Assembly (NCBI GenBank): GCA_018712515.1
Contig: DVGW01000050.1
Location: 1,119 to 65,118, forward strand
Source: Candidatus Aphodovivens avicola
Lineage (GTDB): Bacteria; Actinomycetota; Coriobacteriia; Coriobacteriales; Eggerthellaceae
Reading direction: 5' to 3'
Length of the DNA: 64,000 nucleotides
Shown: positions 1-64,000 of the stretch, one piece after another
How positions within the stretch are numbered: position 1 is the stretch's first letter
Layout: the number at the start of each line of letters is the position of its first letter
Notes under the pieces: model-generated
Database searches by the model: none
Told to the model about the DNA's origin: nothing
What the model saw: the letters and a program-made list of their open reading frames with translations, nothing else
Translations under genes and position numbers: made by a program

Positions 1-577
1 CGGCCACGGCGCCCAGACTGCCCAGCGCGGCGATGCCCGCGCGGGCCTGGAGCGCCGCCATCCTCGCGAACCGCGTCGCCGCGGCCCGCGATGCCCGGGC
101 CGTTCGGCGCGACGTCCGCGCGGCCTGGTGCGCCGAGCCGGCCGTCCTTGCCCGAGCAGCCCCCTGTGCGCGGCTGCGCACGCTGGAGCGGGCCGCTTCC
201 GCCGCCCGCCTTCCCATGCGGGCCTCGCTGCGGCGGCGGATGTCGCGTATCGGCGCTTCGCGCTCGGTCTCGTCCCTGCTGCTCTTGCTCCGTCCTGCGC
301 CCATGCCCGCGCGGCACTCCATCGCCGTCCTGCGCCCTGGAGCCCTCCCGAACGCGCGAACACCTTTCCGCAGGGTTCTTGCGCCGAGCTGCGCGATGCG
401 ATCCGATTCCCTCTGGGCGGCCGACCATTCTCCCTCCGTCTCTTCGCCGGATCCGCGGCTCCCGACGACGCCCTTCGTGGTAACGGATGCCTGCCTCACG
501 GCCTGTCCGAGCAGGACCCCTCGGTCAAGCTCCTTTATCCCCCTCGTGGCGGCGCGCTTCTTGATGTCGGTCGGCAA
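1..577 (-). CDS. Conjugative-element protein, N-terminal part (partial; continues past position 1)
   Basis: My own translation. RBS GAAGGAG (584-590), 6-nt spacer, TTG at 577. The frame stays open to position 1 with GC-rich third positions. It lies immediately downstream of the VirB4-like gene in the same operon. No family assignment. Confidence 0.4.
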   Translation of the reverse strand, partial: MPTDIKKRAATRGIKELDRGVLLGQAVRQASVTTKGVVGSRGSGEETEGEWSAAQRESDRIAQLGARTLRKGVRAFGRAPGRRTAMECRAGMGAGRSKSSRDETEREAPIRDIRRRSEARMGRRAAEAARSSVRSRAQGAARARTAGSAHQAARTSRRTARASRAAATRFARMAALQARAGIAALGSLGAVA

Positions 578-592
578 ATCCCGCTCCTTCCC

Positions 593-2902
593 TCACTCTC
601 CTGGCTTGGTGGTCATCAGCCGGTAGAGCTCCGTGTCCTTCGGGAACCGGTTCACGAACGGCACCAGCGCGCTGCCGTAGCGGAGCAGACCGCAGCCCGC
701 ATCGGCGTTGGTGATGTAGCCCATCTGCTCGCGGCTGATGCTGAGGAGCTTGCCCAGCTTCTCGCGGTCGGCCGCCGCCTGGTTGAGCATCACGATGAAC
801 TCCGAGTTCGACAGCATCGTGGAGGCAAGCACCGAGTCGAGCAGGTACTCCACGTTCTGCGTGATGGCAGTGGGGAACGCGTTGCGCTTGCGGAAGCGCC
901 GCCACGCGCTGTTGAAGAACGCACCCGAGTACTCGTTCTCGAATACGACGTGGAACTCGTCGATAACGATGTGCGTGCGCTTGCCCGCGCGCCAGTTGTC
1001 GGTGACGCGGTTGATCATGGCGTCGGTGATGACGAGCAGCCCCATGGTCTTCAGCTGCCGTCCGAGCTCCATGATGTCGTACACGAGCAGGCGGCTCCTC
1101 GTGTCTACGTTGGTGGGGTGGGCGAACGCGTCCAGCGTGCCCGAGGTGAACAGCTCCAGCGACAGCGCGAGCTCGCGCGCCTCGTCCTCCGGCTGCGCGA
1201 GCAGCTTGTCCCGGAGGTGGACGAGCGTCGGCGGCTCACCGCCGCACAGGTAGTCGGCGTACACGGCGGAGGTACAGCGGTCGACGATGGACTTGGCTTG
1301 TGGCCCGAGCCCCCGACGGTCGAGCTGCTCGAACAGGGAGAGGACGAACTCGCTCTTGTCGGCCACCGGGTTGCCTCCCTCGCCGTAGCCCTCCACCATG
1401 TCCATCGCGTTGATGTGATGAGGGCTGCCCGCAGCTATGCGCACCACCTCGCCGCCAAGGGCCTCGACGAGGCTCGCGTACTCTCGCTCCGGGTCGCAGA
1501 TGATGATGTCGTCGTCGGTGGAGAGCGCCAGCATGGCTATGAGCTCCTTGGTCGAGAAGCTCTTGCCGGATCCCGGCACGCCCAGGATGAAAGCGTTGGG
1601 GTTCAGCAGCCTGGACTTGTCGCAGAGGATGGGGTTGCGGGAGATGGCGTTCTCGCCGAACCACACCCCGCCCTCGTCCATGATCTCCTGCACGCGGAAC
1701 GGCATGAGCACCGCCAGGCTCTCCGTGGTGAGCGTCCGCACCGCGTCTATTCTGCGCAGCCCTATTGGCAGCGCGGTGGACAGCCCGTCGAGCTGCTGGA
1801 AGCGGAGCACCGCCAGGCGGCACAGGTGCTTGCGCGCGCAGGACAGCAGCGCCTCCGTGTCGGCATCGAGCTGCTCGGGGGTATCCGCGAAATGGGCGAG
1901 CGTGACCGTGGCGAGCATCATGCGCTGGTCGCGCGACACCAGGTCGTCGAGGAATTCCCGGCTCTCCTTGCGCTGCTGCTCCATGTCGTAAGGGACGACC
2001 ACGTTGAAGTTCATGTTCGCGTTCTGCCGCCTCGTCCAGTTGGTTATGTTGGTCTCCACGCCGAGCAGCCGCTTCTCCACCTCCCTCACCGCCTCGTCCG
2101 TGGGCACGGGCGACACGTCGATGGAGAGCGCCAGCGGGCGCTTAAGGTCGGTGAGCTCGGACACGAAACCGTCGTCGATATATGAGGCGTAGTCAGCAAG
2201 GTAGAGCACGCGCGCCCACCGTCCGCCTACCTGGAGGCGGTCCGAACGGACCCCCACGCCTTCCGGCGCGACGGCATCCTTGAACGAATGGCCCCTCCGC
2301 ATGCTGGAGCGCATGTCGAAGGCGAACTCCCCGTCGCCCCGGTAGAAGCCATGGAGCAGCCGCAGCTTGTCCTCCGCCCGCAGCTCGTCGCAGCGGGCCC
2401 CGAGGCGGGCGAGGTGCGACCCCATCTCTGCGGATGCGCGGTTGAAGTACGCGCGCGCCTCCTGGACGCCCTTGCGCTCGACCGCAGCGGTCACGTAAAT
2501 CTCCCGCACCACGGCGTCGGCACCGGTCGCCTTCTCCACGAGCATGCCGTTGATCTCGTCCCTGTAGCGGTCGAGGCCGTCGTCCTTGCGGGGGATCAGC
2601 GCGCTCCGCCCGAACGCCTCGGCGTCGAGCCTGCGCACCGCGACGGTGATCTTCGTCTGGGCGTCGGAGTCGAACGAGTTGAGCAGTCCTGAGTAGTCGA
2701 GGAACATCGCTTCCTTGTCCTCCTTGGACGCGGCGGCGTAGTTCACGTCGCTCACCCTCCACGTCTTGGCGAATCGGCGGTCGTCGGTGAGGAACACGCC
2801 GTCGGGCCACACGCGGCGCACGGGCACGGCGTCCTGGGAGGTGCGGGGCGGCTTGAATCGGGCTCCCTTGCCCTTGCGGAGCCTCGTGGAGACGTTAGGC
2901 AC
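593..2902 (-). CDS. VirB4-like conjugal transfer ATPase (T4SS)
   Basis: 769 aa. Walker A GVPGSGKSF, Walker B-like HIVIDEFH. GTG start preceded by GGGAGG. Overlaps the prgI-like stop. Confidence 0.9.
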   Translation of the reverse strand: MPNVSTRLRKGKGARFKPPRTSQDAVPVRRVWPDGVFLTDDRRFAKTWRVSDVNYAAASKEDKEAMFLDYSGLLNSFDSDAQTKITVAVRRLDAEAFGRSALIPRKDDGLDRYRDEINGMLVEKATGADAVVREIYVTAAVERKGVQEARAYFNRASAEMGSHLARLGARCDELRAEDKLRLLHGFYRGDGEFAFDMRSSMRRGHSFKDAVAPEGVGVRSDRLQVGGRWARVLYLADYASYIDDGFVSELTDLKRPLALSIDVSPVPTDEAVREVEKRLLGVETNITNWTRRQNANMNFNVVVPYDMEQQRKESREFLDDLVSRDQRMMLATVTLAHFADTPEQLDADTEALLSCARKHLCRLAVLRFQQLDGLSTALPIGLRRIDAVRTLTTESLAVLMPFRVQEIMDEGGVWFGENAISRNPILCDKSRLLNPNAFILGVPGSGKSFSTKELIAMLALSTDDDIIICDPEREYASLVEALGGEVVRIAAGSPHHINAMDMVEGYGEGGNPVADKSEFVLSLFEQLDRRGLGPQAKSIVDRCTSAVYADYLCGGEPPTLVHLRDKLLAQPEDEARELALSLELFTSGTLDAFAHPTNVDTRSRLLVYDIMELGRQLKTMGLLVITDAMINRVTDNWRAGKRTHIVIDEFHVVFENEYSGAFFNSAWRRFRKRNAFPTAITQNVEYLLDSVLASTMLSNSEFIVMLNQAAADREKLGKLLSISREQMGYITNADAGCGLLRYGSALVPFVNRFPKDTELYRLMTTKPGE

Positions 2903-3260
2903 GGCCGCCTCCCTTCCCGCCGCGGGCGCGCCGGCGCCCAGCGCCCGCGGCGCCGGCGTAGAGGTTCCGGGGCCTCGAGGGGAGCTCCCTCGGGGTGAGG
3001 AGCTCCGACTTGACCCACGCCCACGCCGCGCGCTCCGCCGTCATCCCATGCCAGGTGACGAATCCCAGCGCCGCGAACGGCGCGGCGCCCAGCACGCAGA
3101 TCCAGGAGAGCGTCTCCAGCCCCAGCCAGGGCGACAGGCCGAAATACAGCCCGACTGCGGTGGCGCACGCCAGGACGGCGAACGCGCACTGCCGCAGCGA
3201 GAGGCCGAAGAACACCCCCTCCGTGTAATCCCGTATCTCCCGGTTGACCTTCACTTCCAT
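2895..3260 (-). CDS. PrgI family small membrane protein of Gram-positive T4SS
   Basis: 121 aa. N-terminus REIRDYTEGVFFGLSLRQ followed by two TM helices. RBS AAAGGAG before ATG 3260. Confidence 0.8.
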   Translation of the reverse strand: MEVKVNREIRDYTEGVFFGLSLRQCAFAVLACATAVGLYFGLSPWLGLETLSWICVLGAAPFAALGFVTWHGMTAERAAWAWVKSELLTPRELPSRPRNLYAGAAGAGRRRARGGKGGGRA

Positions 3261-3284
3261 GCGAGTCTCCTTTCATCGGCATAG

Positions 3285-3293
3285 TGATATAAT
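3285..3293 (+). promoter_or_regulatory. Extended -10 promoter element TGaTATAAT for the plus-strand cassette
   Basis: Exact TGnTATAAT read at 3285-3293, 46 nt upstream of ATG 3339. The 10-bp perfect palindrome TGTACGTACA at 3303-3312 lies between it and RBS GAAGGAGG (3320-3327). Confidence 0.5.
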
Positions 3294-3338
3294 GCGAACA
3301 GTTGTACGTACATGTGAAAGAAGGAGGCTTTCCCTCAC

Positions 3339-3785
3339 ATGAAGCTTTCTTTTGAGATTCCAAACGACGCAGACGGGTTCTCCCCTGCTCAGTGCCCGTT
3401 ATGCAGCGAAAGGTTTGCTATCGACCCCGTTGAGGCAGAAAGCGAATCGGTTCTCGAGATCAGATGCCCAAAATGCGGAATGGCATCTGATACCTTCATC
3501 CCAGAAGAAATCGAGGAAGCCATTGAGGCGCGAATCGGCAATGCCGTTATAGACGCAATAAACAAAGAGATGAAAAAAGCCGAAAGAAGAAGCCGGGGCA
3601 AAGCTGTGCGTTTCAGGGCGAACGAAATCAAGTCGAAGCCCGAACCGAAGATTATCCCTGAAATAAGCGATCTTGATGTCGTTTTGTGCGCGCATTGCCG
3701 CAGACGTTCAAAGGTGTCCGCGTCCCTGTCGTTCTCAGCATGGACATGTCCGTATTGCGGGGTGACCAATTTCAATGAGCAATGA
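3339..3785 (+). CDS. Double zinc-ribbon protein, function unknown (cargo gene 1)
   Basis: 148 aa. CxxC pairs at C19/C22 + C43/C46 and C117/C120 + C137/C140 flank a K/R-rich segment. Lower GC than the flanks. Opposite strand to the T4SS operon. Confidence 0.6.
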   Translation: MKLSFEIPNDADGFSPAQCPLCSERFAIDPVEAESESVLEIRCPKCGMASDTFIPEEIEEAIEARIGNAVIDAINKEMKKAERRSRGKAVRFRANEIKSKPEPKIIPEISDLDVVLCAHCRRRSKVSASLSFSAWTCPYCGVTNFNEQ

Positions 3786-4593
3786 TACGACCTTGAGAAA
3801 GACACTTTTCCTCTTTCATGCGCAGGCGAGCCGATTCATGAGATCGACGTCCGGCCAGTTTAAGGAAAACCTTGCGACATTCCTCAGGTTCCTTGAGGAA
3901 GAGCCCATGATCTGCGAGTACGTTAATGGCTGCCTGGATATTTCGACGATGAGCGAAGCCGATGCCGAATCCATGGTAGATCGTGCAAGGCAAAGCGCAT
4001 GGTCGCCGTTCGAAGTGGTCGGAGGGACCACCGAAGACGAAGTTGCCAGGATACTGTTTATTCTTCGCGACATGAGGCGAAGGGGGATCGATGGCGCCGA
4101 TCTTTTCTTCTACAGGTACGGACACGGCTCGAGGAAATACGATGTCATGGTGGGAAACTTCCTTAAAGAAGTCGCTTTCCTCCTTATCGAACATATCGAG
4201 AACCACCTAAAGATGAAGGGGATCGAGATGGGTTTAGACCAGAAAGGCCAGCAAATCGTCACCGTCGAGGGGTCAAGCGACGTGCAGATAGTGGCGGCAT
4301 CAGGATCGGCGTCAATTACCGGCAACCAGTCGTTCGTATCGTCCAATCCTGAAATCGAAAACGAAATTGCCGCTCTGCGGGAAATCGCCATGTCTCTTGC
4401 CGAGGAGGACAAGGGGATGGTTCTTTACAACGTACAAGTGCTAGAGGAGCAGGCGAAGTCGGGGCATCCTGTAAAGGCTGCAGTTGCAACGGCTCTCGGT
4501 GCGATTAAGAAAGTAGGCTCCGCTTGTGCCTCCAGCGCACAGGTTCTTGCCCTCGTTGATAGGATAGAGGAGTTTTTCAGCCCCTTTTTCTAA
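3775..4593 (+). CDS. Hypothetical soluble protein, 272 aa (cargo gene 2)
   Basis: ATG 3775 overlaps gene 1 by 11 nt, which suggests translational coupling. No TM segment and no motif I can assign. Lower GC than the flanks. Confidence 0.6.
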   Translation: MSNDTTLRKTLFLFHAQASRFMRSTSGQFKENLATFLRFLEEEPMICEYVNGCLDISTMSEADAESMVDRARQSAWSPFEVVGGTTEDEVARILFILRDMRRRGIDGADLFFYRYGHGSRKYDVMVGNFLKEVAFLLIEHIENHLKMKGIEMGLDQKGQQIVTVEGSSDVQIVAASGSASITGNQSFVSSNPEIENEIAALREIAMSLAEEDKGMVLYNVQVLEEQAKSGHPVKAAVATALGAIKKVGSACASSAQVLALVDRIEEFFSPFF

Positions 4594-4598
4594 GCCTC

Positions 4599-5438
4599 TC
4601 ACAGCCCCATCATCTCCCGCACCACGCGGTCGGCCATCCTGACCATGCCCGTGAGCACCAGCATGTTGAACACGAGTTCGCCGACGTAGGACCACACCTG
4701 GGTCACCACGGGCGCCTCGGCGTCCACCACGGGGGGCGCCGAGGCGAACAGCGAGAAGATCACGCAGGCGAGCAGGATGACCGCGCCCTCCAGGCATACC
4801 GCCCCGTAGCTCTTGAGGAATGCCTTGCCGACGGACTGGCTCGGCTCCCCGGCGAAGGTGGACAGGGGTATCGGCGCGAGCGCGGTGTACATATATATCT
4901 TGAAGAACCTGCCGTAGACCGACAGGATCATGACGAACGAGAGCACCGTGATGAACAGGCCGCCGAGCAGCGTGACCGCCCAGAGCGGTATGGAGTTGAG
5001 GAAGTCCACTCCTTCGATGGCTTCTATCATCTCGGGCGGCAGCGCGCTCGGAGACGTCGAGGAGAACCCCACGGCGTCCATCATCGACGCTATGAGACCC
5101 TGCACCACGTCGAGGAACGCCATCATGAGCTCCAGCCCGTACACGACGGCTGCGTGGGCCAGCACGAACCTCACGAAGAGCTTCAGCACGACTTCAGGGC
5201 GCTTGACCTCGGTGAAGGAGCCGCAGGTCTTCACGAGGCCCGACAGGAAGAACAGGACGAGCAGCGCGATTCCCACCGCCTGCACGGCGCCGTGGATGGA
5301 GAGGATCGCGTCCCAGATCCCTCCGCCCTTGAACTCGGAGGGAGCCGCGGTGAGCAGTCCCACTATCTCGCCCATCTTCTCGTTCCATGTGTCGAGCGCG
5401 CCCTGGAGGTTGTGCACTATCCAGTTGTCGGATTCCAA
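4599..5438 (-). CDS. Polytopic T4SS membrane protein (VirB6/TrbL-like role)
   Basis: 279 aa with about 6 hydrophobic helices. TTG start with RBS AAAGGAGG. Placed between Maff2 and PrgI as in Gram-positive ICEs. Confidence 0.6.
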   Translation of the reverse strand: MESDNWIVHNLQGALDTWNEKMGEIVGLLTAAPSEFKGGGIWDAILSIHGAVQAVGIALLVLFFLSGLVKTCGSFTEVKRPEVVLKLFVRFVLAHAAVVYGLELMMAFLDVVQGLIASMMDAVGFSSTSPSALPPEMIEAIEGVDFLNSIPLWAVTLLGGLFITVLSFVMILSVYGRFFKIYMYTALAPIPLSTFAGEPSQSVGKAFLKSYGAVCLEGAVILLACVIFSLFASAPPVVDAEAPVVTQVWSYVGELVFNMLVLTGMVRMADRVVREMMGL

Positions 5439-5472
5439 GCTGCGGCCTCCTTTCGGGACGTTGCGTTTCGAG

Positions 5473-5811
5473 TTACCCCACGATCAGGTCGAGGATTTCC
5501 TTGGCGAACGTGATGATCACGCCGCCCGCGAGCGTAAGGAATCCGTTCGCGCGCTGGGAGGGGTCGTGGCTTTTGAGGGACAGCCCGACCTGCACCACCC
5601 CGAACCCGAGCAGGATGAGGCCTATGGCCCTGATGAGGCCGAATATGAACGTGGATAGGTTCTCCACTGCGGCGAGGGGGTCGGTGACTGCGAACGCCGC
5701 GCCCGCGGGGACGAGTGCGAGCAACGAGACGGACCAGACGACGAGTGCCGCGCGAGCGAGCAGCCGCGTCCTTCCCGCGCGCGCGGCTGCCGGCTTTTCT
5801 TCTCTTTCCAT
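5473..5811 (-). CDS. Maff2 family mobile-element protein
   Basis: 112 aa. Signal/TM region, then AVTDPLAAVENLSTFIFGLIRAIGLILLGFGVVQ, typical of Maff2. Confidence 0.8.
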   Translation of the reverse strand: MEREEKPAAARAGRTRLLARAALVVWSVSLLALVPAGAAFAVTDPLAAVENLSTFIFGLIRAIGLILLGFGVVQVGLSLKSHDPSQRANGFLTLAGGVIITFAKEILDLIVG

Positions 5812-5814
5812 AGG

Positions 5815-7620
5815 CTATTCTCCTTCCTTTGCTCCCGCCGCCTCGGCGGCGAGAAGCTCTTCCGTTTCGGTCTCGTCGAGGACGACGGCGCCTCCGGTCG
5901 ACTGGAGGACGGGTGCGGCGGGGGCCGGAGGGGCGCCCGCCGCCACGCTGGCGGTCGCCCTGTCGCACCTTCCGTGCTCGTAGGGGGCCGCCCCTCCGGC
6001 GGCGGTGAGGCGCGCGTTGGGGTGGCGCGATATGTCCAGCTTGAAGTCGAGCATGGGACGCTCGCCGCGCACGAACAGCAGCGCGCGGGAGTTGTCGAGC
6101 ATGCACACCTCGTCGGAGGTCATGAGCTCGCGGCCCGCGATCTGCTGGTTGGTGGACCAGCTGCCGCCCCGTCCGGTGCTCTTCGCGTGCGTGTCCAGGT
6201 CTATGGTCTCCTTGCCCAGCAGCTCGCTTACGTACTTGTGGGTGGACTGCTCGTTTCCGCCCAGGTACAGGAACTCGTCGCAGTTGCCCACGATGGACTC
6301 CCACTGCTTGTCGAACAGCGCCTTGATCTGGGCCATGTTCTGGATGATGATCGACGCCGACACGCCGCGGCCGCGCATGGTGGACAGTATCTTCTCGAAG
6401 TCGTCGGGCAGGCTCACGTTGGCGAACTCATCCATCAGGAAGTGCACGTGGACGGGCAGCTGGCCGCCGTACTTGCCGTCGGCGAGCGCGAACAGCTGCT
6501 GGAACAGCTGGGTGTAGAGCATTGACACGATGAAGTTGAAGCTGGTGTCGTTGTCGGGTATCACCGCGAACAGGGCCGCCTTCCGCTCGCCGAGCGAGGG
6601 CAGGTCGAGCTCGTCGGCGGCGGTGAGCGACGCCAGGCCGTCGAGGTTGAACTTCTCGAGCCTCGAGGCGAGCGTCACCTGGATGGATTTGAGGGTCTTA
6701 GCCGATCCCGACCGGTAGCTACGGTAGTACTTCAGCGCGATGTGGCCGGGGTCCCTCATCTCCAGCCGGTCGAACAGCTCGTCGAGGACGGACGCGTAAT
6801 CGTCGTCGTCCTCGCGCACCTCGCCCGCGCGCAGCATCTCCATGAGGGTGGCGTAGTTCTGCTCCTCGGGCGGGGCCTCGTGCTTCAGGTAGAGCAGCAA
6901 CGCCAGGTGCAGCATGCCCGCGGCCGTGTCCCAGAAGGGGTCCTGGCTCTGCGAGCCCTTCGGCGTGGTCGCCTTGAACAGGTTGGTGTTGAGCCGCTGG
7001 GCGTCGGCGTCGTCGCGCACGTAGGCGAGCGGGTTGTAGCAGTGCGACCTGCCCATGTCCACGAGGTCGAGCACCCTCACCTCGAAGCCCTTGGCCTCGA
7101 GCAGGCCGCCCACGGTGCGCACGATCTCGCCCTTGGGGTCGAGCACCACCATCGACACGTTTCCCTGCGCGGCGTTGGGCAGGCAGAACCCGCGCGTCTT
7201 GCCCGCGCCGGAGCCGCCCACCACGAGCGTGTTCATGGACCTGCGGTGCGCGTGCGTGTCGTAGCTCATGCGGAAGCTGCGGGTGAGCAGCTTGTCGCCG
7301 GAGGGGTCGCGCCCGCGGTATCGCCGGGCTATGGCGCGCGGGTCCCCCCACTCGGCGCTGCCGTGCTCCTCGCCGGGACGCAGGTTTCTCCTGGTGAGCA
7401 GATACGCCCCCGCGCACGCCGCGTAGACGGCGGCGAACAGGGCGGCGCAGCGCGCGCTGCCCGGGACGAGCCCGGCCGAAAGCGGGTCGGCGAGGGACGC
7501 CGCGAGCGCGGGGAGCGAGAGCCCGCCTTCGAGCGCGGGCGCGACGACGAGGCCGGCCAAGGCGGCGAGGGGCGTGCCCGCCGCCCAGGCGGCGACCTTC
7601 CCCGCCGAGGGCCGCCTCAT
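5815..7620 (-). CDS. Type IV coupling protein (VirD4/TraG family)
   Basis: The track ORF 5815..8406 is trimmed to ATG 7620 (MRRPSAGKV), which overlaps the upstream stop as ATGA. N-terminal TM helices, Walker A VVGGSGAGKT, Walker B FLMDEFAN. Confidence 0.9.
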   Translation of the reverse strand: MRRPSAGKVAAWAAGTPLAALAGLVVAPALEGGLSLPALAASLADPLSAGLVPGSARCAALFAAVYAACAGAYLLTRRNLRPGEEHGSAEWGDPRAIARRYRGRDPSGDKLLTRSFRMSYDTHAHRRSMNTLVVGGSGAGKTRGFCLPNAAQGNVSMVVLDPKGEIVRTVGGLLEAKGFEVRVLDLVDMGRSHCYNPLAYVRDDADAQRLNTNLFKATTPKGSQSQDPFWDTAAGMLHLALLLYLKHEAPPEEQNYATLMEMLRAGEVREDDDDYASVLDELFDRLEMRDPGHIALKYYRSYRSGSAKTLKSIQVTLASRLEKFNLDGLASLTAADELDLPSLGERKAALFAVIPDNDTSFNFIVSMLYTQLFQQLFALADGKYGGQLPVHVHFLMDEFANVSLPDDFEKILSTMRGRGVSASIIIQNMAQIKALFDKQWESIVGNCDEFLYLGGNEQSTHKYVSELLGKETIDLDTHAKSTGRGGSWSTNQQIAGRELMTSDEVCMLDNSRALLFVRGERPMLDFKLDISRHPNARLTAAGGAAPYEHGRCDRATASVAAGAPPAPAAPVLQSTGGAVVLDETETEELLAAEAAGAKEGE

Positions 7621-8483
7621 CGCGCGTCCGATCTCTCGCGGCCCCGCTCGGGCGGGGCCATCCTGTCGGACAGGTCGCGCGCGGCCCTGCCGATCTCGTC
7701 GAGCGCGGCCCGCACCTCCCGCGCATCCGCCCCCGGCGGGGCGGGGGGCGCCAAGGCGGCGGGCTCGCCGAGGCCGAGGCGCCGGGCGACGATGTTCGCG
7801 GCCAGGTCCGCCTGCGCCGCGCGGGCGTCCCGGTCGTAGCCCTCTCCGCCTCGGGCCATGGCCGCATGCGCCGCCTCCGTCGTGAGCGCGCGGAGCAGCT
7901 GCGGCTCGTCGAGGCCTCGCTGCACCCGGATGACGCCGGCGGCGTGGTCGTATTCCGCGGAGGGCCCGCCGAGATCGTCCGAGGGCTCTATCCTGGCGGG
8001 AGGGTGGGATACGAGGGAGGCGAGCGCGGCGTGGGGGTCGGCTTTGCGCGGCAGGCGGGCGCGCGCGGTCGTCTGCGAGACGTCGAACACCTTGCGCACG
8101 TCGTACAGGACTCCGATGCTCCCGTCGTCGCGCACGTACTCCTTCGTGGGCTCTATGATGTGGATGGCCTTCTCCCCGCGTTTCACCGCCGCGCCCAGTC
8201 TCCGCCAGTGGTCGGCGGTGCCGACGCGCGTCGCGCCCGGCATCCTGTCGGCTATGAGCAGGATGTTGGTCGCGGAATGGTGCGGGAGCGCCGCGGCGAC
8301 GCGCAGGTACGATTCGAGCGCGGCCGGGTCGGAGTTCGCCCGGAGGGCGGCGGCGTCCGCCCGCGCGAACGCCTCCTGCCGCTCCTGCCGCTTCCGCTCC
8401 GCCCACGCCCGCTTGTCGAAGGGCTGGGCCCCCGGCGGGCCCTCCGCCCGCGTCCCCATCATCTCGTAGATGTCGCTTTCCAT
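7617..8483 (-). CDS. ArdC-N (DUF1738-like) ssDNA-binding domain protein
   Basis: 288 aa. The pattern HWRRLGAAVKRGEKAIHIIEP...VFDVSQT matches the ArdC N-terminal domain signature. Confidence 0.7.
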   Translation of the reverse strand: MESDIYEMMGTRAEGPPGAQPFDKRAWAERKRQERQEAFARADAAALRANSDPAALESYLRVAAALPHHSATNILLIADRMPGATRVGTADHWRRLGAAVKRGEKAIHIIEPTKEYVRDDGSIGVLYDVRKVFDVSQTTARARLPRKADPHAALASLVSHPPARIEPSDDLGGPSAEYDHAAGVIRVQRGLDEPQLLRALTTEAAHAAMARGGEGYDRDARAAQADLAANIVARRLGLGEPAALAPPAPPGADAREVRAALDEIGRAARDLSDRMAPPERGRERSDAR

Positions 8484-8486
8484 GGG

Positions 8487-9215
8487 CTACCTTCCTTTCT
8501 CCGCTGCGCGCGGCCTCGCCCCGCGCCCGCCCGCCGGCGCCTTCCTGCCGGCGGCGATGGACGCCATCTCGGCCCTGACCGACGGCTTCCCCCCGTTGCG
8601 GGGGATCGGTTCACCAGCCCCTCCTGATGGCCGACTTCTCCCGGATGTAGGCTCTGACCGAGTCCCTTTCCCCGGGCGGTCTGCTAAAGGGGCGCCGCCC
8701 TCCTTCGCCGGAGGGGCGAGCAGGTCCTCGAGAGAGGGGGCGTCCGTGGCCCGATGAGGGCTCGGCACCTCCGGCTCGGGCGCGCTCTCCGAAGGTTCCC
8801 CGGGGCCGTTCCGGCTTCCTGGCCCCCTCGGGGGCGCGTCGCGGGCGACGCGGGCGAACCCGTGCCGCTCGGCTATGCGGTTCACCTTGCTCGCGTCCTC
8901 GGCCCGCACCAGCAGGTCGACCGATTCGGAATCGTCCTTCTGCTTGACGACGGTGTACACGATGCCGTAGCGGCGCGCCTCCCGGGCGAAGGTGCCCAGG
9001 TCGGCGCGCCGTATCGGGAACACGCGCAGCTCCTTGCCCGACCGGAGGAGCGCGGCGAGCCGCGCCTTGCCGCGCGTCTTCTGGCTGCTCGCCATCGCGG
9101 CCGCCAGCATCGCGGCGGCGTCCCTAGCGCCCGCTCCCGTGATGCGCAGCGCCACCTCGGCGCCTTGGAGGGTCATGCGCACGATCTGGTCAGCGGCTTC
9201 GCTCGATGCGTCCAT
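8487..9215 (-). CDS. PcfB family (DUF3801) protein
   Basis: 242 aa. N-terminal region QIVRMTLQGAEVALRITG...LRVFPIRRADLGTFAREARRYGIVYTVV is typical of PcfB. Low-complexity tail. Confidence 0.8.
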   Translation of the reverse strand: MDASSEAADQIVRMTLQGAEVALRITGAGARDAAAMLAAAMASSQKTRGKARLAALLRSGKELRVFPIRRADLGTFAREARRYGIVYTVVKQKDDSESVDLLVRAEDASKVNRIAERHGFARVARDAPPRGPGSRNGPGEPSESAPEPEVPSPHRATDAPSLEDLLAPPAKEGGAPLADRPGKGTRSEPTSGRSRPSGGAGEPIPRNGGKPSVRAEMASIAAGRKAPAGGRGARPRAAEKGR

Positions 9216-10539
9216 GCTCTGTCTCCTTCCTTTCCGTTTCGTCCCGCCCGCCGCGCTCGACCTCCGCGATGCGCCGCGCGAGCCCCGGGCCCCTTTCGCG
9301 GATGCCGTCGCAGAGCCCCAGGTCCCGCCTGATGCCCTTCAGCTCCGCGGCGATTTCCGCGATCCGCGGGTTCGGCGCCGCCGGCTCTCCCCGCGCCCTG
9401 CGGAGGCGCCTCGCCTCGTTTCGCAGCGCGCGCCGTTCGCCGTCCAGGGCCGCCATGCGCTCTTTGAGCGCCTCTTCGTGGGCGAGTAGCTGCCCCTCCG
9501 TCTCGATCCCGTTTTGCGTGAGCAGCGCCAGCTCTCGCGAGATCGCGTCGAGGTTGCGGAGGTCCTCGCGCAGCAGGAAGTGCATGCGGGGGCCGCCCGC
9601 GCCCTGGCGGCGCGGAGCGTTGAGCATCGCCATGTAGCGCCGGTACAGGCTCACGAGGGAGCGGGCCGGGACGGGCGTGGGCTTCGCACGGGTCGGTCTG
9701 GGTCTGCCCACTGGCAGGCGGGGGCGGGCGCTCGAGAGGATGCGCGCGGATATGCCTTCGTAGGAATACCCGTCCCCGAAGTTGCGGCGCAGGCGTACGA
9801 AGCGCTCCTTGCCGGGCGGGCGCACGGAGATGTCCTTGCCCGTCTTCACCTCGTAGCCCATCGCCCGCAGGTTCGCGTAGAACTGGCGCATGGTGGACGC
9901 GCGCGCCACGGCCTCGTCCGCGTCGGCCTTCACGAGGGAGCGCCACGTCGGCCTGCCGTCGCGCTCGGCGCGCCACTCCGCGTAGTGCCTCGACCTCCCC
10001 GGCTCCGGGCGGTCGACCACCGACAGGCCGCGCCCCCGGCACAGCCTGTCGGACGCGCCGCGCATGGCCCGGTAGCAGGCGGTATCGCGGTGGAGGCGCC
10101 TGCCGTCGGCGAAGGAGACGGAGTTGATGACGAAGTGGTTGTGCAGATGCGCCTTGTCCAGGTGCGTGGCCACCACCACCTCGAACCGCGCGCCCCACAG
10201 TTCCCGCGCGAGCGCCACCCCGATTTCGTGCGCGGTCTCGGGGTCTGCCTCGCCGGGCGCGAACGCCTGGTAGCCGTGGAACGCGACGATGCCGCCCTCC
10301 TTGCCGTACTGCCGCTTGGTGGCGTTCATCTCGGCGAGCGCCGTCTCGGGCAGGCAGTTGACGCCGGAGACGTAGCGCTGCTCCTCGGTCTTGCCGGGGT
10401 CCGCGGCGTAGAGGATCGCGGCGCCAACGCCCTGGCGTTCCCACTCGTCGGGCGCGCCCTCGGTCTTGGCCGGGTTCTCCGCGTAGCCCAGCACGCGGGC
10501 GAGCCGCCCCTCCACCTTCCATATCGAAGTGACGGCCAA
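9190..10539 (-). CDS. Relaxase/mobilization nuclease
   Basis: 449 aa. His cluster HLDKAHLHNHFVINSV. TTG start after GGAAGGAGGGG. Sits directly downstream of mobC. Confidence 0.85.
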   Translation of the reverse strand: MAVTSIWKVEGRLARVLGYAENPAKTEGAPDEWERQGVGAAILYAADPGKTEEQRYVSGVNCLPETALAEMNATKRQYGKEGGIVAFHGYQAFAPGEADPETAHEIGVALARELWGARFEVVVATHLDKAHLHNHFVINSVSFADGRRLHRDTACYRAMRGASDRLCRGRGLSVVDRPEPGRSRHYAEWRAERDGRPTWRSLVKADADEAVARASTMRQFYANLRAMGYEVKTGKDISVRPPGKERFVRLRRNFGDGYSYEGISARILSSARPRLPVGRPRPTRAKPTPVPARSLVSLYRRYMAMLNAPRRQGAGGPRMHFLLREDLRNLDAISRELALLTQNGIETEGQLLAHEEALKERMAALDGERRALRNEARRLRRARGEPAAPNPRIAEIAAELKGIRRDLGLCDGIRERGPGLARRIAEVERGGRDETERKETEHGRIERSR

Positions 10540-10540
10540 T

Positions 10541-10870
10541 TCAGCCCCTCCTTCCCGGCTCCTTGACCGCCGCAGCTATCTCGGCGAGCGCGGCCTCCAG
10601 CTTCCGCGCCTCGGCGTCGTAGCGCGCGGCGTCCACGACGTTCAGGACATGCGCCTTGCGGGCTATCTGGTTGAGGTTGCTCCCTATCGCATGCAGCTCG
10701 CGCGCCATCGCCAGGTAGTCGGGCGGGGGCTTGGGCTTCGGCTCGATGCCGCCTATGAGCGCCCGCAGGTATGCCTCCTGCGACCAGCCCGCCGCCCCCG
10801 CGGCCGCCTTCAGCCGGGCCAGCTCGTCCTCGGTGAGCCTCACCGTCGCCTTCCGCGTCCGTCTTTCCAC
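10541..10870 (-). CDS. mobC: MobC relaxosome accessory protein
   Basis: The track ORF is trimmed to GTG 10870 (RBS GGAGG, 7-nt spacer). 109 aa with the RLTEDELARLK...ELHAIGSNLNQIARKAH MobC signature. Confidence 0.8.
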   Translation of the reverse strand: MERRTRKATVRLTEDELARLKAAAGAAGWSQEAYLRALIGGIEPKPKPPPDYLAMARELHAIGSNLNQIARKAHVLNVVDAARYDAEARKLEAALAEIAAAVKEPGRRG

Positions 10871-11007
10871 GGGACCGCCTCCTCTGCGGGGGTTGCAGGG
10901 GATCCCCCCTGCCTCGGCCGAATGCCAGCATTCGGCGTTGCTTGCTGGTACGTGGCGGCGTTCCGCCGCAGGGGCGGCGGGCTCCGCGACCCGCCGAGAG
11001 AGGGGCC
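10871..11007 (-). promoter_or_regulatory. Candidate oriT / mob promoter region
   Basis: A 137-nt intergenic region upstream of mobC with three short inverted repeats: GCAGGGG-atcc-CCCCTGC, GCCGAATGC-ca-GCATTCGGC and CCGCCGC-aggg-GCGGCGG. Confidence 0.35.
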
Positions 11008-11985
11008 TCACCTCGCCCTGCCCGCATCGGCCCTCGCCCCGCGCGAGTACCTCGTCGTCAGGAACTCGTTCACGTCCTTCCCCGCAGGCGGGTGCGCGAT
11101 CCGCGCGGGGACCCCCCGCGCCTCCAGCGCGCGTGCGACCGCCGTCGCCGCCGATTTGCCGGCGTCGTCGTTGTCGAGGTGCAGCCTGACTTCGCGAACG
11201 TCTCCGCCATGGTCGTCGAGGTATTGCCTGAGCGGGGCAGGCAGGCCCGGCCCGCCGTCCGCCGAGCGCGGCACCGCCACCCCGCCGAGAGACAGCATCG
11301 CCCGCCCGCGCCACTCGCCGCCCTCGATCTCCACGATGGTGGCGAAGCTGAGGGCGTCGATGGCCGACTCGAACACGTGGAGCCGCCCGTCGGGCCTGCC
11401 GCCAGGGAGGCTGAAGGCGAAGCGCTTGTCGGAGCCGGGCGCCTCGCCCTTGTAGCTTCCCCTGCACGAGCGCAGCGCCGCGTAGCGCGGGGCGCCGGAA
11501 GGGTCGCGCCCGACGAACACGGCGTGGGGCGACCCTTTTCGCAACGTGCCGTAGACGTCGCCGCGACTCATGAGTTCGGCCGCGACGCTTTCGGATACGC
11601 CTCTCGACCGCAGGTAGCGCGCCGCCTCGTCGTCCGCGCAGCGGCGCGGCAGGCGGAACGGCTGGCGTCCGGGCGGGGCGGCGCGCTCGGGAGGCTCGCG
11701 GAGCCGCGCGGGCGAGATGGCCGGGCTCCCTTCGAGCAGATGCTCGGCCGCGTCGAGGAAGGACATCCCGCGCACCTTGACGAGGAAGTCGAGCGCGCTC
11801 CTGCCGCCGATCCCGCGGCTCCACCAGTACCACTTGCCGTTCGAGATTTTCAGGCTGTCGTGCTCCTTTGTGCAGAAGGCGGCAGGCGACACCCGCACGA
11901 GTTCGTCGGGCTCGCGCTCCCTGAGGTAGGTGAGGAGGTCTATCCGCTTGATTTCGGAGACGACCTCGGGAGGTATATATGGCAT
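11008..11985 (-). CDS. DUF3991/Toprim domain primase-like protein
   Basis: 325 aa. N-terminal DLLTYL...GGRSALDFL. C-terminal Toprim DNDDAGK. Confidence 0.8.
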   Translation of the reverse strand: MPYIPPEVVSEIKRIDLLTYLREREPDELVRVSPAAFCTKEHDSLKISNGKWYWWSRGIGGRSALDFLVKVRGMSFLDAAEHLLEGSPAISPARLREPPERAAPPGRQPFRLPRRCADDEAARYLRSRGVSESVAAELMSRGDVYGTLRKGSPHAVFVGRDPSGAPRYAALRSCRGSYKGEAPGSDKRFAFSLPGGRPDGRLHVFESAIDALSFATIVEIEGGEWRGRAMLSLGGVAVPRSADGGPGLPAPLRQYLDDHGGDVREVRLHLDNDDAGKSAATAVARALEARGVPARIAHPPAGKDVNEFLTTRYSRGARADAGRAR

Positions 11986-12026
11986 GATGAACTCCTAAAA
12001 GCTTCTTCGGAAAGGAGGAGGTACGG

Positions 12027-12659
12027 ATGACGACTTCGGTCGAATGGGATTATTTCCTGTCAATCGAGGAGGACTTCATTAGGACGATTCCCTTCGTTGA
12101 GCCTCGCGAAGGAAACTTCGACACCTATTCAACGCAATATGCGAAGATTCTCCTTGCGGCCGCTTCCGAAACGGATACGGTGCTGAAGCGACTGTGCAAG
12201 ACGATCGATCCCAGCTGTAGGAAAAAGAGTGAGCAGGGCTATCGCGAGTTCTTGGTGAAGGGGAAAAGAGTTCCGCTCTTAAACGCCAAAGCGAAGTCTT
12301 TGCGTTTTGGCCTGTCCTCCACGCCTTGGGCAAGCTATGATTTCGACAATCCTCAGACTCCCGAATGGTGGACCGCATACAACAAGGTCAAGCATCATTT
12401 GGACGAAGGTTTCCGCAGGGCAACGCTTCGAAATACTTTCGATGCGATATGCGGCCTTTTTGTATCGCTGCTGTTTCTGTATGAAACGGAGGGGCTTCTC
12501 CAACTATCCCCCGCACCTCGGCTTCTCGATGTTGAGGAGGGGTTCAGGGCAAAGAGGACCCGCTTGATAAGCACCGAAGAAACGGCATTGTTGCTCATTG
12601 CAAATCTTCCAGATGACCGACGTAAATTATTCGAGGACGCCTTCTCTGGCCCATCCTAA
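12027..12659 (+). CDS. Hypothetical protein, 210 aa (lower GC). Candidate nuclease or abortive-infection-type cargo.
   Basis: RBS AAAGGAGGAGG before ATG 12027. Lower GC than the flanks. The 3' end overlaps the convergent C5-methyltransferase gene by 33 nt. Contains WWTAYNKVKHH. No secure family. Confidence 0.6.
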   Translation: MTTSVEWDYFLSIEEDFIRTIPFVEPREGNFDTYSTQYAKILLAAASETDTVLKRLCKTIDPSCRKKSEQGYREFLVKGKRVPLLNAKAKSLRFGLSSTPWASYDFDNPQTPEWWTAYNKVKHHLDEGFRRATLRNTFDAICGLFVSLLFLYETEGLLQLSPAPRLLDVEEGFRAKRTRLISTEETALLLIANLPDDRRKLFEDAFSGPS

Positions 12660-13997
12660 AGCCCCCTCTATCCGCCGCCCGATCCATGCGATGACCGGGA
12701 CTGCCATGGAGTTGCCCAAGGCCTTGTAGCGCTGGGTGTCGGGGGCTGGTTTGCCTCGGTATTCCACGTCGGTCCACCCGTCGGGGAAACCTTGGAGCCT
12801 CTCGCATTCGACCGGCGTCAGCCGTCTCACGGCAGGCCCCTGCATCACGTGGCTCGCCTGCTTCGTCCCGGGCTGCGCGGCGAGCGCGCCCACGTGGTCG
12901 CCCGACTCGCCGACCAGCCTCACCTCGTCGCGGACGTTCTGGGAGAATGCGGCGACGGGTCCGATGTTCGCCGGCGACCCGCCTACTTTCAGCGCCCCCG
13001 CGAGCTCGATGTCGCACGAGGCGTTGGCCGAGTCGCCGGAGAGGCACGCCATCGGCGGCCCCTTCGCGGAGCACGCCGTCATGCACCCGCACAGCTCCTC
13101 CGACGCCGACGCGTTGGGGTTCGTCGAGGCGATTCCCAGCACCCTGGGTTCGGTCGCCCCGCCGGGAATGGCGACGGCGTGGCGGTCCGCGGCGGTGAGC
13201 GTGTACATCCCCGATTCGTCGGGATCGCAGAACCCGGCGCCGTTGCCCCCGGCGGTATCGCTGCGGTCTATGACGTTGCCCACGATCCCGAAGCACACCG
13301 CCGGGCAGCGGCCCGCGGTCACGGTCGGCGAGCGCTCGTCGGAGTATCCCACCCCCTTCGCGGCTGCGGAGGCGTTGAACTTGAAGCCTGCCGCTCCAGC
13401 GCCCCCTCCAGCTGCGCGGGCAAGGGCCGCCCTCTTTTCCTTGCTCGACGGAGTATCCCAGCGCAGGCCCTCGCGCTCAAATAGTATTTCGCAGGCACGG
13501 GCCGCGTCTCCAAGCACTCCGACAAGAAAGACACGCTCGCGTCTTTGGGCCAGGCCGAAAAACTGCGCGTCCAGAATTCTCCACGCCAAACCGTACCCGA
13601 CCTCATCCATCTCCCTGAGCAGGAGTCCGAAAGCCTTCCCGCCCTCGCACGAGAGCGCTCCCGGCACGTTCTCCCACACGAAGCATCGAGGACGGATCTC
13701 ACGTACAGCCCGAATGTACTCGAGCATGAGGCCGGATTCGCCCGAGAGCCCCGTCCGGCTTCCGGCGACGGAGAAGCTTTGGCAGGGGCTCCCCCCGATG
13801 ACGACGTCCGTTTTCCCATGCAGCTCCTTCCAATCGACTTCGCGTATATCGCCCAGGTTGGGCACGTGCGGGAAACGCGCCGAGAGCACCGCGCGGCAGA
13901 AGGGGTCGATCTCGCTGAAGGCGACCGCCTCCCACCCGAGCGGGCCCCATGCGCAGCTGGCGGCCTCGATCCCCGAGAACAGGCTCACGTACCTCAT
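12627..13997 (-). CDS. DNA (cytosine-5)-methyltransferase
   Basis: Trimmed to ATG 13997 (MRYVSLFSGIE), overlapping the upstream stop as ATGA. Motifs FSGIEA (I), GSPCQSFS (IV), ENVPG (VI), GNSMAVPV (X). Confidence 0.9.
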   Translation of the reverse strand: MRYVSLFSGIEAASCAWGPLGWEAVAFSEIDPFCRAVLSARFPHVPNLGDIREVDWKELHGKTDVVIGGSPCQSFSVAGSRTGLSGESGLMLEYIRAVREIRPRCFVWENVPGALSCEGGKAFGLLLREMDEVGYGLAWRILDAQFFGLAQRRERVFLVGVLGDAARACEILFEREGLRWDTPSSKEKRAALARAAGGGAGAAGFKFNASAAAKGVGYSDERSPTVTAGRCPAVCFGIVGNVIDRSDTAGGNGAGFCDPDESGMYTLTAADRHAVAIPGGATEPRVLGIASTNPNASASEELCGCMTACSAKGPPMACLSGDSANASCDIELAGALKVGGSPANIGPVAAFSQNVRDEVRLVGESGDHVGALAAQPGTKQASHVMQGPAVRRLTPVECERLQGFPDGWTDVEYRGKPAPDTQRYKALGNSMAVPVIAWIGRRIEGALGWAREGVLE

Positions 13998-14656
13998 AGC
14001 CCCGCCGCCCTTCGCAGGGGGACCTCGCGCTCGCACACCTCCACGATGTGCTGGCACAGCTCGTCGGGTATCCGGCCGCGCTCCCTCGCGTTCGCCAGCC
14101 CCTGCGTGCCCGTCTTCGACCCGCGCGGGGCCGGCTCGTGGCAGGGTGCGCCGTTCCTGCAGGGCGGGCGGAAGGCCGGGTCGGAGGCGTTGGTGAAGAT
14201 GTCGGTCGGCTTCATCACGCGCGCGCCGTACTGGCAGTAGGTGACGGTGTGGCGCGGGACGATCGCCATCATGTCCTGCTTGCGCAGGCCCGCCCGGGGG
14301 TTCTCGATGAAGTAGAGCGCCGGGCGCAGGTCGCGGATGAGGCGGAGCATGGCGAGGTCAACTCGGTCGCATTTGAGGGCGTATTCGCTCACCGCGTCCA
14401 AGTTGCCCGTGTTGGCGTTTTTCCTCCTGTGGCGGGAGATTCCCGCCATGGAGAAGGTTGCGCAGTCCGGCGACGCCCAGATCACGTCCGGGGCGCCGAA
14501 CATCCATATGACGTCTCGCGGCTTCAGGAACTCGATGTCGGCGTGCAGGTCGGCGGGAAGCGACTCGTCCCACTCCACCGAGAAGACCTCGTGGCCGCGC
14601 GCCTCGAAAGCCTTGCCGATGGAGCGCGTGCCGCTGAAAAGTTCAAGGACCTTCAT
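13994..14656 (-). CDS. Small C5 DNA methyltransferase-like protein
   Basis: 220 aa from ATG 14656 (RBS GAAGGAG). Motifs LELFSGT, ASPDCATFS (PC motif), IENP. Confidence 0.7.
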   Translation of the reverse strand: MKVLELFSGTRSIGKAFEARGHEVFSVEWDESLPADLHADIEFLKPRDVIWMFGAPDVIWASPDCATFSMAGISRHRRKNANTGNLDAVSEYALKCDRVDLAMLRLIRDLRPALYFIENPRAGLRKQDMMAIVPRHTVTYCQYGARVMKPTDIFTNASDPAFRPPCRNGAPCHEPAPRGSKTGTQGLANARERGRIPDELCQHIVEVCEREVPLRRAAGL

Positions 14657-14670
14657 AGGGCTCCTTCGCA

Positions 14671-14708
14671 TATAAAGGAAGCGCCCCGGCTGTGCCGCGG
14701 GCGCTTCC
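14671..14708 (-). terminator. Hairpin plus T-tract between yoeB and the methyltransferase genes
   Basis: GGAAGCGCCC-12 nt-GGGCGCTTCC (14677-14708), followed on the minus strand by TTTATA. The methyltransferase RBS follows immediately. Confidence 0.5.
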
Positions 14709-14740
14709 TGTCCTGATTTATTCGGTTGTTTCTGGAGGGG

Positions 14741-15010
14741 CTACTGGTAATGCCCCTTGCAGGAGACGATGAGCAGCGCATCGCCCTCGATCTTGTAGAC
14801 CAGCCTGTTCGCGGCGTCTATGCGCACGCTGGACAGCCCGAAGCGGCTGTGCTTCAGGCGCTCGGCCTTGCCCATGGGGGCGGAGCCGGGCTCGCCGGCG
14901 CTCCGCTCGATGTCCTTGATGAGCTTGTTGATCCGCTTCAGTGTCTTCCTGTCCTGGGACTGCCACCATACGTAGTCGTCCCAGGCGGGATCGCTCCAGA
15001 CCTTCCTCAT
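14741..15010 (-). CDS. yoeB: YoeB/Txe family toxin
   Basis: 89 aa. W..AWDDY.WW...D.K..KRINKLIKDI.R ... CKGHY matches YoeB end to end. Confidence 0.9.
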   Translation of the reverse strand: MRKVWSDPAWDDYVWWQSQDRKTLKRINKLIKDIERSAGEPGSAPMGKAERLKHSRFGLSSVRIDAANRLVYKIEGDALLIVSCKGHYQ

Positions 15011-15265
15011 CTACGCCTCGACCAGCTCGTGCTCGGACGCGTTGCCCTCGAGCATGGACAGGTAGATCGAATCCATCTTGGCCGCGAACTCGCGCTCGGT
15101 GGGGACGGGCGCCGTCACGGCGAAGGGGAACCCGCGGTGCGCCACGAACTGCCGCGCGAACACGTTGAACACCGCCGTGGGAGTGAGGCCGATGTCGGAG
15201 GACACCTCCTCCAGCTCGCGCTTGAGGTCGGAGTCGAGCCTGATGTTGAGCGTGCTTGTCGCCAT
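15011..15265 (-). CDS. RelB/DinJ family antitoxin
   Basis: Start moved to ATG 15265 (RBS GGGAGG, 4-nt spacer). The stretch TLNIRLDSDLKRELEEV..DIGLT...FNVFARQ is the DinJ-type ribbon-helix-helix. Its stop abuts the yoeB start. Confidence 0.75.
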   Translation of the reverse strand: MATSTLNIRLDSDLKRELEEVSSDIGLTPTAVFNVFARQFVAHRGFPFAVTAPVPTEREFAAKMDSIYLSMLEGNASEHELVEA

Positions 15266-15362
15266 GATGCCTCCCAATGAGAAACCTTCCTTTCCGATGA
15301 TTGTACATCAATGCTATACAATATGCACCTGAATTGCACCTTATGTGGCGCAAAATGATTAT

Positions 15363-18300
15363 CTATCTCTCCATAAGGAGCTCCTTCTCGACGGGCCTTC
15401 CATCTTCGCCGCCATCGCAGAGCAGCTCGGGGCCTCCCTTCCCCATGTCGAGGAGGGCGTCGAGCTCGGCGAGGCGGGCGGACTTCTCCCTCAGCCGCTC
15501 TTCATGGGGGAACGGCTTCGAGGCCTCCTCCCGGGCCGCGGCGAGCTGCCTCCTCGCCTCGTCGGCCTTCGCGCGGCAGTCCTCCAGCTCGCGCGGGATC
15601 CTCGCCATCGCGTTGTCGATCCTCGTTACGATTCCGGAGGGGTCGGATCCCATGGCGCACCTGTGGCGCGCGTCACCGACGATGACGACCTCGAACGCGG
15701 CGTCGACGCGGTTGAAGTAGAGCTCGAGCGAGAACCCGCGGTACGCGCCCAGGGGCTCGCTCCGAGCGTCCGCCGCCAGGCCGCATGCGGCGATGATCGC
15801 CTCGCCTGCTGCGGCGCGCCCGCTTTGCACCGTTCCGCGGACCTCCATGAGGAACGCTTCCTTCGCGGGCGGCGGGTTGGCCCGCGCCCTCTCCGCGTCG
15901 GCCTCCAGCTTCTCGGCCTGCGACGCGAGGGCCGCTATCCGCTCCGGGTACTCCCTCGCCGCCTTGTCCTCCAGCGCGTATCTCTGGGCGAGGTGGTCCG
16001 CCTTCAGCACCCTCAGGCGGGACACCTCCACCTCGAGGTCCATCCTCTCCTTTATGAGCGGGTTTCCCGTGGCGAGCGCCTTCAGCTCGGCGTAGGAGAG
16101 CGCCGCCTCATCCACGTCGGACGCCGACCTCACGGGCGACTTCGAGGTCATGACCTGCCCGATGAAGCGCTGCTTGCCCTCGACCACCTGGTACAGGTAC
16201 GCATCGAAGGTGCCCTCGGTCACGTAGCGGTACGCTTCGACCTCCTCGTTCATGTTCCCCTGGCGCTCGATGCGGCCGAGCCGCTGCTGGAGGTCGGCCG
16301 GCCGCCACGGGCAGTCGAGGTCGTGAATCGCGACAAGCCGTCGCTGCACGTTGGTCCCCGCGCCCATCTTCTGCGTCGAGCCCATGAGGATGCGCACCGC
16401 CCCGGAGTTCACCCTGCCGAAGAGCGCCAGCTTCTTCGCCTCGGTGTCGGCGTCGTGGATGAAGGCGATCTCATCATCGGGCACGCCCCGCTCCACGAGC
16501 TTGCGCCTCAGGTCGTCGTACACGCTGAACCCCGCGCCGCCCTTCGGTGTTGACAGGTCGCAGAACACGAGCTGGGTGAGGCGCTCGTTCGCTCCGTCGC
16601 GCCAGATGCGCAGGACGTTCTCCACGCAGGCGTTGACCTTGCTGCCCGCGAAATCGGGCAGGTCCGGGTCTTGGAGCCTCTGGTCAAGGGCGATCTTGCG
16701 CCCGTCGTTGGTTATGAGCAGCATGTTGTCCTTCTCGGCGGGTACGCGCCCGGCCCTCACCGCGTCGGCGCGCTCCGCGAGCCCCGCCACCAGCTCGCGC
16801 TGGATCGGCGACGGCTGGACGGCCACGCTGCGCAGGCGCACCCTCGGGACGGGCAGCTCCAGCATGTCTGCCGTCTGCACGTCGGCGACCTGCTTGAACG
16901 TCGCCATGAGCTCGGGCAGGTTGTAGAAGCGCGAGAACCGCGTCTTCTGGCGGTAGCCGGTGCCTTCCGGGGCCAGCTCCAGCGCCGTCACCGTCTCGCC
17001 GAACGTCGAGGCCCAGCAGTCGAAGTGGGACAGCCCCAGCCGTTCCAGCTCGCCGTACTGGAGGTAACGCTGCATCGTGTAGAGCTCCGCCATGGAGTTC
17101 GACACCGGGGTGCCCGTGGCGAACACGGTGCCGCGCCCGCCGGTCTGCCGGTCGAGGATGCGGCACTTCATGAACAGGTCGGAGGACTTCTTGGCCTCGC
17201 TCTGGGCGATGCCGCCGACGTTGCGCATCTTGGTGTGGAAGAAAAGGTTCTTGTAGTAGTGGGCCTCGTCGACGAAGATCCGGTCGACGCCCAGTTCCTC
17301 GAAGGTGAGCACGTCGTCCTTGTCCGACTGGTCTGCCAGCTTGGCGAGCCTGGCCTCCAGCCGCTTCTTGGTCGCCTCCATCTGCTTTACGCCGAAGCGC
17401 TCGCCCCTCTGCGCCTTGAGGTCGGAGATCCCGTCGGCTATCTCGGCTATCTGCTCCTCGATGAACGCCCGCTGGCGATCCACCGAGACCGGTATCTTCT
17501 CGAACTGCGTGTGCCCGATGATCACGCCGTCCCAGTCGCCCGACGCGATGCGCGCGCAGAACCGCTTGCGGTTCTGCCTTTCGAAGTCGCGCTTCGTCGC
17601 CACGAGCAGGTTCGCCGCCGGGTAGAGGCGCATCCATTCCGAGGCCCATTGCCCGGTGAGGTGGTTCGGCACGACGAACGTCGGCTTGCTGCACAGCCCC
17701 ATGCGGCGAAGCTCCATCGCCGCCGCGGCCATGGTGAACGTCTTCCCCGCGCCCACTTCGTGGGCGAGGAGCGCGTTGCCGCCGTAGAGGATGCGCGCAA
17801 CGGCGTTCCTCTGATGCGGCCTCAGCTCGATCTCGGGGTTCATCCCGGGGAACCGGAGATGCGACCCGTCGAACTCGCGCGGCCTCGTCGAGTTGAACCT
17901 CTCGTTGTAGACGGCCGTCAGCCGTTCGCGGCGGGCCGCGTCGGAGAAGACCCATTCCTTGAAGGCGGACTTGATAGCGTCCTGCTTGGCGAGCGCCACC
18001 GCGGTCTCCTTCCTGTTGAGCACCGCCTTCTTCCTGCCGTTCTCGTCCTCCGTGTAGTCGACCACGCGCGCGTCCTTCAGGTTGAGGGTCTCCTCGATGA
18101 TCTGGTAGGCGCTCATGCGGCGGGTGCCGTAGGTCGACAGCGCCCGCACGTTGGAGCCGTCGCGTCCCTTGCCCTCGATCCGCCACTGCGCCGTGACGGC
18201 CGAGTACCGCACCGCGATGCGCTCGCGCACCCAGTAGGGCGGCTCCAGGAGCTCGATGATGAAGTCCCGCACGTCGTCGGGCGGGATCCACGTCGCGCCG

Positions 18301-21300
18301 AGGCGCACGCCGATGTCCGCTGGCCCGATGTCGGGCGGCAGGGCGGCGCGCAGCGCCTCGGCGTTGCCCGCGAAGGCGGGATCCGCGGCGGCCGCGGCCT
18401 CGGCGACGCGCAGCTTCGCGCGTACGTTGCCGGACAGGTACTCGTCGGCGGGCTGCCATTCGGGCTCCCCCGGGGCGGCGTCAGGCGCGCGAAATATCTG
18501 GCCTGCGAGCCCCGCAGCCACCTCGTCCTCCGAGACCCCCGTGAGCCGCGCCATATAGGGCAGGTCGACCTTCCCTCTCTCCGACAGGGACGCCGCCAGC
18601 GCCTCCTGGGGCGTGTCCGCGCTCTCCACGGGCACGTTCGGCCTGATGGTTCTCTTCCGCAGGATGTCGGCCTTCCTGAGGAGGCCGCCGTCCTCGTCGA
18701 GCACCTCGAGCGCGCACAGCAGCGGGTAGGATGAGTCCTGCTTGAAGGCCGCCGCGTTCGCGCGGGAGCTCAGAAGGCCGTGCTTCGCGGTGTAGGCGTC
18801 GTAGAGGCCGTTCAGACGGGCGCGCGCCTCCTCTATCTCGGACTCCGGGGCGTCGTCGCTCTCGAGCCCGATGAGGCGCCGCGCGCAGTCGCGAACGCCC
18901 ATCATGCCGCGGATCCTCTCGGCGGCCGTCTTCGAGGGCGTCTGGGGATGCATGCGCGTCCCCATGCGGAAGTAGACGGTGCCGCCCTCCTCCGCATACG
19001 ACCAGTCGCGCACGCGCGGGTCGGCGGGGACCGAGCCGTCCGAGGGGGCCGGCTCGGGCACGGCGAGGGTTGGTATGCTGGCCGCTATCCTGCCGAGGGC
19101 TTCGCGCAAATCGGCCTCTAGGTCGCTCCCTGGCCTCTCCCGGCATTCGACGTCGGCCCTGCCGTAGGCGTTTCTCGTCGCGGCGAGCTCGCCCAGGACC
19201 ATCTCGGGATGGGAGACGAAGTAGGAGCTCACCTCCACGCCCGTCTCGGTGCGCTCTGTGTGCACCCACTCCGGATCGCAGGCCTCGGGCCTCGCGCGCT
19301 TCTGCATCACCACCACGTCCGCGGTGACTTCGGTGTGCGGGGCGAACGCCGTGCTCGGCAGGCGCACCGCGCCCAGGAGCTCGGCCCTTTCCGCAAGCCT
19401 CCTGCGGGCGGTGCCGCTCTTCTTGTCCAGAGTGCCCTTCGAGGTGACGAACGCCACCACGCCGCCCGGCCTCACCAGGTCGAGCGCGCGGGCGAAGAAG
19501 TTGTCGTGGACGAGCAGCCCCTCGCCCCTGTGGCGCGGGTCGTCCACCTGGTAGCTCCCGAAGGGGACGTTGCCGACCGCCACGTCGAACGAGTCGTCCG
19601 CAAGGTCGGCGCCCTCGAACCCGCAGTTGCGGATGTCGGAGCCGGGGTTGAGCGCTCGGGCGATGCGCGCGGTGAGGGGGTCGAGCTCCACGCCGACGAG
19701 CCGGCTTCCCGCGAGCGATTCCGGCATGCCCCTGAAGAACGCCCCCGTGCCGCACGACGGCTCGAGCACGCTGCCCCCCGCGAAGCCCATGGCCTCTATC
19801 GCCTCCCATATCGGGCGGACGATTCCGGGCGGCGTGTAGAAGGCGGTGAGGGTGGACGCCCTCGCGGCGGACCACTCCTCGCCGGTCAGCAGCGCCCTCA
19901 GCCGTTCGCGTTCGGCCGGCCATTTGGTCGACGATTCGTCGAACACGTCGGCGAGGCCGCCCCATCCGACGTAGCCCGCGAGCGCCGCGAGCTCCCCCGG
20001 GCCGGCGTCTCCGCCCCCTTCCTCGACGCGCAGAAGGGTCTCGATGGCGAGGATGTTTGCGCGCAGGCGCTCGAGCGGAGGCTCGCGCCGTCGGTTGGCG
20101 GCGCGGTCGGCCTCCGGGAAGAGGATGGGGAGCTGTCCCTGCTCGGCGGGTTTCTGCCCTGGAACGGGGGAAGCGGGCGAACCGCCCGCTTCCCCCGTTG
20201 CCCTTTCGCTGCCGCCCGCCGACGGCGGTTCCTGTCCTAGGCGAAGACCAGCTCGCGGATCGCCGTCGAGCGCGCCTCCTCCCGGATCGCGCCCATCTTC
20301 GCCGCCCAGCCCATCGGGTCGGCCGACTTCATGGCCTCGTCCACTCCCTGGCTCGCCGCCATGCGCGCCGTCAGGTCGTCCGCCATCTCCTGCGCCAGCC
20401 TCTCCGTCTCGGCCAGATGGCTCGTCAGCGCCCCGTCGGCCAGCAGGCTCGCCCGGAGGGCCGGTTTGCGTGCCTTCAGGTGCTCGTCTCTCATCGCCGC
20501 GAACGGACCCAGGGCCGCCTGGCTCTCCTCCGTCGTCAGGCGCGGGACCGTCGTTCCGTCCCTCTCCTCGTAGGAAAGCTTCATCCTCGCTCCTTTCTGC
20601 CGGTTCAGGATTCGGATTATCCCCGGAGGGCGCATCCGGCGCAAATGTGCGATTCGCGCGGGGGCCGCGTGCGGCGGCGAGCTCCCGCAGCGCCGTTTCG
20701 GCGGCGTCCGACACGGCGCACCCCAGGACGCTCATCGAGTGCGTCGTGTCGAACAGGCGGAGCGCGCCTTCCATGCGAGGAGATGCGGGGAGGATCCCCT
20801 CCAGGCCGCACCTCGCCGCTATCTCGTACCCCGCCGACGCCGCAGCCAGCTCCATGAACAGGGCCTCGGCCTCGGAGGACGGCAGCCCCTCGAGTCCGCT
20901 GCCCCTGCGCGCCTCCCCAAGGGACTCGAGGTGCGGCGCGGCGGCCGGCTCCAGGATGGCCGCCGCGGCATCGAGGATGGCCCCGGCGGCCCCCGATCCG
21001 CTCCCGGTGCCGAACGCGCTTCGAAGCGCCTCCTCGATGGCGGGCTCGTCTTCCGGCCCGGGGCTCCAGAGGTTCAGGGGCCGGGCGCCTTCGCCGGCGG
21101 CCGTGTCCGACACGTCGAAGTAGTAGCGCAGCTTGCCCGTGCCCGGCTCTCCGAAGACCGCGATGCCCACGGAGCCCCGCCGCACCCTGCGGCCGAACAC
21201 CTTGTTCCATCGCTCCAGCTCGAGCACCGCGACCGCATCGGGCCTCTGCGCGTAGACGAGGACCTGTTCGGGGAAGGTCAGCTTGTAGTTGCGGCCCGCC

Positions 21301-21395
21301 GATGCCAGGAAGGCCCTCCACTCCTCGGGGCTCGCGCTCAAGCTGGAGAGCGTTTCGCGGTACAGCTCTTGGATGGTCGGATACGTGCTCGCCAA
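15363..21395 (-). CDS. Polyvalent protein: ArdC-N-like domain, N6-adenine DNA methyltransferase and SNF2/DEAH helicase (DarB-like anti-restriction type)
   Basis: Uninterrupted ORF. Best start is TTG 21395 (RBS GAAGGAGG, 7-nt spacer). N-terminus FPEQVLVYAQRPDAVAV..WNKVFGRRVRRG. Methyltransferase motifs LEPSCGTGAFF and VGNVPFG. Helicase motifs HEVGAGKTF and FVDEAHYYKN plus C-terminal helicase motifs. The N-terminal boundary is uncertain because tnpV is nested in it. Confidence 0.8.
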   Translation of the reverse strand: MASTYPTIQELYRETLSSLSASPEEWRAFLASAGRNYKLTFPEQVLVYAQRPDAVAVLELERWNKVFGRRVRRGSVGIAVFGEPGTGKLRYYFDVSDTAAGEGARPLNLWSPGPEDEPAIEEALRSAFGTGSGSGAAGAILDAAAAILEPAAAPHLESLGEARRGSGLEGLPSSEAEALFMELAAASAGYEIAARCGLEGILPASPRMEGALRLFDTTHSMSVLGCAVSDAAETALRELAAARGPRANRTFAPDAPSGDNPNPEPAERSEDEAFLRGEGRNDGPAPDDGGEPGGPGSVRGDERRAPEGTQTGPPGEPAGRRGADEPSGRDGEAGAGDGGRPDGAHGGEPGSGRGHEVGRPDGLGGEDGRDPGGGALDGDPRAGLRLGQEPPSAGGSERATGEAGGSPASPVPGQKPAEQGQLPILFPEADRAANRRREPPLERLRANILAIETLLRVEEGGGDAGPGELAALAGYVGWGGLADVFDESSTKWPAERERLRALLTGEEWSAARASTLTAFYTPPGIVRPIWEAIEAMGFAGGSVLEPSCGTGAFFRGMPESLAGSRLVGVELDPLTARIARALNPGSDIRNCGFEGADLADDSFDVAVGNVPFGSYQVDDPRHRGEGLLVHDNFFARALDLVRPGGVVAFVTSKGTLDKKSGTARRRLAERAELLGAVRLPSTAFAPHTEVTADVVVMQKRARPEACDPEWVHTERTETGVEVSSYFVSHPEMVLGELAATRNAYGRADVECRERPGSDLEADLREALGRIAASIPTLAVPEPAPSDGSVPADPRVRDWSYAEEGGTVYFRMGTRMHPQTPSKTAAERIRGMMGVRDCARRLIGLESDDAPESEIEEARARLNGLYDAYTAKHGLLSSRANAAAFKQDSSYPLLCALEVLDEDGGLLRKADILRKRTIRPNVPVESADTPQEALAASLSERGKVDLPYMARLTGVSEDEVAAGLAGQIFRAPDAAPGEPEWQPADEYLSGNVRAKLRVAEAAAAADPAFAGNAEALRAALPPDIGPADIGVRLGATWIPPDDVRDFIIELLEPPYWVRERIAVRYSAVTAQWRIEGKGRDGSNVRALSTYGTRRMSAYQIIEETLNLKDARVVDYTEDENGRKKAVLNRKETAVALAKQDAIKSAFKEWVFSDAARRERLTAVYNERFNSTRPREFDGSHLRFPGMNPEIELRPHQRNAVARILYGGNALLAHEVGAGKTFTMAAAAMELRRMGLCSKPTFVVPNHLTGQWASEWMRLYPAANLLVATKRDFERQNRKRFCARIASGDWDGVIIGHTQFEKIPVSVDRQRAFIEEQIAEIADGISDLKAQRGERFGVKQMEATKKRLEARLAKLADQSDKDDVLTFEELGVDRIFVDEAHYYKNLFFHTKMRNVGGIAQSEAKKSSDLFMKCRILDRQTGGRGTVFATGTPVSNSMAELYTMQRYLQYGELERLGLSHFDCWASTFGETVTALELAPEGTGYRQKTRFSRFYNLPELMATFKQVADVQTADMLELPVPRVRLRSVAVQPSPIQRELVAGLAERADAVRAGRVPAEKDNMLLITNDGRKIALDQRLQDPDLPDFAGSKVNACVENVLRIWRDGANERLTQLVFCDLSTPKGGAGFSVYDDLRRKLVERGVPDDEIAFIHDADTEAKKLALFGRVNSGAVRILMGSTQKMGAGTNVQRRLVAIHDLDCPWRPADLQQRLGRIERQGNMNEEVEAYRYVTEGTFDAYLYQVVEGKQRFIGQVMTSKSPVRSASDVDEAALSYAELKALATGNPLIKERMDLEVEVSRLRVLKADHLAQRYALEDKAAREYPERIAALASQAEKLEADAERARANPPPAKEAFLMEVRGTVQSGRAAAGEAIIAACGLAADARSEPLGAYRGFSLELYFNRVDAAFEVVIVGDARHRCAMGSDPSGIVTRIDNAMARIPRELEDCRAKADEARRQLAAAREEASKPFPHEERLREKSARLAELDALLDMGKGGPELLCDGGEDGRPVEKELLMER
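20166..20196 (-). other. Perfect 14-bp stem, 3-nt loop hairpin just downstream of the tnpV stop, inside the polyvalent ORF
   Basis: GGGGGAAGCGGGCG-aac-CGCCCGCTTCCCCC, read directly. Confidence 0.6.
20237..20584 (-). CDS. tnpV: TnpV-like protein
   Basis: 115 aa from ATG 20584 (RBS AAAGGAG, 5-nt spacer). MKLSYEE...LGPFAAMRDEHLKARKPAL...LLADGALTSHLAETERLAQEM...MAASQGVDE...DPMGWAAKMGAIREEA...ELVFA follows the TnpV family pattern. It lies in a different frame of the same strand as the polyvalent ORF. Confidence 0.75.
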   Translation of the reverse strand: MKLSYEERDGTTVPRLTTEESQAALGPFAAMRDEHLKARKPALRASLLADGALTSHLAETERLAQEMADDLTARMAASQGVDEAMKSADPMGWAAKMGAIREEARSTAIRELVFA

Positions 21396-21495
21396 TGCGC
21401 CGCCTCCTTCGGGTGCGTTTGTTCGGTTCGCAGGGATGCCCCGCCTTGCCGCTCGGGGTAGAATCCGGGAGCCCGCCGTTCCGAGGGAGGTTCCC

Positions 21496-21627
21496 ATGAG
21501 GTTGAAGCTCGTTTTGAAGGTTCTCGTCGCCGTGGTCGCGGTCGCGCTGGCGGCCTACGTCTGTCTCGTCGCGTTCGGGGTGTACACCGCGCTCGACAGC
21601 GCCACGGCGGGATACTCCGCCCGCTAA
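21496..21627 (+). CDS. Small hydrophobic peptide, 43 aa (candidate)
   Basis: RBS GGGAGG 5 nt before ATG 21496. MRLKLVLKVLVAVVAVALAAYVCLVAFGVY is a single TM helix. It is antisense to the leader of the polyvalent gene. Confidence 0.35.
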   Translation: MRLKLVLKVLVAVVAVALAAYVCLVAFGVYTALDSATAGYSAR

Positions 21628-21673
21628 CGGGCTATGTAAGGAGCGGGGGGACCCGCTCCCGGCTTGCGATGGG

Positions 21674-23962
21674 CTAGCGCTCCTCGCCGCCTTCGGTGCC
21701 TTCGAGGTACTCCTCGTCCTTCTTGCGTGCGCGCCTCATGGCGATCGCCAGGCATCCGAGGCCCGCCGCCGCCACGACCGCGGTCGCCGCCGCGAGCGGC
21801 GCGAGGTCCACGCCGGTCTTGTCGAACGGCTCGCCCTTGCCTTCGGGGACTGCGGAGGCGGCGTCCGCCATGGATACCGTCTGCACTTCGCCGACGGACC
21901 CGATTTCGAACTCGATGTCAGCCGCCAGGTCGTAGCCCTCGGGCGCGCTGGCCTCGTGCAGGGTGTACGAGCCAGGCTCGAGCTTCTCGATGCGGTGGGG
22001 CTCATCCCCAGACACCCATTCGGCCACGACGTTCCCGCTCTCGTCGAGCAGCTGCATGGACGCGCCGAGCAGGAGGTCTCCCGTGCCGGCGTCGATCTTC
22101 TCGAAATCGACCTTCGTATAATCGTCCTCCATGGTCACCTTCTGGGCGACCTGGCCCGACACGACCTCGAACTCGACGTCGTTCGCCACCAGGTAGCCCT
22201 CCGGGGCGATTTCCTCGTGCAGGGTGTAGGAGCCCTCGTCGAGCACGATCTCATGGGGTTCGTCCGAGGAGACCCACTCCTCGACCACGTTGCCGCCGGG
22301 GTCGATCACCTGGAGCGTGGCGCCCGGAAGCTCCTCGCCCGTGGCTATGTCCGTCTTGGAGAGGGACACGTGCGGCTTGTCCGCGTTCGTGAGAGTGCCC
22401 AGGTCGACGGTCGCGCCGTCGCGGTACACGCTCACCTCGAAGGCGGGGATGAGCTCTCGGTCGGAGTTGGCCTCGCAGGGCTGCTCCTCAACGATATAGG
22501 TATCGTAGGGCAGCGCTCCCAGTCCGTCGTCGGGGTCGCCCCCGCCGAACCAAACGCCCGATTCGGAGGTGCCGCCGTTGGTGTCGGCGGTGTGGGGGTT
22601 CCACGATGCCGCCGTGGAGGCATATCCGTTCGAATCCGTGACGATGACGTGGCTCTCTCCCGTGGCGGCGCTCGTGATGGAGAACGGGATGCCCGCCATG
22701 CGGGCCTGGTCGCCCTCGCTCACTTTCACGAGCTCGAGGTCGCCGCGGACCACCTGCTCGGTGAGCTCGTCGGCCACCTCGTACTCGAAAACCGCCGATT
22801 CGCTGCCCGCCATGTCCGCCGTGACGGTGATCTCGTGGGCCTGCGGGTCGGGAAGGTAGCCCTCAGGGGCCTTCGTCTCCTTGATGGTGACGGTTCCGAG
22901 CGGGATGCCCTCGAACACGAGCTCGGAGTTCTCCACGACGCCTGCGACGGTCACTTGCTCCCCGCCGTAGAGGTACGTCGCCTCGTATTCCGCGCCGTCG
23001 AGGGACGCGCCGCCTTGGGGATCGGGCAGCAGGGTCTCAGCGTCCTTCTTGACGAGCGTGAGGTCCACCGTCACGGGCGCGTCGGCCGCGTCGACGTGTG
23101 CGTCCTCGCCCGATATCGTCACGGCGAACTCCTCTTGGGAAAGGGCGTAGCCGTCGGGGGCGCTGATCTCGCGGACGGTGTAGTCGCCGCTGGGCAGCTT
23201 CTCGGAGGTCTGCCCGTGCCCCGCCTCGTCGGTGGTGAACTGGGCGACAAGCTCGCCGCCCTGGTACACGCCGTACACCGCCCCCGCGAGGGTGTATTCC
23301 TCGTTGCCGTCCGTCACGGCGACGTCTGCGCTGGTCTTGTCGAGCGTGATGTGGCCGCCTTCGGAAAGCCCGCGGTACACGACGAAGCTGGCATACGCCT
23401 TCCCATGGCCGCCGTTGATGCCCCACATGTAGTCGAACCGGCAGTTGCCCGTCCCGAATCCCTCGTACCAGGCGTGGTACACGGTTGCGCCCTCCCCAGC
23501 GATTGCGCAGTGGACGGTCGCCCCGGACGAGTTAGAGAACACGATCACGTCTCCGGGCTTCACCGTCCCCGCGTCGAAGGCGGAGTTGTAGTCGCCTGCG
23601 GACGAGCCTCGGAACACCTCGTGGGACCCGCAGAACTGGGCGATGGCGTCCGTTCCGCAGTTGCCGGGGCTTCCTCCAGGCCATCCCAGCCCGTACACGT
23701 TGGCGATGACCCATCCCACGAAGCCCGAGCAGTCCCAGCCCGACGTGTCCTTCCCGCCCCAAACGTAGGGCGTGCCCATCAGGCCCTCTATCTCTCCTTT
23801 CACCTCCTCCCAGGTTGCGTCGCTGAGCGATTCGTCGGCCGCGTATGCGACGTCCGCGCGGGACGAGAACCCCGCGAAGACCGCGGTTGCGACGAGGATG
23901 GCCGCGAGCATGCAGCGGAGGACCCTGCCCGCCGCCCGGTCGTTCGTCGTCTGTGCTTTCAT
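21674..23962 (-). CDS. Cell-wall-anchored NlpC/P60 peptidoglycan hydrolase with SpaA/Cna-B-type repeats
   Basis: Trimmed to ATG 23962 (RBS AAGGAG). Signal peptide. Catalytic GWDCSGFVGW. At least four repeats of the Y-T-L-x-E-x-x-AP-x-GY type. C-terminal FDKTG, hydrophobic helix and RRARKK sorting signal. Confidence 0.85.
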   Translation of the reverse strand: MKAQTTNDRAAGRVLRCMLAAILVATAVFAGFSSRADVAYAADESLSDATWEEVKGEIEGLMGTPYVWGGKDTSGWDCSGFVGWVIANVYGLGWPGGSPGNCGTDAIAQFCGSHEVFRGSSAGDYNSAFDAGTVKPGDVIVFSNSSGATVHCAIAGEGATVYHAWYEGFGTGNCRFDYMWGINGGHGKAYASFVVYRGLSEGGHITLDKTSADVAVTDGNEEYTLAGAVYGVYQGGELVAQFTTDEAGHGQTSEKLPSGDYTVREISAPDGYALSQEEFAVTISGEDAHVDAADAPVTVDLTLVKKDAETLLPDPQGGASLDGAEYEATYLYGGEQVTVAGVVENSELVFEGIPLGTVTIKETKAPEGYLPDPQAHEITVTADMAGSESAVFEYEVADELTEQVVRGDLELVKVSEGDQARMAGIPFSITSAATGESHVIVTDSNGYASTAASWNPHTADTNGGTSESGVWFGGGDPDDGLGALPYDTYIVEEQPCEANSDRELIPAFEVSVYRDGATVDLGTLTNADKPHVSLSKTDIATGEELPGATLQVIDPGGNVVEEWVSSDEPHEIVLDEGSYTLHEEIAPEGYLVANDVEFEVVSGQVAQKVTMEDDYTKVDFEKIDAGTGDLLLGASMQLLDESGNVVAEWVSGDEPHRIEKLEPGSYTLHEASAPEGYDLAADIEFEIGSVGEVQTVSMADAASAVPEGKGEPFDKTGVDLAPLAAATAVVAAAGLGCLAIAMRRARKKDEEYLEGTEGGEER

Positions 23963-24048
23963 GCGTTTCTCCTTGCGTTGTCGGTTGGCGCTGCGTGTTG
24001 GATGCTCTGCTTCGCCTACATCTCTGACCTCCCTTCTCCCGGCGCCCG

Positions 24049-24834
24049 TCAGCTTTCCGAAGGCTGGGCGTACACGAGGGTCCGCTCGTTGGCGTACGTC
24101 GTGTACGAGCAGGTGACGAAAACGAAGAGCTGGGACGCCTTGTCGTTGTTCGCGATTTGGACGTCGCATTCCGAGAACCGCTGCTCGTACCAGGCGCGCA
24201 TCTCTTCGGGCGACGAGAAGTCGGTTCGTTTGAGGGCGGAGGACCCGTCCACCACATCGGCGGCGGACACCTCGAGCTCCACCACTCCCTGGAGGGTGGC
24301 GAGCGTGATGGTCGGATGGGAACGTGCGAACGCCTCGTCGGAGTAGCGGGCGAAGTCGGCGAACACAGTCGTGGCCCCGAAGCCCATGTTGTGGCCGAAC
24401 ACCACCGTGCATGCCCCCTCGAATCCGTCGCACGCCGCGTCTACGTAGGGGCATCCGTACGGGTTCCACGAGCGGTAGGCGTCGTGGTCGAGGTAGTACG
24501 TGGGATCGTCGTCCGGGGCCTGCGCCACGGCGTAGTCGATGGCGGTTCCGTCCACGCTGACCCAGCCGATGATGTCGGGGTTGGCGCTGCGCCAGTACTC
24601 CCAGTCGACTGCATCGGGCTCTTCGTCCGCACCCGCCGAAGAACCAGCCCCTTCTCCTGCTGCGGCCAGGGTTTCGTCGGGTTGCCCTCTGGGGTTCGGA
24701 ACAACGGACGAGGCGCTTCCGCCCGCCAATGCCAGGAACGCCGCCATGCCCCCGCAGAGCACGAGGAGCGCGAGTCCGACTGCGAGCCAGCACGCCGCGC
24801 GCCTCTTCGGTTTCCTACGCTCTCGGTTCGTCAT
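24049..24834 (-). CDS. srtB: Class B sortase
   Basis: Trimmed to ATG 24834 (RBS GGAGGA). TM anchor, IIGWVSVDGTAIDYAV, FGHNM, catalytic TCSY. Confidence 0.85.
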   Translation of the reverse strand: MTNRERRKPKRRAACWLAVGLALLVLCGGMAAFLALAGGSASSVVPNPRGQPDETLAAAGEGAGSSAGADEEPDAVDWEYWRSANPDIIGWVSVDGTAIDYAVAQAPDDDPTYYLDHDAYRSWNPYGCPYVDAACDGFEGACTVVFGHNMGFGATTVFADFARYSDEAFARSHPTITLATLQGVVELEVSAADVVDGSSALKRTDFSSPEEMRAWYEQRFSECDVQIANNDKASQLFVFVTCSYTTYANERTLVYAQPSES

Positions 24835-24844
24835 TTTTCCTCCG

Positions 24845-24877
24845 GAAAACGGGGAAGCGGCTCCGCGAGCCGCTTCC
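24845..24877 (-). terminator. Hairpin plus T-tract between parB and srtB
   Basis: GGAAGCGGCTC-cgc-GAGCCGCTTCC (24853-24877), followed on the minus strand by CCGTTTTCC and then the srtB RBS. Confidence 0.5.
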
Positions 24878-25034
24878 TTGGTTCCAACTCTGTTCTGTGG
24901 CTTTTCTTCCGTGGGGCTACCCATCCTTTCTTCGGCTGGTAATCCTCGCGGGAAGGGGGTGGGGTGTGGGGAGGGGGGAACCCAGGGCGCACTGCCGCCG
25001 GGAGGCGGCCGGGGAGCCCCCTGAATCTGCGATT

Positions 25035-25976
25035 TCATCGGTCAAGGCCGCGTTTCCTTTCCTGCCTCTCCAGCAGCTCCAACCCCCTCACAATCCGCTC
25101 CTCGATCGTCTCGCGCGATGCGTCAGGCTTGAAGAAGCGCGCTATCTTGCTTCTGGGCATTCGGAAATGCGCGGTCTGGTTGGGCTTGCTCTCCTCCATG
25201 ATGGACCGAATGAGGGCGGGAGTGAGGGCGCCCTCCTCCGCGCAGCGCCTCATTCTGATCGCCTGCGCATGAGACGGAGTGCTCACCTGCTCCTCAATGG
25301 CTCGGTAAAGGGAAAGCTGCTCCGGCTTGGAGAGATAGCTGATTTCCACGGCGGGCCTCATGCCGATCGACCCTTCGTCAACCATATCGAGCAGCTCGGG
25401 AAGCAGCTCGGTCAGGCGGATGTAGCGGCGAATCTGACTCGCGCTCTCCCCCGACTCCCTCGCCACGAGGTCCCGCGCCTTGGTTCCGCGCAACTTGTGT
25501 TCCGATGGAACACAAGTCAGGTCCGTGCGATGCCCCTGCCGCTTCAGAGCCTCGAGCTTCATCTTGTACGAGAACGCCTTTTCGCTCGGCAGGATCCGCT
25601 CGCGCTGCATGTTGGCATCGACCATCGCCACTATTGCCTCGTCGCGGGTCATCTGCCTGACCACCGCAGGCACCTCGGAAAGCCCGGCGCGCTCTGCGGC
25701 GCGCTTTCTCCTGTGCCCGCTCACCAGCTCGTAACGACCGTCCTCCTTCGGGCGAACCGTCAGCGGGGTGAGGATTCCGACCGAGGCGACGCTGGCGACG
25801 AGGTCGGCCATGTCGTCATCGTCTCTGACGTGGAAGGGATGGTCCGGAAAGGGGTCGATCAGGGAAAGGGGAATGTCCGTCACCTTCTCCCGCAGGGCAT
25901 CGTCCCTTTCTTCCTGGTCGGTGAACAGCTCATCTACAGACGGCAGATTGAAGGGTATCTCTCTCGCGCGGGGCAT
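25035..25976 (-). CDS. parB: ParB/Spo0J family partition protein
   Basis: ParB-N motif LVSGHRRKRAAERAG. ATG 25976 is preferred over TTG 25982 on RBS spacing. Confidence 0.85.
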   Translation of the reverse strand: MPRAREIPFNLPSVDELFTDQEERDDALREKVTDIPLSLIDPFPDHPFHVRDDDDMADLVASVASVGILTPLTVRPKEDGRYELVSGHRRKRAAERAGLSEVPAVVRQMTRDEAIVAMVDANMQRERILPSEKAFSYKMKLEALKRQGHRTDLTCVPSEHKLRGTKARDLVARESGESASQIRRYIRLTELLPELLDMVDEGSIGMRPAVEISYLSKPEQLSLYRAIEEQVSTPSHAQAIRMRRCAEEGALTPALIRSIMEESKPNQTAHFRMPRSKIARFFKPDASRETIEERIVRGLELLERQERKRGLDR

Positions 25977-26751
25977 CGGCAATCACCTCCTTTGCGAGCG
26001 CCGCGTACGCTGCGGCGACTTTTCCCGAGCGGTCGACGGAAAACACGCTCTCGCCGAATGCGGGTGCCTCCGCGGCGCGGGTCGCCATGGGGACGGTCGA
26101 CTCGAAGACCTTGATCGCCCCGCCGTATTCGGCTCGGATGTTCTCCTCGGTGCGGCGTGCAAGGTTCGTCCTGGCATCAACGAGGGTGATGAGAACGCCT
26201 TCGATGGCAAGGTTTGGGTTGATGCGGCGCCTGACGCGTCCTATGGTCTTTATGAGCTGCGTCATTCCTTTTGCAGGCAGGAACTGCGCCTGCACGGGTA
26301 TGAGCACCCCGTCGGCAGCAGTGAGGGCGTTCACCGTCATCATCCCGAGGGAAGGCGGGCAGTCGATCAGCACATAGTCGTAGCCCCTCTTCGCCTCGTC
26401 GAGCCAGGTCTTAAGCGCGTGCTCTCTGCTCATGGCGTTGACGAGCGCCATGTCCGCCGCCGACAGGTCGATGTTCGCGGGCATGAGGTCTACGCCCTCC
26501 TTATGCCGGAGAACCCCTTCGAGCGGGGGGAAGGGCTCGTCGAGCATGGATTTCTCCAGGTGCGTGGAGAGGGTAGTTTCGAGCCTGTCGGGGTCCCATC
26601 CAAGCGAGGTCGTCAGATCGCCTTGAGGATCCGCGTCGACGAGCAGCACCCTCTTCCCGCGCATGGAGAGTGCTATGCCTAGGCTTGCCGCTGTCGTGCT
26701 CTTCCCGGTGCCGCCCTTTTGGTTCGCTATCGCTATCGTTCTGGTTCGCAC
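25930..26751 (-). CDS. parA: ParA family ATPase
   Basis: The track ORF is trimmed to GTG 26751. Deviant Walker A NQKGGTGKST, then LLVDADPQGD. Confidence 0.9.
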   Translation of the reverse strand: MRTRTIAIANQKGGTGKSTTAASLGIALSMRGKRVLLVDADPQGDLTTSLGWDPDRLETTLSTHLEKSMLDEPFPPLEGVLRHKEGVDLMPANIDLSAADMALVNAMSREHALKTWLDEAKRGYDYVLIDCPPSLGMMTVNALTAADGVLIPVQAQFLPAKGMTQLIKTIGRVRRRINPNLAIEGVLITLVDARTNLARRTEENIRAEYGGAIKVFESTVPMATRAAEAPAFGESVFSVDRSGKVAAAYAALAKEVIADAPRERDTLQSAVCR

Positions 26752-27197
26752 GGCTTCTTCCCCTTTCCGCGGTGCAGCTTCGGCGCTTGCCTGGAGGGAA
26801 GGGGCTCGTCCTGCATCTCCAGATGGTCGTGCACGTACATCATAAGAGCCCTGTTGCCGGGGACGATTCTGGGCACCGCCAGATCGAGCCTCACCTTCGA
26901 GAAGGCGGGGAGGTTCTCGTTCGATTCGAGCAGCGACACGACCTCGAATACCCTTCGCCTGTTCAGCGAGAAAGGCGGAGGAGGGGCGGGATCGTAGCCG
27001 AACCTCGCCTCGATGCGGACGAGCACGAGGCATTCGCCGTCTTTGGCTGCGATGTCCGCAATGCCGCTTCCCAGGTCGCTGATGTCTGGCAATACGACGC
27101 TCATGCCCCTTGATTTGATGAACGCCTCGGTTATTTTTCTGACCTTGTCCTCTGGCTGCAATTTCTCCACGTCTGCTCTCCTCTCTCGGTCGCGCAC
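26733..27197 (-). CDS. YraN/UPF0102-like endonuclease-fold protein (tentative)
   Basis: GIADIAAKDGECLVLVRIEAR ... VRLDLAV resembles the YraN core (GEIDLI...VFVEVR...RFDVVA). GTG start. First gene of the parAB operon. Confidence 0.45.
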   Translation of the reverse strand: MRDRERRADVEKLQPEDKVRKITEAFIKSRGMSVVLPDISDLGSGIADIAAKDGECLVLVRIEARFGYDPAPPPPFSLNRRRVFEVVSLLESNENLPAFSKVRLDLAVPRIVPGNRALMMYVHDHLEMQDEPLPSRQAPKLHRGKGKKPCEPER

Positions 27198-27733
27198 CTG
27201 CTTTTCGTGCTCTGGGCTCGGACTTCACGCTTTGCCGATACGACGCACAAATCGTTATCGGGTGGTCAGAAGAGCGTGTTTCGAATAATCGGCACGAGAT
27301 TGCTTGGTCTGGACTAATGCGCGCTTGCCTCATCTAGATCCGTTTCGTTTAGCTGTCGCAAAGAACAGGCACGCTGAGCCGTTGCGTTTTATCCAGATCA
27401 TTTTTGGTTCTAGTTTTTGCTAATCCGCAAGGATGCACGTACCGCTCTCTTGCGACGGCATCGGGGCGGATAAGCTACCCGCCCCTTATGTATGCAGAAA
27501 ACGAGACTCCGAAACGAGCTTTGCCCGATAAGAAACTTGAAGACAAGCGAACGGTGTTGGGTCGAACCGTTGTCGCAATGCACAGCAAAAGGCATAACGC
27601 AGTGAATTACAGTGAAATTCGTCAAAATCTTGCAAGCGCAATATACATATACGATAAGTAAGCCTCTTCGTATAACCGCTGGTAGACTCAATGTTTTCTT
27701 CGAAAGAAGGCATTTTCTATCGTAAACATTCAT

Positions 27734-27795
27734 GCTGGGAGAGCATCACGTTCGCAACGTGGGGGCCGAGGGTTCGAATCCCTTCATCTCCACCA
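27734..27795 (+). tRNA. 5'-truncated tRNA-Ala(CGC) copy (3' ~62 nt only), probably the attR core
   Basis: D-loop 3' half GCTGGGAGAGC. Anticodon arm TCACG/TTCGCAA/CGTGG. Variable loop GGGCC. T arm GAGGG/TTCGAAT/CCCTT. Acceptor 3' strand CATCTCC (U70) plus ACCA. The expected 5' strand GGAGATG and the 5' D-stem are absent upstream. Confidence 0.7.
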
Positions 27796-27803
27796 TGGAG
27801 ACC

Positions 27804-27836
27804 AAACAGGCTCGGCAGTGCGCCGGGCCTGTTTTG
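27804..27836 (+). terminator. Intrinsic terminator downstream of the tRNA remnant (bidirectional with the thioesterase gene)
   Basis: AAACAGGCTCGGC-agtgc-GCCGGGCCTGTTT followed by TTG. Confidence 0.55.
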
Positions 27837-27865
27837 CGTTCGGGATCCGAAGGGATTCGAACCGT

Positions 27866-28594
27866 CTACTGCAGCTCCACCACGCCGTAGGTGCCGCCGT
27901 CCTCGTCGGAAAGCAGAACGACGGTCCGGTCCGGATCGATCGCCACGTGCGGGCAGATGACATCGCCCAGCACCGCGGAGCGGCGGTAGTCGACGCGCAC
28001 ACGACGCGGCTGCATCTCGTCGGGGAGCATGCTCAAAGCGATGCGCACGTACTGGCTGTTGTTCACGTGCTCGTTGGTGTCGATGAGGTCGCGACGCACC
28101 GTGATGGGATCGCAGGCGCGCAGCTCGTCGGCGGCGGGCAGTGCGATCTTGCGGCTCTCCTTGGGCATCTCCAAGGGCGTTCCCAAACCGTAGGCGGCAA
28201 CGTGCTCGGCTGCGGGACGCACTGGCTTGCCCGCTGCCAGATCCATGAACCCCCAGGTTGAATGCGCTCGGGCGATGACGTCTCCCGACTCGCCGCGAAG
28301 GTAGAAATCCCTCCCCGCGGACACCGTCTTGAAGCTGCTCGCAAAGGTGCCGACCGTGATCTGCTCGGCAAGCTTCGGATACCGATCCACCTCGATATGC
28401 CAGTGCGTGAGAACCCAGGCGTTCTGTTCGCTCTTAAGAAACTCGGGTCCATAGCCGATCTTCTCCGAATGGAAGATGCTGCAATCTTGGAAGATGTCGA
28501 TGAGCGCGGGAAGCGACATCGTCCCGTTATGGGTCGTCTCGCTGTAGCGGACGTGCGCGTCGAATTCGAACGCCGCCGGATCAAGCTTCTCCAT
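27866..28594 (-). CDS. Acyl-ACP thioesterase
   Basis: Trimmed to ATG 28594 (RBS GAGGAG). 242 aa, double hot-dog pattern with VRYSETT...WVLTHWHIEV and DTNEHVNNSQYV. Confidence 0.8.
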   Translation of the reverse strand: MEKLDPAAFEFDAHVRYSETTHNGTMSLPALIDIFQDCSIFHSEKIGYGPEFLKSEQNAWVLTHWHIEVDRYPKLAEQITVGTFASSFKTVSAGRDFYLRGESGDVIARAHSTWGFMDLAAGKPVRPAAEHVAAYGLGTPLEMPKESRKIALPAADELRACDPITVRRDLIDTNEHVNNSQYVRIALSMLPDEMQPRRVRVDYRRSAVLGDVICPHVAIDPDRTVVLLSDEDGGTYGVVELQ

Positions 28595-29101
28595 GGTGCT
28601 CCTCAAACGTGCGATGCGGATATCGAAGAGAGCATAGCACTGCACGGCGAAAGCTCGGGCGCGTTTTCCGCTCGAATCCAAGCTGGCTCACGGCTTTCCA
28701 GAACCCGTTTTCTGCTTGTCTGCGCCCGGGCTTCCTTTCAGCCCGCCCGCTACTTTGGCTTCTTTCTTTTCTGCTTGCCCGCCTGCCTGTGCTGTCTGTC
28801 TGCCTGCTTGTTCGGTCCTTCCCTCTGTTGAGGCTCTCTGTCGGGATTCCGGAGCTTCCCCGAATAACGCATTTTTTGGATATCTCAGTCAATTATTTCG
28901 TTATTTGGGGAAGAGAAGGCGGAAATGCAGGGAATAGTGCAAATCCCTTGCTCTGCTGATGGACGGAATCGATTGTCGTGACGATCTGTTACGCAAAAAT
29001 GCCTGGTAAAAATTATATTCAAACATGGTATGTTTTGATTTCGACCCGGATCGCGATTCGATGATTCGCTTGCTCCGAGACGGCGTGAGTCACCAGCAAC
29101 A

Positions 29102-29974
29102 TCAGCGCGCCTTCTGCGAGCCGATCCAGCTGGCGATAGATCCGATAACCACGAGCGCGGCACCTACCCAGAAGACCGGACCGGGGGTCGCTGCCAAGAT
29201 GATCGTGGTGGCGATGGTCGATAGGACCGGCGTGGCGTACGACGAGATGGACAGCACACGCATATCGCCGCGCACGATTGCGTGGCCCCACAGCGCATAG
29301 CCCGCCGCCACCGCCGCTGCGGTTGCGATGAGCGGGACGAGGTCCGCCGGCTCGAACGAAGTCGGCAGCGGCGCGCCCTTCGCGAAGAATACCGCCCAGA
29401 GAGCGATCGCGACTGCCGTGAAGAAGTACGCGATGGCGTTGCCGCCGTCGGACACCTTCGGCGTGACGGTGTTGTAGAGGCCCCACAGAAGCGCCGCAAC
29501 GCCGGCAAGCACATAGGGGGCGGGGTTGACGAAGAACTCGGCGAATGCCGATCCTCGCGCGAGCAGGTCCTGCCCGCCCACGGCGAGGGCGACGCCGATC
29601 GTTGCCACGATCGCGCCGGGCAGCACCCGCAGAAACGACGCTCCGCGCCCATCTCCGCCGAACAGCGCCCACAGCAGCACTGTGAACGTGGGCCACAGGT
29701 AGTTGAGCATGCTGACCTCGAGCGTTTGGGCCGGGCTTGCGGCAAGGCCGACGGCGAGCGCCAGCAGCACCTCATACGATACAAAAAACACGCCGCTCAC
29801 CAGCAGGAACTTGCTCGAGAGCCGGCGCAGGGGAGTGGGTCGGTTCACCAGGAACAGCAGCACGGCGCCAACCGTGTACACGAGGGCTCCGCCCAGCTCC
29901 GATCCGAACGCGTTCATAGTCGCGCGCAGAAGCCCGATCATCAGGCTCCAGCACAGGATGCCGGCGATGCCCAT
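29102..29974 (-). CDS. EamA/DMT family transporter
   Basis: About 10 TM helices. The track start (TTG 30100) would translate one arm of the 33-bp palindrome, so I prefer ATG 29974. The start remains uncertain. Confidence 0.7.
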   Translation of the reverse strand: MGIAGILCWSLMIGLLRATMNAFGSELGGALVYTVGAVLLFLVNRPTPLRRLSSKFLLVSGVFFVSYEVLLALAVGLAASPAQTLEVSMLNYLWPTFTVLLWALFGGDGRGASFLRVLPGAIVATIGVALAVGGQDLLARGSAFAEFFVNPAPYVLAGVAALLWGLYNTVTPKVSDGGNAIAYFFTAVAIALWAVFFAKGAPLPTSFEPADLVPLIATAAAVAAGYALWGHAIVRGDMRVLSISSYATPVLSTIATTIILAATPGPVFWVGAALVVIGSIASWIGSQKAR

Positions 29975-30060
29975 CAATGTGGCGCGGTTTTCGATGAGAG
30001 TCTCCTTGGGATCGGTTCGGGCCGGTTGGGGATGGCAACGGCGTTTCGGGTTCGGACTGA

Positions 30061-30133
30061 GGGGTGTGACGGGGGACGGTCCTTCTGTCACATTATCCAA
30101 ATGTGACAGAAGGACCGTCCCCCGTCACACCCC
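30061..30133. repeat. 33-bp perfect inverted repeat with a 7-nt loop
   Basis: GGGGTGTGACGGGGGACGGTCCTTCTGTCACAT-tatccaa-ATGTGACAGAAGGACCGTCCCCCGTCACACCCC, checked base by base. Confidence 0.95.
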
Positions 30134-30163
30134 GTCACAGCACCTCGCCCAAAGTCTCGCGTC

Positions 30164-31276
30164 CTACACGAGGCATGCGTCCAGCGCTGCCTCCACGGCG
30201 GCGCGGTTCATGCGGCGCCCGATGATGCACAGACGCGTGCCGCGGTCTCCCAGCTCGGGATCCCAATACGCGGCGAGCGCCGGATCGGCCGCGAACGCCT
30301 CCGCACGCTCCTCCTCGGGCATCGCCGCGACGAAGGGGCCGGTGCCCGTCGCCGAGATCTCGCGTCCCGCCTGCTCGAACATATAGCGCTCGTCGGGATC
30401 CTGCGCCGCCCAGATGATGCCCTTGGCGCGCACGATCCCCTCGGGCCAATGACTCGCCAGCTCGCCGAGCGCCTCGAGGTCGATCTTGCGCCGGCGGTCG
30501 TACACGAACGTCGAGAACCCGTACTCGAGCACCTCGGGGTTCTCATGCTCTTCGGGATGGTCCATCGCGTCGGCCCACACCGCCGAGTTGTAGGCGTCCA
30601 TGAAGTCGAAGCGCCCCGTGTTCACGAGCTCCTCCATCGCCACCTCGCCGCGCTGCGCCTCGACGATCCGCGCGTTCTTCTGCAGGCTGCGCACGATCGC
30701 GCGCAGCTCGTCGATCTGGGCGGGGGTCACCTTGTCCGTCTTGTTCAGGATGAGGGTGGTGCAGAACTCGATCTGCTGGATGAGCAGGCTTTCCACATCG
30801 TCCTCGTCGACATCGCCGGACACGAGCGCCCGTCCGCCGTTGAACTCGTCGTACATGCGCGCGCAGTCGACCACGCACACGATGTTGTCGAGCGCGAGCG
30901 GCGCGGAGCCCTCTTGGCTCGCGTCGCAGAACCCGCTGATGGTGTAGGCGATGGGGATGGGCTCGCAGATGCCCGATGCCTCGATGACGACGTAGTCGAA
31001 CTCGCCCGAGCGCGCGATGCGGGAGAGTTGCGCGGCCAGATCCTCCGACAGGGTGCAGCAGATGCAGCCGTTGGTCAGCGGGATGATGTCCTCGGCCAGC
31101 CCGCCGTCGCGCACCAAGGCGGCGTCGACGTTCACCTCGCCGATATCGTTGACGATGACGGCGGCGCGAATGCCGCGCTGGTTCGCGAGCAGGTGGTTCA
31201 AAAGCGTGGTCTTACCGGCGCCCAGGTAGCCGGTGAGCAGGATGATCTTCGTCGGTGCGACGGCGTTGTCGGCCAT
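30164..31276 (-). CDS. CobW/COG0523 family GTPase (metal chaperone type)
   Basis: GYLGAGKTTLLNHLL and GCICCT motifs. Confidence 0.85.
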   Translation of the reverse strand: MADNAVAPTKIILLTGYLGAGKTTLLNHLLANQRGIRAAVIVNDIGEVNVDAALVRDGGLAEDIIPLTNGCICCTLSEDLAAQLSRIARSGEFDYVVIEASGICEPIPIAYTISGFCDASQEGSAPLALDNIVCVVDCARMYDEFNGGRALVSGDVDEDDVESLLIQQIEFCTTLILNKTDKVTPAQIDELRAIVRSLQKNARIVEAQRGEVAMEELVNTGRFDFMDAYNSAVWADAMDHPEEHENPEVLEYGFSTFVYDRRRKIDLEALGELASHWPEGIVRAKGIIWAAQDPDERYMFEQAGREISATGTGPFVAAMPEEERAEAFAADPALAAYWDPELGDRGTRLCIIGRRMNRAAVEAALDACLV

Positions 31277-31309
31277 GAGAGGCTCCTATCGATCGGGTGA
31301 ACCCAACGT

Positions 31310-32413
31310 TCACCCCTCATGATAGCGCTTCACGACGCAATCGTTTTTGCCGGCCTGCTTGGCGGCGTAGAGCGCCTCGTCTGCCTGCTGGAACAGACGC
31401 GAGAAATCGACCGATTGCCCGTCGGCGTAGACGGCGCCCATGCTCAGCGTGATCGCCGTGCCGGCGGTGCCCTGCGACTCCTCGGCCACGCGGCACGCCA
31501 GCTCCTCGAAGCGGCGGCGGATGATGCTCTCGTCGATCATCCGGTCAGCCAGCACCAGGTACTCATCGCCGCCGAAGCGCGCGATGAGATCCGTGGGGCG
31601 GTAGAGCTCCAGCAGGATGTCGCCCACGCGCGAGAGCACCTTGTCGCCGGTGTCGTGGCCGAAGGTGTCGTTGATCTGCTTGAAGTCGTCGATGTCGATG
31701 ACGGCGAGCGAGCAGGACGAGCGCGGGTTGTGCACCTCGAAATAGCGCTTGGCGTCGTCGAAGAACGCGCGCTTGTTGTACAGGCTCGACAGCGTGTCGC
31801 GCTTGCTCATGGTCTCGTAGCGCAGCTTCAGCTCGTGGGCGCCCAGGCGCGATTCCATCACCAGCTGCGACACGCAGATGGCGAAGAAGGCGCCGGCGAG
31901 CATGCCGTAGAGGTCGTATTGGGCGATGTAGGGATTCTTCATCGTGACGACCAGGACGGCATAGAACGCCTCCGCCGCCGCCAGCATGCCGTAGGTGAGC
32001 CAGGCGGGCAGGATGAACAACGAGGGGAGCGCGATGCAGAGCAGCTGCACGAAGCTGGTGGGGGCGTCGGGGCCTCCCAGCGTGTCGATGAGGATGACGA
32101 ACAGGTACAGCATCGCCTCGAACGCGGCGCACAGCACGACCGAGGAGCGGTAGCTCACCCTGCTGCCTCTGGACCATGCGAAGGCGCAGAGCGCGATCGA
32201 CACGGGAAGCAGTGCGTAGTGGTAGGGGCTCGGCGTCCAGTCCTTGATGAGGAGCGCTGCGAGGACGAGCAGCGCGACGAGCAGGAGGACGGTGAACAGC
32301 GAGGCGTAGCGGAGGGTGGACATGTTGCTCTGGATGATCTCCTCGCGCTCTTCGCGCAGGAAGAACTTGCGACGCTCATTGTGGGATTTGATTGTCGTGC
32401 GCAGCTTGCCCAT
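31310..32413 (-). CDS. Membrane-bound diguanylate cyclase (GGDEF)
   Basis: Trimmed to ATG 32413 (RBS GGGGAGG). N-terminal TM helices. RFGGDEYLV active site. Confidence 0.85.
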   Translation of the reverse strand: MGKLRTTIKSHNERRKFFLREEREEIIQSNMSTLRYASLFTVLLLVALLVLAALLIKDWTPSPYHYALLPVSIALCAFAWSRGSRVSYRSSVVLCAAFEAMLYLFVILIDTLGGPDAPTSFVQLLCIALPSLFILPAWLTYGMLAAAEAFYAVLVVTMKNPYIAQYDLYGMLAGAFFAICVSQLVMESRLGAHELKLRYETMSKRDTLSSLYNKRAFFDDAKRYFEVHNPRSSCSLAVIDIDDFKQINDTFGHDTGDKVLSRVGDILLELYRPTDLIARFGGDEYLVLADRMIDESIIRRRFEELACRVAEESQGTAGTAITLSMGAVYADGQSVDFSRLFQQADEALYAAKQAGKNDCVVKRYHEG

Positions 32414-32839
32414 TGTCACCTCCCCGTGCTGCCCGGCGCCTCGATCCTCTGCCGGTCGAAGCGATACCCTCGCATCGGCGGCAGCTATTCCGCCGTGCAC
32501 AAGTATCAGGAGTGGATGGCCGTGAATCGTCCTTAAAACGAGATCTATTATAAACAAACACCCTCCCGGTGCACTATCGTTGCAACCGATTCATCCATTC
32601 ATGGAACCAATGCCTCATTCGTTTTCGGATTTGCGCAAGGCGAGCATAGGGGCGCTGTTGAGACGAGGCGGCATCCCGCAGTCGCTCCATGCGGCGCCGT
32701 GGGTCTTTCCCGAAGGTTGCGGAGGCAGAATACGATGCGTCGAGGGCGCATGCTACAATGCCCACGCGGTCCCTACGAACCGCCACCGCCGCACCTTCGC
32801 GCGGCGGCGCCGATGCTTCGACACAGGAAGGTCTCATCG

Positions 32840-33652
32840 ATGAAGGCTCTCATTCCCGCCGCGGGCCTGGGCACGCGGTTCCTCCCGGCGACCAAGGCGC
32901 AGCCCAAGGAGATGCTGCTGGTCGTCGACCGCCCCGTCATCCAATACATCGTCGAGGAGGGGCTCGCCTCTGCCGCCGACGAGGTCGTGATCATCAACAG
33001 CCGCGAGAAGAAGGCGATCGAGGACCACTTCAGCCCCAATCCCGAGCTGGTCGCGACGCTGCGCGAGCGCGGCAAGGACAAGTACGCCGACATCGTCGAG
33101 CAGGTCGGCTCCTACAACGTGAGCTACGTCTACCAGGACGAGCCGCTGGGCCTGGGCCACGCCATCTACTGCGCCCACGAGAAGACCGCCGGCGAGCCGT
33201 TCTACGTGCTGCTGGGCGATGTGATCGTTCCCGACAACAAGATGCTGCCGCGTATGCAGGAGATCTCCGACGAGCATGGCGGCGCGAGCGTCGTCGCAGT
33301 CATGCCCGTGCCCGACGACCAGGTGAGCCGCTTCGGCATCATCGCGGGCCAGGCGATCTCCGACGATGTGTGGAAGATCGACTCCCTCGTCGAGAAGCCC
33401 GCGCTCGAGGACGCGCCCTCCAACCTCGCCGTGTTCGGTCGCTACCTGCTCTCCGCGCGCGTCATGGAGCTGCTCGCCGACGTCGAGCCCGGCGTGGGCG
33501 GCGAGATCCAGCTCACCGACGCGCTCGATGCCGTCCTCAAGGAGGAGGAGATGTACGCGCTCGTGATCGATCCCGCCGACGGCTTCGACACCGGCACCGT
33601 CGAGAGCTGGCTTGAAACCAACAACGTCCTGTACAAGCGCAAGAACGGCTAG
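32840..33652 (+). CDS. galU: UTP--glucose-1-phosphate uridylyltransferase
   Basis: MKALIPAAGLGTRFLPATKAQPKEML from ATG 32840. Confidence 0.9.
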   Translation: MKALIPAAGLGTRFLPATKAQPKEMLLVVDRPVIQYIVEEGLASAADEVVIINSREKKAIEDHFSPNPELVATLRERGKDKYADIVEQVGSYNVSYVYQDEPLGLGHAIYCAHEKTAGEPFYVLLGDVIVPDNKMLPRMQEISDEHGGASVVAVMPVPDDQVSRFGIIAGQAISDDVWKIDSLVEKPALEDAPSNLAVFGRYLLSARVMELLADVEPGVGGEIQLTDALDAVLKEEEMYALVIDPADGFDTGTVESWLETNNVLYKRKNG

Positions 33653-33658
33653 TTTCGG

Positions 33659-33684
33659 TTCCGCCGTTCTGACGAACGGCGGAA
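33659..33684 (+). terminator. Hairpin after galU (no T-tract)
   Basis: TTCCGCCGTTC-tgac-GAACGGCGGAA. Confidence 0.45.
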
Positions 33685-33687
33685 GTC

Positions 33688-33808
33688 GCCGACGCTGCGA
33701 GGGCCTGCGGCGGCACGGCTGGCGCTCCAAGGTTTTCTCGCGTACCGAAGTACGCTTCGAAAACCTTTCACGCCATCCGCACTCGCCGTAGGCCCTCTCG
33801 CTGACGTT
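33688..33808. repeat. Long-hairpin intergenic element, copy A
   Basis: CGACGCTGCGAGGG...GCGTACCGAAGTACGC...CCCTCTCGCTGACG. The arms are complementary. Confidence 0.8.
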
Positions 33809-33932
33809 ATGAACGCGATGCGGCATTTTCTTATTCAACCAGAGGTTGTGCTTTCAGCGCCCTGTGACGGTCGATCGTCGCAGGGCGCTACACTTTCCGG
33901 TTGGACAAAACGACCCAGGAAAGGATCCCCGC

Positions 33933-35495
33933 ATGTTCCAAGACAACGCCATCTGGATGGGCACCGGCGAAAAGCACGTGAACCTCCTCCTCAACCAGGC
34001 GAACCGCCACGGCCTCATCGCCGGCGCGTCCGGCACGGGCAAGACCGTCACGCTCAAGGTGATGGCGGAAGGCTTCTCGAAGGCGGGCGTGCCCGTGTTC
34101 ATGGCCGACGTCAAGGGCGACGTGACCGGCATGTGCGAGGCGGGCAAGGACTCCGAGGACATGCAGGAGCGCATCAAGCGCTTCGGCATCGAGGGCTTCG
34201 CGTTCGAGGGCTGCCCCACGCGCTTCTGGGATATGCTGGGCGGCCAGGGGCTGCCGGTGCGCATCACGATCTCCGACATGGGCCCCACGCTGCTCTCGCG
34301 CCTGCTGGAGCTCACCGACGTGCAGGAGGGCGTGCTCGACATCGTGTTCCGCATCGCCGATGACAAGAAGCTCCTGCTGATCGACCTCAAGGATCTGCGC
34401 GCCATGCTCAACTACGTGTCCGAGCAAGCCAAGGAATACGAGACCACCTACGGCAAGGTCTCCTCGCAGTCGGTCGGCGCCATCCTGCGCGCGCTCATCT
34501 CCGTCGAGGACCAGGGCGGAGATGTGTTCTTCGGCGAGCCCGATCTGGACCTTTCCGATTGGTTCGCCTGCGCGCCCAACGGCCAGGGCTACGTCAACGT
34601 CCTCAATGCCGCCAAGCTCATCCAAAGCCCCCAGATCTACGCGATGTTTTTGCTGTGGATGCTCTCGGAGCTGTTCGACACGCTGCCCGAGGAGGGCGAC
34701 CTCGACAAGCCCAAGTTCGTCTTCTTCTTCGACGAGGCGCATCTGCTGTTCAACGATATGCCCAAAGAGCTGCTGGACAAGATCGTCCAGGTGGTCAAGC
34801 TCATCCGCTCCAAGGGCGTGGGCGTCTACTTCATCACCCAGAGCCCGAGCGACATCCCCGACGAGGTGCTCGCCCAGCTGTCCAACCGCATCCAGCACGG
34901 CCTGCGCGCCTACACGCCCGCCGAGCAGAAGGCGGTGCGCGCCGCGGCGCAGTCGTTCCGCGAGAACCCGGCGTTCAAGTCCGAGGACGTGATCCTGGAG
35001 CTGGGCACGGGCGAGGCGCTGGTGTCGTTCCTCAACGAGGACGGCCAGCCCGAGATCGTCGAGCGCGCCAAGATCCTGCCGCCGCAGTGCCTGATGGCGG
35101 CTGCTTCCGATGAGGCGATGAAGAAGGCGCTCGACGAGCAGGCCGGGCTGATGGAGAAATACGGCACCGCCGAGGATCGCGAATCCGCTTTCGAGCAGAT
35201 CGCCGAGATGGCCGAGGACGAGGCCGAGGCAGCCGAGGAGGCTGCGGAGGAAGCCGCCAAGGCCGAAGAGGAGGCCAAGGCCGCCGAGAAGGCGCGCAAG
35301 GAGGAGGAGAAGGCCGCCGAGCGTGCCGCGCGCGAAGCCGAGAAGGCCGCCGAGCGCGAGGAGAGGGCGCGTGAGAAGCAGACCCAGGACGTGATCAAGA
35401 ACATCGGCAAGATCGCCACGTCGTTCCTCGGGGCGTTCGGCCGCGATGCCGCCAAGGAGATCACCCGCGGCCTGTTCGGCACGCGTCGCCGCTAA
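33933..35495 (+). CDS. DUF853 (YjgR/HerA-like) ATPase
   Basis: Trimmed to ATG 33933. Walker A GASGTGKT. E/K/A-rich tail. Confidence 0.8.
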   Translation: MFQDNAIWMGTGEKHVNLLLNQANRHGLIAGASGTGKTVTLKVMAEGFSKAGVPVFMADVKGDVTGMCEAGKDSEDMQERIKRFGIEGFAFEGCPTRFWDMLGGQGLPVRITISDMGPTLLSRLLELTDVQEGVLDIVFRIADDKKLLLIDLKDLRAMLNYVSEQAKEYETTYGKVSSQSVGAILRALISVEDQGGDVFFGEPDLDLSDWFACAPNGQGYVNVLNAAKLIQSPQIYAMFLLWMLSELFDTLPEEGDLDKPKFVFFFDEAHLLFNDMPKELLDKIVQVVKLIRSKGVGVYFITQSPSDIPDEVLAQLSNRIQHGLRAYTPAEQKAVRAAAQSFRENPAFKSEDVILELGTGEALVSFLNEDGQPEIVERAKILPPQCLMAAASDEAMKKALDEQAGLMEKYGTAEDRESAFEQIAEMAEDEAEAAEEAAEEAAKAEEEAKAAEKARKEEEKAAERAAREAEKAAEREERAREKQTQDVIKNIGKIATSFLGAFGRDAAKEITRGLFGTRRR

Positions 35496-35528
35496 AAGGT
35501 TTCGCCCGCCTGTCGGCCGGCGGAACTG

Positions 35529-35649
35529 CTCGACGCTGCGAGGGGCTGGGGCACCCCGCCTTCACGCGATACCTAAGGCTTGCGTACCGAAGTGCGCTTC
35601 GCCTTCGTGATCCCGCGAATGCGGAGCACCCAGCCCCTCTCGCTGACTT
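35529..35649. repeat. Long-hairpin intergenic element, copy B
   Basis: Same termini and the central GCGTACCGAAGTGCGC. The stem sequence differs from copy A but stays complementary. Confidence 0.8.
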
Positions 35650-35666
35650 ATGCTTCACCTGGGATT

Positions 35667-36629
35667 TTATTTCACGATATTGCGGGGCCTTCCTTCGAGG
35701 AAGGCCTCTATGTTTCGGGCGACCTCGTCGAGGAGGCGCGCGCGGGCCTCGCGGGTCCCCCAGGCGATGTGCGGGGTGATCGCGACGTTGAGGTCGTGTA
35801 CCTCGAGCAGCGGGTTGTCGGGGCGCATCGGCTCCACCGCCACCACGTCGGCGCCGAACCCCGCCAGCTTCCCGGAGCGCAGGGCGTCCGCCACCGCGCG
35901 CTCGTCGACGAGCGTTCCGCGTGCGGTGTTGATCAGCAGCGCGCCGTCTTTCATCTGGGAGAGCGCTGCGGCGTCGATCATCCGCTCGGTCTGCGGCGTC
36001 GCCGGCACGTGCAGCGACACGACGTCGGAGCGGCGCAGGAGCTCGTCCAGCTCGACGTGGCTCACGCCGGGCGCCTCGAGATGGGGCTTGGGGCTGCGGC
36101 TGGCGAACAGCACCTCCATGTCGAACGCCCGCGCGATGCGCGCGACCGCCTGGCCGATGCTGCCCATGCCGACGATCCCGAGCGTCTTTCCCGCCACCTC
36201 GATGAGCGGCATGGCGTAGAAACAGAAGTCATGCGTGCGCGTCCAGGCCCCATCGAGCACCTGGCGGGTGTGCTTTCCGACGTTCAGGCACAACTCCAGC
36301 ATCAGCGCGATCGTCATCTGGGCGACATCGGGGGTCGAGTACGCCGGCACGTTGCAGACCGTGATGCCGCGTCGGCGCGCCTCGTCGAGATCGACGACGT
36401 TGTAGCCGGTGGACGCCAAGGCGATCAGCTTGAGGTCAGGCGACCAGTCGAGCGCCTCCTTATCCCAGATCACCTTGGTCGCGATGACGATCTCGACGCC
36501 CTTCATCCGCTCGCGCAGCGTCTCGCGCGGCGTGCGCTCGTACACGGTCACGTCGCCGTAGCGCTCGAACGCATCCCAGCTCAGGTCGCCGGGGTTGCAC
36601 ACGTACCCCTCCAGCACCGCGATGTTCAT
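35667..36629 (-). CDS. D-isomer-specific 2-hydroxyacid dehydrogenase
   Basis: 320 aa. NAD fold GIVGMGSIGQAVARIA and the catalytic R/E/H region. Confidence 0.85.
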   Translation of the reverse strand: MNIAVLEGYVCNPGDLSWDAFERYGDVTVYERTPRETLRERMKGVEIVIATKVIWDKEALDWSPDLKLIALASTGYNVVDLDEARRRGITVCNVPAYSTPDVAQMTIALMLELCLNVGKHTRQVLDGAWTRTHDFCFYAMPLIEVAGKTLGIVGMGSIGQAVARIARAFDMEVLFASRSPKPHLEAPGVSHVELDELLRRSDVVSLHVPATPQTERMIDAAALSQMKDGALLINTARGTLVDERAVADALRSGKLAGFGADVVAVEPMRPDNPLLEVHDLNVAITPHIAWGTREARARLLDEVARNIEAFLEGRPRNIVK

Positions 36630-36690
36630 TCCGCCTTGCCTCCGATCCTGATTTCCGACAAAGCCCTTGCTGGTCCCGTCTGGCGTAACG

Positions 36691-36792
36691 CGCCGTCATG
36701 CGGTGGCATACGCCGTCGAGCAACGGCATGCGCCGTCATGCGGCGGCATGCCTCGTCTAGCGGCGGCATGCCGCGCGTCGATCGAAACCATG
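36691..36792. repeat. Tandem 20-nt direct repeats (4 good units plus 1 degenerate)
   Basis: CGCCGTCATGCGGTGGCATA / CGCCGTCGAGCAACGGCATG / CGCCGTCATGCGGCGGCATG / CCTCGTCTAGCGGCGGCATG / degenerate unit. They begin 62 nt upstream of the dehydrogenase start. Confidence 0.85.
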
Positions 36793-37160
36793 CCATGTTG
36801 CGCGACGGAAACCGGCGCGCAGACGAAAGCCGGTCCGCGTTGCACGACGAAAGCCGGGCCGCAAGCCGCAATCGCGCTATATCGAAAGATGATGCCACAA
36901 TGGCCCCTTCGCTCGACCCATTGTTTCGATTTAGCGCGATTGTTTTAGGCGCTTGAAGAGAAGGGAAAGGCCGGCGTGGTTGTGACCTGGGGCTATAGCA
37001 GAAGGTTGACGGGCGATGTTCCGGTTGGGAAACGCGGTTCGCGCTAAATCGAGCAAACGCGCTTTCAGATGGTTGGGATTTGGACGTGTTTGGCGATTTA
37101 GCGCGAATCCGATCGTGCGAATCCGAGCATGGCTCGGGAGTGGTCTGGGGGGAGCTCCAC

Positions 37161-37289
37161 GCGGCGGTGGAATACCGTCAATGAGCAATGGGGTCGGACA
37201 CGCTTTTTGTCCTATAACCCGAATTTCATGCGGCGGTGGAGTGCCGTCGATGAGCAATAGGAGTAGGCGCGCTTTTTGTCCTATAACCC
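37161..37289. repeat. Two tandem ~60-nt units, period 69 nt
   Basis: GCGGCGGTGGA.T.CCGTC.ATGAGCAAT.G...GCTTTTTGTCCTATAACCC occurs at 37161-37220 and 37230-37289. Confidence 0.85.
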
Positions 37290-37400
37290 GGGTCTGTCCG
37301 ATAGGGGGAACGGCGGTCGAATGGAGGGATCTGCATTGGCAGGGCCCGGGATGCACGTTTTGGCCTATAGCTCAACGATCAGGTTTGATCGCGGGGATGC

Positions 37401-37529
37401 AAAAGAAGCGGCCCGGCGGAGAGGGGAGCTCCGCCGGGCCTAAGGAGGGGATGATGCGATGCCTTGCGCATCGCTCTGCTTTAAGGGATAAGCAGAAGCA
37501 AGGGGAGGAGGGGAACCTCTCGCTTGCTG
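37401..37529 (-). ncRNA. Candidate C-rich-motif small RNA, copy 1
   Basis: Minus strand. -10 TATACT (37536-37541). Hairpins GCGATGC/GCATCGC and CTGCTT/AAGCAG. Motifs UUCCCCUCCUCCCC and AUCCCCUCCUUA. Terminator GGCCCGGCGGAG-CUCCCCU-CUCCGCCGGGCC followed by GCUUCUUUU. Confidence 0.45.
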
Positions 37530-37879
37530 GCTCACAGTATAGCGAACGCCGTTGGAGACCGTATGTGCGCCCCGTGGCTGTTTTGTGAATTTGCACCCTC
37601 ATAAGTAACAGTTAGGTAAAAAGCGGGCAAAAAATCGCCGGGAGAAGGGGATGAGCATGGGGGCGGGCGAGGATGCGAACGCGGGCGCGGATGCGGATAC
37701 GGGGGAAGGTGCGGATGCGAACGCGGATGCGGGTGCGGATGCAGCGTTACGTTGAAGGCGCGGGGGTGGAGACGGGCATGGAGGTAAAAACGGGTACGGC
37801 GCAGATGCTGGTCTGGGGGTGGAGACTGGCACGGAGCGGGCGCTGACGAGAACGCAGAGGCGAGGGGCGGGATGCGGGC

Positions 37880-38002
37880 AAAAAAGGGCCCGGCGGAGAG
37901 GGGAGCTCCGGCCGGGCAACAAGGAGGGGATGACGCGATGCGCAGTGCATCGCTTCTGCTGAAAAGCAGAGCGCCTGAAAGGAGGGGAGCCTCTCAACCG
38001 CT
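37880..38002 (-). ncRNA. Candidate C-rich-motif small RNA, copy 2 (paralogue of copy 1)
   Basis: Minus strand. -35 TGGGCA (38032-38037), 17-nt spacer, -10 TATAAT (38009-38014). Hairpin GAGAGG-CUCCCCU-CCUUUC. Two conserved internal hairpins with different loops. Linker AUCCCCUCCUUG. Terminator with a CUCCCCU loop followed by six U. Confidence 0.5.
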
Positions 38003-38374
38003 GCATTGATTATAGGACGGGGTCTTACCGATGCCCACCCCGCGCCGCGGTCGGCGCGAGATGCTCGGCGAAATGCACGGCGCGTGGCCTGCGGCGCCGT
38101 TCGCCCTCCGATACGTTCCGCCGGCCCGCGGATGCGCCGGACGCTGCCCCGAGGCGTCGTGCGGTGCTCGTGACGAATCAGCGCGTTGCCATGCCGCGCA
38201 TGCGATGAACCTGCGGAAACCGGGGCGCGCGGGTGGCAGCGGGCATGCCGTTCACGTATGATAGCCAGATGGCGGCGCGAATGCCGCCAGCGAAGCGAGC
38301 TCTCGCAGGTCCCGCCCGCGGGCAGCGTCGGCGCTTCGCCCCATACGCATCTCTCGCTGACAAGGAGGGCTTCC

Positions 38375-39280
38375 ATGCCCGATATCCAAATGCGCTTCGA
38401 CAAGGACATGCTCGTCCTGTCCGCGCCCCTGCGATCCGTTCTGGTCCGCCAGGGCGTCGACGTTGACCGCGATCTGGAGTACATGCTGCTGGTGGAGCCG
38501 GAGGCGCTGCGCGACACCGTGCGCATGGAGAAGATCGCCGGCGCCCAGTGCCTCGTCGCCGCGACCGAGGGGATCGCGCCCGCGCGCCTGGCCCACAAGG
38601 GGATGGAGGAGCGCGGAACCGAGCTGGCGCTTGCCGCCCTCGGCATGCTCCGCCCGCTGAAGCCCCAGCACCTGCTCGCGGAGATCGGCCCGTGCGGCCT
38701 GCCGCTCGACGGTTCGAGCGCCGATTCCCTCAACGAGAACCGCGCCCAGTACGCGCGCGCCGCCCATGCGTTCGACGGGCAGATGCTCGACGCGCTGTTC
38801 CTCACCGGGTTCAAGCGTCCCGACGACCTGAAGTGCGCCCTTATGGGCCTGCGCCAGGTGACCGACATCCCCGTGTTCGCGTCCGTCGACGTGGACGGCG
38901 CGGGAATGCTGCCCGACGGCCGCACCTCGATCGAGGAGGCCGTCGCGCTGATGGCCGAGTTCGGCGCGTCGGTTGTCGGCTTCGAGTGCGCCGCGCCCGA
39001 AAGCGACGTTGTCGCCGTCGCCCGCCGCGCCGCTGGGGCGTGCGATCTGCCCCTGGTCGTCCAGCTGGAGGTCCTCCGCCGCGATCCCAAGCAGGGCGCG
39101 GCGTCCGAGGAGAACCCCTACTACTGCGCCGACACCATGGTCTCGGCGGCGCTCGCCCTGCGGGCGGCCGGCGTCCAGTTCCTGCGCGCCACGGGGGACG
39201 CGTCGCCCGCCTACACCGGCGCCCTCGCCGCCGCGGTGATGGGGCTCGACGTGGCGCTTTCGACCGGGCAGGAGCGCTAG
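38375..39280 (+). CDS. Homocysteine S-methyltransferase (Hcy-binding) domain protein, possibly degenerate
   Basis: Trimmed to ATG 38375 (RBS AAGGAGGG). 301 aa resembling the MetH N-terminal / MmuM fold. The GGCCG zinc motif appears to be replaced by RATGDAS. Confidence 0.6.
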   Translation: MPDIQMRFDKDMLVLSAPLRSVLVRQGVDVDRDLEYMLLVEPEALRDTVRMEKIAGAQCLVAATEGIAPARLAHKGMEERGTELALAALGMLRPLKPQHLLAEIGPCGLPLDGSSADSLNENRAQYARAAHAFDGQMLDALFLTGFKRPDDLKCALMGLRQVTDIPVFASVDVDGAGMLPDGRTSIEEAVALMAEFGASVVGFECAAPESDVVAVARRAAGACDLPLVVQLEVLRRDPKQGAASEENPYYCADTMVSAALALRAAGVQFLRATGDASPAYTGALAAAVMGLDVALSTGQER

Positions 39281-39281
39281 G

Positions 39282-39557
39282 GTGTCCGCAGCCGCGGCCA
39301 ACATCCAGCGCAGCGACCATTACGGCGAGCTGCAAAACGTCGTCGACGCGCTGTTCGCCGAGGCGGACTCGCCGCGCTACACAGTCCGCCGCCTCGACGC
39401 GGTCCTCGCCGCCGAGGCAGCCGATCTGCCCGAGGAGCTTCTGGAGGTCGTCCGCCTGCTGCCGCCGAGCACCTTCACGCGCCAGCGCCTGTGCGACCAG
39501 CTCAACTCGTCGATCGGCGGGCATGCCTGGGGCCAGGTCTACGGCACCGTCGAGTAG
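39282..39557 (+). CDS. Hypothetical protein, 91 aa
   Basis: GTG start 2 nt after the upstream stop. GC-rich third positions. No family assigned. Confidence 0.45.
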   Translation: MSAAAANIQRSDHYGELQNVVDALFAEADSPRYTVRRLDAVLAAEAADLPEELLEVVRLLPPSTFTRQRLCDQLNSSIGGHAWGQVYGTVE

Positions 39558-39592
39558 CGAGTAGCGAGTAGCCTTCGGAAGGGGGATGGCGC

Positions 39593-40432
39593 ATGGAAAC
39601 CGGCTCCAACGGCACCGCGGCTGCGCAAGCGGTCGACGCCGATCCTACGATGCTCGAAGAGCCCGTCGACGGGCTGCTGGCCTTCGTCCGCAACATCGTC
39701 CCCGTCGACTGGCTCAGCACGCTCATCGTCATCGTGATCGCGCTCGCCGTCACGGCGGTGGCGGCGCGCCTTGCGGTCAAGCTGATCCGGCGTGTGCTCA
39801 GCCACGATTCGGTTCCCCTGCCCTCGTCGTCGATCTTCGCCAACATCGTGCGCGTGGTGGTGTGGGCGATCGGCGTGAGCGTGATCCTGTCGAGCTGCTT
39901 CGGCGTGGACGTGACCGCCGCGGTCGCCGCGCTGGGCATCGGCGGCATCGCCATCTCCCTGGGCTTCCAGGACACCCTGTCGAACCTGATCAGCGGCTTG
40001 CAGCTCTCCATCATGGGCATCATCGAGCCGGGCGACAACGTGGAGATTGGCGGCCAGCGCGGCATCGTGCGCGATGTGACGTGGCGCCATACGACCATCG
40101 TGTCCTCGACGGGGGAGACTATCGTCGTGCCGAACTCGGTGCTGAACACTTCGGCGCTTGTGCAGCTTCCGCCGCCGCGCAAGGTGGTCGTGCCGATCTC
40201 GGTCGTCGCCAGAGGCGACGAGCTCACGGAGGTCTCCGCCGCCATCGCCAACGCCGCCGCCGACGCGGCGCGCGCGGTGGGCGGGGTGGAGGGCGAGCCC
40301 AGCGTCCAGTTCACCGACGTCACGGCGTTCGGCTTCACCGGCAACGTCGTGGTGTGGATGGAGGAGGGCGCCGATCCCGCCGCCGCGAAGGACGCGGTCG
40401 TGCGCGCGGTGGCGCCGCTCACGCGCGCATAG
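39593..40432 (+). CDS. Mechanosensitive ion channel (MscS family)
   Basis: TM helices followed by ALGIGGIAISLGFQDTLSNLISG and the beta domain. Confidence 0.85.
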   Translation: METGSNGTAAAQAVDADPTMLEEPVDGLLAFVRNIVPVDWLSTLIVIVIALAVTAVAARLAVKLIRRVLSHDSVPLPSSSIFANIVRVVVWAIGVSVILSSCFGVDVTAAVAALGIGGIAISLGFQDTLSNLISGLQLSIMGIIEPGDNVEIGGQRGIVRDVTWRHTTIVSSTGETIVVPNSVLNTSALVQLPPPRKVVVPISVVARGDELTEVSAAIANAAADAARAVGGVEGEPSVQFTDVTAFGFTGNVVVWMEEGADPAAAKDAVVRAVAPLTRA

Positions 40433-40484
40433 TTTTACCTGCTTTTGATTCGGGCCGATACCGCTATGAAGTAGAATACGAGCC

Positions 40485-41177
40485 ATGATTTACTACGTTG
40501 AAGACGACACCAACATCCGCGACCTGACGATCTACGCGCTTCGCCAGGCGGGATTCGAGGCAGAGGGCTTCGCCGCCGCGTCCGAGTTCTTCGAGGCGTG
40601 CAGGCGCCAGCTGCCCGAGCTCATCCTCCTCGACATCATGCTCCCCGAGATCGACGGCCTCGAGATCCTCCACATGCTGCGCGAGGACTCCTCCACCAAA
40701 AACCTCCCGGTGATGATGCTCACGGCCAAAGGCACCGAGTTCGACACGGCGAGCGGCCTGGACGCCGGCGCCGACGACTACCTGGCGAAGCCGTTCGGCA
40801 TGATGGAGCTCGTCTCGCGCGTCAACGCGCTCCTGCGCCGCGCCGCTGCCCCGGCGGTCATGGCGGACGACGAGCTGACCTGCGGGCCGGTCGTGCTGCG
40901 CACGGCGGCGCATGCGGTCGAGGCGGGCGGCAACCCGGTGACGCTCACGCTCAAGGAGTTCGACCTCCTGCGCACGCTCATGGTGAACAACGGCCGCGTG
41001 CTCACGCGCAGCCAGCTGCTCGAAGAGGTGTGGGGCATCACCTATGTCGGCGAGACGCGCACCGTCGACGTCCACATCCAGACGCTGAGGCAGAAGCTCG
41101 CCGCCGCCTGCCCGGGCGCCGACGCCTGCATCGGCACGGTCCGCGGCGTGGGCTACTGCTTGAAACGCCCCTCGTAG
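40485..41177 (+). CDS. OmpR/PhoB-type response regulator
   Basis: Receiver domain LILLDIMLPEIDG. Winged helix RTVDVHIQTLRQKL. Confidence 0.9.
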   Translation: MIYYVEDDTNIRDLTIYALRQAGFEAEGFAAASEFFEACRRQLPELILLDIMLPEIDGLEILHMLREDSSTKNLPVMMLTAKGTEFDTASGLDAGADDYLAKPFGMMELVSRVNALLRRAAAPAVMADDELTCGPVVLRTAAHAVEAGGNPVTLTLKEFDLLRTLMVNNGRVLTRSQLLEEVWGITYVGETRTVDVHIQTLRQKLAAACPGADACIGTVRGVGYCLKRPS

Positions 41178-41190
41178 CGAGGCGCCGCGC

Positions 41191-42660
41191 ATGATCGCGA
41201 AGTTCTCCGGCTCCCCGCTCAAGGTCAAAAGCCTGGCGGGGCGCATCTTCATCAGCGTCCTCGCCTTCGTCCTCGTCACGATCATCGCGGTGGCGCTCGT
41301 CCTCACGTCCGTGTTCTACCTGTTCTCCGCCGGCGAGGGGGAGGACAACCTGATGCGTCAGGCGCGCGAGGCGGCGGCGATGCTCCAGGACGCCCCCGAC
41401 GACCAGGCCGAAGTTGACGAGCTGCGCTGCCAATTCGACGGGGAGATCCGCTACACCCTCATCAACGCGGACGGAGACGTGCTGTTCGACAGCGACGCCG
41501 ACGAGGGCGTGATGGAAAACCATGCGAACCGCCCCGAGTTCGTCGAGGCCCGCGAGCGGGGCGAGGCGCTCAGCGTGCGCTTCTCCTCGACGCTTCAGAC
41601 CGACACCGTGTACGCGGCGGTGCTGCTCGACGACGGCGACGTGATCCGCCTGTCCGAATCGCGCGCCTCCTTGGTCGCGTTCATGAGCAGCATGGTGGTG
41701 CCGGCGATCATCATCACACTGGTCGCGGCGGTCCTAGCCTTCGCGGTGTCGCGCCTGCTCACCAAGCACATCATGAAGCCCATCGACGCGCTCGACTTCG
41801 CAAACCCCCTCGAGAACGAGATCTACGAGGAGATGGACCCGCTCCTGTTCCGCATCGACGAGCAGCAGCGCCAGCTCAAGCAGCAGAACATCGAGCTCGC
41901 GCAGGCCGAGAGCATGCGGCGCGATTTCTCGAGCAACGTCAGCCACGAGATGAAGACGCCGTTGCAGGTGATCTCGGGCTACGCGGAGCTGATGAAAAAC
42001 GACATGGTGGATCCCGAGGACCGCCGCAAGTTCGCCGGCCTCATCTACGACGAGGCCCAGGCCATGCGCCTGCTGATCAACGACGTGCTGACGCTGTCTC
42101 GCCTCGACGAGACGACGCTCCAGCAAACCGACGCCAAGCCCATCGACCTGGCCGCGCTGGCGCGCCGCGTGCGGATGCGCCTGGAGAGCTTCGCCGCTGA
42201 GAAGGTGGTGCGGGTGAAGGTGACGGGCGATCCCGCCTACATCATGGGCAACGAGACCATGGCGGAGGAGATGCTCTACAACCTGCTGGAGAACAGCATC
42301 CGCTACAACCGCACCGGTGGCGAGGTCCATATGGCGATCTCGCGCGAGAAGCCCAAGCCGGGCAACATCTTCGCCGAGGGAGGGCGTCTGGAGGCGCCCC
42401 ACGGCGTCATCGTCGTGCGCGTGAGCGACACGGGCCGCGGCATCCCCGAGGAGTACCGCGAGAAGATCTTCGAGCGCTTCTTCCGCGTCGACAAGAGCCG
42501 CTCCAAGGACACCGGCGGAACCGGCCTGGGCCTGGCGATCGTCAAGCACACGGTGCTGTACCATCACGGCACGATCAAGGTGGAAAGCGAAGAGGGCAAG
42601 GGGACGACGTTCACGCTGAGGTTCGCCGCCGTGGAGCCTTTGGAGGAGGACGGCCGATAG
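41191..42660 (+). CDS. Sensor histidine kinase
   Basis: Two TM helices. H-box SHEMKTPL. N, G1 and G2 boxes (GGTGLGLAIV). Confidence 0.9.
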   Translation: MIAKFSGSPLKVKSLAGRIFISVLAFVLVTIIAVALVLTSVFYLFSAGEGEDNLMRQAREAAAMLQDAPDDQAEVDELRCQFDGEIRYTLINADGDVLFDSDADEGVMENHANRPEFVEARERGEALSVRFSSTLQTDTVYAAVLLDDGDVIRLSESRASLVAFMSSMVVPAIIITLVAAVLAFAVSRLLTKHIMKPIDALDFANPLENEIYEEMDPLLFRIDEQQRQLKQQNIELAQAESMRRDFSSNVSHEMKTPLQVISGYAELMKNDMVDPEDRRKFAGLIYDEAQAMRLLINDVLTLSRLDETTLQQTDAKPIDLAALARRVRMRLESFAAEKVVRVKVTGDPAYIMGNETMAEEMLYNLLENSIRYNRTGGEVHMAISREKPKPGNIFAEGGRLEAPHGVIVVRVSDTGRGIPEEYREKIFERFFRVDKSRSKDTGGTGLGLAIVKHTVLYHHGTIKVESEEGKGTTFTLRFAAVEPLEEDGR

Positions 42661-42770
42661 GGCCGGACGCCCCACGCGTGCCGCGGGATGCGCACGCCTG
42701 CTTTCATCTTGCCAGCACGGGACGGCATGTCAAGTCTTTTATTTGCCGACGCGTGGCCTATACTCATAGG

Positions 42771-42950
42771 TAGGTTCCGCCCTCGGATCCATACTTTTTG
42801 CGATGGACCGACGTATTACGCTTAGGGAGCTCAAGATAGCGAGTGAAACGGAGATTCGCATCCGTTGATGCGAAAGCCGGGAAGCAAGCTGCGAGCACCC
42901 ACCTTCCGAGGTGGGTTCATCCTTCTGGCCGGGGGTGGGGCTTTTCTTTT
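42771..42950 (+). ncRNA. Candidate structured RNA or riboswitch-like leader (unassigned)
   Basis: -10 TATACT (42759-42764). Hairpins GCATC-cgtt-GATGC and CCCACC-ttccga-GGTGGG. An alternative pairing AGCaCCCACC/GGTGGGGCT is followed by TTTTCTTTT. Some segments loosely resemble ykkC-class motifs. Confidence 0.25.
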
Positions 42951-42979
42951 GTTCCGCGTGCCTACGGCTCGCGGAACCG

Positions 42980-43188
42980 CTCGACGCTGCGACGCCCTCC
43001 GGCACCGGATCTTCGCGCGATCCCGAATGTTCTGCACAAACGAGTTGCGCAGAACGCGCCCGCTCGGGCGCATGGATGGGGATCGAACAAGCTGGAGGGC
43101 TTGTTCGATGCGTACCGAAGTACGCTTTGCCCTCGCGATCCCCGCGATCTCCGGCACCAGGGCCCTTCTCGCCGACGTATGCTCGACC
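42980..43188. repeat. Long-hairpin intergenic element, copy C (expanded)
   Basis: Termini CGACGCTGCGACG...CTTCTCGCCGACGTATGCTC and the central GCGTACCGAAGTACGC, with extra internal sequence. Confidence 0.7.
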
Positions 43189-43299
43189 TAGGCGAAAAAA
43201 AGCCTGCTGAGTCTCTTGTTCGGGTTGTTCCGTGCGATCCCTCGATACGTTTCGGTCTTCTTGAGGGGCAAACAGGCGTTCGTGTGGTACCATGCGCTC

Positions 43300-44622
43300 A
43301 TGGACACTCTCTTCTCTGAAATCGAACAGCAGGCACGCTCGTCCGTGGCGCCGTTGGCGGTGCGGATGCGGCCGCGCACGCTCGACGAGCTGGTCGGGCA
43401 GGACGAGGCGGTGGGGCCGGGCAGCTGGCTGCGCGCCGCCATCGAGCAGGACCGCTTGAGCTCGATCATCCTGTACGGGCCGGCGGGCACGGGCAAGACG
43501 TCGCTCGCCCACGTGATCGCCCAGGCGACCAAGGCGACGTTCGTCGAGGTGTCGGCGATCGGCGGCACGGTGTCCGACCTGCGCCGCGAGATCGACGCCG
43601 CCGAGAAGCGCCTGGCGATGAACGGGTCGCGCACGATCCTGTTCGTGGACGAGATCCACCGCTTCAACCGCAGCCAGCAGGACTCGCTCCTGCACGCGGT
43701 CGAGGATCGCGTCATCGTGCTTGTGGGCGCCACCACCGAAAACCCGTTCTTCGAGGTCAATTCGGCGCTCATCTCGCGCTCGCGCGTGGTCGAGCTGCAC
43801 AGCCTCTCCGATGCGGACATCATGCGCCTCATCGAGCACGCGCTGTCCGACGAGCGCGGGCTGGGCGGGCGCTACCGTCTCACCGACGAGGCGCGCGCCG
43901 CGATCGTCCTGCTCGCGGGCGGCGACGGACGCGCCGCGCTCACCACGTTGGAGCTGGCGGCGGGCATGGTCGAGGAGGGGACGCCGGAGGATCCCGCCGA
44001 GATCGACGAGGGCACGGTCCGCGCGGCGACGCCGCACCGCAGCCTTCCCTACGACAAGAACAAGGACATGCACTACGACGTCATCTCGGCGTTCATCAAG
44101 TCCATGCGCGGAAGCGATCCCGACGCCGCGCTGTACTGGCTCGCCCGCATGATCGACGGCGGCGAGGATCCCAAGTTCATCGCGCGGCGCATGTTCATCG
44201 CGGCGTCCGAGGACATCGGCAACGCCGATCCGCAGGCGCTGCTCGTCGCGGAGGCGGCGTTCCGCTCGGCTGAGGTGATCGGCTATCCCGAATGCCGCAT
44301 CAACCTGGCCCAGGCGGCGATCTACCTGGCGCTCGCCCCCAAGAGCAACGCCGCCGAGGCGGGCATCGACGCCGCGCTGCGCGAGGTGCGCAACGGCCCC
44401 GCACGCGCCGTCCCGGACCACCTGCGCGACCGCCATCGTCCCGGTTCTAACGATTACGGCGCCTACCTGTACCCCCACGACTACCCCGGAGGCTGGGTGG
44501 ATCAGCGCTACCTGCCCGAGGGGCTCGAGCGCGGCTGCTTCTACCGCTCGAGCGATCGCGGCTGGGAGGCGTACCGGGCCGACTCCATCGCGCGCGACCG
44601 CGCCGAACGCGACGGGCGCTGA
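43300..44622 (+). CDS. rarA: Replication-associated recombination protein A
   Basis: Trimmed to ATG 43300. LYGPAGTGKTS and the MgsA C-terminal region. Confidence 0.9.
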   Translation: MDTLFSEIEQQARSSVAPLAVRMRPRTLDELVGQDEAVGPGSWLRAAIEQDRLSSIILYGPAGTGKTSLAHVIAQATKATFVEVSAIGGTVSDLRREIDAAEKRLAMNGSRTILFVDEIHRFNRSQQDSLLHAVEDRVIVLVGATTENPFFEVNSALISRSRVVELHSLSDADIMRLIEHALSDERGLGGRYRLTDEARAAIVLLAGGDGRAALTTLELAAGMVEEGTPEDPAEIDEGTVRAATPHRSLPYDKNKDMHYDVISAFIKSMRGSDPDAALYWLARMIDGGEDPKFIARRMFIAASEDIGNADPQALLVAEAAFRSAEVIGYPECRINLAQAAIYLALAPKSNAAEAGIDAALREVRNGPARAVPDHLRDRHRPGSNDYGAYLYPHDYPGGWVDQRYLPEGLERGCFYRSSDRGWEAYRADSIARDRAERDGR

Positions 44623-44821
44623 TCGCCGGTTTCCTCCGCGCATCGCCGCTCTTGCGCCGCCGCGCACGCCGGGCCGTGCCCATCGCGGGCGTCGCAGATG
44701 GCGGTACGGTGACGATTGCCGTATCCAACAGGCGGTTCGCGCATCGCCCGCTGCGTGAACGTGCTATAGTGATGGCTTCAGGCGGACTCGGAGTTCGCTT
44801 CGGCGGACCAGGAGGTTCATC

Positions 44822-45562
44822 GTGGATTTCAACGAGATCATCGGCACGGCGTTGCCCATCGTCTACGTGGTCGTGGGCATCGTCTTGGTATGGCTCATCG
44901 TCGAGCTGGTGCTGACCGTGCGCCGCACGCGCCAGACGGTCGACGACATCAAAAAGCAGGTCGAGCCCACGCTCGCGCATGTCGAGAGCATCACGGCGTC
45001 GCTCGAGCCGGCGACCAAGAAGATCGATCCCCTGGTCGACCGCGTGTCGTTGACGGTGGACGCCGCCAACCTCGAGATCATGCGCCTCGATCAGATCCTC
45101 GAGGACGTGAGCGAGGTCACTGACACCGTCTCCTCGACGGTGTCGACCGTCGACGCCATCACGAGCGCGCCGATGGATCTTGTCAACAACGTCGCCGGCA
45201 AGGTGCGCGGCGCGTTCCGCTCCCGCGGGGCGAGCGAGGAGTCGATGGCGCTGGGCGACCAGAAGGCCGAGGCTGCGCGCGAGGAGCGCGAGGCCCAGGA
45301 GCTCCAGGAGCGCGCCGGCAAGAAGTCGCGCGCGGTCGAGCGCATCGAGCGTGCGAAGCAGGAGTCCCAGCCCGCCGCGGCTTCGCAGGCCGGCGAGGCG
45401 GGCAAGCCCGCCGCGTCCGAACCCGCCCAGGCCCAGGACGGCTACTTCACCTACGGCGCCTCCGCTGCGCCGCAGCCCTCTTCCGACCCTGCCGCCGCCG
45501 CTTCGGATGACGGCGCCCTCTCCGACGACGAGCCGGACGAGGAAGATTTCGCGCGCATCTAG
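44822..45562 (+). CDS. DUF948 domain membrane protein
   Basis: N-terminal TM helix, then a coiled region VRRTRQTVDDIKKQVEPTL... Confidence 0.7.
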   Translation: MDFNEIIGTALPIVYVVVGIVLVWLIVELVLTVRRTRQTVDDIKKQVEPTLAHVESITASLEPATKKIDPLVDRVSLTVDAANLEIMRLDQILEDVSEVTDTVSSTVSTVDAITSAPMDLVNNVAGKVRGAFRSRGASEESMALGDQKAEAAREEREAQELQERAGKKSRAVERIERAKQESQPAAASQAGEAGKPAASEPAQAQDGYFTYGASAAPQPSSDPAAAASDDGALSDDEPDEEDFARI

Positions 45563-45580
45563 GCGCCGGGGTCATACGGT

Positions 45581-46897
45581 ATGCGCGGTCTGGAACTTCC
45601 CGAACTCGATCCCCTCACCCCCGAGGTGCGGCGCCGTGCGCTCAAGGCGCGCCGCCGGTTCCTCGGTGTTTGGACGGCGGTGGGCGCGATCCTGCTCGCC
45701 GCGGTGGTGATCTACCTGCTCAACGTGCTGTCCGCTCCCATGGGCGTGATCATCTGGGCGACCATCATCGTGTTCTGCCTGCGCGGCATCGTCAACGGCC
45801 TCGAGAAGCGCGGCATCAACCGCGGCGTCGGCACCGCCATCGCCTACGTCGTCATGTTCGTCGTGCTCGGGGCGCTGTTCGTCCTGATGTTCTCGCCGGT
45901 GTTCGGCTTCGGCAACCAGTTCGCCAACCTGGTGGAGAGCATCCCCGGCTATGTGCAGAGCGCCATCGACTGGGGCAACGGCATCTACCATCGCTACGCG
46001 AGCCTGTTCGAGAACGAGAGCGTGCGCCAGGGCATCAACGACGTGCTGGCCGCCGTGGGCACGTGGGCGACCGACTTCTTCAGCCAGGGCGCGTCGGGGG
46101 CCATCTCAATCGGCACCGGCGTCGCCAACAGCTTCGTCGCCATCGGCTTCGGTTTGGTGGTGGCGTTCTGGATCCTGATGGAGCTGCCCGCGCTCGGCCG
46201 CGAGTGCAAGCGCCTCGCTGGTCCCAACCGCCAGGAGAACCTCGAGATGCTGCATGTGACGTTCACGCGCGTCATGGGCGGCTACATCAAGGCGACGCTG
46301 ATGCAGTGCGCCATCATCGGCATCGGCTGCGGCATCCTGTTCGCGGTGGCGGGCATCCCCAACTACGCCGCGTTGGGCGTCATCGCCGGCCTGCTCAACA
46401 TCATCCCCGTCGTCGGCCCGTGGCTCGGCGGCGCGCTGGCGGCGATCGTGGGCCTGTTCGTCAGCCCGGTCGCCGTCGTCGTGGCGCTTGTGGGCACCAT
46501 CGCCATCCAGCAGGTCGTCTACACGTTCGTCTCGCCCAAGATCATGGCGGACTCGGTGGACGTGCATCCGGCGCTCACCCTGATCACGTTGCTGGCGGGC
46601 TCCGCCATCGGCGGCGCCATGAGCGGGTTCGTCGGATCGATTTTCGGCATGTTGGTGGCGATTCCCGCCGTGGCGGTGGCCAAGGCGGTTTTCGTGTATT
46701 ATTTCGAGAAGCGCACCGGCCGCCAGCTGGTCGCCGAGGACGGCGTCTTCTTCAAGGGAACGCCTTCGGAGGGCGATCAGGTCGATCCCCTGGGCGACGT
46801 CACCGCGCCTCATCCCGACTCGACGGGGTCGATGCAGCGCATCCAGGAGATCAAGGAGCAGGCCGCAAGCCGCGCCAACCGGCGCCGCCGGCGCTAG
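45581..46897 (+). CDS. AI-2E family transporter (PerM/UPF0118)
   Basis: 438 aa, about 8 TM helices, conserved NIIPVVGPWLGG region. Confidence 0.85.
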   Translation: MRGLELPELDPLTPEVRRRALKARRRFLGVWTAVGAILLAAVVIYLLNVLSAPMGVIIWATIIVFCLRGIVNGLEKRGINRGVGTAIAYVVMFVVLGALFVLMFSPVFGFGNQFANLVESIPGYVQSAIDWGNGIYHRYASLFENESVRQGINDVLAAVGTWATDFFSQGASGAISIGTGVANSFVAIGFGLVVAFWILMELPALGRECKRLAGPNRQENLEMLHVTFTRVMGGYIKATLMQCAIIGIGCGILFAVAGIPNYAALGVIAGLLNIIPVVGPWLGGALAAIVGLFVSPVAVVVALVGTIAIQQVVYTFVSPKIMADSVDVHPALTLITLLAGSAIGGAMSGFVGSIFGMLVAIPAVAVAKAVFVYYFEKRTGRQLVAEDGVFFKGTPSEGDQVDPLGDVTAPHPDSTGSMQRIQEIKEQAASRANRRRRR

Positions 46898-46921
46898 ACG
46901 ATACGGCGCATATGCGTTGCA

Positions 46922-46951
46922 GCCGCCCGGTTCTGGCGACCGGGCGGTTTC
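46922..46951 (+). terminator. Intrinsic terminator after the AI-2E transporter gene
   Basis: GCCGCCCGGT-tctggcg-ACCGGGCGGT followed by TTC. Confidence 0.5.
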
Positions 46952-47050
46952 ATGAAAGGAAACAGCGCACCGCCCGCGCGTGTGCGTGCGAAAAGACGGA
47001 ATGGGAGCCGATGCGGCCCCCGGACAAGGTGAAAAGGCGAGTTTACGAGT

Positions 47051-49690
47051 ATGAAGTACATGACCACGGCGGAGATCCGCGAGAAATACCTCAAGTTCTT
47101 CGAGGAGAAGGGCTGCAAGCGCATGCCGTCCTCCTCGCTTATCCCCGACGACCCCAGCCTGCTGCTCACCAGCGCGGGCATGGTGCAGTTCAAGCCGTAC
47201 TTCCTGCACACCAAGGAGCTCGACCCCGCCTACGTCGGCACCACAACGGTGCAGAAGTGCGTGCGCACCAACGACATCGACATCATCGGCACGACGGGCC
47301 GCCATCTGAGCTTCTTCGAGATGCTGGGCAACTTCAGCTTCGGCAAGTACTTCAAGAAGGAGATGTGCGCCTGGGCGCTCGAGTTCTCCACCGAGGTGCT
47401 GGAGCTTCCGCTCGAGAAGCTGTACTTCACCGTGTTCGAGGACGACGACGAGACCATCGAGATCTGGAAGAGCCTGGGTGTCGCCGAGGATCACATCTCT
47501 CGTCTGGGCGAGGACGACAACTTCTGGCGCGCCGGCCCCACCGGTCCGTGCGGCCCCTGCTCCGAGCTGTACTTCGACCAGGGCCCCGAGGTGGGCTGCG
47601 GCAGCCCCGATTGCAAGCCGGGCTGCGACTGCGACCGCTTCCTGGAGTACTGGAACTGCGTGTTCACCCAGTTCGACGGCCAGGAGGATGGCACGCTCGC
47701 GCCGCTCAAGACGAAGAACATCGACACCGGCATGGGCCTCGAGCGCATCGCGGCCATCATGCAGGGCGTCACGAACAACTACGACACCGACGTGCTGCGC
47801 GGCCTGATCTCGGTCGGCGAGGAGCTGTCGGGCAAGGAGTACAAGACCGACGCCGCGGCGGATCTGTCGCTGCGCATCGTGGCCGACCACAGCCGCTCGG
47901 TCACGTTCATGATCGCCGACGGCATCCTGCCGTCCAACGAGGGCCGCGGCTACGTGTTGCGCCGCCTGCTGCGCCGCGCGGTGATGCACGGCCACAAGCT
48001 GGGCATCGAGGGCCCGTTCCTGAAGAACTACATCGACGCCATCATCGAGAAGATGGGCGCTGTGTATCCCGAGGTCGTCGACAACCGCGAGCTCGTGGAG
48101 CGCGTGGTCCTCTCCGAGGAGGAGCGCTTCGGCGCCACGCTGCGCCAGGGCCAGGCGTACCTGGAGGATGCGCTCGGCAAGCTGGAGGGCACCGTGCTTT
48201 CCGGCGAGGCGGCCTTCACGTTGCATGACACCTACGGCTTCCCGGTCGAGATCACCGAGGAGATCTGCGCCGAGCGCGGCATCACGGTGGATCACGACGG
48301 CTTCGACGCCTGCATGGAGCAGCAGCGCGAGCGCGCCCGCGCCGCCACCAAGGACGACGCCGAGGCCGCTTGGAGCACCTACGGCGGCGTGCACGCCGAC
48401 ATCCTGAAGGAGGTCGGCGCCACGGGATTCGTGGGGTATGAGCACCTCATGTGCGAGACGAAGGTCGCTGCGCTTATCAAGGACGGCGAGCGTGTGGAAT
48501 CGCTTGCCGCGGGCGATGAGGGCGAGATCGTGCTCGTGCGCACCCCGTTCTACGCCGAGATGGGCGGCGAAGTGGGCGACACCGGCAAGATCGCTTCCGT
48601 CAAGGGAGCGGCGATCGACGTGTTCGACACCAAGGCGCCGGAGAAAGGCCTGGTCTGCCACATGGTGAAGGTGGTGGAGGGCTCGATTTCTGTGGGCGAC
48701 GAGGTTGCCGCACAGGTGGATCCCAAGCGCCGCGCCCGCATCACGCGCAACCACACCGCCACGCACATCCTGCACGCGGCGCTGCGCAAGGTGCTCGGCG
48801 ACCACGTGAAGCAGGCCGGCTCCTACGTGGGTCCGGACCGCCTGCGCTTCGACTTCACGCACTTCGAGGCCACGACGCCCGAGCAGCTCGCCGAGATCGA
48901 GCGCGTTGCCAACGAGGAGATCATGGCCGCCATCCCGATGAACATCTACGAGACGTCGCTGGACGAGGCGCGCGCCTCCGGCGTGACGGCGCTGTTCGGC
49001 GAGAAGTACGGCGACACGGTCCGCGTCGTCGAGGCGGGCGCGTTCTCCCGCGAGCTGTGCGGCGGCTGCCATGTGTCCAACACGGCCGAGATCGGCTTCG
49101 TAAAGATCGTCTCCGAGTCGAGCGTCGGCGCCAACCTGCGTCGCATCGAAGCGGTGACCAGCTACGATGCTCTTGAGTACATGAATCGCATGGAGGCGGA
49201 GCTCAAGGAGACCGCCGCCGAGATGAAGGCAAAGCCCTTCGAGGTCGCCGAGCGCGTCAAAGCCAACCTTGCCGCTATCAAGGAGTTCGAGGCCGAGCGC
49301 AAGCGCGCCAAGCAGGCCGCGGCCGAGGGCGACGTTTCCGATCATCTCAAGGACGTCATCGACGCCGCCGCGGGCTACCCGGTGGTCGTCACGCGCATCG
49401 ATGGCCTTGACACCGGCGGCCTGCGCAACGCGTGGGATATCCTGCGCGCCCGCCTGCCCAAGCCGGGCGCCTGCGTCATCGGCACGGTCAACGACGACAA
49501 GCCGGTCATCATGGCGGCGGGCACCGACGAGGCGGTCGCGGCGGGCTTCAACGCCGGCGCGGTCATCAAGTCCATCGCCGGCAACATCAAGGGCGGCGGC
49601 GGCGGAAAGCCGACGATGGCCCAGGCCGGCGGCAAGGACGCCTCCGGCATGGATGCCGCTCTCGAGGCGGCACGCGATCTGCTCAAGTAG
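47051..49690 (+). CDS. alaS: Alanine--tRNA ligase
   Basis: 879 aa. Class II core and the editing-domain motif HTATHILH. Confidence 0.95.
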   Translation: MKYMTTAEIREKYLKFFEEKGCKRMPSSSLIPDDPSLLLTSAGMVQFKPYFLHTKELDPAYVGTTTVQKCVRTNDIDIIGTTGRHLSFFEMLGNFSFGKYFKKEMCAWALEFSTEVLELPLEKLYFTVFEDDDETIEIWKSLGVAEDHISRLGEDDNFWRAGPTGPCGPCSELYFDQGPEVGCGSPDCKPGCDCDRFLEYWNCVFTQFDGQEDGTLAPLKTKNIDTGMGLERIAAIMQGVTNNYDTDVLRGLISVGEELSGKEYKTDAAADLSLRIVADHSRSVTFMIADGILPSNEGRGYVLRRLLRRAVMHGHKLGIEGPFLKNYIDAIIEKMGAVYPEVVDNRELVERVVLSEEERFGATLRQGQAYLEDALGKLEGTVLSGEAAFTLHDTYGFPVEITEEICAERGITVDHDGFDACMEQQRERARAATKDDAEAAWSTYGGVHADILKEVGATGFVGYEHLMCETKVAALIKDGERVESLAAGDEGEIVLVRTPFYAEMGGEVGDTGKIASVKGAAIDVFDTKAPEKGLVCHMVKVVEGSISVGDEVAAQVDPKRRARITRNHTATHILHAALRKVLGDHVKQAGSYVGPDRLRFDFTHFEATTPEQLAEIERVANEEIMAAIPMNIYETSLDEARASGVTALFGEKYGDTVRVVEAGAFSRELCGGCHVSNTAEIGFVKIVSESSVGANLRRIEAVTSYDALEYMNRMEAELKETAAEMKAKPFEVAERVKANLAAIKEFEAERKRAKQAAAEGDVSDHLKDVIDAAAGYPVVVTRIDGLDTGGLRNAWDILRARLPKPGACVIGTVNDDKPVIMAAGTDEAVAAGFNAGAVIKSIAGNIKGGGGGKPTMAQAGGKDASGMDAALEAARDLLK

Positions 49691-49719
49691 TTCCGTCGGT
49701 CTTTCGGCCGACGCAACGA

Positions 49720-49848
49720 GCCGACGCTGCGCGGGATTCTGGCGGCACAGCTGGCGCTCCAAGATTCGCTCACGCACCGAAGTGCGCTTCGCGAATCTTT
49801 CCCGCCATCTGCACTCGCCAGAATCCCGCTGCTGTCTCTACGAACGAC
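49720..49848. repeat. Long-hairpin intergenic element, copy D
   Basis: Near-collinear with copy A. The outer stem GCGGGATTCTGGCG/CGCCAGAATCCCGC replaces GAGGGCCTGCGGCG/CGCCGTAGGCCCTC of copy A, a compensatory change. Confidence 0.8.
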
Positions 49849-49869
49849 CTGCGATAGAAAAGGGATTGG

Positions 49870-50292
49870 ATGCGTATTCTAGCGCTCGACATCGGCGAGG
49901 TGCGCGTGGGGGTGGCGGTGTGCGACCCCGGTGAGCGCGTGGCCTCGCCGGTTTGCGTTCTGCCGGCGGCCGAGGTGCTCGCCTGCGCCAAATCGTTCCG
50001 ACACGTGCTGGAGGACTGGGAGCCCGAGCTTCTGCTGTGCGGGCTGCCCTACACGCTGTCGGGCGAGGAGGGCCCCCAGGCGCAGCGCATCCGCGCGGCG
50101 GCGGACGCGATCAGCGCCGCGTGCGGCATCCCCCACGAGTTCGCCGACGAGCGTCTCAGCTCGTCGGAGGCCAAGCGGAGTTTGCGTGAAAAGGGCCTGA
50201 ACGAGAAGCAGATGCGCGGCAAAGTGGATATGATAGCGGCAAGTATGTTCTTGCAGGCGTGGCTCGATGCCCGCCGTCATTCCGACGCATAA
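49870..50292 (+). CDS. ruvX: Holliday junction resolvase-like RuvX/YqgF
   Basis: MRILALDIGEVRVGVAV. Confidence 0.9.
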   Translation: MRILALDIGEVRVGVAVCDPGERVASPVCVLPAAEVLACAKSFRHVLEDWEPELLLCGLPYTLSGEEGPQAQRIRAAADAISAACGIPHEFADERLSSSEAKRSLREKGLNEKQMRGKVDMIAASMFLQAWLDARRHSDA

Positions 50293-50301
50293 GGAGCGCT
50301 C

Positions 50302-51459
50302 ATGCCTCTGCGAAAAAGGCAGATCACCTACTCGCAGCGACCGAACCACGCTGCCCGTTCGGCGCATGCCCGCGGCGACAAGATGTTCCGCACGTACGAC
50401 ACCAGCTACATCCGCCCCAAGCGCAGCAAGGCGCCCACCATCATCGCGCTCGTCGTCACGCTCGCGGTCGTCGCGCTCGTGATCTTCGGCATCGTCACGC
50501 TGTTCAGGGGCTGCTCCGCGCAGCCGACCCTCGCCGAGGGCCAGACCGTCCAGATCGAGGTCGTGGAGGGTTCGGGCGCCGGCGCCATCGGCGACCAGCT
50601 CGTCGAGGCGGGCGTCATCGGCAAGGCAAGCGAGTTCACCGACGCGGTCAACGCCGCCAACGCCGCCGCGCAGCTCAAGCCCGGCACCTACGAGCTCACC
50701 GGCGGCATGACCGTCGGCGAGCTGGTGACCCTGCTCACGACCGGCCCCAACGTGGTGGGCGAGGGCATGACGATCCCCGAGGGCTACACGCTCGCCCAGA
50801 TCGCCTCGACGGTCGAGCAGTTCACCGGCGGGCGCATCTCCGCTGCCGACTTCACCGCGGCGGCGTCCGACGCCAGCGTGTACGCGGGCGAGTTCCCCTT
50901 CCTCGCCGATGCGGGCTCCAACAGCCTCGAGGGCTACCTGTTCCCCAAGACCTACGAGGTCGCCGACGACGCGACCGCCGACTCCCTCATCCGCCTGATG
51001 CTGCAGCAGTTCCAGGCCGAGACGGCGTCGCTCGACTGGTCCTATCCCGAGAGCATCGGGCTTTCGCGCTACGACGCGGTGAAGCTCGCCTCGATCGTCG
51101 AGAAGGAGTCCAGCGGCGACGCGGAGATCCGCGCGCAGGTGGCGTCGGTGTTCTACAACCGCCTGACCACCGAGGGCGAGCCGACCTACGGCATGCTGCA
51201 AAGCGACGCGACGACCGCCTACGAGGTGGGCCATGACCCGACGCCCGAGGACGTCGCGACGCCGAGCGCCTACAACACCTACACCAACACGGGCCTGACG
51301 CCCACGCCCATCTGCGCCCCCAGCATCGACTGCCTGCAGGCGGTCTGCGCGCCGGCCGAGACGAGCTACTTCTTCTTCTACTTCGAGCCCGACGCGAACG
51401 GCGTGATGCAGTACTACTTCTCGGAGACCTACGACGAGCATATGGCCACTTTCTCGTAA
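50302..51459 (+). CDS. mltG: Endolytic murein transglycosylase MltG (YceG)
   Basis: TM anchor, then the YceG domain YNTYTNTGLTPTPI. Confidence 0.9.
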   Translation: MPLRKRQITYSQRPNHAARSAHARGDKMFRTYDTSYIRPKRSKAPTIIALVVTLAVVALVIFGIVTLFRGCSAQPTLAEGQTVQIEVVEGSGAGAIGDQLVEAGVIGKASEFTDAVNAANAAAQLKPGTYELTGGMTVGELVTLLTTGPNVVGEGMTIPEGYTLAQIASTVEQFTGGRISAADFTAAASDASVYAGEFPFLADAGSNSLEGYLFPKTYEVADDATADSLIRLMLQQFQAETASLDWSYPESIGLSRYDAVKLASIVEKESSGDAEIRAQVASVFYNRLTTEGEPTYGMLQSDATTAYEVGHDPTPEDVATPSAYNTYTNTGLTPTPICAPSIDCLQAVCAPAETSYFFFYFEPDANGVMQYYFSETYDEHMATFS

Positions 51460-51484
51460 TGTCGGCCTGACGGCCGACATTACG

Positions 51485-51520
51485 GGCCGACGCTGCGGCT
51501 GCCTCGCTGACGTATGCTCC
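51485..51520. repeat. Long-hairpin element, copy E (collapsed: termini only)
   Basis: CCGACGCTGCGG-ctgc-CTCGCTGACGTATGCTC directly after the hairpin ATGTCGGCC-tgac-GGCCGACAT. Confidence 0.55.
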
Positions 51521-51599
51521 ACCTGCGAGCAAATTTGCCGCCTTCGGCGGCATTGGGACGCGTGCGGCTTGGAGCAGGGTACTTGCCACGCTTTGCTCG

Positions 51600-52172
51600 A
51601 TGCTTCAAGATAGACCCATTATGCCGTTTCTGAAACCTGACAGATACTTCTCGCGGATCTCGCGCATCGACATCGAGCGCGACCTGGTCGACCGTGGCTT
51701 CAAGTCGGTGCTGATGGATGTGGACAACACCATCCTCACCCGCGACACGCACGAGGTGCCGCGCGACGTGGCGCAGTGGCTCGCCCGCGCGCGCGAGGCG
51801 GGGCTTGCGTTCTGCCTGCTCTCGAACAACTGGCATGAGGGCGTCTACCAGCTCGCCGATCGGCTCGAGCTGCCCATCGTGGCCAAGGCGATCAAGCCTC
51901 TGCCGCCGGCGTTCCTCATGGCGCTGCGCAAGATCGATGCGAAGCGCGCGACCACCGTGGTCATCGGCGACCAGCTCGTCACGGATGTGCTCGGCGCCCA
52001 CTTCCTGGGGATGACGGCGTACATGCTCCAACCGCTGGTCGAGCAGGATCTGCCCCATACGCTGATGCTACGCCACTTCGAGCGCTTGGTGATGGGCAAC
52101 GCGAAACCCGAGGAGGCTCCGCAGACGGCCGCCGCGCCGACCGCCGTGCAGGCTGTGGAAGGCGATCGATGA
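51600..52172 (+). CDS. yqeG: YqeG family HAD-IIIA phosphatase
   Basis: LMDVDNTIL, LLSNN, GDQLVTDV. The start could instead be ATG 51621. Confidence 0.8.
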   Translation: MLQDRPIMPFLKPDRYFSRISRIDIERDLVDRGFKSVLMDVDNTILTRDTHEVPRDVAQWLARAREAGLAFCLLSNNWHEGVYQLADRLELPIVAKAIKPLPPAFLMALRKIDAKRATTVVIGDQLVTDVLGAHFLGMTAYMLQPLVEQDLPHTLMLRHFERLVMGNAKPEEAPQTAAAPTAVQAVEGDR

Positions 52173-53068
52173 TGCGCGAGCGCCATCTCTATCTTCTGGG
52201 CCATCCTGTCGGCCATTCCAAATCCGCGGTGATGTACAACGCGGTGTACGAGGCCGCCGGGCTGCCGTGGCGCTACGAGCTGCTCGACTGCCCGACCGAG
52301 GCGGATGCGCGTGCGGTTTTGGACGGGCGCGCGTTTCTTCAGGTGAACATCACGACGCCCTACAAGCCGCTCGCCTTCGAGATCGCCGACGAGCGCACGG
52401 AGGCGGTCGAGCGCATCGGCGGGGCGAACGTGCTGGTGAACGACGACGGCCGCCTGGTCGCGCACAACACGGACGGCATCGGCTGCGTGGGGTTCCTGAA
52501 GCGCGAGGGGTTCGCCTTCGAGGGCGCCCGCGTGGCGATCTGCGGCACGGGGCCGACGGCGCTCGCCATCCTCACGGCGTGCGCGGAGGCGGATGCGGGC
52601 GAGATCCTGCTGCTGGGCCGCGATGCCGGGCGGGCGCAGGCGGTGCTCGACGGCTGGCTGGCGCGCGGATCGCAGGCAGGCGCCGCGGATCCGCAGGGCG
52701 CTGCGCGCCGCATCTCCGCATCAAGCTACGGAAAGGCGGCGGAGCGCATCGCGCAGGCCGACCTCGTCGTCAACGCGACGCCCCTCGGCATGAACGCGGG
52801 CGATCCCGCTCCGTTCGAGGGATCCCTGCTCCATGCGGGGCAGTGGGCGTTCGACTGCGTGTACGGCCATGGCGAGACCGCGTTCGTGCGCGCCGCCCGC
52901 GAGGCTGGCTGCGTCGTCTACGACGGCGCGGGCATGCTCGTGGGGCAGGCGGTGGCGACCGTGCGCATCGTCGCGCGCGCTGTCGGCGCAGAGGTCGCGA
53001 TCGACGACGACGGCATGTTCGAGATCATGGCCGATGCCGCCGGGTTCGCGCTGTCGCACGCCGGCTGA
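52169..53068 (+). CDS. aroE: Shikimate dehydrogenase
   Basis: LLGHPVGHSKSAVMYNAVY, NITTPYK, GTGPTA. Confidence 0.9.
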   Translation: MMRERHLYLLGHPVGHSKSAVMYNAVYEAAGLPWRYELLDCPTEADARAVLDGRAFLQVNITTPYKPLAFEIADERTEAVERIGGANVLVNDDGRLVAHNTDGIGCVGFLKREGFAFEGARVAICGTGPTALAILTACAEADAGEILLLGRDAGRAQAVLDGWLARGSQAGAADPQGAARRISASSYGKAAERIAQADLVVNATPLGMNAGDPAPFEGSLLHAGQWAFDCVYGHGETAFVRAAREAGCVVYDGAGMLVGQAVATVRIVARAVGAEVAIDDDGMFEIMADAAGFALSHAG

Positions 53069-53147
53069 CGCGGAATTCGGATTCGGAAGGAGCCCGGATC
53101 CCGGCGAATCGCCGGGCGCGTTGCCGGGCGTTTGGGAGGAGCCATCC

Positions 53148-53567
53148 ATGTACGGACTCAAGACGGAGGCGGCGTTCGATTCCGCCCATTTCCTTGCCGA
53201 CTACTACGGAAAATGCGAGAACCTGCACGGCCATCGCTGGCGCGTGGTGGTCTATCTGGAGCAGCCGGAGCTACAGACCGAGGGCACCATGCGCGACATG
53301 GTGCTCGATTTCGGCGTGTTCAAGCGCGCGGTGCGCGCGCTGGCCGAAGAGCTCGACCACACGTTCCTCGTCGAGGAGGGGACGCTCAAGCCCGCCACCG
53401 TCGAGGCGCTCGAGGGCGAGGGGTTCTCGCTCACCGTCCTGCCGTTCCGCACGACGGCGGAGAACCTCGCGCGCTACTTCTGCGACCGCCTGCGCGCGCA
53501 GGATCTCCCCGTCAGCCAGGTGGACATGTACGAGACCCCCAACAACTGCGCCGTCTACCGCCCGTAG
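53148..53567 (+). CDS. queD: 6-carboxytetrahydropterin synthase
   Basis: Trimmed to ATG 53148 (RBS GGGAGGAG). CENLHGHRW motif. Confidence 0.85.
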   Translation: MYGLKTEAAFDSAHFLADYYGKCENLHGHRWRVVVYLEQPELQTEGTMRDMVLDFGVFKRAVRALAEELDHTFLVEEGTLKPATVEALEGEGFSLTVLPFRTTAENLARYFCDRLRAQDLPVSQVDMYETPNNCAVYRP

Positions 53568-53663
53568 CGCGCGCTCCGCTTCCCATCGGCGGCAACACGA
53601 CGGAAACAGCGTCTGGGTTACAATAGCCGACGTATATGCCGCCATCGAGGGAAAGCGACGCAC

Positions 53664-54836
53664 ATGCGATACTTCACAGCGGGTGAAAGCCACGGACAGG
53701 AGCTCACGGCCATCGTCGAGGGCGCGCCGGCGGGCCTGCGCATCTCCGAAGAGCAGATCAACACCGATCTCGCCCGCCGCCAGTCGGGGTACGGTCGCGG
53801 CGGTCGCCAGAAGATCGAGCACGACACCGTGCGCGTGACCTCGGGCATCCGCTTCGGACGCACCATCGGCTCCCCGATCGCGATGGTGGTGCGCAACCGC
53901 GATTGGGAGAACTGGGAGAAGCGCATGGCGCCGTTCGGCGAAGCGCCGCAGGACCTGATCCGCGAGGTGACGCCGCGTCCCGGCCATGCCGACCTGCTCG
54001 GCGTCCTCAAAACCGACACCGATGACTGCCGCAACATCCTCGAACGCGCGAGCGCGCGCGAGACGGCGGCGCGCGTTGCCGCATCGGGCATCCCGCGCGA
54101 GTTCCTGGCGGAGCTGGGCGTCGAGATCCTCTCCTACGTGACCTCCATCGGCGAAGCGTCGATGAAAGAGGACGATCCCATCGCCCAAGCCGCGCAGTAC
54201 GCCCCCCTCGACATCGAGCTGTCCGAGATCCGCTGCCCGGATTCGGGGGCGACGCGCGCGATGAAGCGCGAGATCGACAAGGCGATCGAGAACCGCGACA
54301 GCCTGGGCGGCACGTTCCGCGTCGTGGTGAAGGGGCTCGTCCCCGGCTTGGGCGGCTATGCGACCGGCCGCGACCGCCTCACGTCGCAGCTGGGCGCGGC
54401 GGTGCTTTCCATCCCCGCGATCAAAGGCATCGAGTTCGGGCTGGGCTTCGACGCCGCGCGCCTGCCCGGCTCCAAAGTGCACGACGAGATCGTGCTCGAT
54501 CCCCAGACCGGCTTCACGCGCGCCGGCAACAACGCCGGCGGGCTGGAGGGCGGCATGACGACGGGTCTGCCGTTGGTCATCACGGCGGCGATGAAGCCGA
54601 TCGCGACCCTCATGCAGCCGCTGCGCACGGTCGATCTGGACACGCTCGAGCCCGCCGAGGCGTCCAAGGAGCGCAGCGACGTGTGCGCCGTCCCCGCCGC
54701 GGCCGTCATCGCCGAGGCGGAGGTCGCCTTCGTGCTTGCCGACGCCTATCTGCGCAAGTTCGGCTGCGACAACATGACCGACATCAAAGCCGCACTCAAG
54801 GCGTACAGGCAGCGCCTGCGCACCGCGTCGAGGTAG
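53664..54836 (+). CDS. aroC: Chorismate synthase
   Basis: MRYFTAGESHGQ. Confidence 0.95.
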   Translation: MRYFTAGESHGQELTAIVEGAPAGLRISEEQINTDLARRQSGYGRGGRQKIEHDTVRVTSGIRFGRTIGSPIAMVVRNRDWENWEKRMAPFGEAPQDLIREVTPRPGHADLLGVLKTDTDDCRNILERASARETAARVAASGIPREFLAELGVEILSYVTSIGEASMKEDDPIAQAAQYAPLDIELSEIRCPDSGATRAMKREIDKAIENRDSLGGTFRVVVKGLVPGLGGYATGRDRLTSQLGAAVLSIPAIKGIEFGLGFDAARLPGSKVHDEIVLDPQTGFTRAGNNAGGLEGGMTTGLPLVITAAMKPIATLMQPLRTVDLDTLEPAEASKERSDVCAVPAAAVIAEAEVAFVLADAYLRKFGCDNMTDIKAALKAYRQRLRTASR

Positions 54837-54840
54837 CGCG

Positions 54841-55470
54841 ATGGCGGGCGCGGAGCACAGGGGCGCCTCCTCCGGCGATCGCCGGGGACGCACGCCGCAG
54901 CATGGCGGAGGCCGCCAGCGCAAACCCGAACGGATCCCGTGCGAGCTTGCGCGGCCGGTCTTCTTCGTCGGGTTCATGGGCGCGGGCAAGACGTCGGTGT
55001 CGCGCCGCTTGGCGCGCCTGTGCGGCATCGCCTCCATCGACATGGACTCCTACATCGAACGCCGCGAGGGCAGGCGCATCCGCGACATCTTCGCCGAGGA
55101 CGGCGAGGGGCGCTTCCGCGACCTGGAGACGCAGGTGCTGCGCGAGATGACGCAGGGCGACCCCGCGCTGGTGTCGTGCGGCGGCGGCGTGGTGCTGCGG
55201 CCCGAGAACCGCGCGATCCTGCGCGAGGGAGGCTTCGTCGTGTTCTTGAAGGTCGGCGCCGACGAGGCGAAATCCCGCATCAGCGATCCGTCGACCCGTC
55301 CGCTTCTGGGCGATGCGGAGGCGGCGCGCAAGACCAACGCGGAGAGGCTGCCGCTCTACGAGGAGGTCGCCGACGCCACCGTCGACACGTCGGGCAGGGG
55401 CGTCACGGCGCTTGCCTACAAGGTCAAATCCATCTTGGAGAAGGAGGGCATCCTGTGGCCACGAAAGTGA
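54841..55470 (+). CDS. aroK: Shikimate kinase
   Basis: GFMGAGKTSV. It carries a ~38-aa N-terminal extension, and no canonical alternative start is visible. Confidence 0.85.
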   Translation: MAGAEHRGASSGDRRGRTPQHGGGRQRKPERIPCELARPVFFVGFMGAGKTSVSRRLARLCGIASIDMDSYIERREGRRIRDIFAEDGEGRFRDLETQVLREMTQGDPALVSCGGGVVLRPENRAILREGGFVVFLKVGADEAKSRISDPSTRPLLGDAEAARKTNAERLPLYEEVADATVDTSGRGVTALAYKVKSILEKEGILWPRK

Positions 55471-56561
55471 TGGTCAACATCCCCGACGAGCGCCCCTACG
55501 CGGTGCGGATCGGCGCGGGCATCCTCGCGGGATCGGGCTCCCACGTCAAGCAGGCATGCGGTATCGAGGGCGCGGGCCGCGCGCTCATCGTCACCGACTC
55601 CAACGTCGCGCCGCTCTACCGCGACGCCGCGCGCGCCTCGCTCGCGGAGGCGGGCATGCGCGTGAGCGACATCGTCGTCCCCGCCGGTGAAGAGACCAAA
55701 TCCCTCGAAGTGCTCGGCGAGATCTGGGAGGCGATGGCTCAGCTCGGGCTGGGACGCGATTGCGTCGTGGTCGCTCTGGGCGGCGGCGTCGTCGGCGATC
55801 TCGCGGGCTTCGCCGGCGCCACCTACATGCGCGGCGTCAAGGTGGTGCAGGTGCCCACCACGCTGCTCGCGATGGTCGACTCGTCGGTGGGCGGCAAGAC
55901 GGCGATCAACCTGGAGGCGGGGAAGAACCTGGTGGGCGCGTTCAAGCAGCCCTCCTACGTCTGCGCCGACACCGACACGCTCGCGACGCTTCCCGAGCGC
56001 GAGTGGCGCTGCGGATGCGCCGAGGTCGCCAAATCGGCGGTCATCGACTCGGACGAGTTCTTCTTCTGGATGGCCGACCATGCCGTCGCCATCGCCGCGC
56101 GCGAGGCCGAGGCGGTCTCCGAGGCGATCGCGCGCTGCGTCGTGTTCAAGGCCGACGTCGTCGCGATGGACAAGACCGAGAGCAAGGGCGTGCGCGAATG
56201 CCTCAACTACGGCCACACGCTGGGCCATGCCGTCGAGAAGCTGGCCGGATACGGCACGTTCACGCACGGCGAGGGCGTCGCCGAGGGCATGCGCTTCGCG
56301 GCGCGGATGGCGATCGACCTGGTGGGGGCCGCCCCCGAGTTCGTCGAGGCGCAGAACGAACTGCTGGATGCGCTCGGGTTGCCGCCGTTGGCGTGGTCGG
56401 CCGAGCCCGAGGCGCTGCTGGATGCGATGAAACGCGACAAGAAGGCGCGCGGCGGTCATGTGCGGTTCGTGCTGCCGCGGGATGTGGGGGAGTGGGAGCT
56501 CGTCGAGGTTGACGATGCGACCATTCTTTCGCATCTGCGGACGTGGGTTGAGGGGAAATAG
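55455..56561 (+). CDS. aroB: 3-dehydroquinate synthase
   Basis: GTG 55455 (RBS AAGGAGGG, 6-nt spacer). ATG 55470 is an alternative start. GGGVVGDLAGFAGATYMRG. Confidence 0.9.
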   Translation: MATKVMVNIPDERPYAVRIGAGILAGSGSHVKQACGIEGAGRALIVTDSNVAPLYRDAARASLAEAGMRVSDIVVPAGEETKSLEVLGEIWEAMAQLGLGRDCVVVALGGGVVGDLAGFAGATYMRGVKVVQVPTTLLAMVDSSVGGKTAINLEAGKNLVGAFKQPSYVCADTDTLATLPEREWRCGCAEVAKSAVIDSDEFFFWMADHAVAIAAREAEAVSEAIARCVVFKADVVAMDKTESKGVRECLNYGHTLGHAVEKLAGYGTFTHGEGVAEGMRFAARMAIDLVGAAPEFVEAQNELLDALGLPPLAWSAEPEALLDAMKRDKKARGGHVRFVLPRDVGEWELVEVDDATILSHLRTWVEGK

Positions 56562-56574
56562 CTCCTCAAAATGG

Positions 56575-56707
56575 GGGACGGCGAGGTCGAGGCGCGAGGC
56601 ACGTGCTCAAACAGGTCCTCGCGCTCTGAATAACGCGATCTTCGATCCCGTTCAAGGCGCTGCGGATACTGCGCGCGAGCCCCGCGCCTCGACCTCGCCT
56701 CTCCGTC
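56575..56707. repeat. Long-hairpin intergenic element, copy F (divergent)
   Basis: GGGACGGCGAGGTCGAGGCGCGAGG ... CCCGCGCCTCGACCTCGCCTCTCCGTC. Followed by a perfect 10-bp hairpin GATCGCTCCG-tcagaat-CGGAGCGATC (56715-56741). Confidence 0.6.
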
Positions 56708-56756
56708 GTCGGTCGATCGCTCCGTCAGAATCGGAGCGATCTGAAAGAAGGTTTGG

Positions 56757-57194
56757 ATGAGGAAGTATCTTTTGCTGAACGGGCCCAACCTCGACATGTT
56801 GGGGGTGCGGGAGCCGGAGATCTATGGGCGGGACACGCTCGATACGATCGAGGCGGAGGTCGTCGCCTACGGCGCCGAGCGCGGGGTGCAGGTCGACTGC
56901 TTCCAGTCGAACCACGAAGGCGTGCTCATCGACAAGATCCACGAGGCGCATTGGCGCTACGACGGCATCGTCTACAATCCCGGCGCCCATACGCATTATT
57001 CGTACGCGCTGCGCGATGCGGTCGGCTCCATCGACACGCCGGTGGTCGAGGTGCATCTGTCCGACATCAACGCACGCGAGCCCTTCCGCGCCGTCTCGGT
57101 GATCGAGCCGGTGTGCATCGCCCAGATCAAGGGCAAGGGCAAGGAAGGCTACAAGGAGGCGCTGGATGTCCTGCTCGAGTGGGAGAATCGCTAG
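56757..57194 (+). CDS. aroQ: Type II 3-dehydroquinate dehydratase
   Basis: LLLNGPNLDMLGVREPEIYG. Confidence 0.95.
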   Translation: MRKYLLLNGPNLDMLGVREPEIYGRDTLDTIEAEVVAYGAERGVQVDCFQSNHEGVLIDKIHEAHWRYDGIVYNPGAHTHYSYALRDAVGSIDTPVVEVHLSDINAREPFRAVSVIEPVCIAQIKGKGKEGYKEALDVLLEWENR

Positions 57195-58272
57195 GCTGCG
57201 CGCCGTCTGCGCCGAGGCGGGCATCGACGCCTTCCTCGTCCGCGACACTTCCGGTATCCGGTGGCTCACGGGATTCGACGGCGTGTTCGACGAGGAGCGC
57301 GCGCATGCGCTGCTGCTGACGCGCGATGGCGCCGTTCTCCATACCGATTCGCGTTATGCCGAGGCGATGCGTCGCGCCGCGCATGCGCTCGGCGATGAGG
57401 TGGCGGTCGACGATGGGCGCGTCGCGCACGCGAAGTTCGCGGCTGCGGCGTGCGGGACGGTCGACGTCCTGGGCATCGAGGACGACATGCCGCTGCGCGA
57501 GTTCCGGGCGCTCGAAGGGGCGCTTGGCGAAGCGGGCGCGCGGGCATCGCTGCGCGAGACGGACGGCGTCGTCCAGAGGCTGCGCGCGGTGAAGGACGCC
57601 GACGAGGTCGCCCGCATGCGCGCCGCCCAGACGGTCGCCGACGCCGCGTTCGCGCACATCGTCGGGTTCATGCGTCCCAGCATGACCGAGCGCGAGGTTC
57701 AGATCGAGCTCGATGACTACATGCGCCGCCATGGCGCCGACGACCTCGCGTTTCCCACCATCATGGCGACCGGCGCCAACGGGGCGAGCCCGCATGCCGT
57801 TCCCGGCGACGCCGTCTTGGAGGCGGGGCAGTGCGTGGTGATGGATTTCGGCGCGCGGGCGCGGGGGTATTGCTCCGACATGACGCGCACCGTGTTCCTC
57901 GGCGAGCCGAGCTCGCGCATGCGCGACGCCTACGAGGCGATTCGCCAGGCGAACGAGCAGGTCGAGGCGCTGCTGCGTCCCGGCGTCACGGGCAGGCAGG
58001 CCCACGAGCTCGCCGAGAAGGTGCTTGCCGACCACGGGTTCGCCGGCAAGATGGGCCACGCGCTCGGCCATGGCGTGGGCATCGACATCCACGAGGAGCC
58101 GGTGCTGGCGCCGCGCAACGAGGAGCCGCTCGTCGAAGGCAACGTCGTGACCGTGGAGCCGGGCGTCTACTGCGCGGGGGAGTTCGGGATGCGGTTGGAG
58201 GATTTCGGGGTGGTTGCCGCCGACGGGTTCGACGTCTTCACGAAATCCACGCATGAGATGGTTATACTGTAA
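57166..58272 (+). CDS. Xaa-Pro aminopeptidase (M24 family)
   Basis: HGVGIDIHEEP and the metal ligands D/D/H/E/E. Confidence 0.85.
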   Translation: MSCSSGRIARLRAVCAEAGIDAFLVRDTSGIRWLTGFDGVFDEERAHALLLTRDGAVLHTDSRYAEAMRRAAHALGDEVAVDDGRVAHAKFAAAACGTVDVLGIEDDMPLREFRALEGALGEAGARASLRETDGVVQRLRAVKDADEVARMRAAQTVADAAFAHIVGFMRPSMTEREVQIELDDYMRRHGADDLAFPTIMATGANGASPHAVPGDAVLEAGQCVVMDFGARARGYCSDMTRTVFLGEPSSRMRDAYEAIRQANEQVEALLRPGVTGRQAHELAEKVLADHGFAGKMGHALGHGVGIDIHEEPVLAPRNEEPLVEGNVVTVEPGVYCAGEFGMRLEDFGVVAADGFDVFTKSTHEMVIL

Positions 58273-58332
58273 CGGTTTGGCACGAGATCGGGGGCGAGGG
58301 GTGCCCCCGGTGGTTTGAAAGGAAACGCAAGC

Positions 58333-58893
58333 ATGGCAATCTCCACCGCCGACTTCAAGAACGGCATGTGCATCGATTACAACAACAAGCTGTGGACCAT
58401 CGTCGAGTTCCAGCATGTGAAGCCCGGCAAGGGCGGTGCGTTCGTCCGCACCAAGCTCAAGGACATCCGTTCCGGCCGCGTGGTCGACTACACCTTCAAC
58501 TCCGGCACCAAGTTCGACTCCGTGCGCCTGGAGACCAAGAAGCTGCAGTACCTGTACAACGACGGCGCCGATTTCTGGCTGATGGACAACGACACCTACG
58601 AGCAGATCTCCGTTCCCGCCGAGACCGTCGGCGACGCCGCCAAGTGGCTCAAGGAGAATGACGAGGCCACGCTGCTGTACGCCGGCGAGGAGCTGATCAG
58701 CATCGAGCCCCAGATGTTCGTCGAGCTGGAGGTCACCGAGACCGAGCCCGGCTTCAAGGGCGACACCGCCACCAACACCACCAAGCCCGCCACCCTCGAG
58801 ACCGGCACCACCATCCAGGTGCCCACTTACGTTGCGATCGGCGACGTCCTGCAGATCGACACCCGCGACGGCCACTTCGTCAAGCGCGTGTAG
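58333..58893 (+). CDS. efp: Elongation factor P
   Basis: Trimmed to ATG 58333. KPGKGGAFVRTKLK. Confidence 0.95.
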   Translation: MAISTADFKNGMCIDYNNKLWTIVEFQHVKPGKGGAFVRTKLKDIRSGRVVDYTFNSGTKFDSVRLETKKLQYLYNDGADFWLMDNDTYEQISVPAETVGDAAKWLKENDEATLLYAGEELISIEPQMFVELEVTETEPGFKGDTATNTTKPATLETGTTIQVPTYVAIGDVLQIDTRDGHFVKRV

Positions 58894-58937
58894 AAAGCGC
58901 GATCGCGTATCGGCGGCGTCGACTGCCGAACGTTGCG

Positions 58938-58985
58938 AAGCCCCGTTCCCGAGCGTGATGAAGCTCGCGAACGGGGCTTTTTTGC
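58938..58985 (+). terminator. Intrinsic terminator after efp
   Basis: AAGCCCCGTTC...GAACGGGGCTT followed by TTTTTG. Confidence 0.7.
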
Positions 58986-59382
58986 TGCCCGCGCGCGTTT
59001 TGACGCCCGTTGATCCAAAAGAAGGGGATTTTGCGTAGGTGAAAGGGTTGGAAGCTCCAGAAAAAGCTTGCGTTTGCGGCTTCCTCCGGGTTTCCATCTG
59101 AGGCCATGCGCGATCGCAAGGCGGCCGACGCCCTCGCTGACCGCTCGAACCTGCGCATTATCGCCGAAAACTGGATCGCCCGCCGCAAAATCGCGTCCGA
59201 GGGCCTCTCCACACACGTTTTGTCGCTCCTCGGCATGCGGGACAGCGTTTTGAACCTCCCGGCGCGTCTTTGTGTCCCTTGTCCGTGGATTCGGGGTGTG
59301 CGGGCGCCGAAAGGCCCTGCGTTCACCTATAATTTTGATTTCGATCTTTGACTATTCTTGAAACCGAAGGGGGTGTGAGTTC

Positions 59383-61281
59383 ATGCCAAGGCTTCAGATC
59401 ATGGATACGACCATCCGTGACGGCCAGCAGAGCCTGTGGGCCACGCGCATGCAGATCGGCGACATGCTTCCCATTCTGCCGAAGATGGACCGCGTCGGGT
59501 ATTGGGCTATCGAGGCCTGGGGCGGTGCCACGTTCGACACCTGCCTGCGCTTCCTCGACGAGAATCCGTGGGAACGCCTGCGCTCGATCAAGGCGCAGAC
59601 GCCCAACACGCCGCTCGCCATGCTTTCGCGCGGCCAGAACCTTGTCGGCTACAAACATTACTCACGCGAGATCTGCAACCGCTTCATCAAGGCCGCCAAG
59701 CGCAACGGCGTGCATGTCTTCCGCGTGTTCGACGCGCTCAACGACATCCGCAACGTCATCGACAACGCCGAGGCCATCAAGGAATGCGGCGGCCACTTCG
59801 AGGGCGCCATCTCCTACACGATCTCGCCGGTGCACACCCTCGACAGCTTCCTGGACTACGGCCAGCAGCTCAAGGACCTGGGTGCCGACTCCATCGCCAT
59901 CAAGGACATGGCAGGCATGCTGACGCCGTACCGCACCGAGCGCCTGGTCAAGGCGTTCAACGCCGAGATCGGCCTGCCGCTGCACATCCACTGCCACTAC
60001 GTCGGCGGCATGGCTCCTGCCAACATCATCAAGGCCGCCGAGGCGGGCGCCGCGATCGCCGACACGGCATCCGCGCCGCTGGCGTTCGGCAACTCCCAGC
60101 CCGCGGTCGAGATGGTCGTCGCCGCGCTGCAGGAGAGCAGCTACGACACCGGCCTCGACCTCGATCTGTTGTTTGAGATCGCCGAGTACTGGGAGGAAGT
60201 GCGCAAGCGCGGCCACTACAAGCGCGGCGTCTCCTCGCTCATCCACATGCAGGTGTACTCGCATCAGGTCCCGGGCGGCATGATGAGTAACCTGGTCGCC
60301 CAGCTCGAGGGTCAAAACGCTGCCGACCGCCTGCCCGAGGTCATGGCGGAGATCCCCAAGGTCCGCGCCGAGGTCGGCTATCCGCCGCTGGTCACGCCGA
60401 TGTCCCAGATCGTGGGCACCCAGGCCGTGTTCAACGTGCTCACCGGCAAGCGCTGGAGCATCGTCTCCAAGGAGATGAAGGACTACATCTGCGGCTACTA
60501 CGGCAAGGCGCCGGGCCGCATGGACAAGGACGTGGTCGCCAAGGTCGTGGGCAACAGCCAGATCCTGCCGCCCGACGTGGCGCCCGGCTCGCTTGTCACC
60601 ACCACCTTCGACGAGGTGGCCGAGGAGATCGGGGATCTGGCCAAGAGCGAAGAGGACGTGCTGATGTACGCGCTCTTCCCCAACGAGGCCCGCACCTATT
60701 TGAGCAAGCATCGCACATCCGAGAAGGTGGACTTCCTGTTGGAGCAGGAGTCCAGCCAAGCCAAGGAGGACGATTACGTGGACATCAATCAGATTCGCGA
60801 ACTGGTTCGCGTCGCCGAGGAAAGCGGCGTCGGCGAGATCGTAGTTGAAGAGGAGGGAATGCGCATCGCCGTGCGCATGCCCGGTTCGATGCCGGTCCAG
60901 GCAGCGCCCGTCGCCGCCGCTCCCGCAGCCGCCGCTCCGGTGGCAGCCGCCGCGCCGGTGGAGCAGGCTCCCGCTGCCGCGCCCGCCGATGACAAGTCCC
61001 GCCCGTCCACGTGGCACTGCGTGACGGCTCCGATGGTGGGCACGTTCTACACGTCCCCCGCTCCCGGCGAGCCGCCGTTCGTCAAGGTGGGCGACGAGGT
61101 GACCGCCAGCCAGACGCTGTGCATCATCGAGGCCATGAAGCTGATGAACGAGATCACCGCCGAGCAGATGGGCACCATCCGCGAGGTCTGCCTCGAGGAC
61201 GCCACGCCCGTCGAGTTCGGCACCCCGCTGTTCTACATCGAGCCCAGCAGCGTTCCCGGTTCGGCTCCGGAGACGGCATGA
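59383..61281 (+). CDS. Pyruvate carboxylase subunit B type (5S carboxyltransferase plus C-terminal biotinyl domain)
   Basis: [13 protein letters not shown]-terminal [11 protein letters not shown] biotinylation motif. Confidence 0.85.
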
Positions 61282-62633
61282 TGTTCGACAAGATCCTAGT
61301 GGCCAATCGCGGCGAGGTCGCGCTGCGCGTGATGCGCGCGGCGCGCGAGCTGGGTGTGAAAACCGTCGCCGTGTACTCCACCGAGGATGCCGACACCTAT
61401 CCGGTGCGCTACGCCGACGAGGCGGTGTGCATCGGGCCTGCCCAGGCGAATAAGAGCTACCTGGTGATCCCCAGCATCATCGCGGCCGCCAAAAACACCG
61501 GCGCCCAGGCGATCCATCCCGGCTACGGCTTCTTGGCCGAGAACGCCGACTTCGCCCGCGCCTGCATCGACAACGACATCGTGTTCATCGGCCCCTCGCC
61601 CGAGTGCATCGACCGCATGGGCGACAAGTCCGCCGCGCGCGAGACCATGAAGGCCTGCGGCGTGCCCACCGTGCCCGGCTCCGACGGCTGCATCGACACC
61701 GTCGAGGAGGCGCGCGCCTTCGCCGAGAACGTGGGCTTCCCCGTGCTCATCAAGGCGACTGCCGGCGGCGGCGGCAAGGGCATGCGCGAGGTGCACGACC
61801 CCGCCGAGCTCGAGTCGCAGTACCTGGCCGCCCGCGCCGAGGCGGGCGCCGCGTTCGGCAACGACGGCGTCTACCTGGAGAAGCTCGTGCTCCGTCCGCG
61901 CCACGTCGAGGTCCAGGTGCTCGCCGACGACCACGGCAACCATATCTCGCTGTGCGAGCGCGACTGCTCGGTGCAGCGCCGCCATCAGAAGCTCATCGAG
62001 GAGGCCCCCTCGCCGGCGTTGACCGACGAGCTGCGCCGTGCGATGGGCGTCGCCGCCATCAAGGCGGTGCGTGCGGTCGACTACCGCAACGCGGGCACCA
62101 TCGAGTTCCTCTTGGACGAGAGCGGCAAGTTCTACTTCATGGAGATGAACACGCGCGTCCAGGTGGAGCATCCGGTCTCCGAGCAGATCACCGGCGTGGA
62201 CATCATCAAGGAGCAGCTGCGCATCGCCGCCGGCGAGCCGATGAGCTGCGCCTCGCGCGCGCCGTTCGCGCCGTTCGGCCACGCGATGGAGTTCCGCATC
62301 AACGCCGAGGATCCCGACCACGGCTTCCGTCCGTGCCCGGGCACCATCACGCGCTTCGAGCCCCCCGCGGGCCCGGGCGTGCGCGTCGAGAGCTACGTGC
62401 GCACCGGCTCGCGCATCTCGCCGTACTACGACTCGATGGTCGCCAAGCTGATCGTCTACGGCCAGGATCGCGAGGAGGTGCTGGCCCGCGGGCGTCGCGC
62501 GCTGGACGAGTTCGTCATCGAGGGCATCGCTACCACGCTGCCGTTCCATCGCCGCGTGCTGGACAACCAGGTGTTCTGCGAAGGCAAGGCGTGCACCGAC
62601 TTCATCGAAACCCAGATGGGAGATTTGCTATGA
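61278..62633 (+). CDS. accC: Biotin carboxylase (pyruvate carboxylase subunit A / AccC type)
   Basis: ATG 61278 overlaps the upstream stop. [13 protein letters not shown] and the ATP-grasp motifs. Confidence 0.9.
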
Positions 62634-62980
62634 GCGAATTGAACCTTGAAGGCATGGCCATCGCCCCCGGCGTCGTGGAGACCATCGTCTCCATCGCCGT
62701 GCGCGAGGTGGAAGGCGTCGCGGCGGTCGGCTCCGCTGCGACCAAGGGCAACCTGCGCTCCATGCTGGGCGGCAAGCCGTCCACCCAGGGCATCGAGCTC
62801 GAGGTGGACGAGGGCAGCAAGCTCAAGGTCGCCGCGCATGTCGACGTGTACTTCGGACAGGTCCTGCCCGAAGTCGCCGATCGCGTGCGCACCGCCATCG
62901 CGGACGCCGTGGCGAGCCAGGTGGGCGTGGAAGTGTCGTCCGTCGACGTTTACGTCGACGGCATCCAGTTCGCCGAGTAG
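62630..62980 (+). CDS. Asp23/Gls24 family envelope stress protein
   Basis: 116 aa. [20 protein letters not shown]. Confidence 0.85.
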
Positions 62981-62982
62981 CC

Positions 62983-63537
62983 ATGGCTGCCAAACGACAT
63001 CAGCGCACGGCCGCGCGCCGTGCTGCGCTCGCGTTGCTGTACACGAGCGAGATAACCGAAGAATACGCCACGACCATCGCGGACGAGGGGCGCGCGCTCG
63101 AAGAGGCGGGCCCTTTGACCGACTACGCCAAGCAGCTCGTCCGCGGCGTGGAGTCCCATATCGCCGCCATCGACAAGGAGATCGCCGCCACGGCCGAGAA
63201 CTGGTCGGTGCACCGCATGCCCATCGTCGACCGTTCCATCCTGCGCCTTGCGGTGTACGAGATGATGTTCGTCGACGAGGTGCCCGCCTCCGTGTGCATC
63301 AACGAGGCGATCGAGCTCGCCAAGGATTTCGGCGGCGAGGACGAGTCCCCGCGCTTCGTCAACGGCGTGCTCGGCCGCATCGCCCGCCGTCTCGAGGGTT
63401 CCGACGAGCCGTCCGGCGAGGACGTGGCGGTTGATTCCGCCGAGGCGGCCGGTGACGCCGCGTCGGAGGATGCCAAGGCGGCATCCGCATCCGACCAGGT
63501 CGCCGATGCCGGGAAGGACGCGGTCAGTGGCATCTAA
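62983..63537 (+). CDS. nusB: Transcription antitermination factor NusB (with an acidic C-terminal extension)
   Basis: DRSILRLAVYEMMF...INEAIELAK.F.....RFVNGVLG. Confidence 0.9.
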   Translation: MAAKRHQRTAARRAALALLYTSEITEEYATTIADEGRALEEAGPLTDYAKQLVRGVESHIAAIDKEIAATAENWSVHRMPIVDRSILRLAVYEMMFVDEVPASVCINEAIELAKDFGGEDESPRFVNGVLGRIARRLEGSDEPSGEDVAVDSAEAAGDAASEDAKAASASDQVADAGKDAVSGI

Positions 63538-63856
63538 AGACTACGATACGTTCGAGGCGGTGCAAAGCCGCCTCGACGAGATCGTCGAGGCCGTGGGCGA
63601 TGAGAGCCTGCCGCTCGACGACGCGCTGGCGCTGTACGAGGAGGCGGTGAACCTCGGCCTGCGCGGCAGCGATCTGCTGGAGGAGAATATCGAGGCGTTC
63701 GACGCGCAGCAGGCGGCGGAAGCCGTCGAGGACGACCGGCGCGCCGATGCGTCAGCTGACGTCGAGCCCGATGCCGCCGAAGGGCGGTCCGACGATTCCT
63801 CCGCCCAGGAGTCCGCCGGCGCGGACGCGAGCCCGCTTGCGAACGAGATTCGATGA
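63527..63856 (+). CDS. xseB: Exodeoxyribonuclease VII small subunit
   Basis: GTG 63527. FEAVQSRLDEIVEAVGDESLPLDDALALYEEAVNL. Confidence 0.8.
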   Translation: MASKDYDTFEAVQSRLDEIVEAVGDESLPLDDALALYEEAVNLGLRGSDLLEENIEAFDAQQAAEAVEDDRRADASADVEPDAAEGRSDDSSAQESAGADASPLANEIR

Positions 63857-63868
63857 AACGGAGGCGTC

Positions 63869-64000
63869 GTGGAGGAGAAGCGCATTCTCGACGCAGTGAC
63901 GTCGCCTGCCGACCTTAAGCTGCTCGACAACGAGGAACTCGGGATCCTCGCGGACGAGATCCGCGAGGAGATCATCGACGTGACGTCGCAGACAGGCGGG
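63869..64000 (+). CDS. dxs: 1-deoxy-D-xylulose-5-phosphate synthase, N-terminal fragment (runs off the window)
   Basis: GTG 63869 after GGAGG. ILDAVTSPADLKLLDNEELGILADEIREEIIDV. Confidence 0.75.
   Translation, partial: MEEKRILDAVTSPADLKLLDNEELGILADEIREEIIDVTSQTGG

Follow-up and report, generated by a model that had tools for sequence, protein, structure and literature searches.

The two overlapping plus-strand genes that occupy positions 3339 to 4593 of the window (by which we mean the whole 64,000-nucleotide stretch of DNA analysed here) are, judged by the profile matches of both of their products, the PDC-M14 pair, a candidate anti-phage system, and they form part of a foreign, horizontally acquired insertion in the T4SS operon of an ICE. 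The system is already catalogued and the pair is not undescribed. We consider it somewhat better than an even bet (a probability of roughly 0.55) that the PDC-M14 cassette is an accessory anti-phage (or anti-invader) module that benefits the host of the ICE and is carried as cargo in an ICE hotspot.

The first gene, ORF1 (3339..3785, +), encodes a protein of 148 aa, referred to below as A, and the second, ORF2 (3775..4593, +), encodes one of 272 aa, referred to as B. The end of ORF1 overlaps the start of ORF2 by 11 nt, the choice of ATG 3775 as the ORF2 start being backed by the family alignment, and 5 nt separate the ORF2 stop codon (4591-4593) from that of a convergent TrbL/VirB6-like ORF. 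A preliminary description of this DNA had placed the cassette at 3281-4593, and its account of two plus-strand genes with an 11-nt overlap, ATG 3775 inside the end of the first and a stop 5 nt from the VirB6-like stop was reproduced in every coordinate. Both genes are antisense to the T4SS genes and are placed between prgI (2895..3260, -; Pfam PF12666, 4.7e-27), which forms the right-hand border of the hotspot and keeps its own RBS region, and the gene for the TrbL/VirB6-like T4SS membrane protein (4599..5438, -), which forms the left-hand border. The latter is assigned by a weak Pfam TrbL_2 match (0.0041), and TrbL_2 matches stand unmarked on record for its 279-aa product. A VirB4-like ATPase and a T4SS coupling protein are also encoded among the minus-strand neighbours of the cassette. 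As had been noted from sampled lines of the sequence, the cassette is lower in GC than its surroundings. The value for positions 3275-4602 is 0.512, compared with 0.678 and 0.650 in the 2-kb flanks, and is the minimum among all 1328-bp segments of the 64 kb (mean 0.664, sd 0.039); GC3 is 0.55 and 0.62 in the cassette genes and 0.83-0.94 in the T4SS genes.

That the cassette is a foreign insertion, as the preliminary description supposed, is borne out by the comparison of homologous ICEs that it had called for at the prgI/virB6 junction, where the cassette is variable. ICE copies with flanks 99.1-99.8% identical to the window (loci L003 and L010) exist without it, and blastn alignment with these empty sites places the breakpoints at 3280|3281 and 4602|4603. 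The acquired low-GC segment so delimited (3281..4602, +; GC 0.512) is 1322 bp long, and the cassette-free copies carry a 92-bp GC-rich spacer where it sits. The PrgI protein is identical in cassette-bearing and empty copies, and no target-site duplication, direct repeats or terminal inverted repeats were seen around the insertion. The alignments indicate that segment 3281-4602 took the place of this short spacer where TrbL(VirB6-like) and PrgI meet in a Gordonibacter ICE.

The exact ORF1 occurs in 10 distinct contexts, each of which is this same TrbL|PrgI junction (GCA_009755015.1 is an example of an assembly with the cassette), and the cassette is missing from 79 of the 80 related ICE loci that have a TrbL homologue. 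The gap between TrbL and PrgI in these 80 loci is usually 16-18 or 107-198 nt, and in about 13 of them it extends to 419-2190 nt and holds AbiLi plus AbiLii, Phd/ParE, DUF3560 or unknown genes. Within this Eggerthellaceae (Gordonibacter) ICE family, cargo is thus repeatedly found at the junction. Since AbiL occupies it in two related ICEs (L125 and L148), the slot is one that carries defence cargo, and a Phd/ParE pair holds it in another (L143), so that the expectation of a site typical of defence or addiction cargo was well founded. The cassette does not belong to the transfer machinery: its patchy occurrence among ICE copies and its low GC speak against a housekeeping T4SS accessory, the outcome that the preliminary description had set against its own interpretation.

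The identity of the pair rests on the PDC-M14A and PDC-M14B models of PADLOC-DB v2.0.0. ORF1 matches PDLC04447 (PDC-M14A) with an E value of 2.3e-42, residues 2-143 aligning with profile positions 5-150 of 152, and ORF2 matches PDLC04450 (PDC-M14B) with an E value of 3.9e-190, residues 7-272 aligning with profile positions 1-266 of 266; five more PDC-M14B models also match ORF2. These full-length matches overturn the earlier statement that the pair cannot be matched to any described system, and PDC-M14 appears as cassette CAS_00078, with a count of 247, in Table S8 of Payne et al. (bioRxiv 10.1101/2024.01.29.577857). It is one of 145 candidates that were found in that work by "guilt-by-embedding", in a set that was presented as untested. 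In our literature search the term "PDC-M14" appeared in no main text, and the follow-up papers assayed other PDCs only. The layout of PDC-M14, with A upstream of an adjacent B on one strand, is found here as well. Nomination of the system was based on a location within a BREX, DISARM or type I R-M locus, whereas the window pair lies in an ICE between prgI and trbL, and no BREX or type I R-M genes occur among the annotated ORFs of the window. Membership is not excluded by such a stand-alone location, because the PADLOC HMMs also cover non-embedded homologues. PDLC04450 was probably built from the Gordonibacter cluster of ORF2 itself, since its length of 266 positions equals the RefSeq length of the ORF2 protein and the match yields ~2.4 bits per residue.

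In PDC-M14A (ORF1), two Cys4 zinc ribbons are accompanied by an invariant P-x-D-x-x-G motif near the N-terminus, by a helix and by a linker that is basic. The two ribbons had been recognised earlier in the translation, and the family data agree: all four CxxC pairs are present, the linker (residues 76-115) has a net charge of +5, and a 35-sequence alignment has P8, D10, G13, C19, C22, C43, C46, C120, C137 and C140 as invariant positions. Public records name ORF1 a "TFIIB-type zinc ribbon-containing protein", and its Pfam, NCBIfam and PHROGs matches are generic zinc-ribbon ones, all sub-threshold. Membership of the Lar or Com zinc-ribbon families was considered and rejected on scores below the curated cut-offs (12.3 bits against 39.6 for NCBIfam anti_R_Lar; 13.7 bits against 22.9 for Pfam Zn_ribbon_Com); the E values of the Lar and Com matches are 0.15 and 0.0042. 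The best match of A in a PDB sequence/profile search, bL33 at E 0.045, is noise.

PDC-M14B (ORF2) is an acidic protein that is predicted to be all-alpha. Its AlphaFold2 model (pLDDT 78) comprises an N-terminal domain (residues 1-151), a conserved linker of low model confidence (155-189) and a C-terminal four-helix region (192-271), and the invariant or near-invariant columns of its family are I46, E89, L97, Y115, F129, I141, L145, G153 and P232. Searches of Pfam, NCBIfam and PHROGs gave no match to ORF2, and the best match in a PDB sequence/profile search (CSN8, E 0.088) is again noise. Foldseek with the model likewise returned no fold relative, the best E values being 0.99 in the PDB and 0.24 in BFVD, with TM-scores of <=0.2. 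We rejected a HEPN RNase reading of B on a family alignment with no conserved R-x(4-6)-H and no conserved Arg/His pair. For the window copy we also rejected a transmembrane or pore role for the C-terminal helix, the 19-residue Kyte-Doolittle maximum being 1.16 in this copy; the maximum exceeds 1.6 in only 10 of 50 relatives. The protein is one without a nuclease, NTPase, HEPN or transmembrane signature, in which no catalytic motif was found. Family and fold searches taken together disclosed a recognisable effector domain in neither protein.

The cassette has a putative promoter in the extended -10-like element TGATATAAT (3285..3293, +), which can be read in the sequence 46 nt ahead of the ORF1 start codon. 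This element had been singled out before as an exact match, which we confirm, and it is the sole TGnTATAAT in the 64-kb window with both strands counted; a two-hexamer scan of the plus strand found no complete -35/-10 promoter and no -35 partner for it. A Shine-Dalgarno-like sequence, GAAGGAGG (3319..3326, +), is likewise read 12 nt before the ORF1 ATG. The perfect 10-bp palindrome TGTACGTACA (3303..3312) is present, and its earlier interpretation as an operator is without statistical support: the window contains 1.78 perfect palindromes of this length per kb, so that this one alone is not above chance. An RBS-sequestering hairpin was rejected as no better than shuffles (z = -0.96). A promoter-like TTCACA-18-CATTAT (3289..3318, -; 9/12 matches in a consensus scan) lies inside the acquired segment and points towards prgI; one such site was found where 0.9 are expected by chance, and its use as a prgI-directed promoter is speculative. 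No terminators were predicted between the convergent ORF2 and TrbL/VirB6-like gene, and positions 2800-5000 match no RNA family in Rfam.

A word-indexed protein search reached identical Gordonibacter clusters only, and an exhaustive protein search was needed to find the relatives of the pair, which make up a family of 146 clusters at 50% identity. Loci were searched by back-translation, for which alignment A1 was too diverse and alignment A2 worked, and the other-species loci were scanned with no preselection by context. A is directly upstream of B, with an overlap of 11-14 nt, in about 53 of 59 of these loci, and natural A-B fusions (P0023, P0031, P0040 and P0041) keep every ribbon cysteine; the retained overlap and the fusions vindicate the view of the two genes as a unit. 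Most family members are embedded in operons for BREX or type I R-M in gut Bacillota. Of 58 other-species loci, 19 have the pair between PglX and PglZ of BREX (pglX|pglZ) and 17 have it flanked by the HsdM/S and HsdR genes of type I R-M; there it runs in the direction of the host's own operon and is closely packed into it. A Schlafen/HATPase/wHTH module, described in PMC12839542 as a BREX-embedded backup effector, often adjoins these embedded relatives. Neighbours at other loci include GmrSD/HNH, orphan methyltransferases, an Abi family protein, and PycTM with ABC-3C parts, and the pair is also found on islands without BREX or R-M. A recognised T4SS context was seen in 0 of 58 loci, and 50,697 phage genome records contain no homologue.

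These features suggest how the pair might work. A and B are made together from their overlapping genes, with translational coupling probable, and very probably act as one complex, since they form a single polypeptide in some lineages. A could be the sensing or recruiting subunit, with its zinc ribbons and basic linker engaging a nucleic acid or a protein of the phage, and B a non-enzymatic effector or scaffold that operates by binding or oligomerisation and not by catalysis, which together would constitute a non-enzymatic sensor/effector complex. An AlphaFold2 model of P0041, a natural fusion that stood in for the A-B complex, had a pLDDT of 57 and was too poor for use. In the ICE, transcription of the pair would start at the extended -10 promoter of the cassette and run antisense to the T4SS operon. 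Of eight candidate systems (seven PDCs plus HEC-01) assayed in an independent study, only four gave E. coli protection against phage, so that membership of the PDC list amounts to about a coin-flip prior for a measurable phenotype. Any function that depended on BREX or R-M would not operate in the window ICE, because no such system is seen beside the cassette. A bolder version, which we regard as a long shot, would have PDC-M14 as a new, non-enzymatic immune module of two proteins, with an unprecedented all-alpha effector fold, that guards methylation-based immunity: A-B would sense the countermeasures (Ocr/ArdA-type DNA mimics, or depletion of SAM) by which phages put both BREX and type I R-M out of action, and would then abort the infection. 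The ICE copy would be a captured stand-alone sensor, set antisense to the T4SS operon in such a way that transcriptional interference silences it when the transfer genes are induced.

A compact two-gene operon with overlapping frames and a putative promoter of its own might also be a toxin-antitoxin-type addiction or stabilisation module, one partner being growth-inhibitory and the other neutralising, that stabilises the DNA in which it resides (ICE, BREX or R-M operons) and is not anti-phage. A bona fide Phd/ParE pair occupies the same ICE junction in L143, and many toxin-antitoxin systems double as abortive-infection systems, by which this explanation overlaps with the anti-phage one. We nevertheless judge it unlikely, in that neither protein matches a toxin or antitoxin family in Pfam or NCBIfam, natural A-B fusions would be an unusual arrangement for a toxin with a labile antitoxin, A (with 148 aa and two zinc ribbons) is unlike typical antitoxins, and the palindrome proposed as the operator is not significant.

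Anti-restriction genes are common on conjugative elements, and the systems with which the pair is associated elsewhere, BREX and type I R-M, are exactly the two that are SAM-dependent and methylation-based. The cassette might then be an anti-defence factor or modulator that tunes or inhibits these systems and is carried by the ICE to aid its establishment in new hosts, in keeping with the acidity of both proteins (median pI 4.9 and 5.2) and with the marginal matches of ORF1 to Lar-type restriction-alleviation and Com-type regulator families. Those matches are far under the family cut-offs, however, and an inhibitor encoded co-directionally inside the BREX or R-M operon of its host would be self-defeating. 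The absence of copies from the phage records, the occurrence on islands without BREX or R-M, and a position inside the T4SS operon on the opposite strand, unlike that of leading-region anti-defence genes, also make this role quite doubtful. A role as a conjugation accessory, for instance in entry exclusion or in regulating the T4SS operon, is suggested by the placement of the cassette within that operon, convergent with trbL and divergent from prgI, where its transcription would be antisense to T4SS genes with no terminator predicted. Its presence/absence pattern largely refutes this explanation, the cassette being missing from ICE copies that are 99.1-99.8% identical and from nearly all related ICE loci; with the foreign GC and no T4SS context in other species, we hold it to be very improbable.

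The anti-phage reading does not overturn current views, in which ICE hotspots are expected to hold defence cargo. In the Gordonibacter ICE, nature supplies a stand-alone PDC-M14 copy with a putative promoter of its own, together with isogenic "empty" ICEs, a handy entry for a first functional test. The TrbL|PrgI junction, as a hotspot for cargo (AbiL, ParE/Phd, PDC-M14) in a large gut ICE family, should be useful for mining defence genes, and the larger protein of the widespread PDC-M14 family is without a relative among solved structures and among predicted viral ones.

Among known systems, the catalogued PDC-M14 is matched here over the full length of both models and in the order of the genes, A and then B. 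Its entry is based on embedding in BREX, DISARM or type I R-M loci, whereas the window pair is solitary and antisense in an ICE T4SS operon with a putative promoter of its own, and PDC-M14 is at present a name rather than a mechanism. The Cys4 zinc-ribbon motif of ORF1 is common to Mu Com, Lar and the TFIIB-type ribbons, from which its public annotation borrows, but ORF1 differs from these proteins in its two ribbons, its conserved P-x-D-x-x-G N-terminus, its helical and basic linker and its invariable pairing with B. Embedded second-line systems such as PrrC and BrxU share the kind of niche held by the pair's relatives (hsdS-hsdR or pglX-pglZ); PrrC is an anticodon nuclease and BrxU a GmrSD-type nuclease, whereas PDC-M14B has neither a nuclease or NTPase signature nor a structural relative. 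The positional analogue is AbiL (the AbiLi ATPase plus AbiLii RloB/TOPRIM), which is likewise a two-gene lower-GC cassette at the TrbL|PrgI junction; it has no sequence kinship to the pair, its ATPase and TOPRIM domains are recognisable, and, unlike the pair, it is co-oriented with the T4SS genes.

The cassette consists of two plus-strand genes, ORF1 (3339-3785, +, 148 aa) and ORF2 (3775-4593, +, 272 aa), whose reading frames share 11 nt and which lie within the minus-strand conjugation operon of an ICE. They are flanked on one side by the genes for a VirB4-like ATPase (593-2902, -) and PrgI (2895-3260, -; PF12666, 4.7e-27), and on the other by the genes for a TrbL/VirB6-like protein (4599-5438, -), whose convergent stop codon is 5 nt from that of ORF2, and the T4SS coupling protein (5815-8406, -). 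The coordinates, the overlap, the strand orientation and the spacing of the stop codons all agree with the preliminary description, as does its report of a G+C content below that of the flanks. The GC of 0.512 for positions 3275-4602 is the lowest among all 1328-bp windows of the 64 kb (mean 0.664, sd 0.039), and GC3 is 0.55 and 0.62 for the two cassette genes vs 0.83-0.94 for the T4SS genes; such a composition clearly marks the segment as foreign. GC also dips, less strongly, to about 0.553 at ~26400-27900, around a ParA-like gene (25930-27333, -) and sequence just past its upstream end.

The expression signals first proposed for the cassette fared less evenly. The exact extended -10-like element TGATATAAT (3285-3293) is the sole TGnTATAAT on either strand of the window, but a two-hexamer promoter scan found no -35 partner for it. 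The 10-bp palindrome TGTACGTACA, likened to an operator, is present but not unusual, since 10-bp palindromes reach 1.78 per kb across the window, and a hairpin in the RBS region has no advantage over shuffled sequence (z = -0.96). On the minus strand of the acquired segment, a promoter-like TTCACA-18-CATTAT (3289-3318, a consensus match only) is directed at prgI and could resupply transcription to prgI-virB4 beyond the insertion.

Farther along, the ICE encodes DUF3801, relaxase, NikA/MobC and ParA proteins, and also an orphan C5 cytosine DNA methyltransferase (12627-14057, -) and a 2044-aa SNF2/ResIII-type protein (15363-21497, -), the last two possibly with anti-restriction or establishment functions. 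Two 449-aa ORFs overlap in different frames in the relaxase region (9173-10522 and 9190-10539, -); the latter is probably the real relaxase gene, because the 9173-10522 frame matches no Pfam family and its GC3 is just 0.52.

An exact look-up with PrgI retrieved the same ICE from many samples, with an identical cassette in most copies, and all ten distinct contexts of exact ORF1 are the TrbL-PrgI junction of this ICE. Comparison of copies at the prgI/virB6 junction, as had been proposed, shows the cassette to be variable: in two copies (L003 and L010) a short GC-rich spacer separates trbL from prgI, and 5.9 kb and 3.3 kb of their flanking sequence match the window at 99.1-99.8% identity. The insertion breakpoints fall between 3280 and 3281 and between 4602 and 4603, so that 1322 bp stand in place of 92 bp, with no sign of a target duplication or of terminal repeats. 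A metagenome scan with TrbL yielded 80 loci (66-100% identity), in most of which TrbL and PrgI are separated by either 16-18 nt or 107-198 nt. Those spacers of ~185-198 nt that were examined hold one small Cys-rich ORF of 56-64 aa (…CDCRYCLYYGGRRKG…ADECVC…; L091:2720-2890, L110:4845-5039 and L118:4845-5030), which occurs in many Bacillota-type relatives of the ICE and matches nothing in Pfam or PADLOC. At about 13 loci the gap is 419-2190 nt and is filled with other cargo: an AbiLi+AbiLii pair of lower GC than its flanks (L125:2216-4186 and L148:4981-6945; PADLOC 1.4e-90 and 3.1e-17; Pfam AAA_21, RloB), Phd/YefM+ParE with a 154-aa membrane protein (L143), DUF3560 proteins (L099 and L141), and unknown proteins of 228 aa and 177 aa (L123 and L138). 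The cassette itself occupies the junction at only one of the 80 loci (L072, TrbL 100% identical). The junction thus qualifies as a hotspot that takes up cargo repeatedly, at least one established abortive-infection system among it, and the cassette is an optional occupant of foreign origin.

Against Pfam, NCBIfam and PHROGs, ORF2 has no match, as the preliminary description had anticipated, and ORF1 has only sub-threshold zinc-ribbon matches. The further claim that the pair corresponds to no described system is overturned by PADLOC-DB, in which ORF1 matches the PDC-M14A model PDLC04447 over its full length (2.3e-42) and ORF2 matches the PDC-M14B model PDLC04450 (3.9e-190, profile positions 1-266 of 266) and five additional PDC-M14B models. 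The cassette therefore belongs to PDC-M14, a candidate anti-phage system.

A word-indexed protein search retrieved only identical Gordonibacter clusters; the exact proteins are present in Gordonibacter urolithinfaciens, Gordonibacter sp. An230 and 'Candidatus Aphodovivens avicola', and exact ORF1 on at least 162 contigs. An exhaustive search gave 146 representative clusters at E <= 1e-3, the closest beyond the window's own at 33% identity. Four representatives are fusions, 411-447 aa long, of the ORF1 protein (A) with the ORF2 protein (B), their N-terminal ~150 residues aligning to ORF1 with every ribbon cysteine included; by the Rosetta-stone argument this is evidence that the two proteins function as one unit. 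When one genome per species was scanned, nearly all of the 59 resulting loci were from Clostridia or other Bacillota. In about 53 of them B directly follows an A homologue and overlaps it by 14 nt; the closest relatives share 11 nt. The two proteins form an obligate pair. Conservation of this overlapping start, together with the family alignments, supports ATG 3775 as the true start of ORF2. Public records place it elsewhere, at TTG 3793 (266 aa, RefSeq) or, in metagenome gene calls, at internal ATGs that give 251 and 228 aa, and some of the records omit ORF1. One Christensenellaceae genome carries two A-B pairs 6 kb apart (L060:9544-10780 and 16167-17665), the second a divergent subtype in which the 354-aa B may be equivalent to proteins P0193-P0195 (335-336 aa); in another locus (L066:658-996 + 3997-4539) the PDC-M14B homologue is interrupted by a ~3-kb insertion with two related ORFs, probably a mobile element.

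The neighbours of the pair were clustered and then scanned with PADLOC and Pfam at 58 loci whose context was not preselected. A-B lies between pglX and pglZ of type 1 BREX in 19 of the 58, surrounded by brxA, brxB, brxC and brxL, and between hsdM/S and hsdR of type I R-M in another 17. A Schlafen AlbA_2/HATPase_c_4/wHTH gene is found in 16 loci, mostly immediately after B (L041, L043, L046, L053, L054, L057 and others). In many BREX loci this gene (~480 aa) follows A-B between pglX and pglZ, so that two different embedded modules share the slot; PMC12839542 presents this Schlafen-type module as a BREX-embedded backup effector. Elsewhere the neighbours include GmrSD/HNH with an EcoRI-type methylase, N6/N4 methylases, and AAA plus S8 peptidase, and plasmid-borne pairs have an Abi family protein or an integrase nearby. 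The fusion P0041 adjoins a PycTM-domain gene and the ABC-3C-type components CTD10, MC6 and DUF2326 (L164:4372-11204), surrounded by IS elements in what looks like a defence island. No recognised T4SS context was found among the relatives' loci. Across the family, the link with BREX and type I R-M operons and with defence islands is strong.

The two zinc ribbons and basic linker attributed to A are borne out by an alignment of 35 sequences. P8, D10 and G13 are invariant within an I-P-x-D-x-x-G-[YF] motif, and are followed by ribbon 1 (C19, C22, C43, P44, C46, G47), a helix, the linker (net +5, residues 76-115) and ribbon 2 (C120, C137, C140, G141), where most relatives have 'CC' at 119-120 vs C117-x-x-C120 in the window copy. 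The AlphaFold2 model of the acidic protein B (50-sequence alignment; pLDDT 78, pTM 0.54) has an all-alpha N-terminal domain (1-151), a low-confidence linker (155-189) conserved in sequence and with short strands, and four C-terminal helices (192-271); the fusion model is too poor to reveal the A-B interface. Conserved columns are chiefly hydrophobic (I46, L97, F129, I141, L145, G153, P232; also E89 and Y115), the family alignment contains no Walker, HEPN, PD-(D/E)xK or other catalytic pattern, and B has no convincing transmembrane helix. Foldseek, suggested at the outset for this protein, retrieved no match from PDB (best E 0.99) or from BFVD (best E 0.24), nor did profile searches against PDB sequences; B is without known fold or enzymatic motif.

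We infer that the cassette protects against phages or other invaders. A might be the sensing or recruiting partner, by way of its zinc ribbons and basic linker, while B would work stoichiometrically, not catalytically. Expression would start from TGATATAAT, and antisense transcription could couple it inversely to the activity of the T4SS operon. A role as an accessory of conjugation is essentially refuted by the pattern of presence and absence across copies of the ICE. A TA-like addiction module, a rival that overlaps with abortive infection, is opposed by the natural A-B fusions and by the lack of toxin families among the matches. Anti-defence or modulation of defence is disfavoured, the pair being co-transcribed within host BREX and R-M operons and having no homologue among 50,697 phage records.

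PDC-M14 is among 145 "phage defence candidates" drawn from cassettes embedded in BREX, DISARM and type I R-M by Payne et al. (bioRxiv 2024), who entered them into PADLOC as untested candidates; their Table S8 lists CAS_00078, FAM_02625>>FAM_00494, count 247, "Assign as candidate PDC-M14". The literature searched has no main-text mention of PDC-M14, and the published follow-up validations are of other PDCs; in one such study, four of eight candidate systems (seven PDCs plus HEC-01) were protective. Since PADLOC would assign this same locus to PDC-M14, and ORF2's own protein cluster appears to have been the source of one PADLOC model, the finding is already catalogued. To that record the present analysis adds, modestly, a B protein without any structural relative, a corrected ORF2 start, A-B fusions, natural empty-site controls and the stand-alone antisense placement of the pair within a T4SS-operon hotspot.

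Follow-up and report, generated by a model that had tools for sequence, protein, structure and literature searches.

Small complete genes nested in the +1 frame on the same strand of a larger gene are known from the lambda Rz/Rz1 pair (PMC5295617, PMC6139136) and from comS within srfA of B. subtilis (PMC12915044). In both systems the inner gene has its own start signals, both frames are maintained and expression of both frames has been demonstrated. Overlaps can further arise when the stop codon that separates adjacent genes read in different frames is lost (Delaye et al., 2008, PMC2268670), and overprinting has been reviewed for viruses (PMC8227390, PMC6195259). Polyvalent proteins with an ArdC-N header were described by Iyer, Burroughs, Anand, de Souza and Aravind (2017, PMC5512222); TnpV, linkers and overlapping frames each have 0 occurrences in that work. 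TnpV is known from the mobilisable transposons of the Tn4451/Tn4453 and Tn6104 type, where tnpV stands alone beside the TnpX serine recombinase, and a similarity of TnpV to lambda Xis was proposed (PMC3158075).

The locus described here lies in a window of 64,000 nucleotides (the whole stretch of DNA that was analyzed) from Candidatus Aphodovivens avicola. It resembles Rz/Rz1 and comS in that a small complete gene, tnpV, is nested in the +1 frame with initiation signals of its own and both frames are maintained. It differs from them because the inner gene belongs to a widespread 115-aa Pfam family that also exists stand-alone, because the outer frame encodes an inter-domain linker of a 2000-3000-aa protein, and because the pair is conserved across two phyla on conjugative elements; moreover, expression of both frames is a prediction for the tnpV pair. 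With stop-loss overlaps and overprinted genes it shares a likely read-through origin, a derived frame that is biased and disordered-looking, and an ancestral frame that is more conserved, whereas the read-through here crosses all of tnpV and joins a third gene in phase. No described case of two flanking genes fused across a functional intervening gene was found in the literature, and no description of the arrangement was found in the literature on TnpV with overlapping genes or polyvalent proteins or on overprinting in conjugative elements.

Layout of the polyvalent-protein gene and of tnpV

The reverse strand of the window contains an open reading frame of 2044 codons with zero stops (15363..21497). 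The large protein probably begins at TTG 21395, which is preceded by GAAGGAGG 7 nt upstream and corresponds to the position at which homologues begin with MASTY or MAIRY, giving a protein of 2010 instead of 2044 aa. Pfam matches were obtained for Methyltransf_25 (aa 577-647), ResIII (1222-1416), SNF2-rel (1241-1417) and Helicase_C (1675-1747); N6_Mtase, WH_1, DUF8437 and Helicase_dom are annotated on identical products in metagenome contigs, and LPD11 was found in relatives. Several effector or enzymatic domains are thus united in one polypeptide, and the N-terminus with its predicted ArdC-like fold, the methyltransferase, the SNF2 helicase, the LPD domains of relatives and the conjugative-element gene neighbourhood all agree with the polyvalent proteins described previously (PMC5512222). 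In contrast to these, the header domain is too divergent for the Pfam ArdC-N model. The preliminary description had assigned it to ArdC-N. No match was obtained by Pfam or PDB sequence search; the AlphaFold model of the header (pLDDT 87.9, below 50 from residue 246 on) had R388 ArdC 6I89 as its best PDB fold match (E = 3e-3, prob 1.00, TM 0.47), followed by 6SNA, with Rad4 as a local match. The resemblance to ArdC is therefore one of predicted fold, recovered from the model and not by sequence search.

Table 1. Features of the polyvalent-protein locus and its nested tnpV gene in the window.
Feature	Position	Strand	Description
Polyvalent-protein ORF	15363..21395	-	2010 aa from TTG 21395; mechanical ORF up to ATG 21497
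Order of parts in polyvalent ORF	15363..21395	-	ArdC-like header domain, disordered linker, N6-methyltransferase, SNF2/ResIII helicase
N-terminal ArdC-N-like header domain	20640..21395	-	Ends at conserved NRTF motif; 31 homologues, E up to 4e-148
Polyvalent-protein linker (big frame)	20110..20639	-	G 26%, P 15%, A 11%, E 11%, D 9%, R 9%
tnpV Shine-Dalgarno AAAGGAG	20590..20596	-	Read as Glu-Arg-Ser in the big frame
tnpV	20237..20584	-	115 aa; +1 frame relative to the polyvalent ORF; wholly nested
Hairpin	20163..20199	-	17 Watson-Crick pairs, perfect, loop GTT; 38 nt past the tnpV stop, inside the polyvalent ORF
First in-frame GTG after tnpV	19946..19948	-	Within conserved YVGWGGLADVFDE motif

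Within this frame, on the same strand and shifted by +1 (913 mod 3 = 1), lies tnpV. The gene extends from an ATG (20582-20584) to a TAG (20237-20239), and a 5-nt spacer, CGAGG (20585-20589), separates its start from the Shine-Dalgarno (SD) sequence. The product matched Pfam PF14198 with 82.5 bits (cut-off 27, E = 2.7e-23) over profile positions 2-111 of 111. A search of this family returned thousands of single-domain proteins of 114-127 aa, to which the window TnpV, with its 115 aa and its own SD and ATG, conforms. It also belongs to the same Pfam family as the TnpV of Tn4451/Tn4453 and Tn6104-type elements (PMC3158075) and is like it in size and N-terminal motif. At NCBI the identical protein carries the name 'TnpV protein' in Gordonibacter urolithinfaciens and other Eggerthellaceae. 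Its AlphaFold model (pLDDT 88.8) was subjected to a Foldseek search of the PDB, in which nothing was found below E = 2 and the proposed similarity to Xis received no support. A promoter scan around tnpV in the window found none. All sequence-level statements of the preliminary description about a complete tnpV gene out of frame inside an uninterrupted large frame were reproduced, including its ribosome binding site.

About two thirds of the linker overlaps tnpV, and the coding signal switches frame across the overlap. In the big frame, GC at the third position is approximately 0.9 over 21400-20690 and returns to this level below about 20170. Across 20584-20237 high GC (0.9-1.0) is found instead at position 1 of the big frame, which coincides with the third position of tnpV. 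Directly upstream of tnpV (20687-20568), GC3 of the big frame drops to 0.47-0.63, in agreement with the intergenic-like third positions reported there. The off-frame look of the linker was likewise borne out: the linker is an off-frame read of real coding DNA, yet this does not imply that it is untranslated.

It had also been noted that no in-frame start is present between 20240 and 20041. In fact the big frame lacks ATG, GTG and TTG from 20700 to 19947, and the first one is the GTG at 19946, from which gene callers begin a truncated 'helicase' of 1527 aa. Between tnpV and the conserved N-terminus of the methyltransferase, the large frame of the window thus offers no possible restart. The unusual initiation of a separate methyltransferase-helicase, suggested earlier as one explanation, is unnecessary because the frame is continuous.

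Conservation of the nested arrangement and of both open frames

The nested pair was next followed in relatives. A GTDB survey yielded 80 Bacillota genome loci that were found by the header domain alone. In 73 of them a tnpV of 116-118 aa with an ATG start lies in the +1 frame with zero header-frame stops inside it, and in nearly all of these 73 the header frame is clear on both flanks and open to the end of the locus (>1,800 codons where the contig allows). Of the other seven, three fit this layout but have a truncation or an extension, and insertions interrupt the remaining four. The same nested arrangement was found on plasmids of Monoglobus (2559-codon ORF) and Cohnella (2086-codon ORF), in S. 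suis, and in a high-GC relative at ~60% identity. On the plasmids of C. perfringens and C. botulinum, at 23-25% GC, the nested +1 ORF comprises 121 and 123 codons, and the next longest +1 run 36-44 codons. HMM E-values of nested tnpV genes ranged from 1e-30 to 1e-57 and were around 1e-15 in these 23-25% GC plasmids. ORF length alone does not discriminate at mid GC, where +1 runs of more than 100 codons occur elsewhere in the large ORF, and is discriminating at 23-25% GC.

Both the phase and the initiation signals of tnpV are conserved. The +1 phase is invariant across lineages, and tnpV has its own SD GAAAGGAG and ATG in all of them, with G/AAAGGAG 6-9 nt before the ATG in 26 of 27 lineages and GAGAGGAG in the remaining one (L084). 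The N-terminus of nested TnpVs (MxxITYT..GDY) matches that of stand-alone TnpVs. Nested copies are located in ICE or plasmid transfer regions, with ParA/ParB, a SpaA/NlpC-P60 surface protein, MobC, a relaxase, TOPRIM/DUF3991 and SSB as neighbours, and the window most likely represents an Eggerthellaceae integrative conjugative element.

In L011-L016, a lineage found in 28 indexed blocks of the assembly collection, a single TAG closely precedes the tnpV SD and no other stop interrupts the frame, resulting in a three-gene organisation. To judge from the sequences compared, an organisation in three units appears only as this derived variant. The TAG indicates that the fusion is not indispensable. 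Alignment with homologous elements, proposed earlier as a check, returned the nested pair in more than 100 loci and separate genes only in this lineage. The earlier interpretation, which leaned towards three units but listed three explanations, is supported in part.

Openness of the header frame was analyzed by resampling synonymous codons from each locus's own usage in 27 lineages below 85% nucleotide identity, which are related to one another and do not represent fully independent events. Between 2.2 and 10.8 stops were expected in the header frame within tnpV, whereas none was observed in 27/27 lineages, and P(open) was <= 0.004 in 20/26 Bacillota lineages. At third positions of tnpV the frequency of T was 0.00 before codons starting with AA, AG or GA, compared with 0.04-0.25 elsewhere. 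In the window itself, tnpV has a GC3 of 0.93, and when the synonymous codons of this gene are permuted, the big frame is still free of stops in 84% of trials (P = 0.84). Because its frame is open by chance at this P value, the window is undecidable alone and the case rests on the relatives.

As control, 80 tnpV loci from the IMG/VR viral catalogue were used, 18 of which are preceded by the header and 62 stand-alone. All 18 header-preceded genes have 0 stops in the header frame (open spans of 470-1406 codons), whereas all 62 stand-alone genes carry 2-10 stops in the corresponding frame, the one that is open in nested copies. In the other off-frame, 4-17 stops are present in nested and stand-alone tnpV alike. 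Four-fold sites differ at 0.49 in nested tnpV versus 0.65 in the adjacent header domain, and synonymous sites have G 0.48 and T 0.10 in nested tnpV versus G 0.31 and T 0.22 in stand-alone tnpV. Both frames are thus open beyond chance in diverged homologues.

Of the two frames, that of tnpV is the better conserved. Cross-lineage amino-acid identity was 0.37 for the linker frame and 0.55 for TnpV, the reverse of an unconserved TnpV frame beside a conserved linker, which had been named as grounds for abandoning the idea of an overlapping gene. Substitution rates by tnpV codon position increased from position 2 (0.28) over 1 (0.34) to 3 (0.47), and the 'wobble' position of the linker frame is the least variable of the three. 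Poor conservation of the linker together with this least-variable 'wobble' position gives no evidence of a specific sequence function of the linker.

Alternative readings and the preferred explanation

Several other readings of the locus were weighed. The loss of a stop and a start through an error of sequencing or assembly, or through a fusion or frameshift that took place very recently in this particular genome, can practically be dismissed. Some close metagenomic copies do carry indels or Ns here: a 98-nt deletion in L008, Ns at the hairpin in L009, a 19-nt insertion in L182 (contig at 6x) and a 28-nt deletion in L183 (contig at 3.5x). However, two copies (L001, L006) match the window at every base over 6.3 kb, and three more (L002, L003, L005) show ~1% difference and an unchanged frame structure; an identical TnpV is found in 228 indexed blocks of the assembly collection. 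The same sequence is thus present in independent assemblies, and the arrangement spans Bacillota and Eggerthellaceae, with the architecture kept down to ~25% header protein identity in isolates with complete genomes. An organisation as three ordinary genes, with the single ORF as a composition artefact of GC-rich DNA whose off-frames rarely contain stops, has in its favour that the window has ~70% GC and that other stop-free off-frame ORFs of 200-690 codons are abundant in it, next to the high GC3 and the permutation result of tnpV; the L011-L016 lineage is indeed organised as three genes. Such a reading is nevertheless very unlikely for the locus, since no stop ends the header, the methyltransferase part lacks any ATG, GTG or TTG ahead of its conserved N-terminal motif, and the frame is continuous in >100 loci at 23-57% GC in which 2-11 stops are expected. 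The stops that stand-alone tnpV always has in that frame (62/62) speak against it as well, and so does the invariant +1 phase, which is not expected of independent genes with spacers.

Programmed +1 frameshifting out of the header frame could instead account for all or part of TnpV production, giving a header-TnpV fusion of ~380 aa alongside or in place of free TnpV, with the internal SD as stimulator, as in prfB. Four database proteins (P0009, P0017, P0025, P0033) are in-frame header-TnpV fusions, and an SD-like element is located just upstream of the frame junction in every lineage. At the DNA level, however, P0025 (L017) is a decayed copy with several indels and P0009 (L183) the 28-nt deletion variant of L182 on the 3.5x contig, and the sequence of P0017 switches frame in mid-tnpV; these three were rejected as natural fusions. 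The 6-9 nt between SD and ATG and the upstream codons are unconserved, so that no shared slippery site was found at the frame junction among the 27 lineages, whereas the ATG is invariant and the N-terminus is that of stand-alone TnpVs. In the prfB frameshift the SD spacing is 3 nt, unlike that of tnpV, which is typical of initiation. We consider frameshifting improbable. Even less credit can be given to tnpV being a decaying, unexpressed relic of an inserted gene within a linker where only the polyvalent protein matters, a reading that ranks slightly below that of three genes. It would account for the annotation of the large CDS alone by PGAP in C. perfringens, C. botulinum and S. suis plasmids, and the TnpV model has no fold neighbour in the PDB. 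Against a relic, every undisrupted locus has an intact tnpV ORF with ATG and SD, substitution rates and amino-acid identities track the tnpV frame, and the HMM matches stay significant even at 23-25% GC, where the 120-codon off-frame ORF is three times the next longest.

A conserved same-strand overlapping pair is, by contrast, very probable, and among the explanations listed in the preliminary description it is the double-encoding of tnpV by the linker that agrees with a nested +1 arrangement open in both frames in >100 loci down to 23% GC. The outer gene would encode one polyvalent protein of ~2010 aa, consisting of the ArdC-like header, a disordered linker of ~175 residues overprinted on tnpV, the N6-methyltransferase and the SNF2-type helicase, and TnpV would be translated separately by initiation at its internal SD and ATG. 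From the selection acting on the overlap we infer that both of its frames are translated and both products made. In all likelihood tnpV is the older, more constrained frame and the linker the overprinted one, which would need little beyond staying open and hydrophilic; its openness would be kept by excluding T from those third positions of tnpV at which it would create a stop. In the most likely history, loss of the stop of the upstream ArdC-like gene allowed read-through across tnpV as far as the downstream effector gene. A high-GC host, in which the frame is open by chance, would have been the easiest setting for this fusion, and selection would since have retained it, even in elements of 23-25% GC.

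The hairpin after tnpV and the meaning of the nested pair

A hairpin following the tnpV stop had been described with a perfect stem of 14 bp; it is present but larger (Table 1). The fold of the 101-nt region has -60.5 kcal/mol with z = -4.4. No T-run follows the stem in the window (tail CCAGGGCA) and it was not flagged by the terminator scan as an intrinsic terminator. In the relative at ~60% identity a hairpin of different sequence occupies the same place, and in one Bacillota subtype an A-tract, an 11-17-bp stem and TTTT(TT) are found at the homologous position, with compensatory changes in 5/14 stem pairs. Judged by sequence, a hairpin after tnpV appears to recur in several lineages, often in terminator-like form, and such an element inside the ORF might limit how often the full-length protein is made. 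A more speculative proposal, which we regard as rather doubtful, is that nested tnpV and hairpin form a translation-gated switch that determines, soon after DNA entry, how much TnpV is made relative to the full-length polyvalent protein. Ribosomes translating tnpV would stop ~5-40 nt before the stem, which could then fold and end the transcript after tnpV, as the terminator shape (A-tract, stem, T-run) in many Bacillota elements may suggest. Ribosomes in the linker frame would traverse the stem and prevent its folding, so that the 5-kb effector part would be transcribed. The fusion across tnpV would on this proposal have been born in a high-GC host, open by chance, and later exported to low-GC hosts.

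PGAP annotates either tnpV or the large ORF, never both. With callers of the PGAP/Prodigal type the helicase is truncated at internal starts, the ArdC-like header is dropped, or spurious antisense ORFs are called. The nested pair explains why conjugative elements of gut Bacillota and Eggerthellaceae are systematically misannotated in these ways, and the misannotation distorts domain-architecture censuses of polyvalent proteins and of TnpV. To our knowledge, bacteria very rarely have long overlapping genes that are completely nested on the same strand and conserved across phyla, and such cases are usually contested. The tnpV case offers more than 100 natural replicates and an internal control in the stand-alone copies of the same family. 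It also points to a fusion route of which we found no description, in which two genes are joined across an intervening gene that survives in the other frame and supplies a disordered linker. Finally, the uncharacterised TnpV family is physically tied to an anti-restriction/establishment module, which provides a concrete context for its function.

Anatomy of the locus

The features on the minus strand of the window are listed in the table below. A complete tnpV out of frame within an uninterrupted polyvalent-protein ORF, a strong ribosome binding site for tnpV and the lack of large-frame starts between tnpV and the methyltransferase region had been reported from the sequence alone, and this observation is correct in all particulars. 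Between 20700 and 19947 the large frame contains neither ATG, GTG nor TTG; a start codon next appears with GTG 19946, which lies within the conserved motif YVGWGGLADVFDE. Pfam places methyltransferase, ResIII/SNF2 and Helicase_C domains in the C-terminal three quarters of the large ORF. The codon-position GC profile, which indicates the frame to which the DNA is tuned, showed a GC3 (third-codon-position GC) of ~0.9 for the large frame on either side of tnpV, and within tnpV the GC-rich position was the third position of tnpV. The first 34 codons from ATG 21497 (21396-21497) lie upstream of the likely TTG start and its Shine-Dalgarno (SD) sequence and are probably an untranslated leader, since the GC3 signal is absent there (0.60-0.67). 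Due to the ~70% GC of the window, many long stop-free ORFs run antisense or off-frame to the large gene, e.g. 20739-21461, 20044-21123 and 16671-18734 (all plus strand).

Features of the tnpV/polyvalent-protein locus in window coordinates
Feature	Position	Strand	Remarks
Stop-free ORF	21497 to 15363	-	2044 codons
Large protein, probable real start	TTG 21395	-	GAAGGAGG 7 nt upstream; homologues begin there
tnpV	20584-20237	-	115 aa, +1 frame; end-to-end Pfam TnpV match, E = 2.7e-23
tnpV initiation region	20596-20582	-	AAAGGAG, then 5-nt spacer, then ATG
Hairpin	20163-20199	-	17-bp perfect stem; z = -4.4

For the N-terminal header domain, the proposed label ArdC-N was not supported by Pfam or a PDB sequence search. 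Its model is confident (pLDDT 87.9), and the two closest PDB neighbors are both R388 ArdC (E = 3e-3, TM 0.47); on the basis of these fold neighbors, the domain is called ArdC-like. Model confidence drops exactly at the start of the linker, the large-frame stretch partly overlying tnpV, which in the window consists of 26% Gly, 15% Pro and 9-11% each of A, E, D and R. The first residues past the linker are GQLPILFP (window ~20120-20140), and QQLSLFP and QQMSLFDF occur downstream of tnpV among the related loci L031, L033 and L011. These and the window's QLPILF resemble the beta-clamp-binding motif QL[SD]LF, and the polyvalent protein might dock on the sliding clamp. The TnpV model (pLDDT 88.8) consists of a beta-hairpin and helices and had no PDB neighbor below E = 2; the older Xis analogy (PMC3158075) is unsupported.

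Near copies and the nested arrangement in relatives

A GTDB scan with one genome per species and a header-domain-only alignment (A2) as query returned 80 loci from Lachnospiraceae, Oscillospiraceae, Christensenellales, Holdemania and others (54-85% identity to the reference, ~37-58% GC). Of these, 73 have a 116-118-aa tnpV with ATG start downstream of the header domain; it is invariably in the +1 frame and contains no header-frame stop. The header frame of almost all 73 is likewise free of stops on both flanks and remains open up to the locus end, reaching >1,800 codons where the contig permits. Three further loci are consistent with nesting but cut by the contig end or without a tnpV stop, and in four foreign DNA interrupts exactly at the tnpV SD. 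The same nested architecture was found on plasmids of Monoglobus (2559-codon ORF), Cohnella (2086 codons), C. perfringens and C. botulinum (23-25% GC) and Streptococcus suis, and in a high-GC relative ~60% identical to the window. N-terminal-domain homologues are short, carry a G/D/R/E/P/S-rich tail or have TnpV fused in frame; manual back-translation identified the tail as a shifted reading of tnpV DNA.

The four interruptions (L068, L077, L081 and L082, ~6830-6850 of each; independent genomes) fall at the same point (…QPE|S…), and the insertion in L068 carries a stand-alone tnpV of its own (123 aa), which has 15 stops in the frame kept open by nested copies. The tnpV SD may be a hot spot at which mobilisable transposons with TnpV insert. 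Besides its nested tnpV, a Eubacterium MAG (L045) has a second one ~5.5 kb further downstream (~10240-10580; aa 3415-3527 of frame 1).

The preliminary description had leaned towards three separate units and offered an overlapping gene, unusual initiation or coupling of the methyltransferase-helicase part, or a recent fusion or sequence error as explanations. The nested loci of the relatives support a linker that double-encodes tnpV. Separate units are seen in one lineage only (L011-L016), where one TAG immediately upstream of the tnpV SD leads gene callers to give three genes of 273, 117 and 2635 aa; everything downstream of this TAG is open, and in the 73 loci the header frame runs through tnpV. 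Sequencing or assembly error is ruled out by independent contigs with the same frame structure: public assemblies contain the exact TnpV sequence in 228 indexed blocks, and of ten contigs fetched and compared, two match the window perfectly over 6.3 kb and three differ by ~1% with unchanged frame structure. The remainder have private defects, e.g. Ns at the hairpin, a 98-nt deletion 3' of it (L008) or a methyltransferase nonsense codon (GGA to TGA in the YVGWGG motif; L004 ~3617, window ~19967), the latter two being natural or assembly variants, as is a 19-nt insertion in the header of the metagenomic relative L182 (6x coverage). In its counterpart L183 (3.5x coverage), another such variant, a 28-nt deletion removes the tnpV SD and ATG and joins header to TnpV in frame.

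Selection on both frames

In the window alone, the open large frame is no more than chance: permutation of tnpV's own synonymous codons left it open in 84% of trials because of a GC3 of 0.93. In the relatives it exceeds chance. When synonymous codons were drawn from each locus's own usage for 27 lineages of <85% nucleotide identity, 2.2-10.8 header-frame stops were expected within tnpV and none was observed. For 20 of the 26 Bacillota lineages, P(open) was <= 0.004. At tnpV third positions, T had a frequency of 0.00 before codons starting with AA, AG or GA, where stops would form, versus 0.04-0.25 elsewhere. The decisive control comes from stand-alone tnpV genes. Of 80 IMG/VR loci with tnpV, all 18 with an upstream header domain had zero stops in that frame (open spans 470-1406 codons), whereas all 62 without had 2-10; the other off-frame contained 4-17 stops in nested and stand-alone copies alike. 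On the 23-25% GC plasmids the tnpV-like +1 ORF spans 121-123 codons, and the second-longest +1 run of that 2000-codon gene reaches 36-44.

The shared DNA is constrained primarily by tnpV, since pairwise differences at its codon positions 1, 2 and 3 are 0.34, 0.28 and 0.47 and identity across lineages is 0.55 for TnpV versus 0.37 for the linker frame. Synonymous sites of tnpV nevertheless have less freedom than those of the header domain next to it. Four-fold sites differ at 0.49 in nested tnpV versus 0.65 in the adjacent header domain, and synonymous sites are skewed (G 0.48, T 0.10) relative to stand-alone tnpV (G 0.31, T 0.22). This is what is expected if a second frame uses the position as its first codon base. 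The pair fits the usual overprinting picture of an old structured and a young disordered frame (PMC8227390, PMC6195259), tnpV probably being the former and the linker the latter.

Proposed expression and annotation of the gene pair

The tnpV ATG is invariant across the 27 lineages, and in 26 of them G/AAAGGAG, read as Glu-Arg-Ser in the linker, precedes it by 6-9 nt (L084 has GAGAGGAG instead). TnpV would thus be made by internal initiation at this SD and ATG within the large ORF. Programmed frameshifting from the header frame, for which the in-frame header-TnpV fusions might speak, is a minor alternative: as spacer and upstream codons vary, no slippery site is common to the 27 lineages, and the fusions prove to be indel variants or decayed copies. 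For these reasons internal initiation is the most economical reading. From the selection on both frames we infer that both are translated.

The perfect hairpin noted after the tnpV stop is present, with a stem of 17 bp and not of 14 bp at 20166-20196. It lacks a T-run and the terminator scan was silent; at the equivalent position of the high-GC relative there is a stem with another sequence. One Bacillota subtype, with a next module beginning ...ELPAFLDEK, has an A-tract, a GC stem of 11-17 bp and a T-run 5-26 nt past the tnpV stop (14 pairs predicted by RNAalifold, 5 with compensatory changes); a second subtype has a like stem and T-run 64-107 nt downstream, and a third has none after tnpV. 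These terminator-shaped hairpins lie inside the giant ORF (L011-L097, e.g. L032 7226-7252; L037, L043, L096, L018), vary among lineages with compensatory changes, and their 3' arm and T-run encode a recurring ...LPAF(L) or ...SSAF. The hairpin is regarded as a real, recurrent but non-universal feature; the most interesting possibility is a translation-gated terminator.

For the Monoglobus and Cohnella plasmids PGAP annotated TnpV and left header and linker unannotated or truncated; for C. perfringens, C. botulinum and S. suis only the large CDS was annotated. The nested TnpV-like ORFs (118-145 aa) of L100 (C. perfringens NZ_CP134263), L101 (C. botulinum NZ_KJ776581) and L184 (S. suis NZ_CP135064; N-terminus longer and divergent) are absent from the RefSeq annotation of these plasmids, their host CDSs being named 'helicase-related', 'SNF2-related' or 'DEAD/DEAH'. 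Metagenome gene callers gave tnpV together with a helicase cut short at GTG 19946 and, instead of the ArdC-like domain, a spurious antisense 240-aa ORF (20739-21461, plus strand). Entries for the exact protein from Gordonibacter urolithinfaciens, Adlercreutzia and Eggerthella are named TnpV at NCBI, so the window most probably belongs to an Eggerthellaceae element. In full-text literature searches no paper connected TnpV with overlapping genes or with polyvalent proteins, and the defining polyvalent-protein paper does not mention TnpV, linkers or overlaps (PMC5512222).

Taken together, tnpV and the polyvalent ORF are a real nested pair of overlapping genes that is conserved, with the anatomy and the selection on both frames established by the sequence comparisons. 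The pair is of the same kind as Rz/Rz1 and comS, with the difference that two genes have been joined over an intervening one, which persists in a frame of its own.

Follow-up and report, generated by a model that had tools for sequence, protein, structure and literature searches.

An unusually long, repeat-rich non-coding gap of ~1.7 kb (36630-38374) lies within the window, by which we mean the whole 64-kb stretch of DNA that was analysed. Two units of similar layout, copy 1 (37401-37528) and copy 2 (37880-38002), are found in this gap on the minus strand, and they raise the question of what they encode and how their products would act. We consider it likely, with a probability of about 0.7, that they are two anciently duplicated genes of an uncatalogued, Eggerthellaceae-specific family of trans-acting small RNAs (sRNAs), that these RNAs most likely mask Shine-Dalgarno (SD) regions by base-pairing, and that the two paralogues are probably wired differently. 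From the DNA sequence we infer the transcription of these genes, the usage of their seed, their targets, and the regulator with its signal. In the gut, members of the Eggerthellaceae (Eggerthella, Gordonibacter, Adlercreutzia and Slackia among them) are prominent in the metabolism of drugs, polyphenols and bile acids. For work on post-transcriptional control in this family the locus would offer an entry point: the sRNA occurs family-wide and is supported by covariation, its seed is clear, a covariance model is available, its genomic address is conserved and its regulatory input can be tested.

Fold and covariation of the two units

The initial annotation described two ~125-nt minus-strand units, and every sequence feature that it listed was found in place; the separation of the units, given there as ~480 nt, measured 477-479 nt. 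The window contains a 23-nt terminator core exactly two times; the number expected by chance is 0.00. Read on the minus strand, both units fold into the same four hairpins and an unpaired linker. The minimum free energy (MFE) was -66.4 kcal/mol for copy 1 (z = -7.6) and -56.2 kcal/mol for copy 2 (z = -4.2), and in neither case did any of 200 shuffles fold as well.

Copy 1, the distal paralogue (~128 nt), was delimited by its fold, a terminator scan, the covariance model R1 and its orthologues. It comprises hairpin 1 (37528-37497; loop UUCCCCU, 3' arm CCUCCCC), hairpin 2 (37496-37475; loop AUCCCUUA), hairpin 3 (37474-37456, from the fold), the single-stranded linker AUCAUCCCCUCCUUA (37455-37441), the terminator (37440-37410; loop CUCCCCU) and a U tract (37409-37401). 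Copy 2 (~123 nt), the paralogue proximal to an S-methyltransferase gene, was delimited by its fold, R1 and its orthologues. Its corresponding elements are hairpin 1 (38001-37971; loop CUCCCCU), hairpin 2 (37970-37955; loop UUUC), hairpin 3 (37953-37935, from the fold), the single-stranded linker GUCAUCCCCUCCUUGUU (37934-37918), the terminator (37917-37888; loop CUCCCCU) and a U tract (37887-37880).

The loop of hairpin 1 is YUCCCCU in both copies. Hairpin 2 has the stem CUGCUU/AAGCAG in copy 1 vs UCUGCU-UUUC-AGCAGA in copy 2, hairpin 3 reads GCGAUGC-N5-GCAUCGC, and CAUCCCCUCCUU is common to the two linkers. The terminator has the form GCCCGGC(C)GGAG-CUCCCCU-CUCCGCCGGGC and is followed by the U tract. 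A simple scan recovered the terminator of copy 1 and missed that of copy 2, the stem of which has one bulge yet folds. The 5' hairpin with its C-rich loop and the two conserved internal stems, as originally proposed, all appear in the folds, the single-stranded linker and the strong terminator with a U tract are present in both copies, and the fold of copy 2 places the same sequence, CUCCCCU, in the loops of hairpin 1 and the terminator.

Covariation was scored on 71 distinct sequences aligned by R1, an alignment that is fitted to the structure and leans towards it. In this alignment 93.1% of the cells were paired, compared with 37-48% when the partners were slid. Changes on both sides were seen in 33 of the 38 pairs (343 cells vs 35-73 in the slid controls), and the covariation score was 0.405 vs 0.05-0.10 in the slid controls. 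All four stems covary, which answers the check with related homologues that had been suggested for this locus, and none of 500 shuffles reached any of the covariation measures. Compensatory stem changes were present in the copy 2 orthologues at the related loci L011, L012, L015 and L054. With RNAalifold on a MAFFT alignment, no more than 8 pairs were recovered, as the stems fall out of register when loops vary in length; the consensus was instead voted from the per-sequence MFE folds, followed by the covariance model and then by pair counting. The predicted sRNA is a four-hairpin structured RNA of ~125 nt with a conserved fold. The count of G-U vs A-C (99 vs 70) is weakly asymmetric and too weak to serve as a strand test, and the strand call therefore rests on the promoters and U tracts, not on pair types.

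Family distribution and genomic address

When one genome per species was scanned for the sequence pattern, ~50 Eggerthellaceae records proved to carry the architecture; they represent at least 12 genera, among them Gordonibacter, Paraeggerthella, Rubneribacter, Raoultibacter, Ellagibacter, Slackia, Adlercreutzia, Enterorhabdus and Parvibacter. Typically two or three sRNA copies lie near one another, adjoining the S-methyltransferase gene and divergent from it. With model R1, 72 copies were recovered from 51 sources, and seven of these copies do not fit the search pattern. This model was built from relatives, and in the 64 kb it matches only copy 1 (123.1 bits, E = 2.6e-29) and copy 2 (109.6 bits, E = 6.2e-26). 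Outside the Eggerthellaceae, 73 pattern matches fail R1 (the best reaches 24 bits); in Prevotellaceae, Planctomycetaceae, Thiomargarita and others the pattern had picked up tandem-repeat arrays that are unrelated. The gene signals also include terminators and U tracts. The units are conserved across genera, and a lack of conservation outside this strain had been named as an outcome that would speak against them. A literature search returned no relevant paper on an sRNA of Eggerthella.

Copies 1 and 2 are ~63-79% identical, depending on the alignment, and are therefore old paralogues. Copy 1 is 73-78% identical to its distal counterparts in other genera but 63% identical to copy 2, and copy 2 is closest to the S-methyltransferase-adjacent copies in other genera (70-71%). 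By these sequence comparisons the two genes are anciently duplicated. Conservation, covariation, -10 boxes and U tracts together bear out the original view of two paralogous minus-strand sRNA genes, each predicted to be transcribed independently. The spacer between the genes (37642-37872), which lies outside the RNAs and was assigned to no strand, is variable and not conserved across species. It holds GCGGAT-type hexamer repeats at 37659-37740; ~194 nt of it are absent from some strains (a spacing of 285 vs 479 nt in L004 and L005), and its sequence is unrelated in L011, L012 and L015.

The S-methyltransferase gene (PF02574, assigned with Pfam; 38375-39280, plus strand) is divergent from copy 2 and is the conserved neighbour of the sRNA locus in ~30 loci by tblastn synteny. 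This gene was rejected as an obvious, direct target of the sRNA: in most genera its ribosome-binding site is GAAAGGA-like, GGAGGGG is not conserved there, and the site shows no co-variation with the sRNA linker.

Promoters and upstream repeats

A -10 box (TAYAMT) is positioned 5-8 nt upstream of the RNA start in 64 of 64 distinct family members. The box of copy 1 is TATACT (37536-37541, minus strand), with a transcription start predicted from the sequence at 37528/37529. Upstream of it, an alignment anchored on the -10 box revealed four direct repeats with an exact 11-bp period (37551-37589, minus strand): TTCACA (37589-37584), GCCACG (37578-37573), CACATA (37567-37562) and TCCAAC (37556-37551). 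These span about -61 to -23, and the promoter has no -35 box. The promoters of most relatives are likewise without a -35 box and carry TTCACA-like 11-bp repeats; in the anchored alignment the information content peaks every 11 bp upstream, and the family consensus is TTCACA-N5-nnCACG-N5-nnCATA-N5-TTCAAn. A position weight matrix of the repeats has a single match in the window, at copy 1 (48.5 bits). Neither the rest of the window nor 339 kb of related Eggerthellaceae loci contained a further match, and the motif therefore gives no link to a known regulon, e.g. the pst genes. Comparison of genera delimited a further upstream element, TTTACC-N5-GTTACT (37604-37620, minus strand), which consists of two TTNAC-type hexamers 11 bp apart, includes the palindrome TAACTGTTA and is kept before copy-1-type promoters in several genera. 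This element may extend the response-regulator site.

The copy 1 repeats are a candidate, PHO-box-like site for a response regulator of the OmpR/PhoB family. As in the Gram-positive PHO box, the place of a -35 box is taken in copy 1 by four TT(A/T/C)ACA-like hexamers of 11-bp period, a likeness that is one of sequence. The arrangement agrees with the PHO-box definition for B. subtilis PhoP as quoted in PMC11870197, and the repeats match the 11-nt repeat unit with a TTCAC core that is described for Streptomyces PhoP (PMC2275107). The neighbouring two-component system matches PhoB and PhoR/PnpS below the curated cut-offs. An OmpR-family regulator is encoded at 40485-41177 of the window. Similar direct repeats are used by ResD, MtrA and other OmpR-family regulators. 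We propose that an OmpR/PhoB-type response regulator probably activates copy 1 via the four (possibly six) TTCACA-like repeats, with phosphate limitation or a ResD-like redox signal as the leading candidate inputs. A Rex-type inverted repeat (TTGTGAA-W4-TTCACAA) was also considered and rejected; only its right half-site is present and the left arm is absent.

Copy 2 is preceded by a sigma-70-like promoter (38009-38037, minus strand) consisting of TGGGCA, a 17-nt spacer and TATAAT, with 10 of 12 matches in the scan. This -35 and -10 pair and the TATACT of copy 1 are as the initial annotation had given them. Upstream of the copy 2 promoter, TTCGCCGA can be aligned to the TTCACCGA repeat that other genera have, and the response-regulator repeats of copy 2 therefore appear to have decayed in this clade. 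Our proposal is that the two genes probably differ in their wiring, and that the sigma-70-like promoter probably drives copy 2 in this clade. The locus would then be a clean case of anciently duplicated sRNA paralogues with diverged promoters. That the two promoters are of different types is a point missed in the initial annotation.

C-rich motifs, known analogues and rival readings

The exposed C-rich, anti-SD-like motifs that were originally noted are found in the folds as three or four unpaired motifs per RNA: the hairpin 1 loop, the common linker sequence and the terminator loop, to which copy 1 adds a C-rich hairpin 2 loop (CCCUU). CCUCCUU, the heptamer that forms the anti-SD core at the 16S rRNA 3' end, is present in two of the C-rich motifs. 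The linker sequence CCCCUCCUU is invariant in all members, including the seven copies found by the model alone; the invariance of two C-rich motifs is partly a matter of ascertainment, as the genome scan demanded an exact match and only these seven copies are free of that bias. The loops vary slightly among family members. Complementary GGAGG(GG) ribosome-binding sites had been said to occur throughout the window, which is borne out only in part. The full GGAGG core was present at 2 of the 9 starts checked, and most of the others have weak or partial SD-like purine runs.

These features suggest a mode of action. Minus-strand transcription of each gene would begin at a promoter of its own and stop at its own intrinsic terminator. 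The C-rich motifs, chiefly the invariant linker, would base-pair with the G-rich SD regions (AAGGAGGGG-like) of a subset of mRNAs, and this pairing would block 30S binding and/or alter mRNA decay. On our analysis the sRNA most probably acts as a silencer that masks the ribosome-binding sites of mRNAs. A mechanism of SD pairing is documented for RoxS/RsaE (PMC4409812), 6C (PMC6486639) and cuckoo/CcsR (PMC4615179, PMC8034643). The two units also have the generic properties of predicted trans-encoded base-pairing sRNAs, namely their own promoter and terminator, a covarying structure and a conserved unpaired seed. In the window, one other AAGGAGGGG occurs, at a relaxase gene; this is about chance level, and no target was identified. 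RNAduplex target prediction within the window gave whole-molecule energies that were uniformly large and uninformative in this GC-rich DNA.

The Rfam scan at gathering scores gave no match in the 64-kb window, and in 17 related loci it returned only tRNAs and one glycine riboswitch. A sensitive scan of 36600-38400 (E <= 10) gave 13 matches, all of them sub-threshold (ar14, sX13 and atoC). The only Rfam models with weak similarity are those with C-rich or anti-SD loops, ar14 and sX13, and membership in neither family was accepted: ar14 (RF02344) matches copy 1 at 27.3 bits (E = 0.012) against a gathering score of 58.8 and does not match copy 2, and sX13 (RF02232) matches at 20.0 and 19.1 bits (E = 0.5-0.8) against a gathering score of 50. 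The initial annotation had likened the units to 6C and RsaE/RoxS. Neither model matches at E <= 10: 6C (RF01066) has no match in 36600-38400 at that threshold and none at the gathering score in the window or the 17 related loci, and RsaE/RoxS (RF01820) is absent from the 13 matches and has none at the gathering score. The comparison holds as a functional analogy, not as family membership. Our verdict is that the family is a C-rich, probably SD-targeting sRNA of a known kind that was previously uncatalogued and has no Rfam model.

RoxS/RsaE is likewise an sRNA of ~100 nt with its own promoter and terminator and with three or four C-rich regions in loops and a linker (PMC4409812). Its C-rich regions pair with G-rich SD sequences and block translation, and the multiple unpaired C-rich regions here resemble them functionally. 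RoxS/RsaE transcription is activated by the OmpR-family regulator ResD/SrrA upstream of the promoter (PMC4409812), and the TTCACA-type repeats of copy 1 are, by sequence, compatible with a regulator of that family. In contrast to RoxS/RsaE, which belongs to the Bacillota, the present RNAs are from Actinomycetota, carry a longer anti-SD mimic (CCCCUCCUU) and four hairpins, and occur as tandem paralogues as a rule. The alphaproteobacterial cuckoo/CcsR/ar14 RNAs likewise have a modular build, of 2-4 adjacent hairpins; their stems covary freely, their one conserved sequence is an anti-SD-like loop motif, CCUCCUCCC, their homologous copies are often in tandem (CcsR1-4), and cuckoo/CcsR are stress-induced (PMC4615179, PMC8034643). 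Of the hairpins here, only the first one of copy 1 has CCUCCUCCC, part of which belongs to the stem; the consensus of our family is CCCCUCCUU. The cuckoo-type motif is not found in each hairpin loop; hairpins 2 and 3 of copy 2 are without it. Unlike cuckoo/CcsR/ar14, the present locus has an Eggerthellaceae host and a PF02574 neighbour and no DUF1127 neighbour. Furthermore, its RNAs are not processed from a 3' UTR, each copy having its own promoter and terminator, and the key motif is found not only in loops but also in a single-stranded linker. Because the phylum is unrelated, convergence is the most likely source of the resemblance. The 6C RNA, also from Actinomycetota, has C-rich hairpin loops that pair with the G-rich ribosome-binding sites of many mRNAs, with no known chaperone; set against its definition (PMC6486639), the loops here have four C's (YUCCCCU), the longest C-rich motif lies in the linker, and the host is actinomycetotal. 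The Xanthomonadaceae RNA sX13 has, in its Rfam consensus, three stem-loops with C-rich (CCCC) loops, but comes from an unrelated taxon and differs in loop motif and stem organisation. The sX13 loops base-pair to G-rich motifs close to the 5' ends of mRNAs. Anti-SD or C-rich sRNAs have evolved repeatedly, and the Eggerthellaceae family would be an actinobacterial instance.

A more sweeping version of this mechanism, which we regard as unlikely, takes the RNAs for multivalent mimics of the 16S rRNA 3' tail, or 'Shine-Dalgarno sponges', produced from two or three paralogous genes under a stress-sensing response regulator. With three or four anti-SD sites per molecule, of which two contain the CCUCCUU core exactly, such RNAs would vie with the ribosome for every mRNA that has a strong SD, and translation in Eggerthellaceae would be reprogrammed on a global scale. 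If true, this would add an actinobacterial lineage to the Alphaproteobacteria, Bacillota and Xanthomonadaceae, in which the anti-SD design was apparently reached independently; the alternative would be deep homology with RoxS/RsaE. It is distinctly unlikely that the RNAs, although real, act by titrating a binder of C-rich strands (e.g. a KH-domain protein) or a G-rich RNA such as another sRNA, following the logic by which CsrB sequesters CsrA. Such a role would suit a motif that is repeated and exposed in every member, the multiple gene copies, and the fact that no specific mRNA target could be named. It would also be in keeping with the binding of cuckoo/CcsR RNAs by the small protein CcaF1 (PMC8034643). 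However, the motif reproduces the anti-SD core exactly, and this alone would lead one to expect pairing with SD sequences; all characterised analogues of this design act by base-pairing. Nor does a conserved gene for a binding protein adjoin the locus, the only conserved neighbour being the S-methyltransferase gene. Base-pairing with the SD regions of a subset of mRNAs is the reading that we prefer.

The other two alternatives dispense with minus-strand regulatory RNAs. On the plus strand the units could be a 5' leader or riboswitch-like element of the S-methyltransferase gene, or short protein genes starting at AAGGAGGGGATG. Copy 2 lies 373 nt upstream of that gene and in its orientation, an arrangement kept across genera; the plus strand folds well (z = -5.0 and -3.2), a strong SD with an ATG is present on it in both copies, and the G-U vs A-C counts do not decide the matter. 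We nevertheless find this reading hardly credible. Of 64 relatives, 20 lack the ATG, and the peptides (10 aa and 45 aa in the window) vary in length between 7 and 48 aa without a conserved value, so that the short ORFs, named at the outset as the competing interpretation, are not conserved. The -10 boxes, upstream repeats and U tracts are all in minus-strand sense, as the original orientation had it, whereas the plus-strand terminator-like hairpin is preceded by A's and not followed by U's. Moreover, the S-methyltransferase gene has its own promoter-like site (38233-38262) downstream of copy 2, the sRNA copies number up to three per locus at roughly 190-3,400 nt from its start, and some lie in loci without an S-methyltransferase gene within the fetched sequence. 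No riboswitch family matches the sRNA elements in the window or in the related loci. Very improbable, too, is a passive, DNA-level element without regulatory RNA function, such as a bidirectional terminator, an insulator or a structured repeat with promoter-like boxes. The very strong GC-rich hairpin in each unit and the repeat-rich non-coding surroundings could be read in that way, but covariation extends over four separate helices, beyond the terminator, the single-stranded linker is invariant, and the promoter architecture stands at a fixed distance across members. The two copies in 64 kb occupy a syntenic position and are not a dispersed repeat. Copy 1 is also more conserved than the neighbouring proteins, being 88-96% identical across species whose flanking protein is 72-84% identical.

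The two units and their family

Both strands of the locus were read, and all sequence features listed in the initial annotation were present. Copy 1 extends on the minus strand from about 37528 to 37401 behind a TATACT -10 box (37541-37536), and copy 2 from about 38002 to 37880 behind a sigma-70-like promoter with 10 of 12 matches (TGGGCA, 17-nt spacer, TATAAT; 38037-38009, minus strand). Their spacing, reported earlier as 480 nt, measured 477-479 nt. MFE folding of the minus strand gave one layout common to both copies: hairpin 1 with a YUCCCCU loop, hairpin 2 (CUGCUU/AAGCAG in copy 1, UCUGCU/AGCAGA in copy 2), hairpin 3 (GCGAUGC-N5-GCAUCGC), an unpaired linker of 15-17 nt with CAUCCCCUCCUU, and a GC-rich terminator with a CUCCCCU loop followed by a U tract. 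The MFE was -66.4 kcal/mol for copy 1 (z = -7.6) and -56.2 kcal/mol for copy 2 (z = -4.2), each equalled by 0 of 200 shuffles. With 0.00 occurrences expected, the 23-nt terminator core is present exactly twice in the window; the likeness of the two units is not due to chance.

One genome per prokaryotic species was scanned with the pattern TCCCCTCCT-N35-65-CCCCTCCTT-N8-28-TCCCCTC, which matched at least 119 stretches. About 50 of the matches listed were Eggerthellaceae records, and all of these share the promoter, four hairpins and terminator. Among the genera matched were Gordonibacter, Paraeggerthella, Rubneribacter, Raoultibacter, Ellagibacter, Slackia, Adlercreutzia, Enterorhabdus, Parvibacter, Aphodovivens and Aveggerthella. 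An alignment of 64 distinct sequences (A2), with a consensus structure voted from individual MFE folds, was used to build the covariance model R1. R1 matched only the two units in the 64-kb window (123.1 and 109.6 bits) and found 72 copies in 51 Eggerthellaceae sources, 7 of them without an exact pattern match. It rejected 73 non-Eggerthellaceae pattern loci (top score 24 bits), and as far as sampled the family is confined to Eggerthellaceae.

In the other pattern matches (Prevotellaceae, Planctomycetaceae, Thiomargarita and others) the motif is just part of tandem-repeat arrays, which fail R1 and were ruled out as relatives of the sRNA. Such arrays, in fetched loci L026, L033, L038, L044, L103, L108, L127, L133 and others, consist of 24-36-nt tandem units, each with TCCCCTCCTT, and several occur per genome. 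Their hosts also include Bacteroidales, and a frequent array end is a CCCCTCCTT...AAGGAGGGG hairpin followed by (T)AGGGGTGGT.

The proposed structure was supported by covariation among homologues. Pairs were counted over 71 distinct sequences in the R1 alignment, with partners slid by 1-3 columns as control. Standard pairs formed in 93.1% of cells (37-48% when slid), 33 of 38 pairs had changes on both sides (11-18 of 38), 343 cells had changes on both sides (35-73) and the covariation score was 0.405 (0.05-0.10), in an alignment that is fitted to the model and thus biased toward the structure. None of 500 shuffles reached any of the observed pairing measures. All helices contributed; in hairpin 3, for instance, 35 sequences have AU and 29 have GC at one pair, and 40 have UA and 25 have CG at the pair after it. 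Compensatory changes are also plain in the raw sequences, unaligned to the model.

C-rich motifs and known sRNA families

The linker CCCCUCCUU is present in 72 of 72 R1 copies, including the 7 found by the model alone. Among these copies both the hairpin 1 loop and the terminator loop read YUCCCCU, with rare variants in the former and a few in the latter. The invariance of two of the C-rich motifs is partly a matter of ascertainment, as the search pattern required them. A fourth motif, CCCUU or CCCCUU, lies in the hairpin 2 loop of many members; copy 1 has it and copy 2 does not. The 3' end of 16S rRNA has CCUCCUU as its anti-Shine-Dalgarno core, so the sRNA displays mimics of the ribosome's own SD-recognition sequence, with CC added at their 5' end. 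The perfect pairing partner of this extended motif is AAGGAGGGG. Outside the sRNA genes it occurs once in the window, in the ribosome-binding site (GGAAGGAGGGGCUGAA-UUG) of a MobA/VirD2-type relaxase gene (9190-10539, minus strand; PF03432, 127.9 bits), which is about chance expectation. The relaxase gene indicates a mobile element in the window.

The window gave no match to any Rfam 15 family at gathering score, and neither did 17 diverse related loci. A sensitive scan of the locus at E <= 10 returned ar14 (27.3 bits, gathering score 58.8), sX13 (20.0 and 19.1 bits, gathering score 50) and atoC (22.4 bits, gathering score 50). Like the present family, ar14 and sX13, themselves sRNAs, have C-rich or anti-SD loops, and the terminator loop of the atoC consensus is likewise C-rich. 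The initial annotation had likened the units to 6C and RsaE; the resemblance holds as an analogy in the way of working but not as membership, both being absent from the matches even at E <= 10. With these two absent and the three others below threshold, the family is not part of RoxS/RsaE, 6C, sX13 or cuckoo/CcsR, but by analogy would work like them. The closest analogues overall are RoxS/RsaE, whose C-rich regions lie in loops and in a linker and whose promoter depends on a response regulator, and cuckoo/CcsR, which are built of modular hairpins, have stems that covary freely around an anti-SD motif and occur as tandem paralogues.

Overall, the finding is real and its first interpretation right in essence: this is a well-supported new sRNA family of a known functional kind. 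We put the probability that the units are trans-acting sRNAs pairing with SD regions at roughly 0.7, and we infer their transcription, targets and regulator. We found no description of sRNAs of Eggerthella or its relatives in the literature. New here are the breadth across Eggerthellaceae, the covariation, the ancient paralogy, the conserved address beside an S-methyltransferase gene and the putative response-regulator-type promoter. Unsurprising in kind, the family opens riboregulation in an understudied, medically relevant gut clade.

Strand, promoters and candidate regulator

The minus-strand orientation proposed earlier was borne out by a TAYAMT box 5-8 nt before the RNA start in 64 of 64 distinct members. 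The conserved upstream elements run in the same sense, and U tracts follow the terminator on the minus strand only; the G-U versus A-C count (99 versus 70) is weakly informative on strand. Plus-strand ORFs starting at AAGGAGGGGATG are not conserved: the ATG is missing in 20 of 64 members, and where it exists the peptides range from 7 to 48 aa (45 and 10 aa for the window copies). The element is also unlikely to be a plus-strand leader of the S-methyltransferase gene, for which a separate promoter-like site lies downstream of it. Moreover, sRNA copy number and distance to that gene vary, and no riboswitch model matched the element in scans of the window, the locus or the 17 related loci.

Upstream sequences of these minus-strand sRNAs were aligned by anchoring on the -10 box. 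Most members, copy 1 among them, have TTCACA-N5-nnCACG-N5-nnCATA-N5-TTCAAn-N9-10-TATAMT, that is, four CA-centred hexamers with an exact 11-bp period from about -61 to -23 (37589-37551, minus strand, in copy 1) and no -35 hexamer. Two extra upstream hexamers, TTTACC-N5-GTTACT (37620-37604, minus strand), are shared by distal-type promoters in several genera, and in the S-methyltransferase-adjacent copies of other genera the CAC phasing extends across six units. Promoters under activation by OmpR/PhoB-family response regulators have this architecture. The repeats match the TTCAC core of the 11-nt Streptomyces PhoP repeat unit (PMC2275107), and ResD activates the analogous sRNA RoxS (PMC4409812); ResD or other family members are equally possible as regulator. 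Searches of the rest of the window and of 339 kb of related DNA gave no further occurrence of the repeat motif.

A two-component system 2.5 kb away (40485-42660, plus strand) is a candidate, though unproven, regulator of the copy 1 promoter. It comprises an OmpR-family response regulator (top NCBIfam match PhoB, 210.7 bits, below the cut-off of 296.2) and a histidine kinase (PnpS/PhoR, 234.6 and 210.9 bits, below the cut-offs of 400 and 334.2), and its synteny with the sRNAs is limited to the window's own clade. In that clade copy 2 and its orthologues have the sigma-70-like promoter instead, and the first-repeat position reads TTCGCC versus TTCACC in other genera, which suggests that the copy 2 repeats have decayed and that the paralogues are now regulated differently. 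Between the promoters of copy 2 and of the S-methyltransferase gene, upstream of the former, lies an inverted repeat, GCGCCG-N4-CGGCGC (38040-38075, plus strand), that is conserved in this clade and may be a transcription-factor site.

Genomic address and paralogy

Flanking proteins assign the window to Eggerthellaceae (Coriobacteriia, Actinomycetota), and sources of S-methyltransferase homologues include Candidatus Aphodovivens (72% identity), Gordonibacter, Rubneribacter, Raoultibacter and Eggerthella. We compared syntenic contigs from species with S-methyltransferases 84%, 80% and 72% identical. Both copies are conserved outside the strain, in equal order and orientation in every syntenic contig fetched. 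Copy 1 is 88-96% identical among these species (72-84% for the S-methyltransferase) and is therefore conserved better than the neighbouring protein. Copy 2 identity is lower (73-93%), with compensatory changes in the terminator (GGAG/CUCC to GAAG/CUUC) and hairpin 2 (UCUGCU/AGCAGA to CCUGC/GCAGG).

In most genera the locus directly adjoins the PF02574 S-methyltransferase gene on its upstream side, with transcription divergent from it, and the sRNA often has two or three copies within a few kb. Copy 1 is 73-78% identical to distal copies of other genera and 63% to copy 2, while copy 2 is nearest to their S-methyltransferase-adjacent copies (70-71%). Since each copy is closer to its positional counterparts, the duplication is older than the split of these genera, with both paralogues retained. 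The S-methyltransferase gene was ruled out as an evident conserved target because its ribosome-binding site, GAAAGGA-like in most genera, does not track the sRNA seed. In several genera the sRNA is closely followed by a same-strand tRNA gene, and in Ellagibacter (L037) a glycine riboswitch comes next (fetched loci L023, 556-628; L037, 1352-1424 and 1060-1170; L067, 4420-4492); the Rfam scan of the window gave no tRNA near the sRNA locus.

The spacer between the copies showed no conservation among syntenic relatives and is about 194 nt shorter in some strains (spacing 285 instead of 479 nt). In the window species it holds GCGGAT-type hexamer repeats (37659-37740), which yield a 34-aa low-complexity ORF (MSMGAGEDANAGADAD...; 37651-37755, plus strand) annotated by gene callers in metagenome contigs. 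The repeat stretch is missing in some strains and absent from related species, so that the ORF is probably spurious. Other repeats, without an Rfam match, are abundant in the 770 nt that separate copy 1 from the 2-hydroxyacid dehydrogenase gene: two 64-nt direct repeats (37158-37290, plus strand; 83% identical, 69 nt apart), each ending GGACA-N7-TGTCC-TATAAC, with a partial third copy; 10/20-nt periodic GCGCCGTCATGCGGYGGCAT repeats; and further sites at 36690-36776 and about 37340-37375. Between the sRNAs, CATCCCCTTCTCCCGGCGATTTTTTGCCCGC (37623-37655, minus strand) resembles the copy 2 linker and 3' end with a collapsed terminator hairpin; it may represent what is left of a decayed third sRNA copy, or else a second terminator, and the terminator scan gave a weak terminator-like site at 37639-37626.
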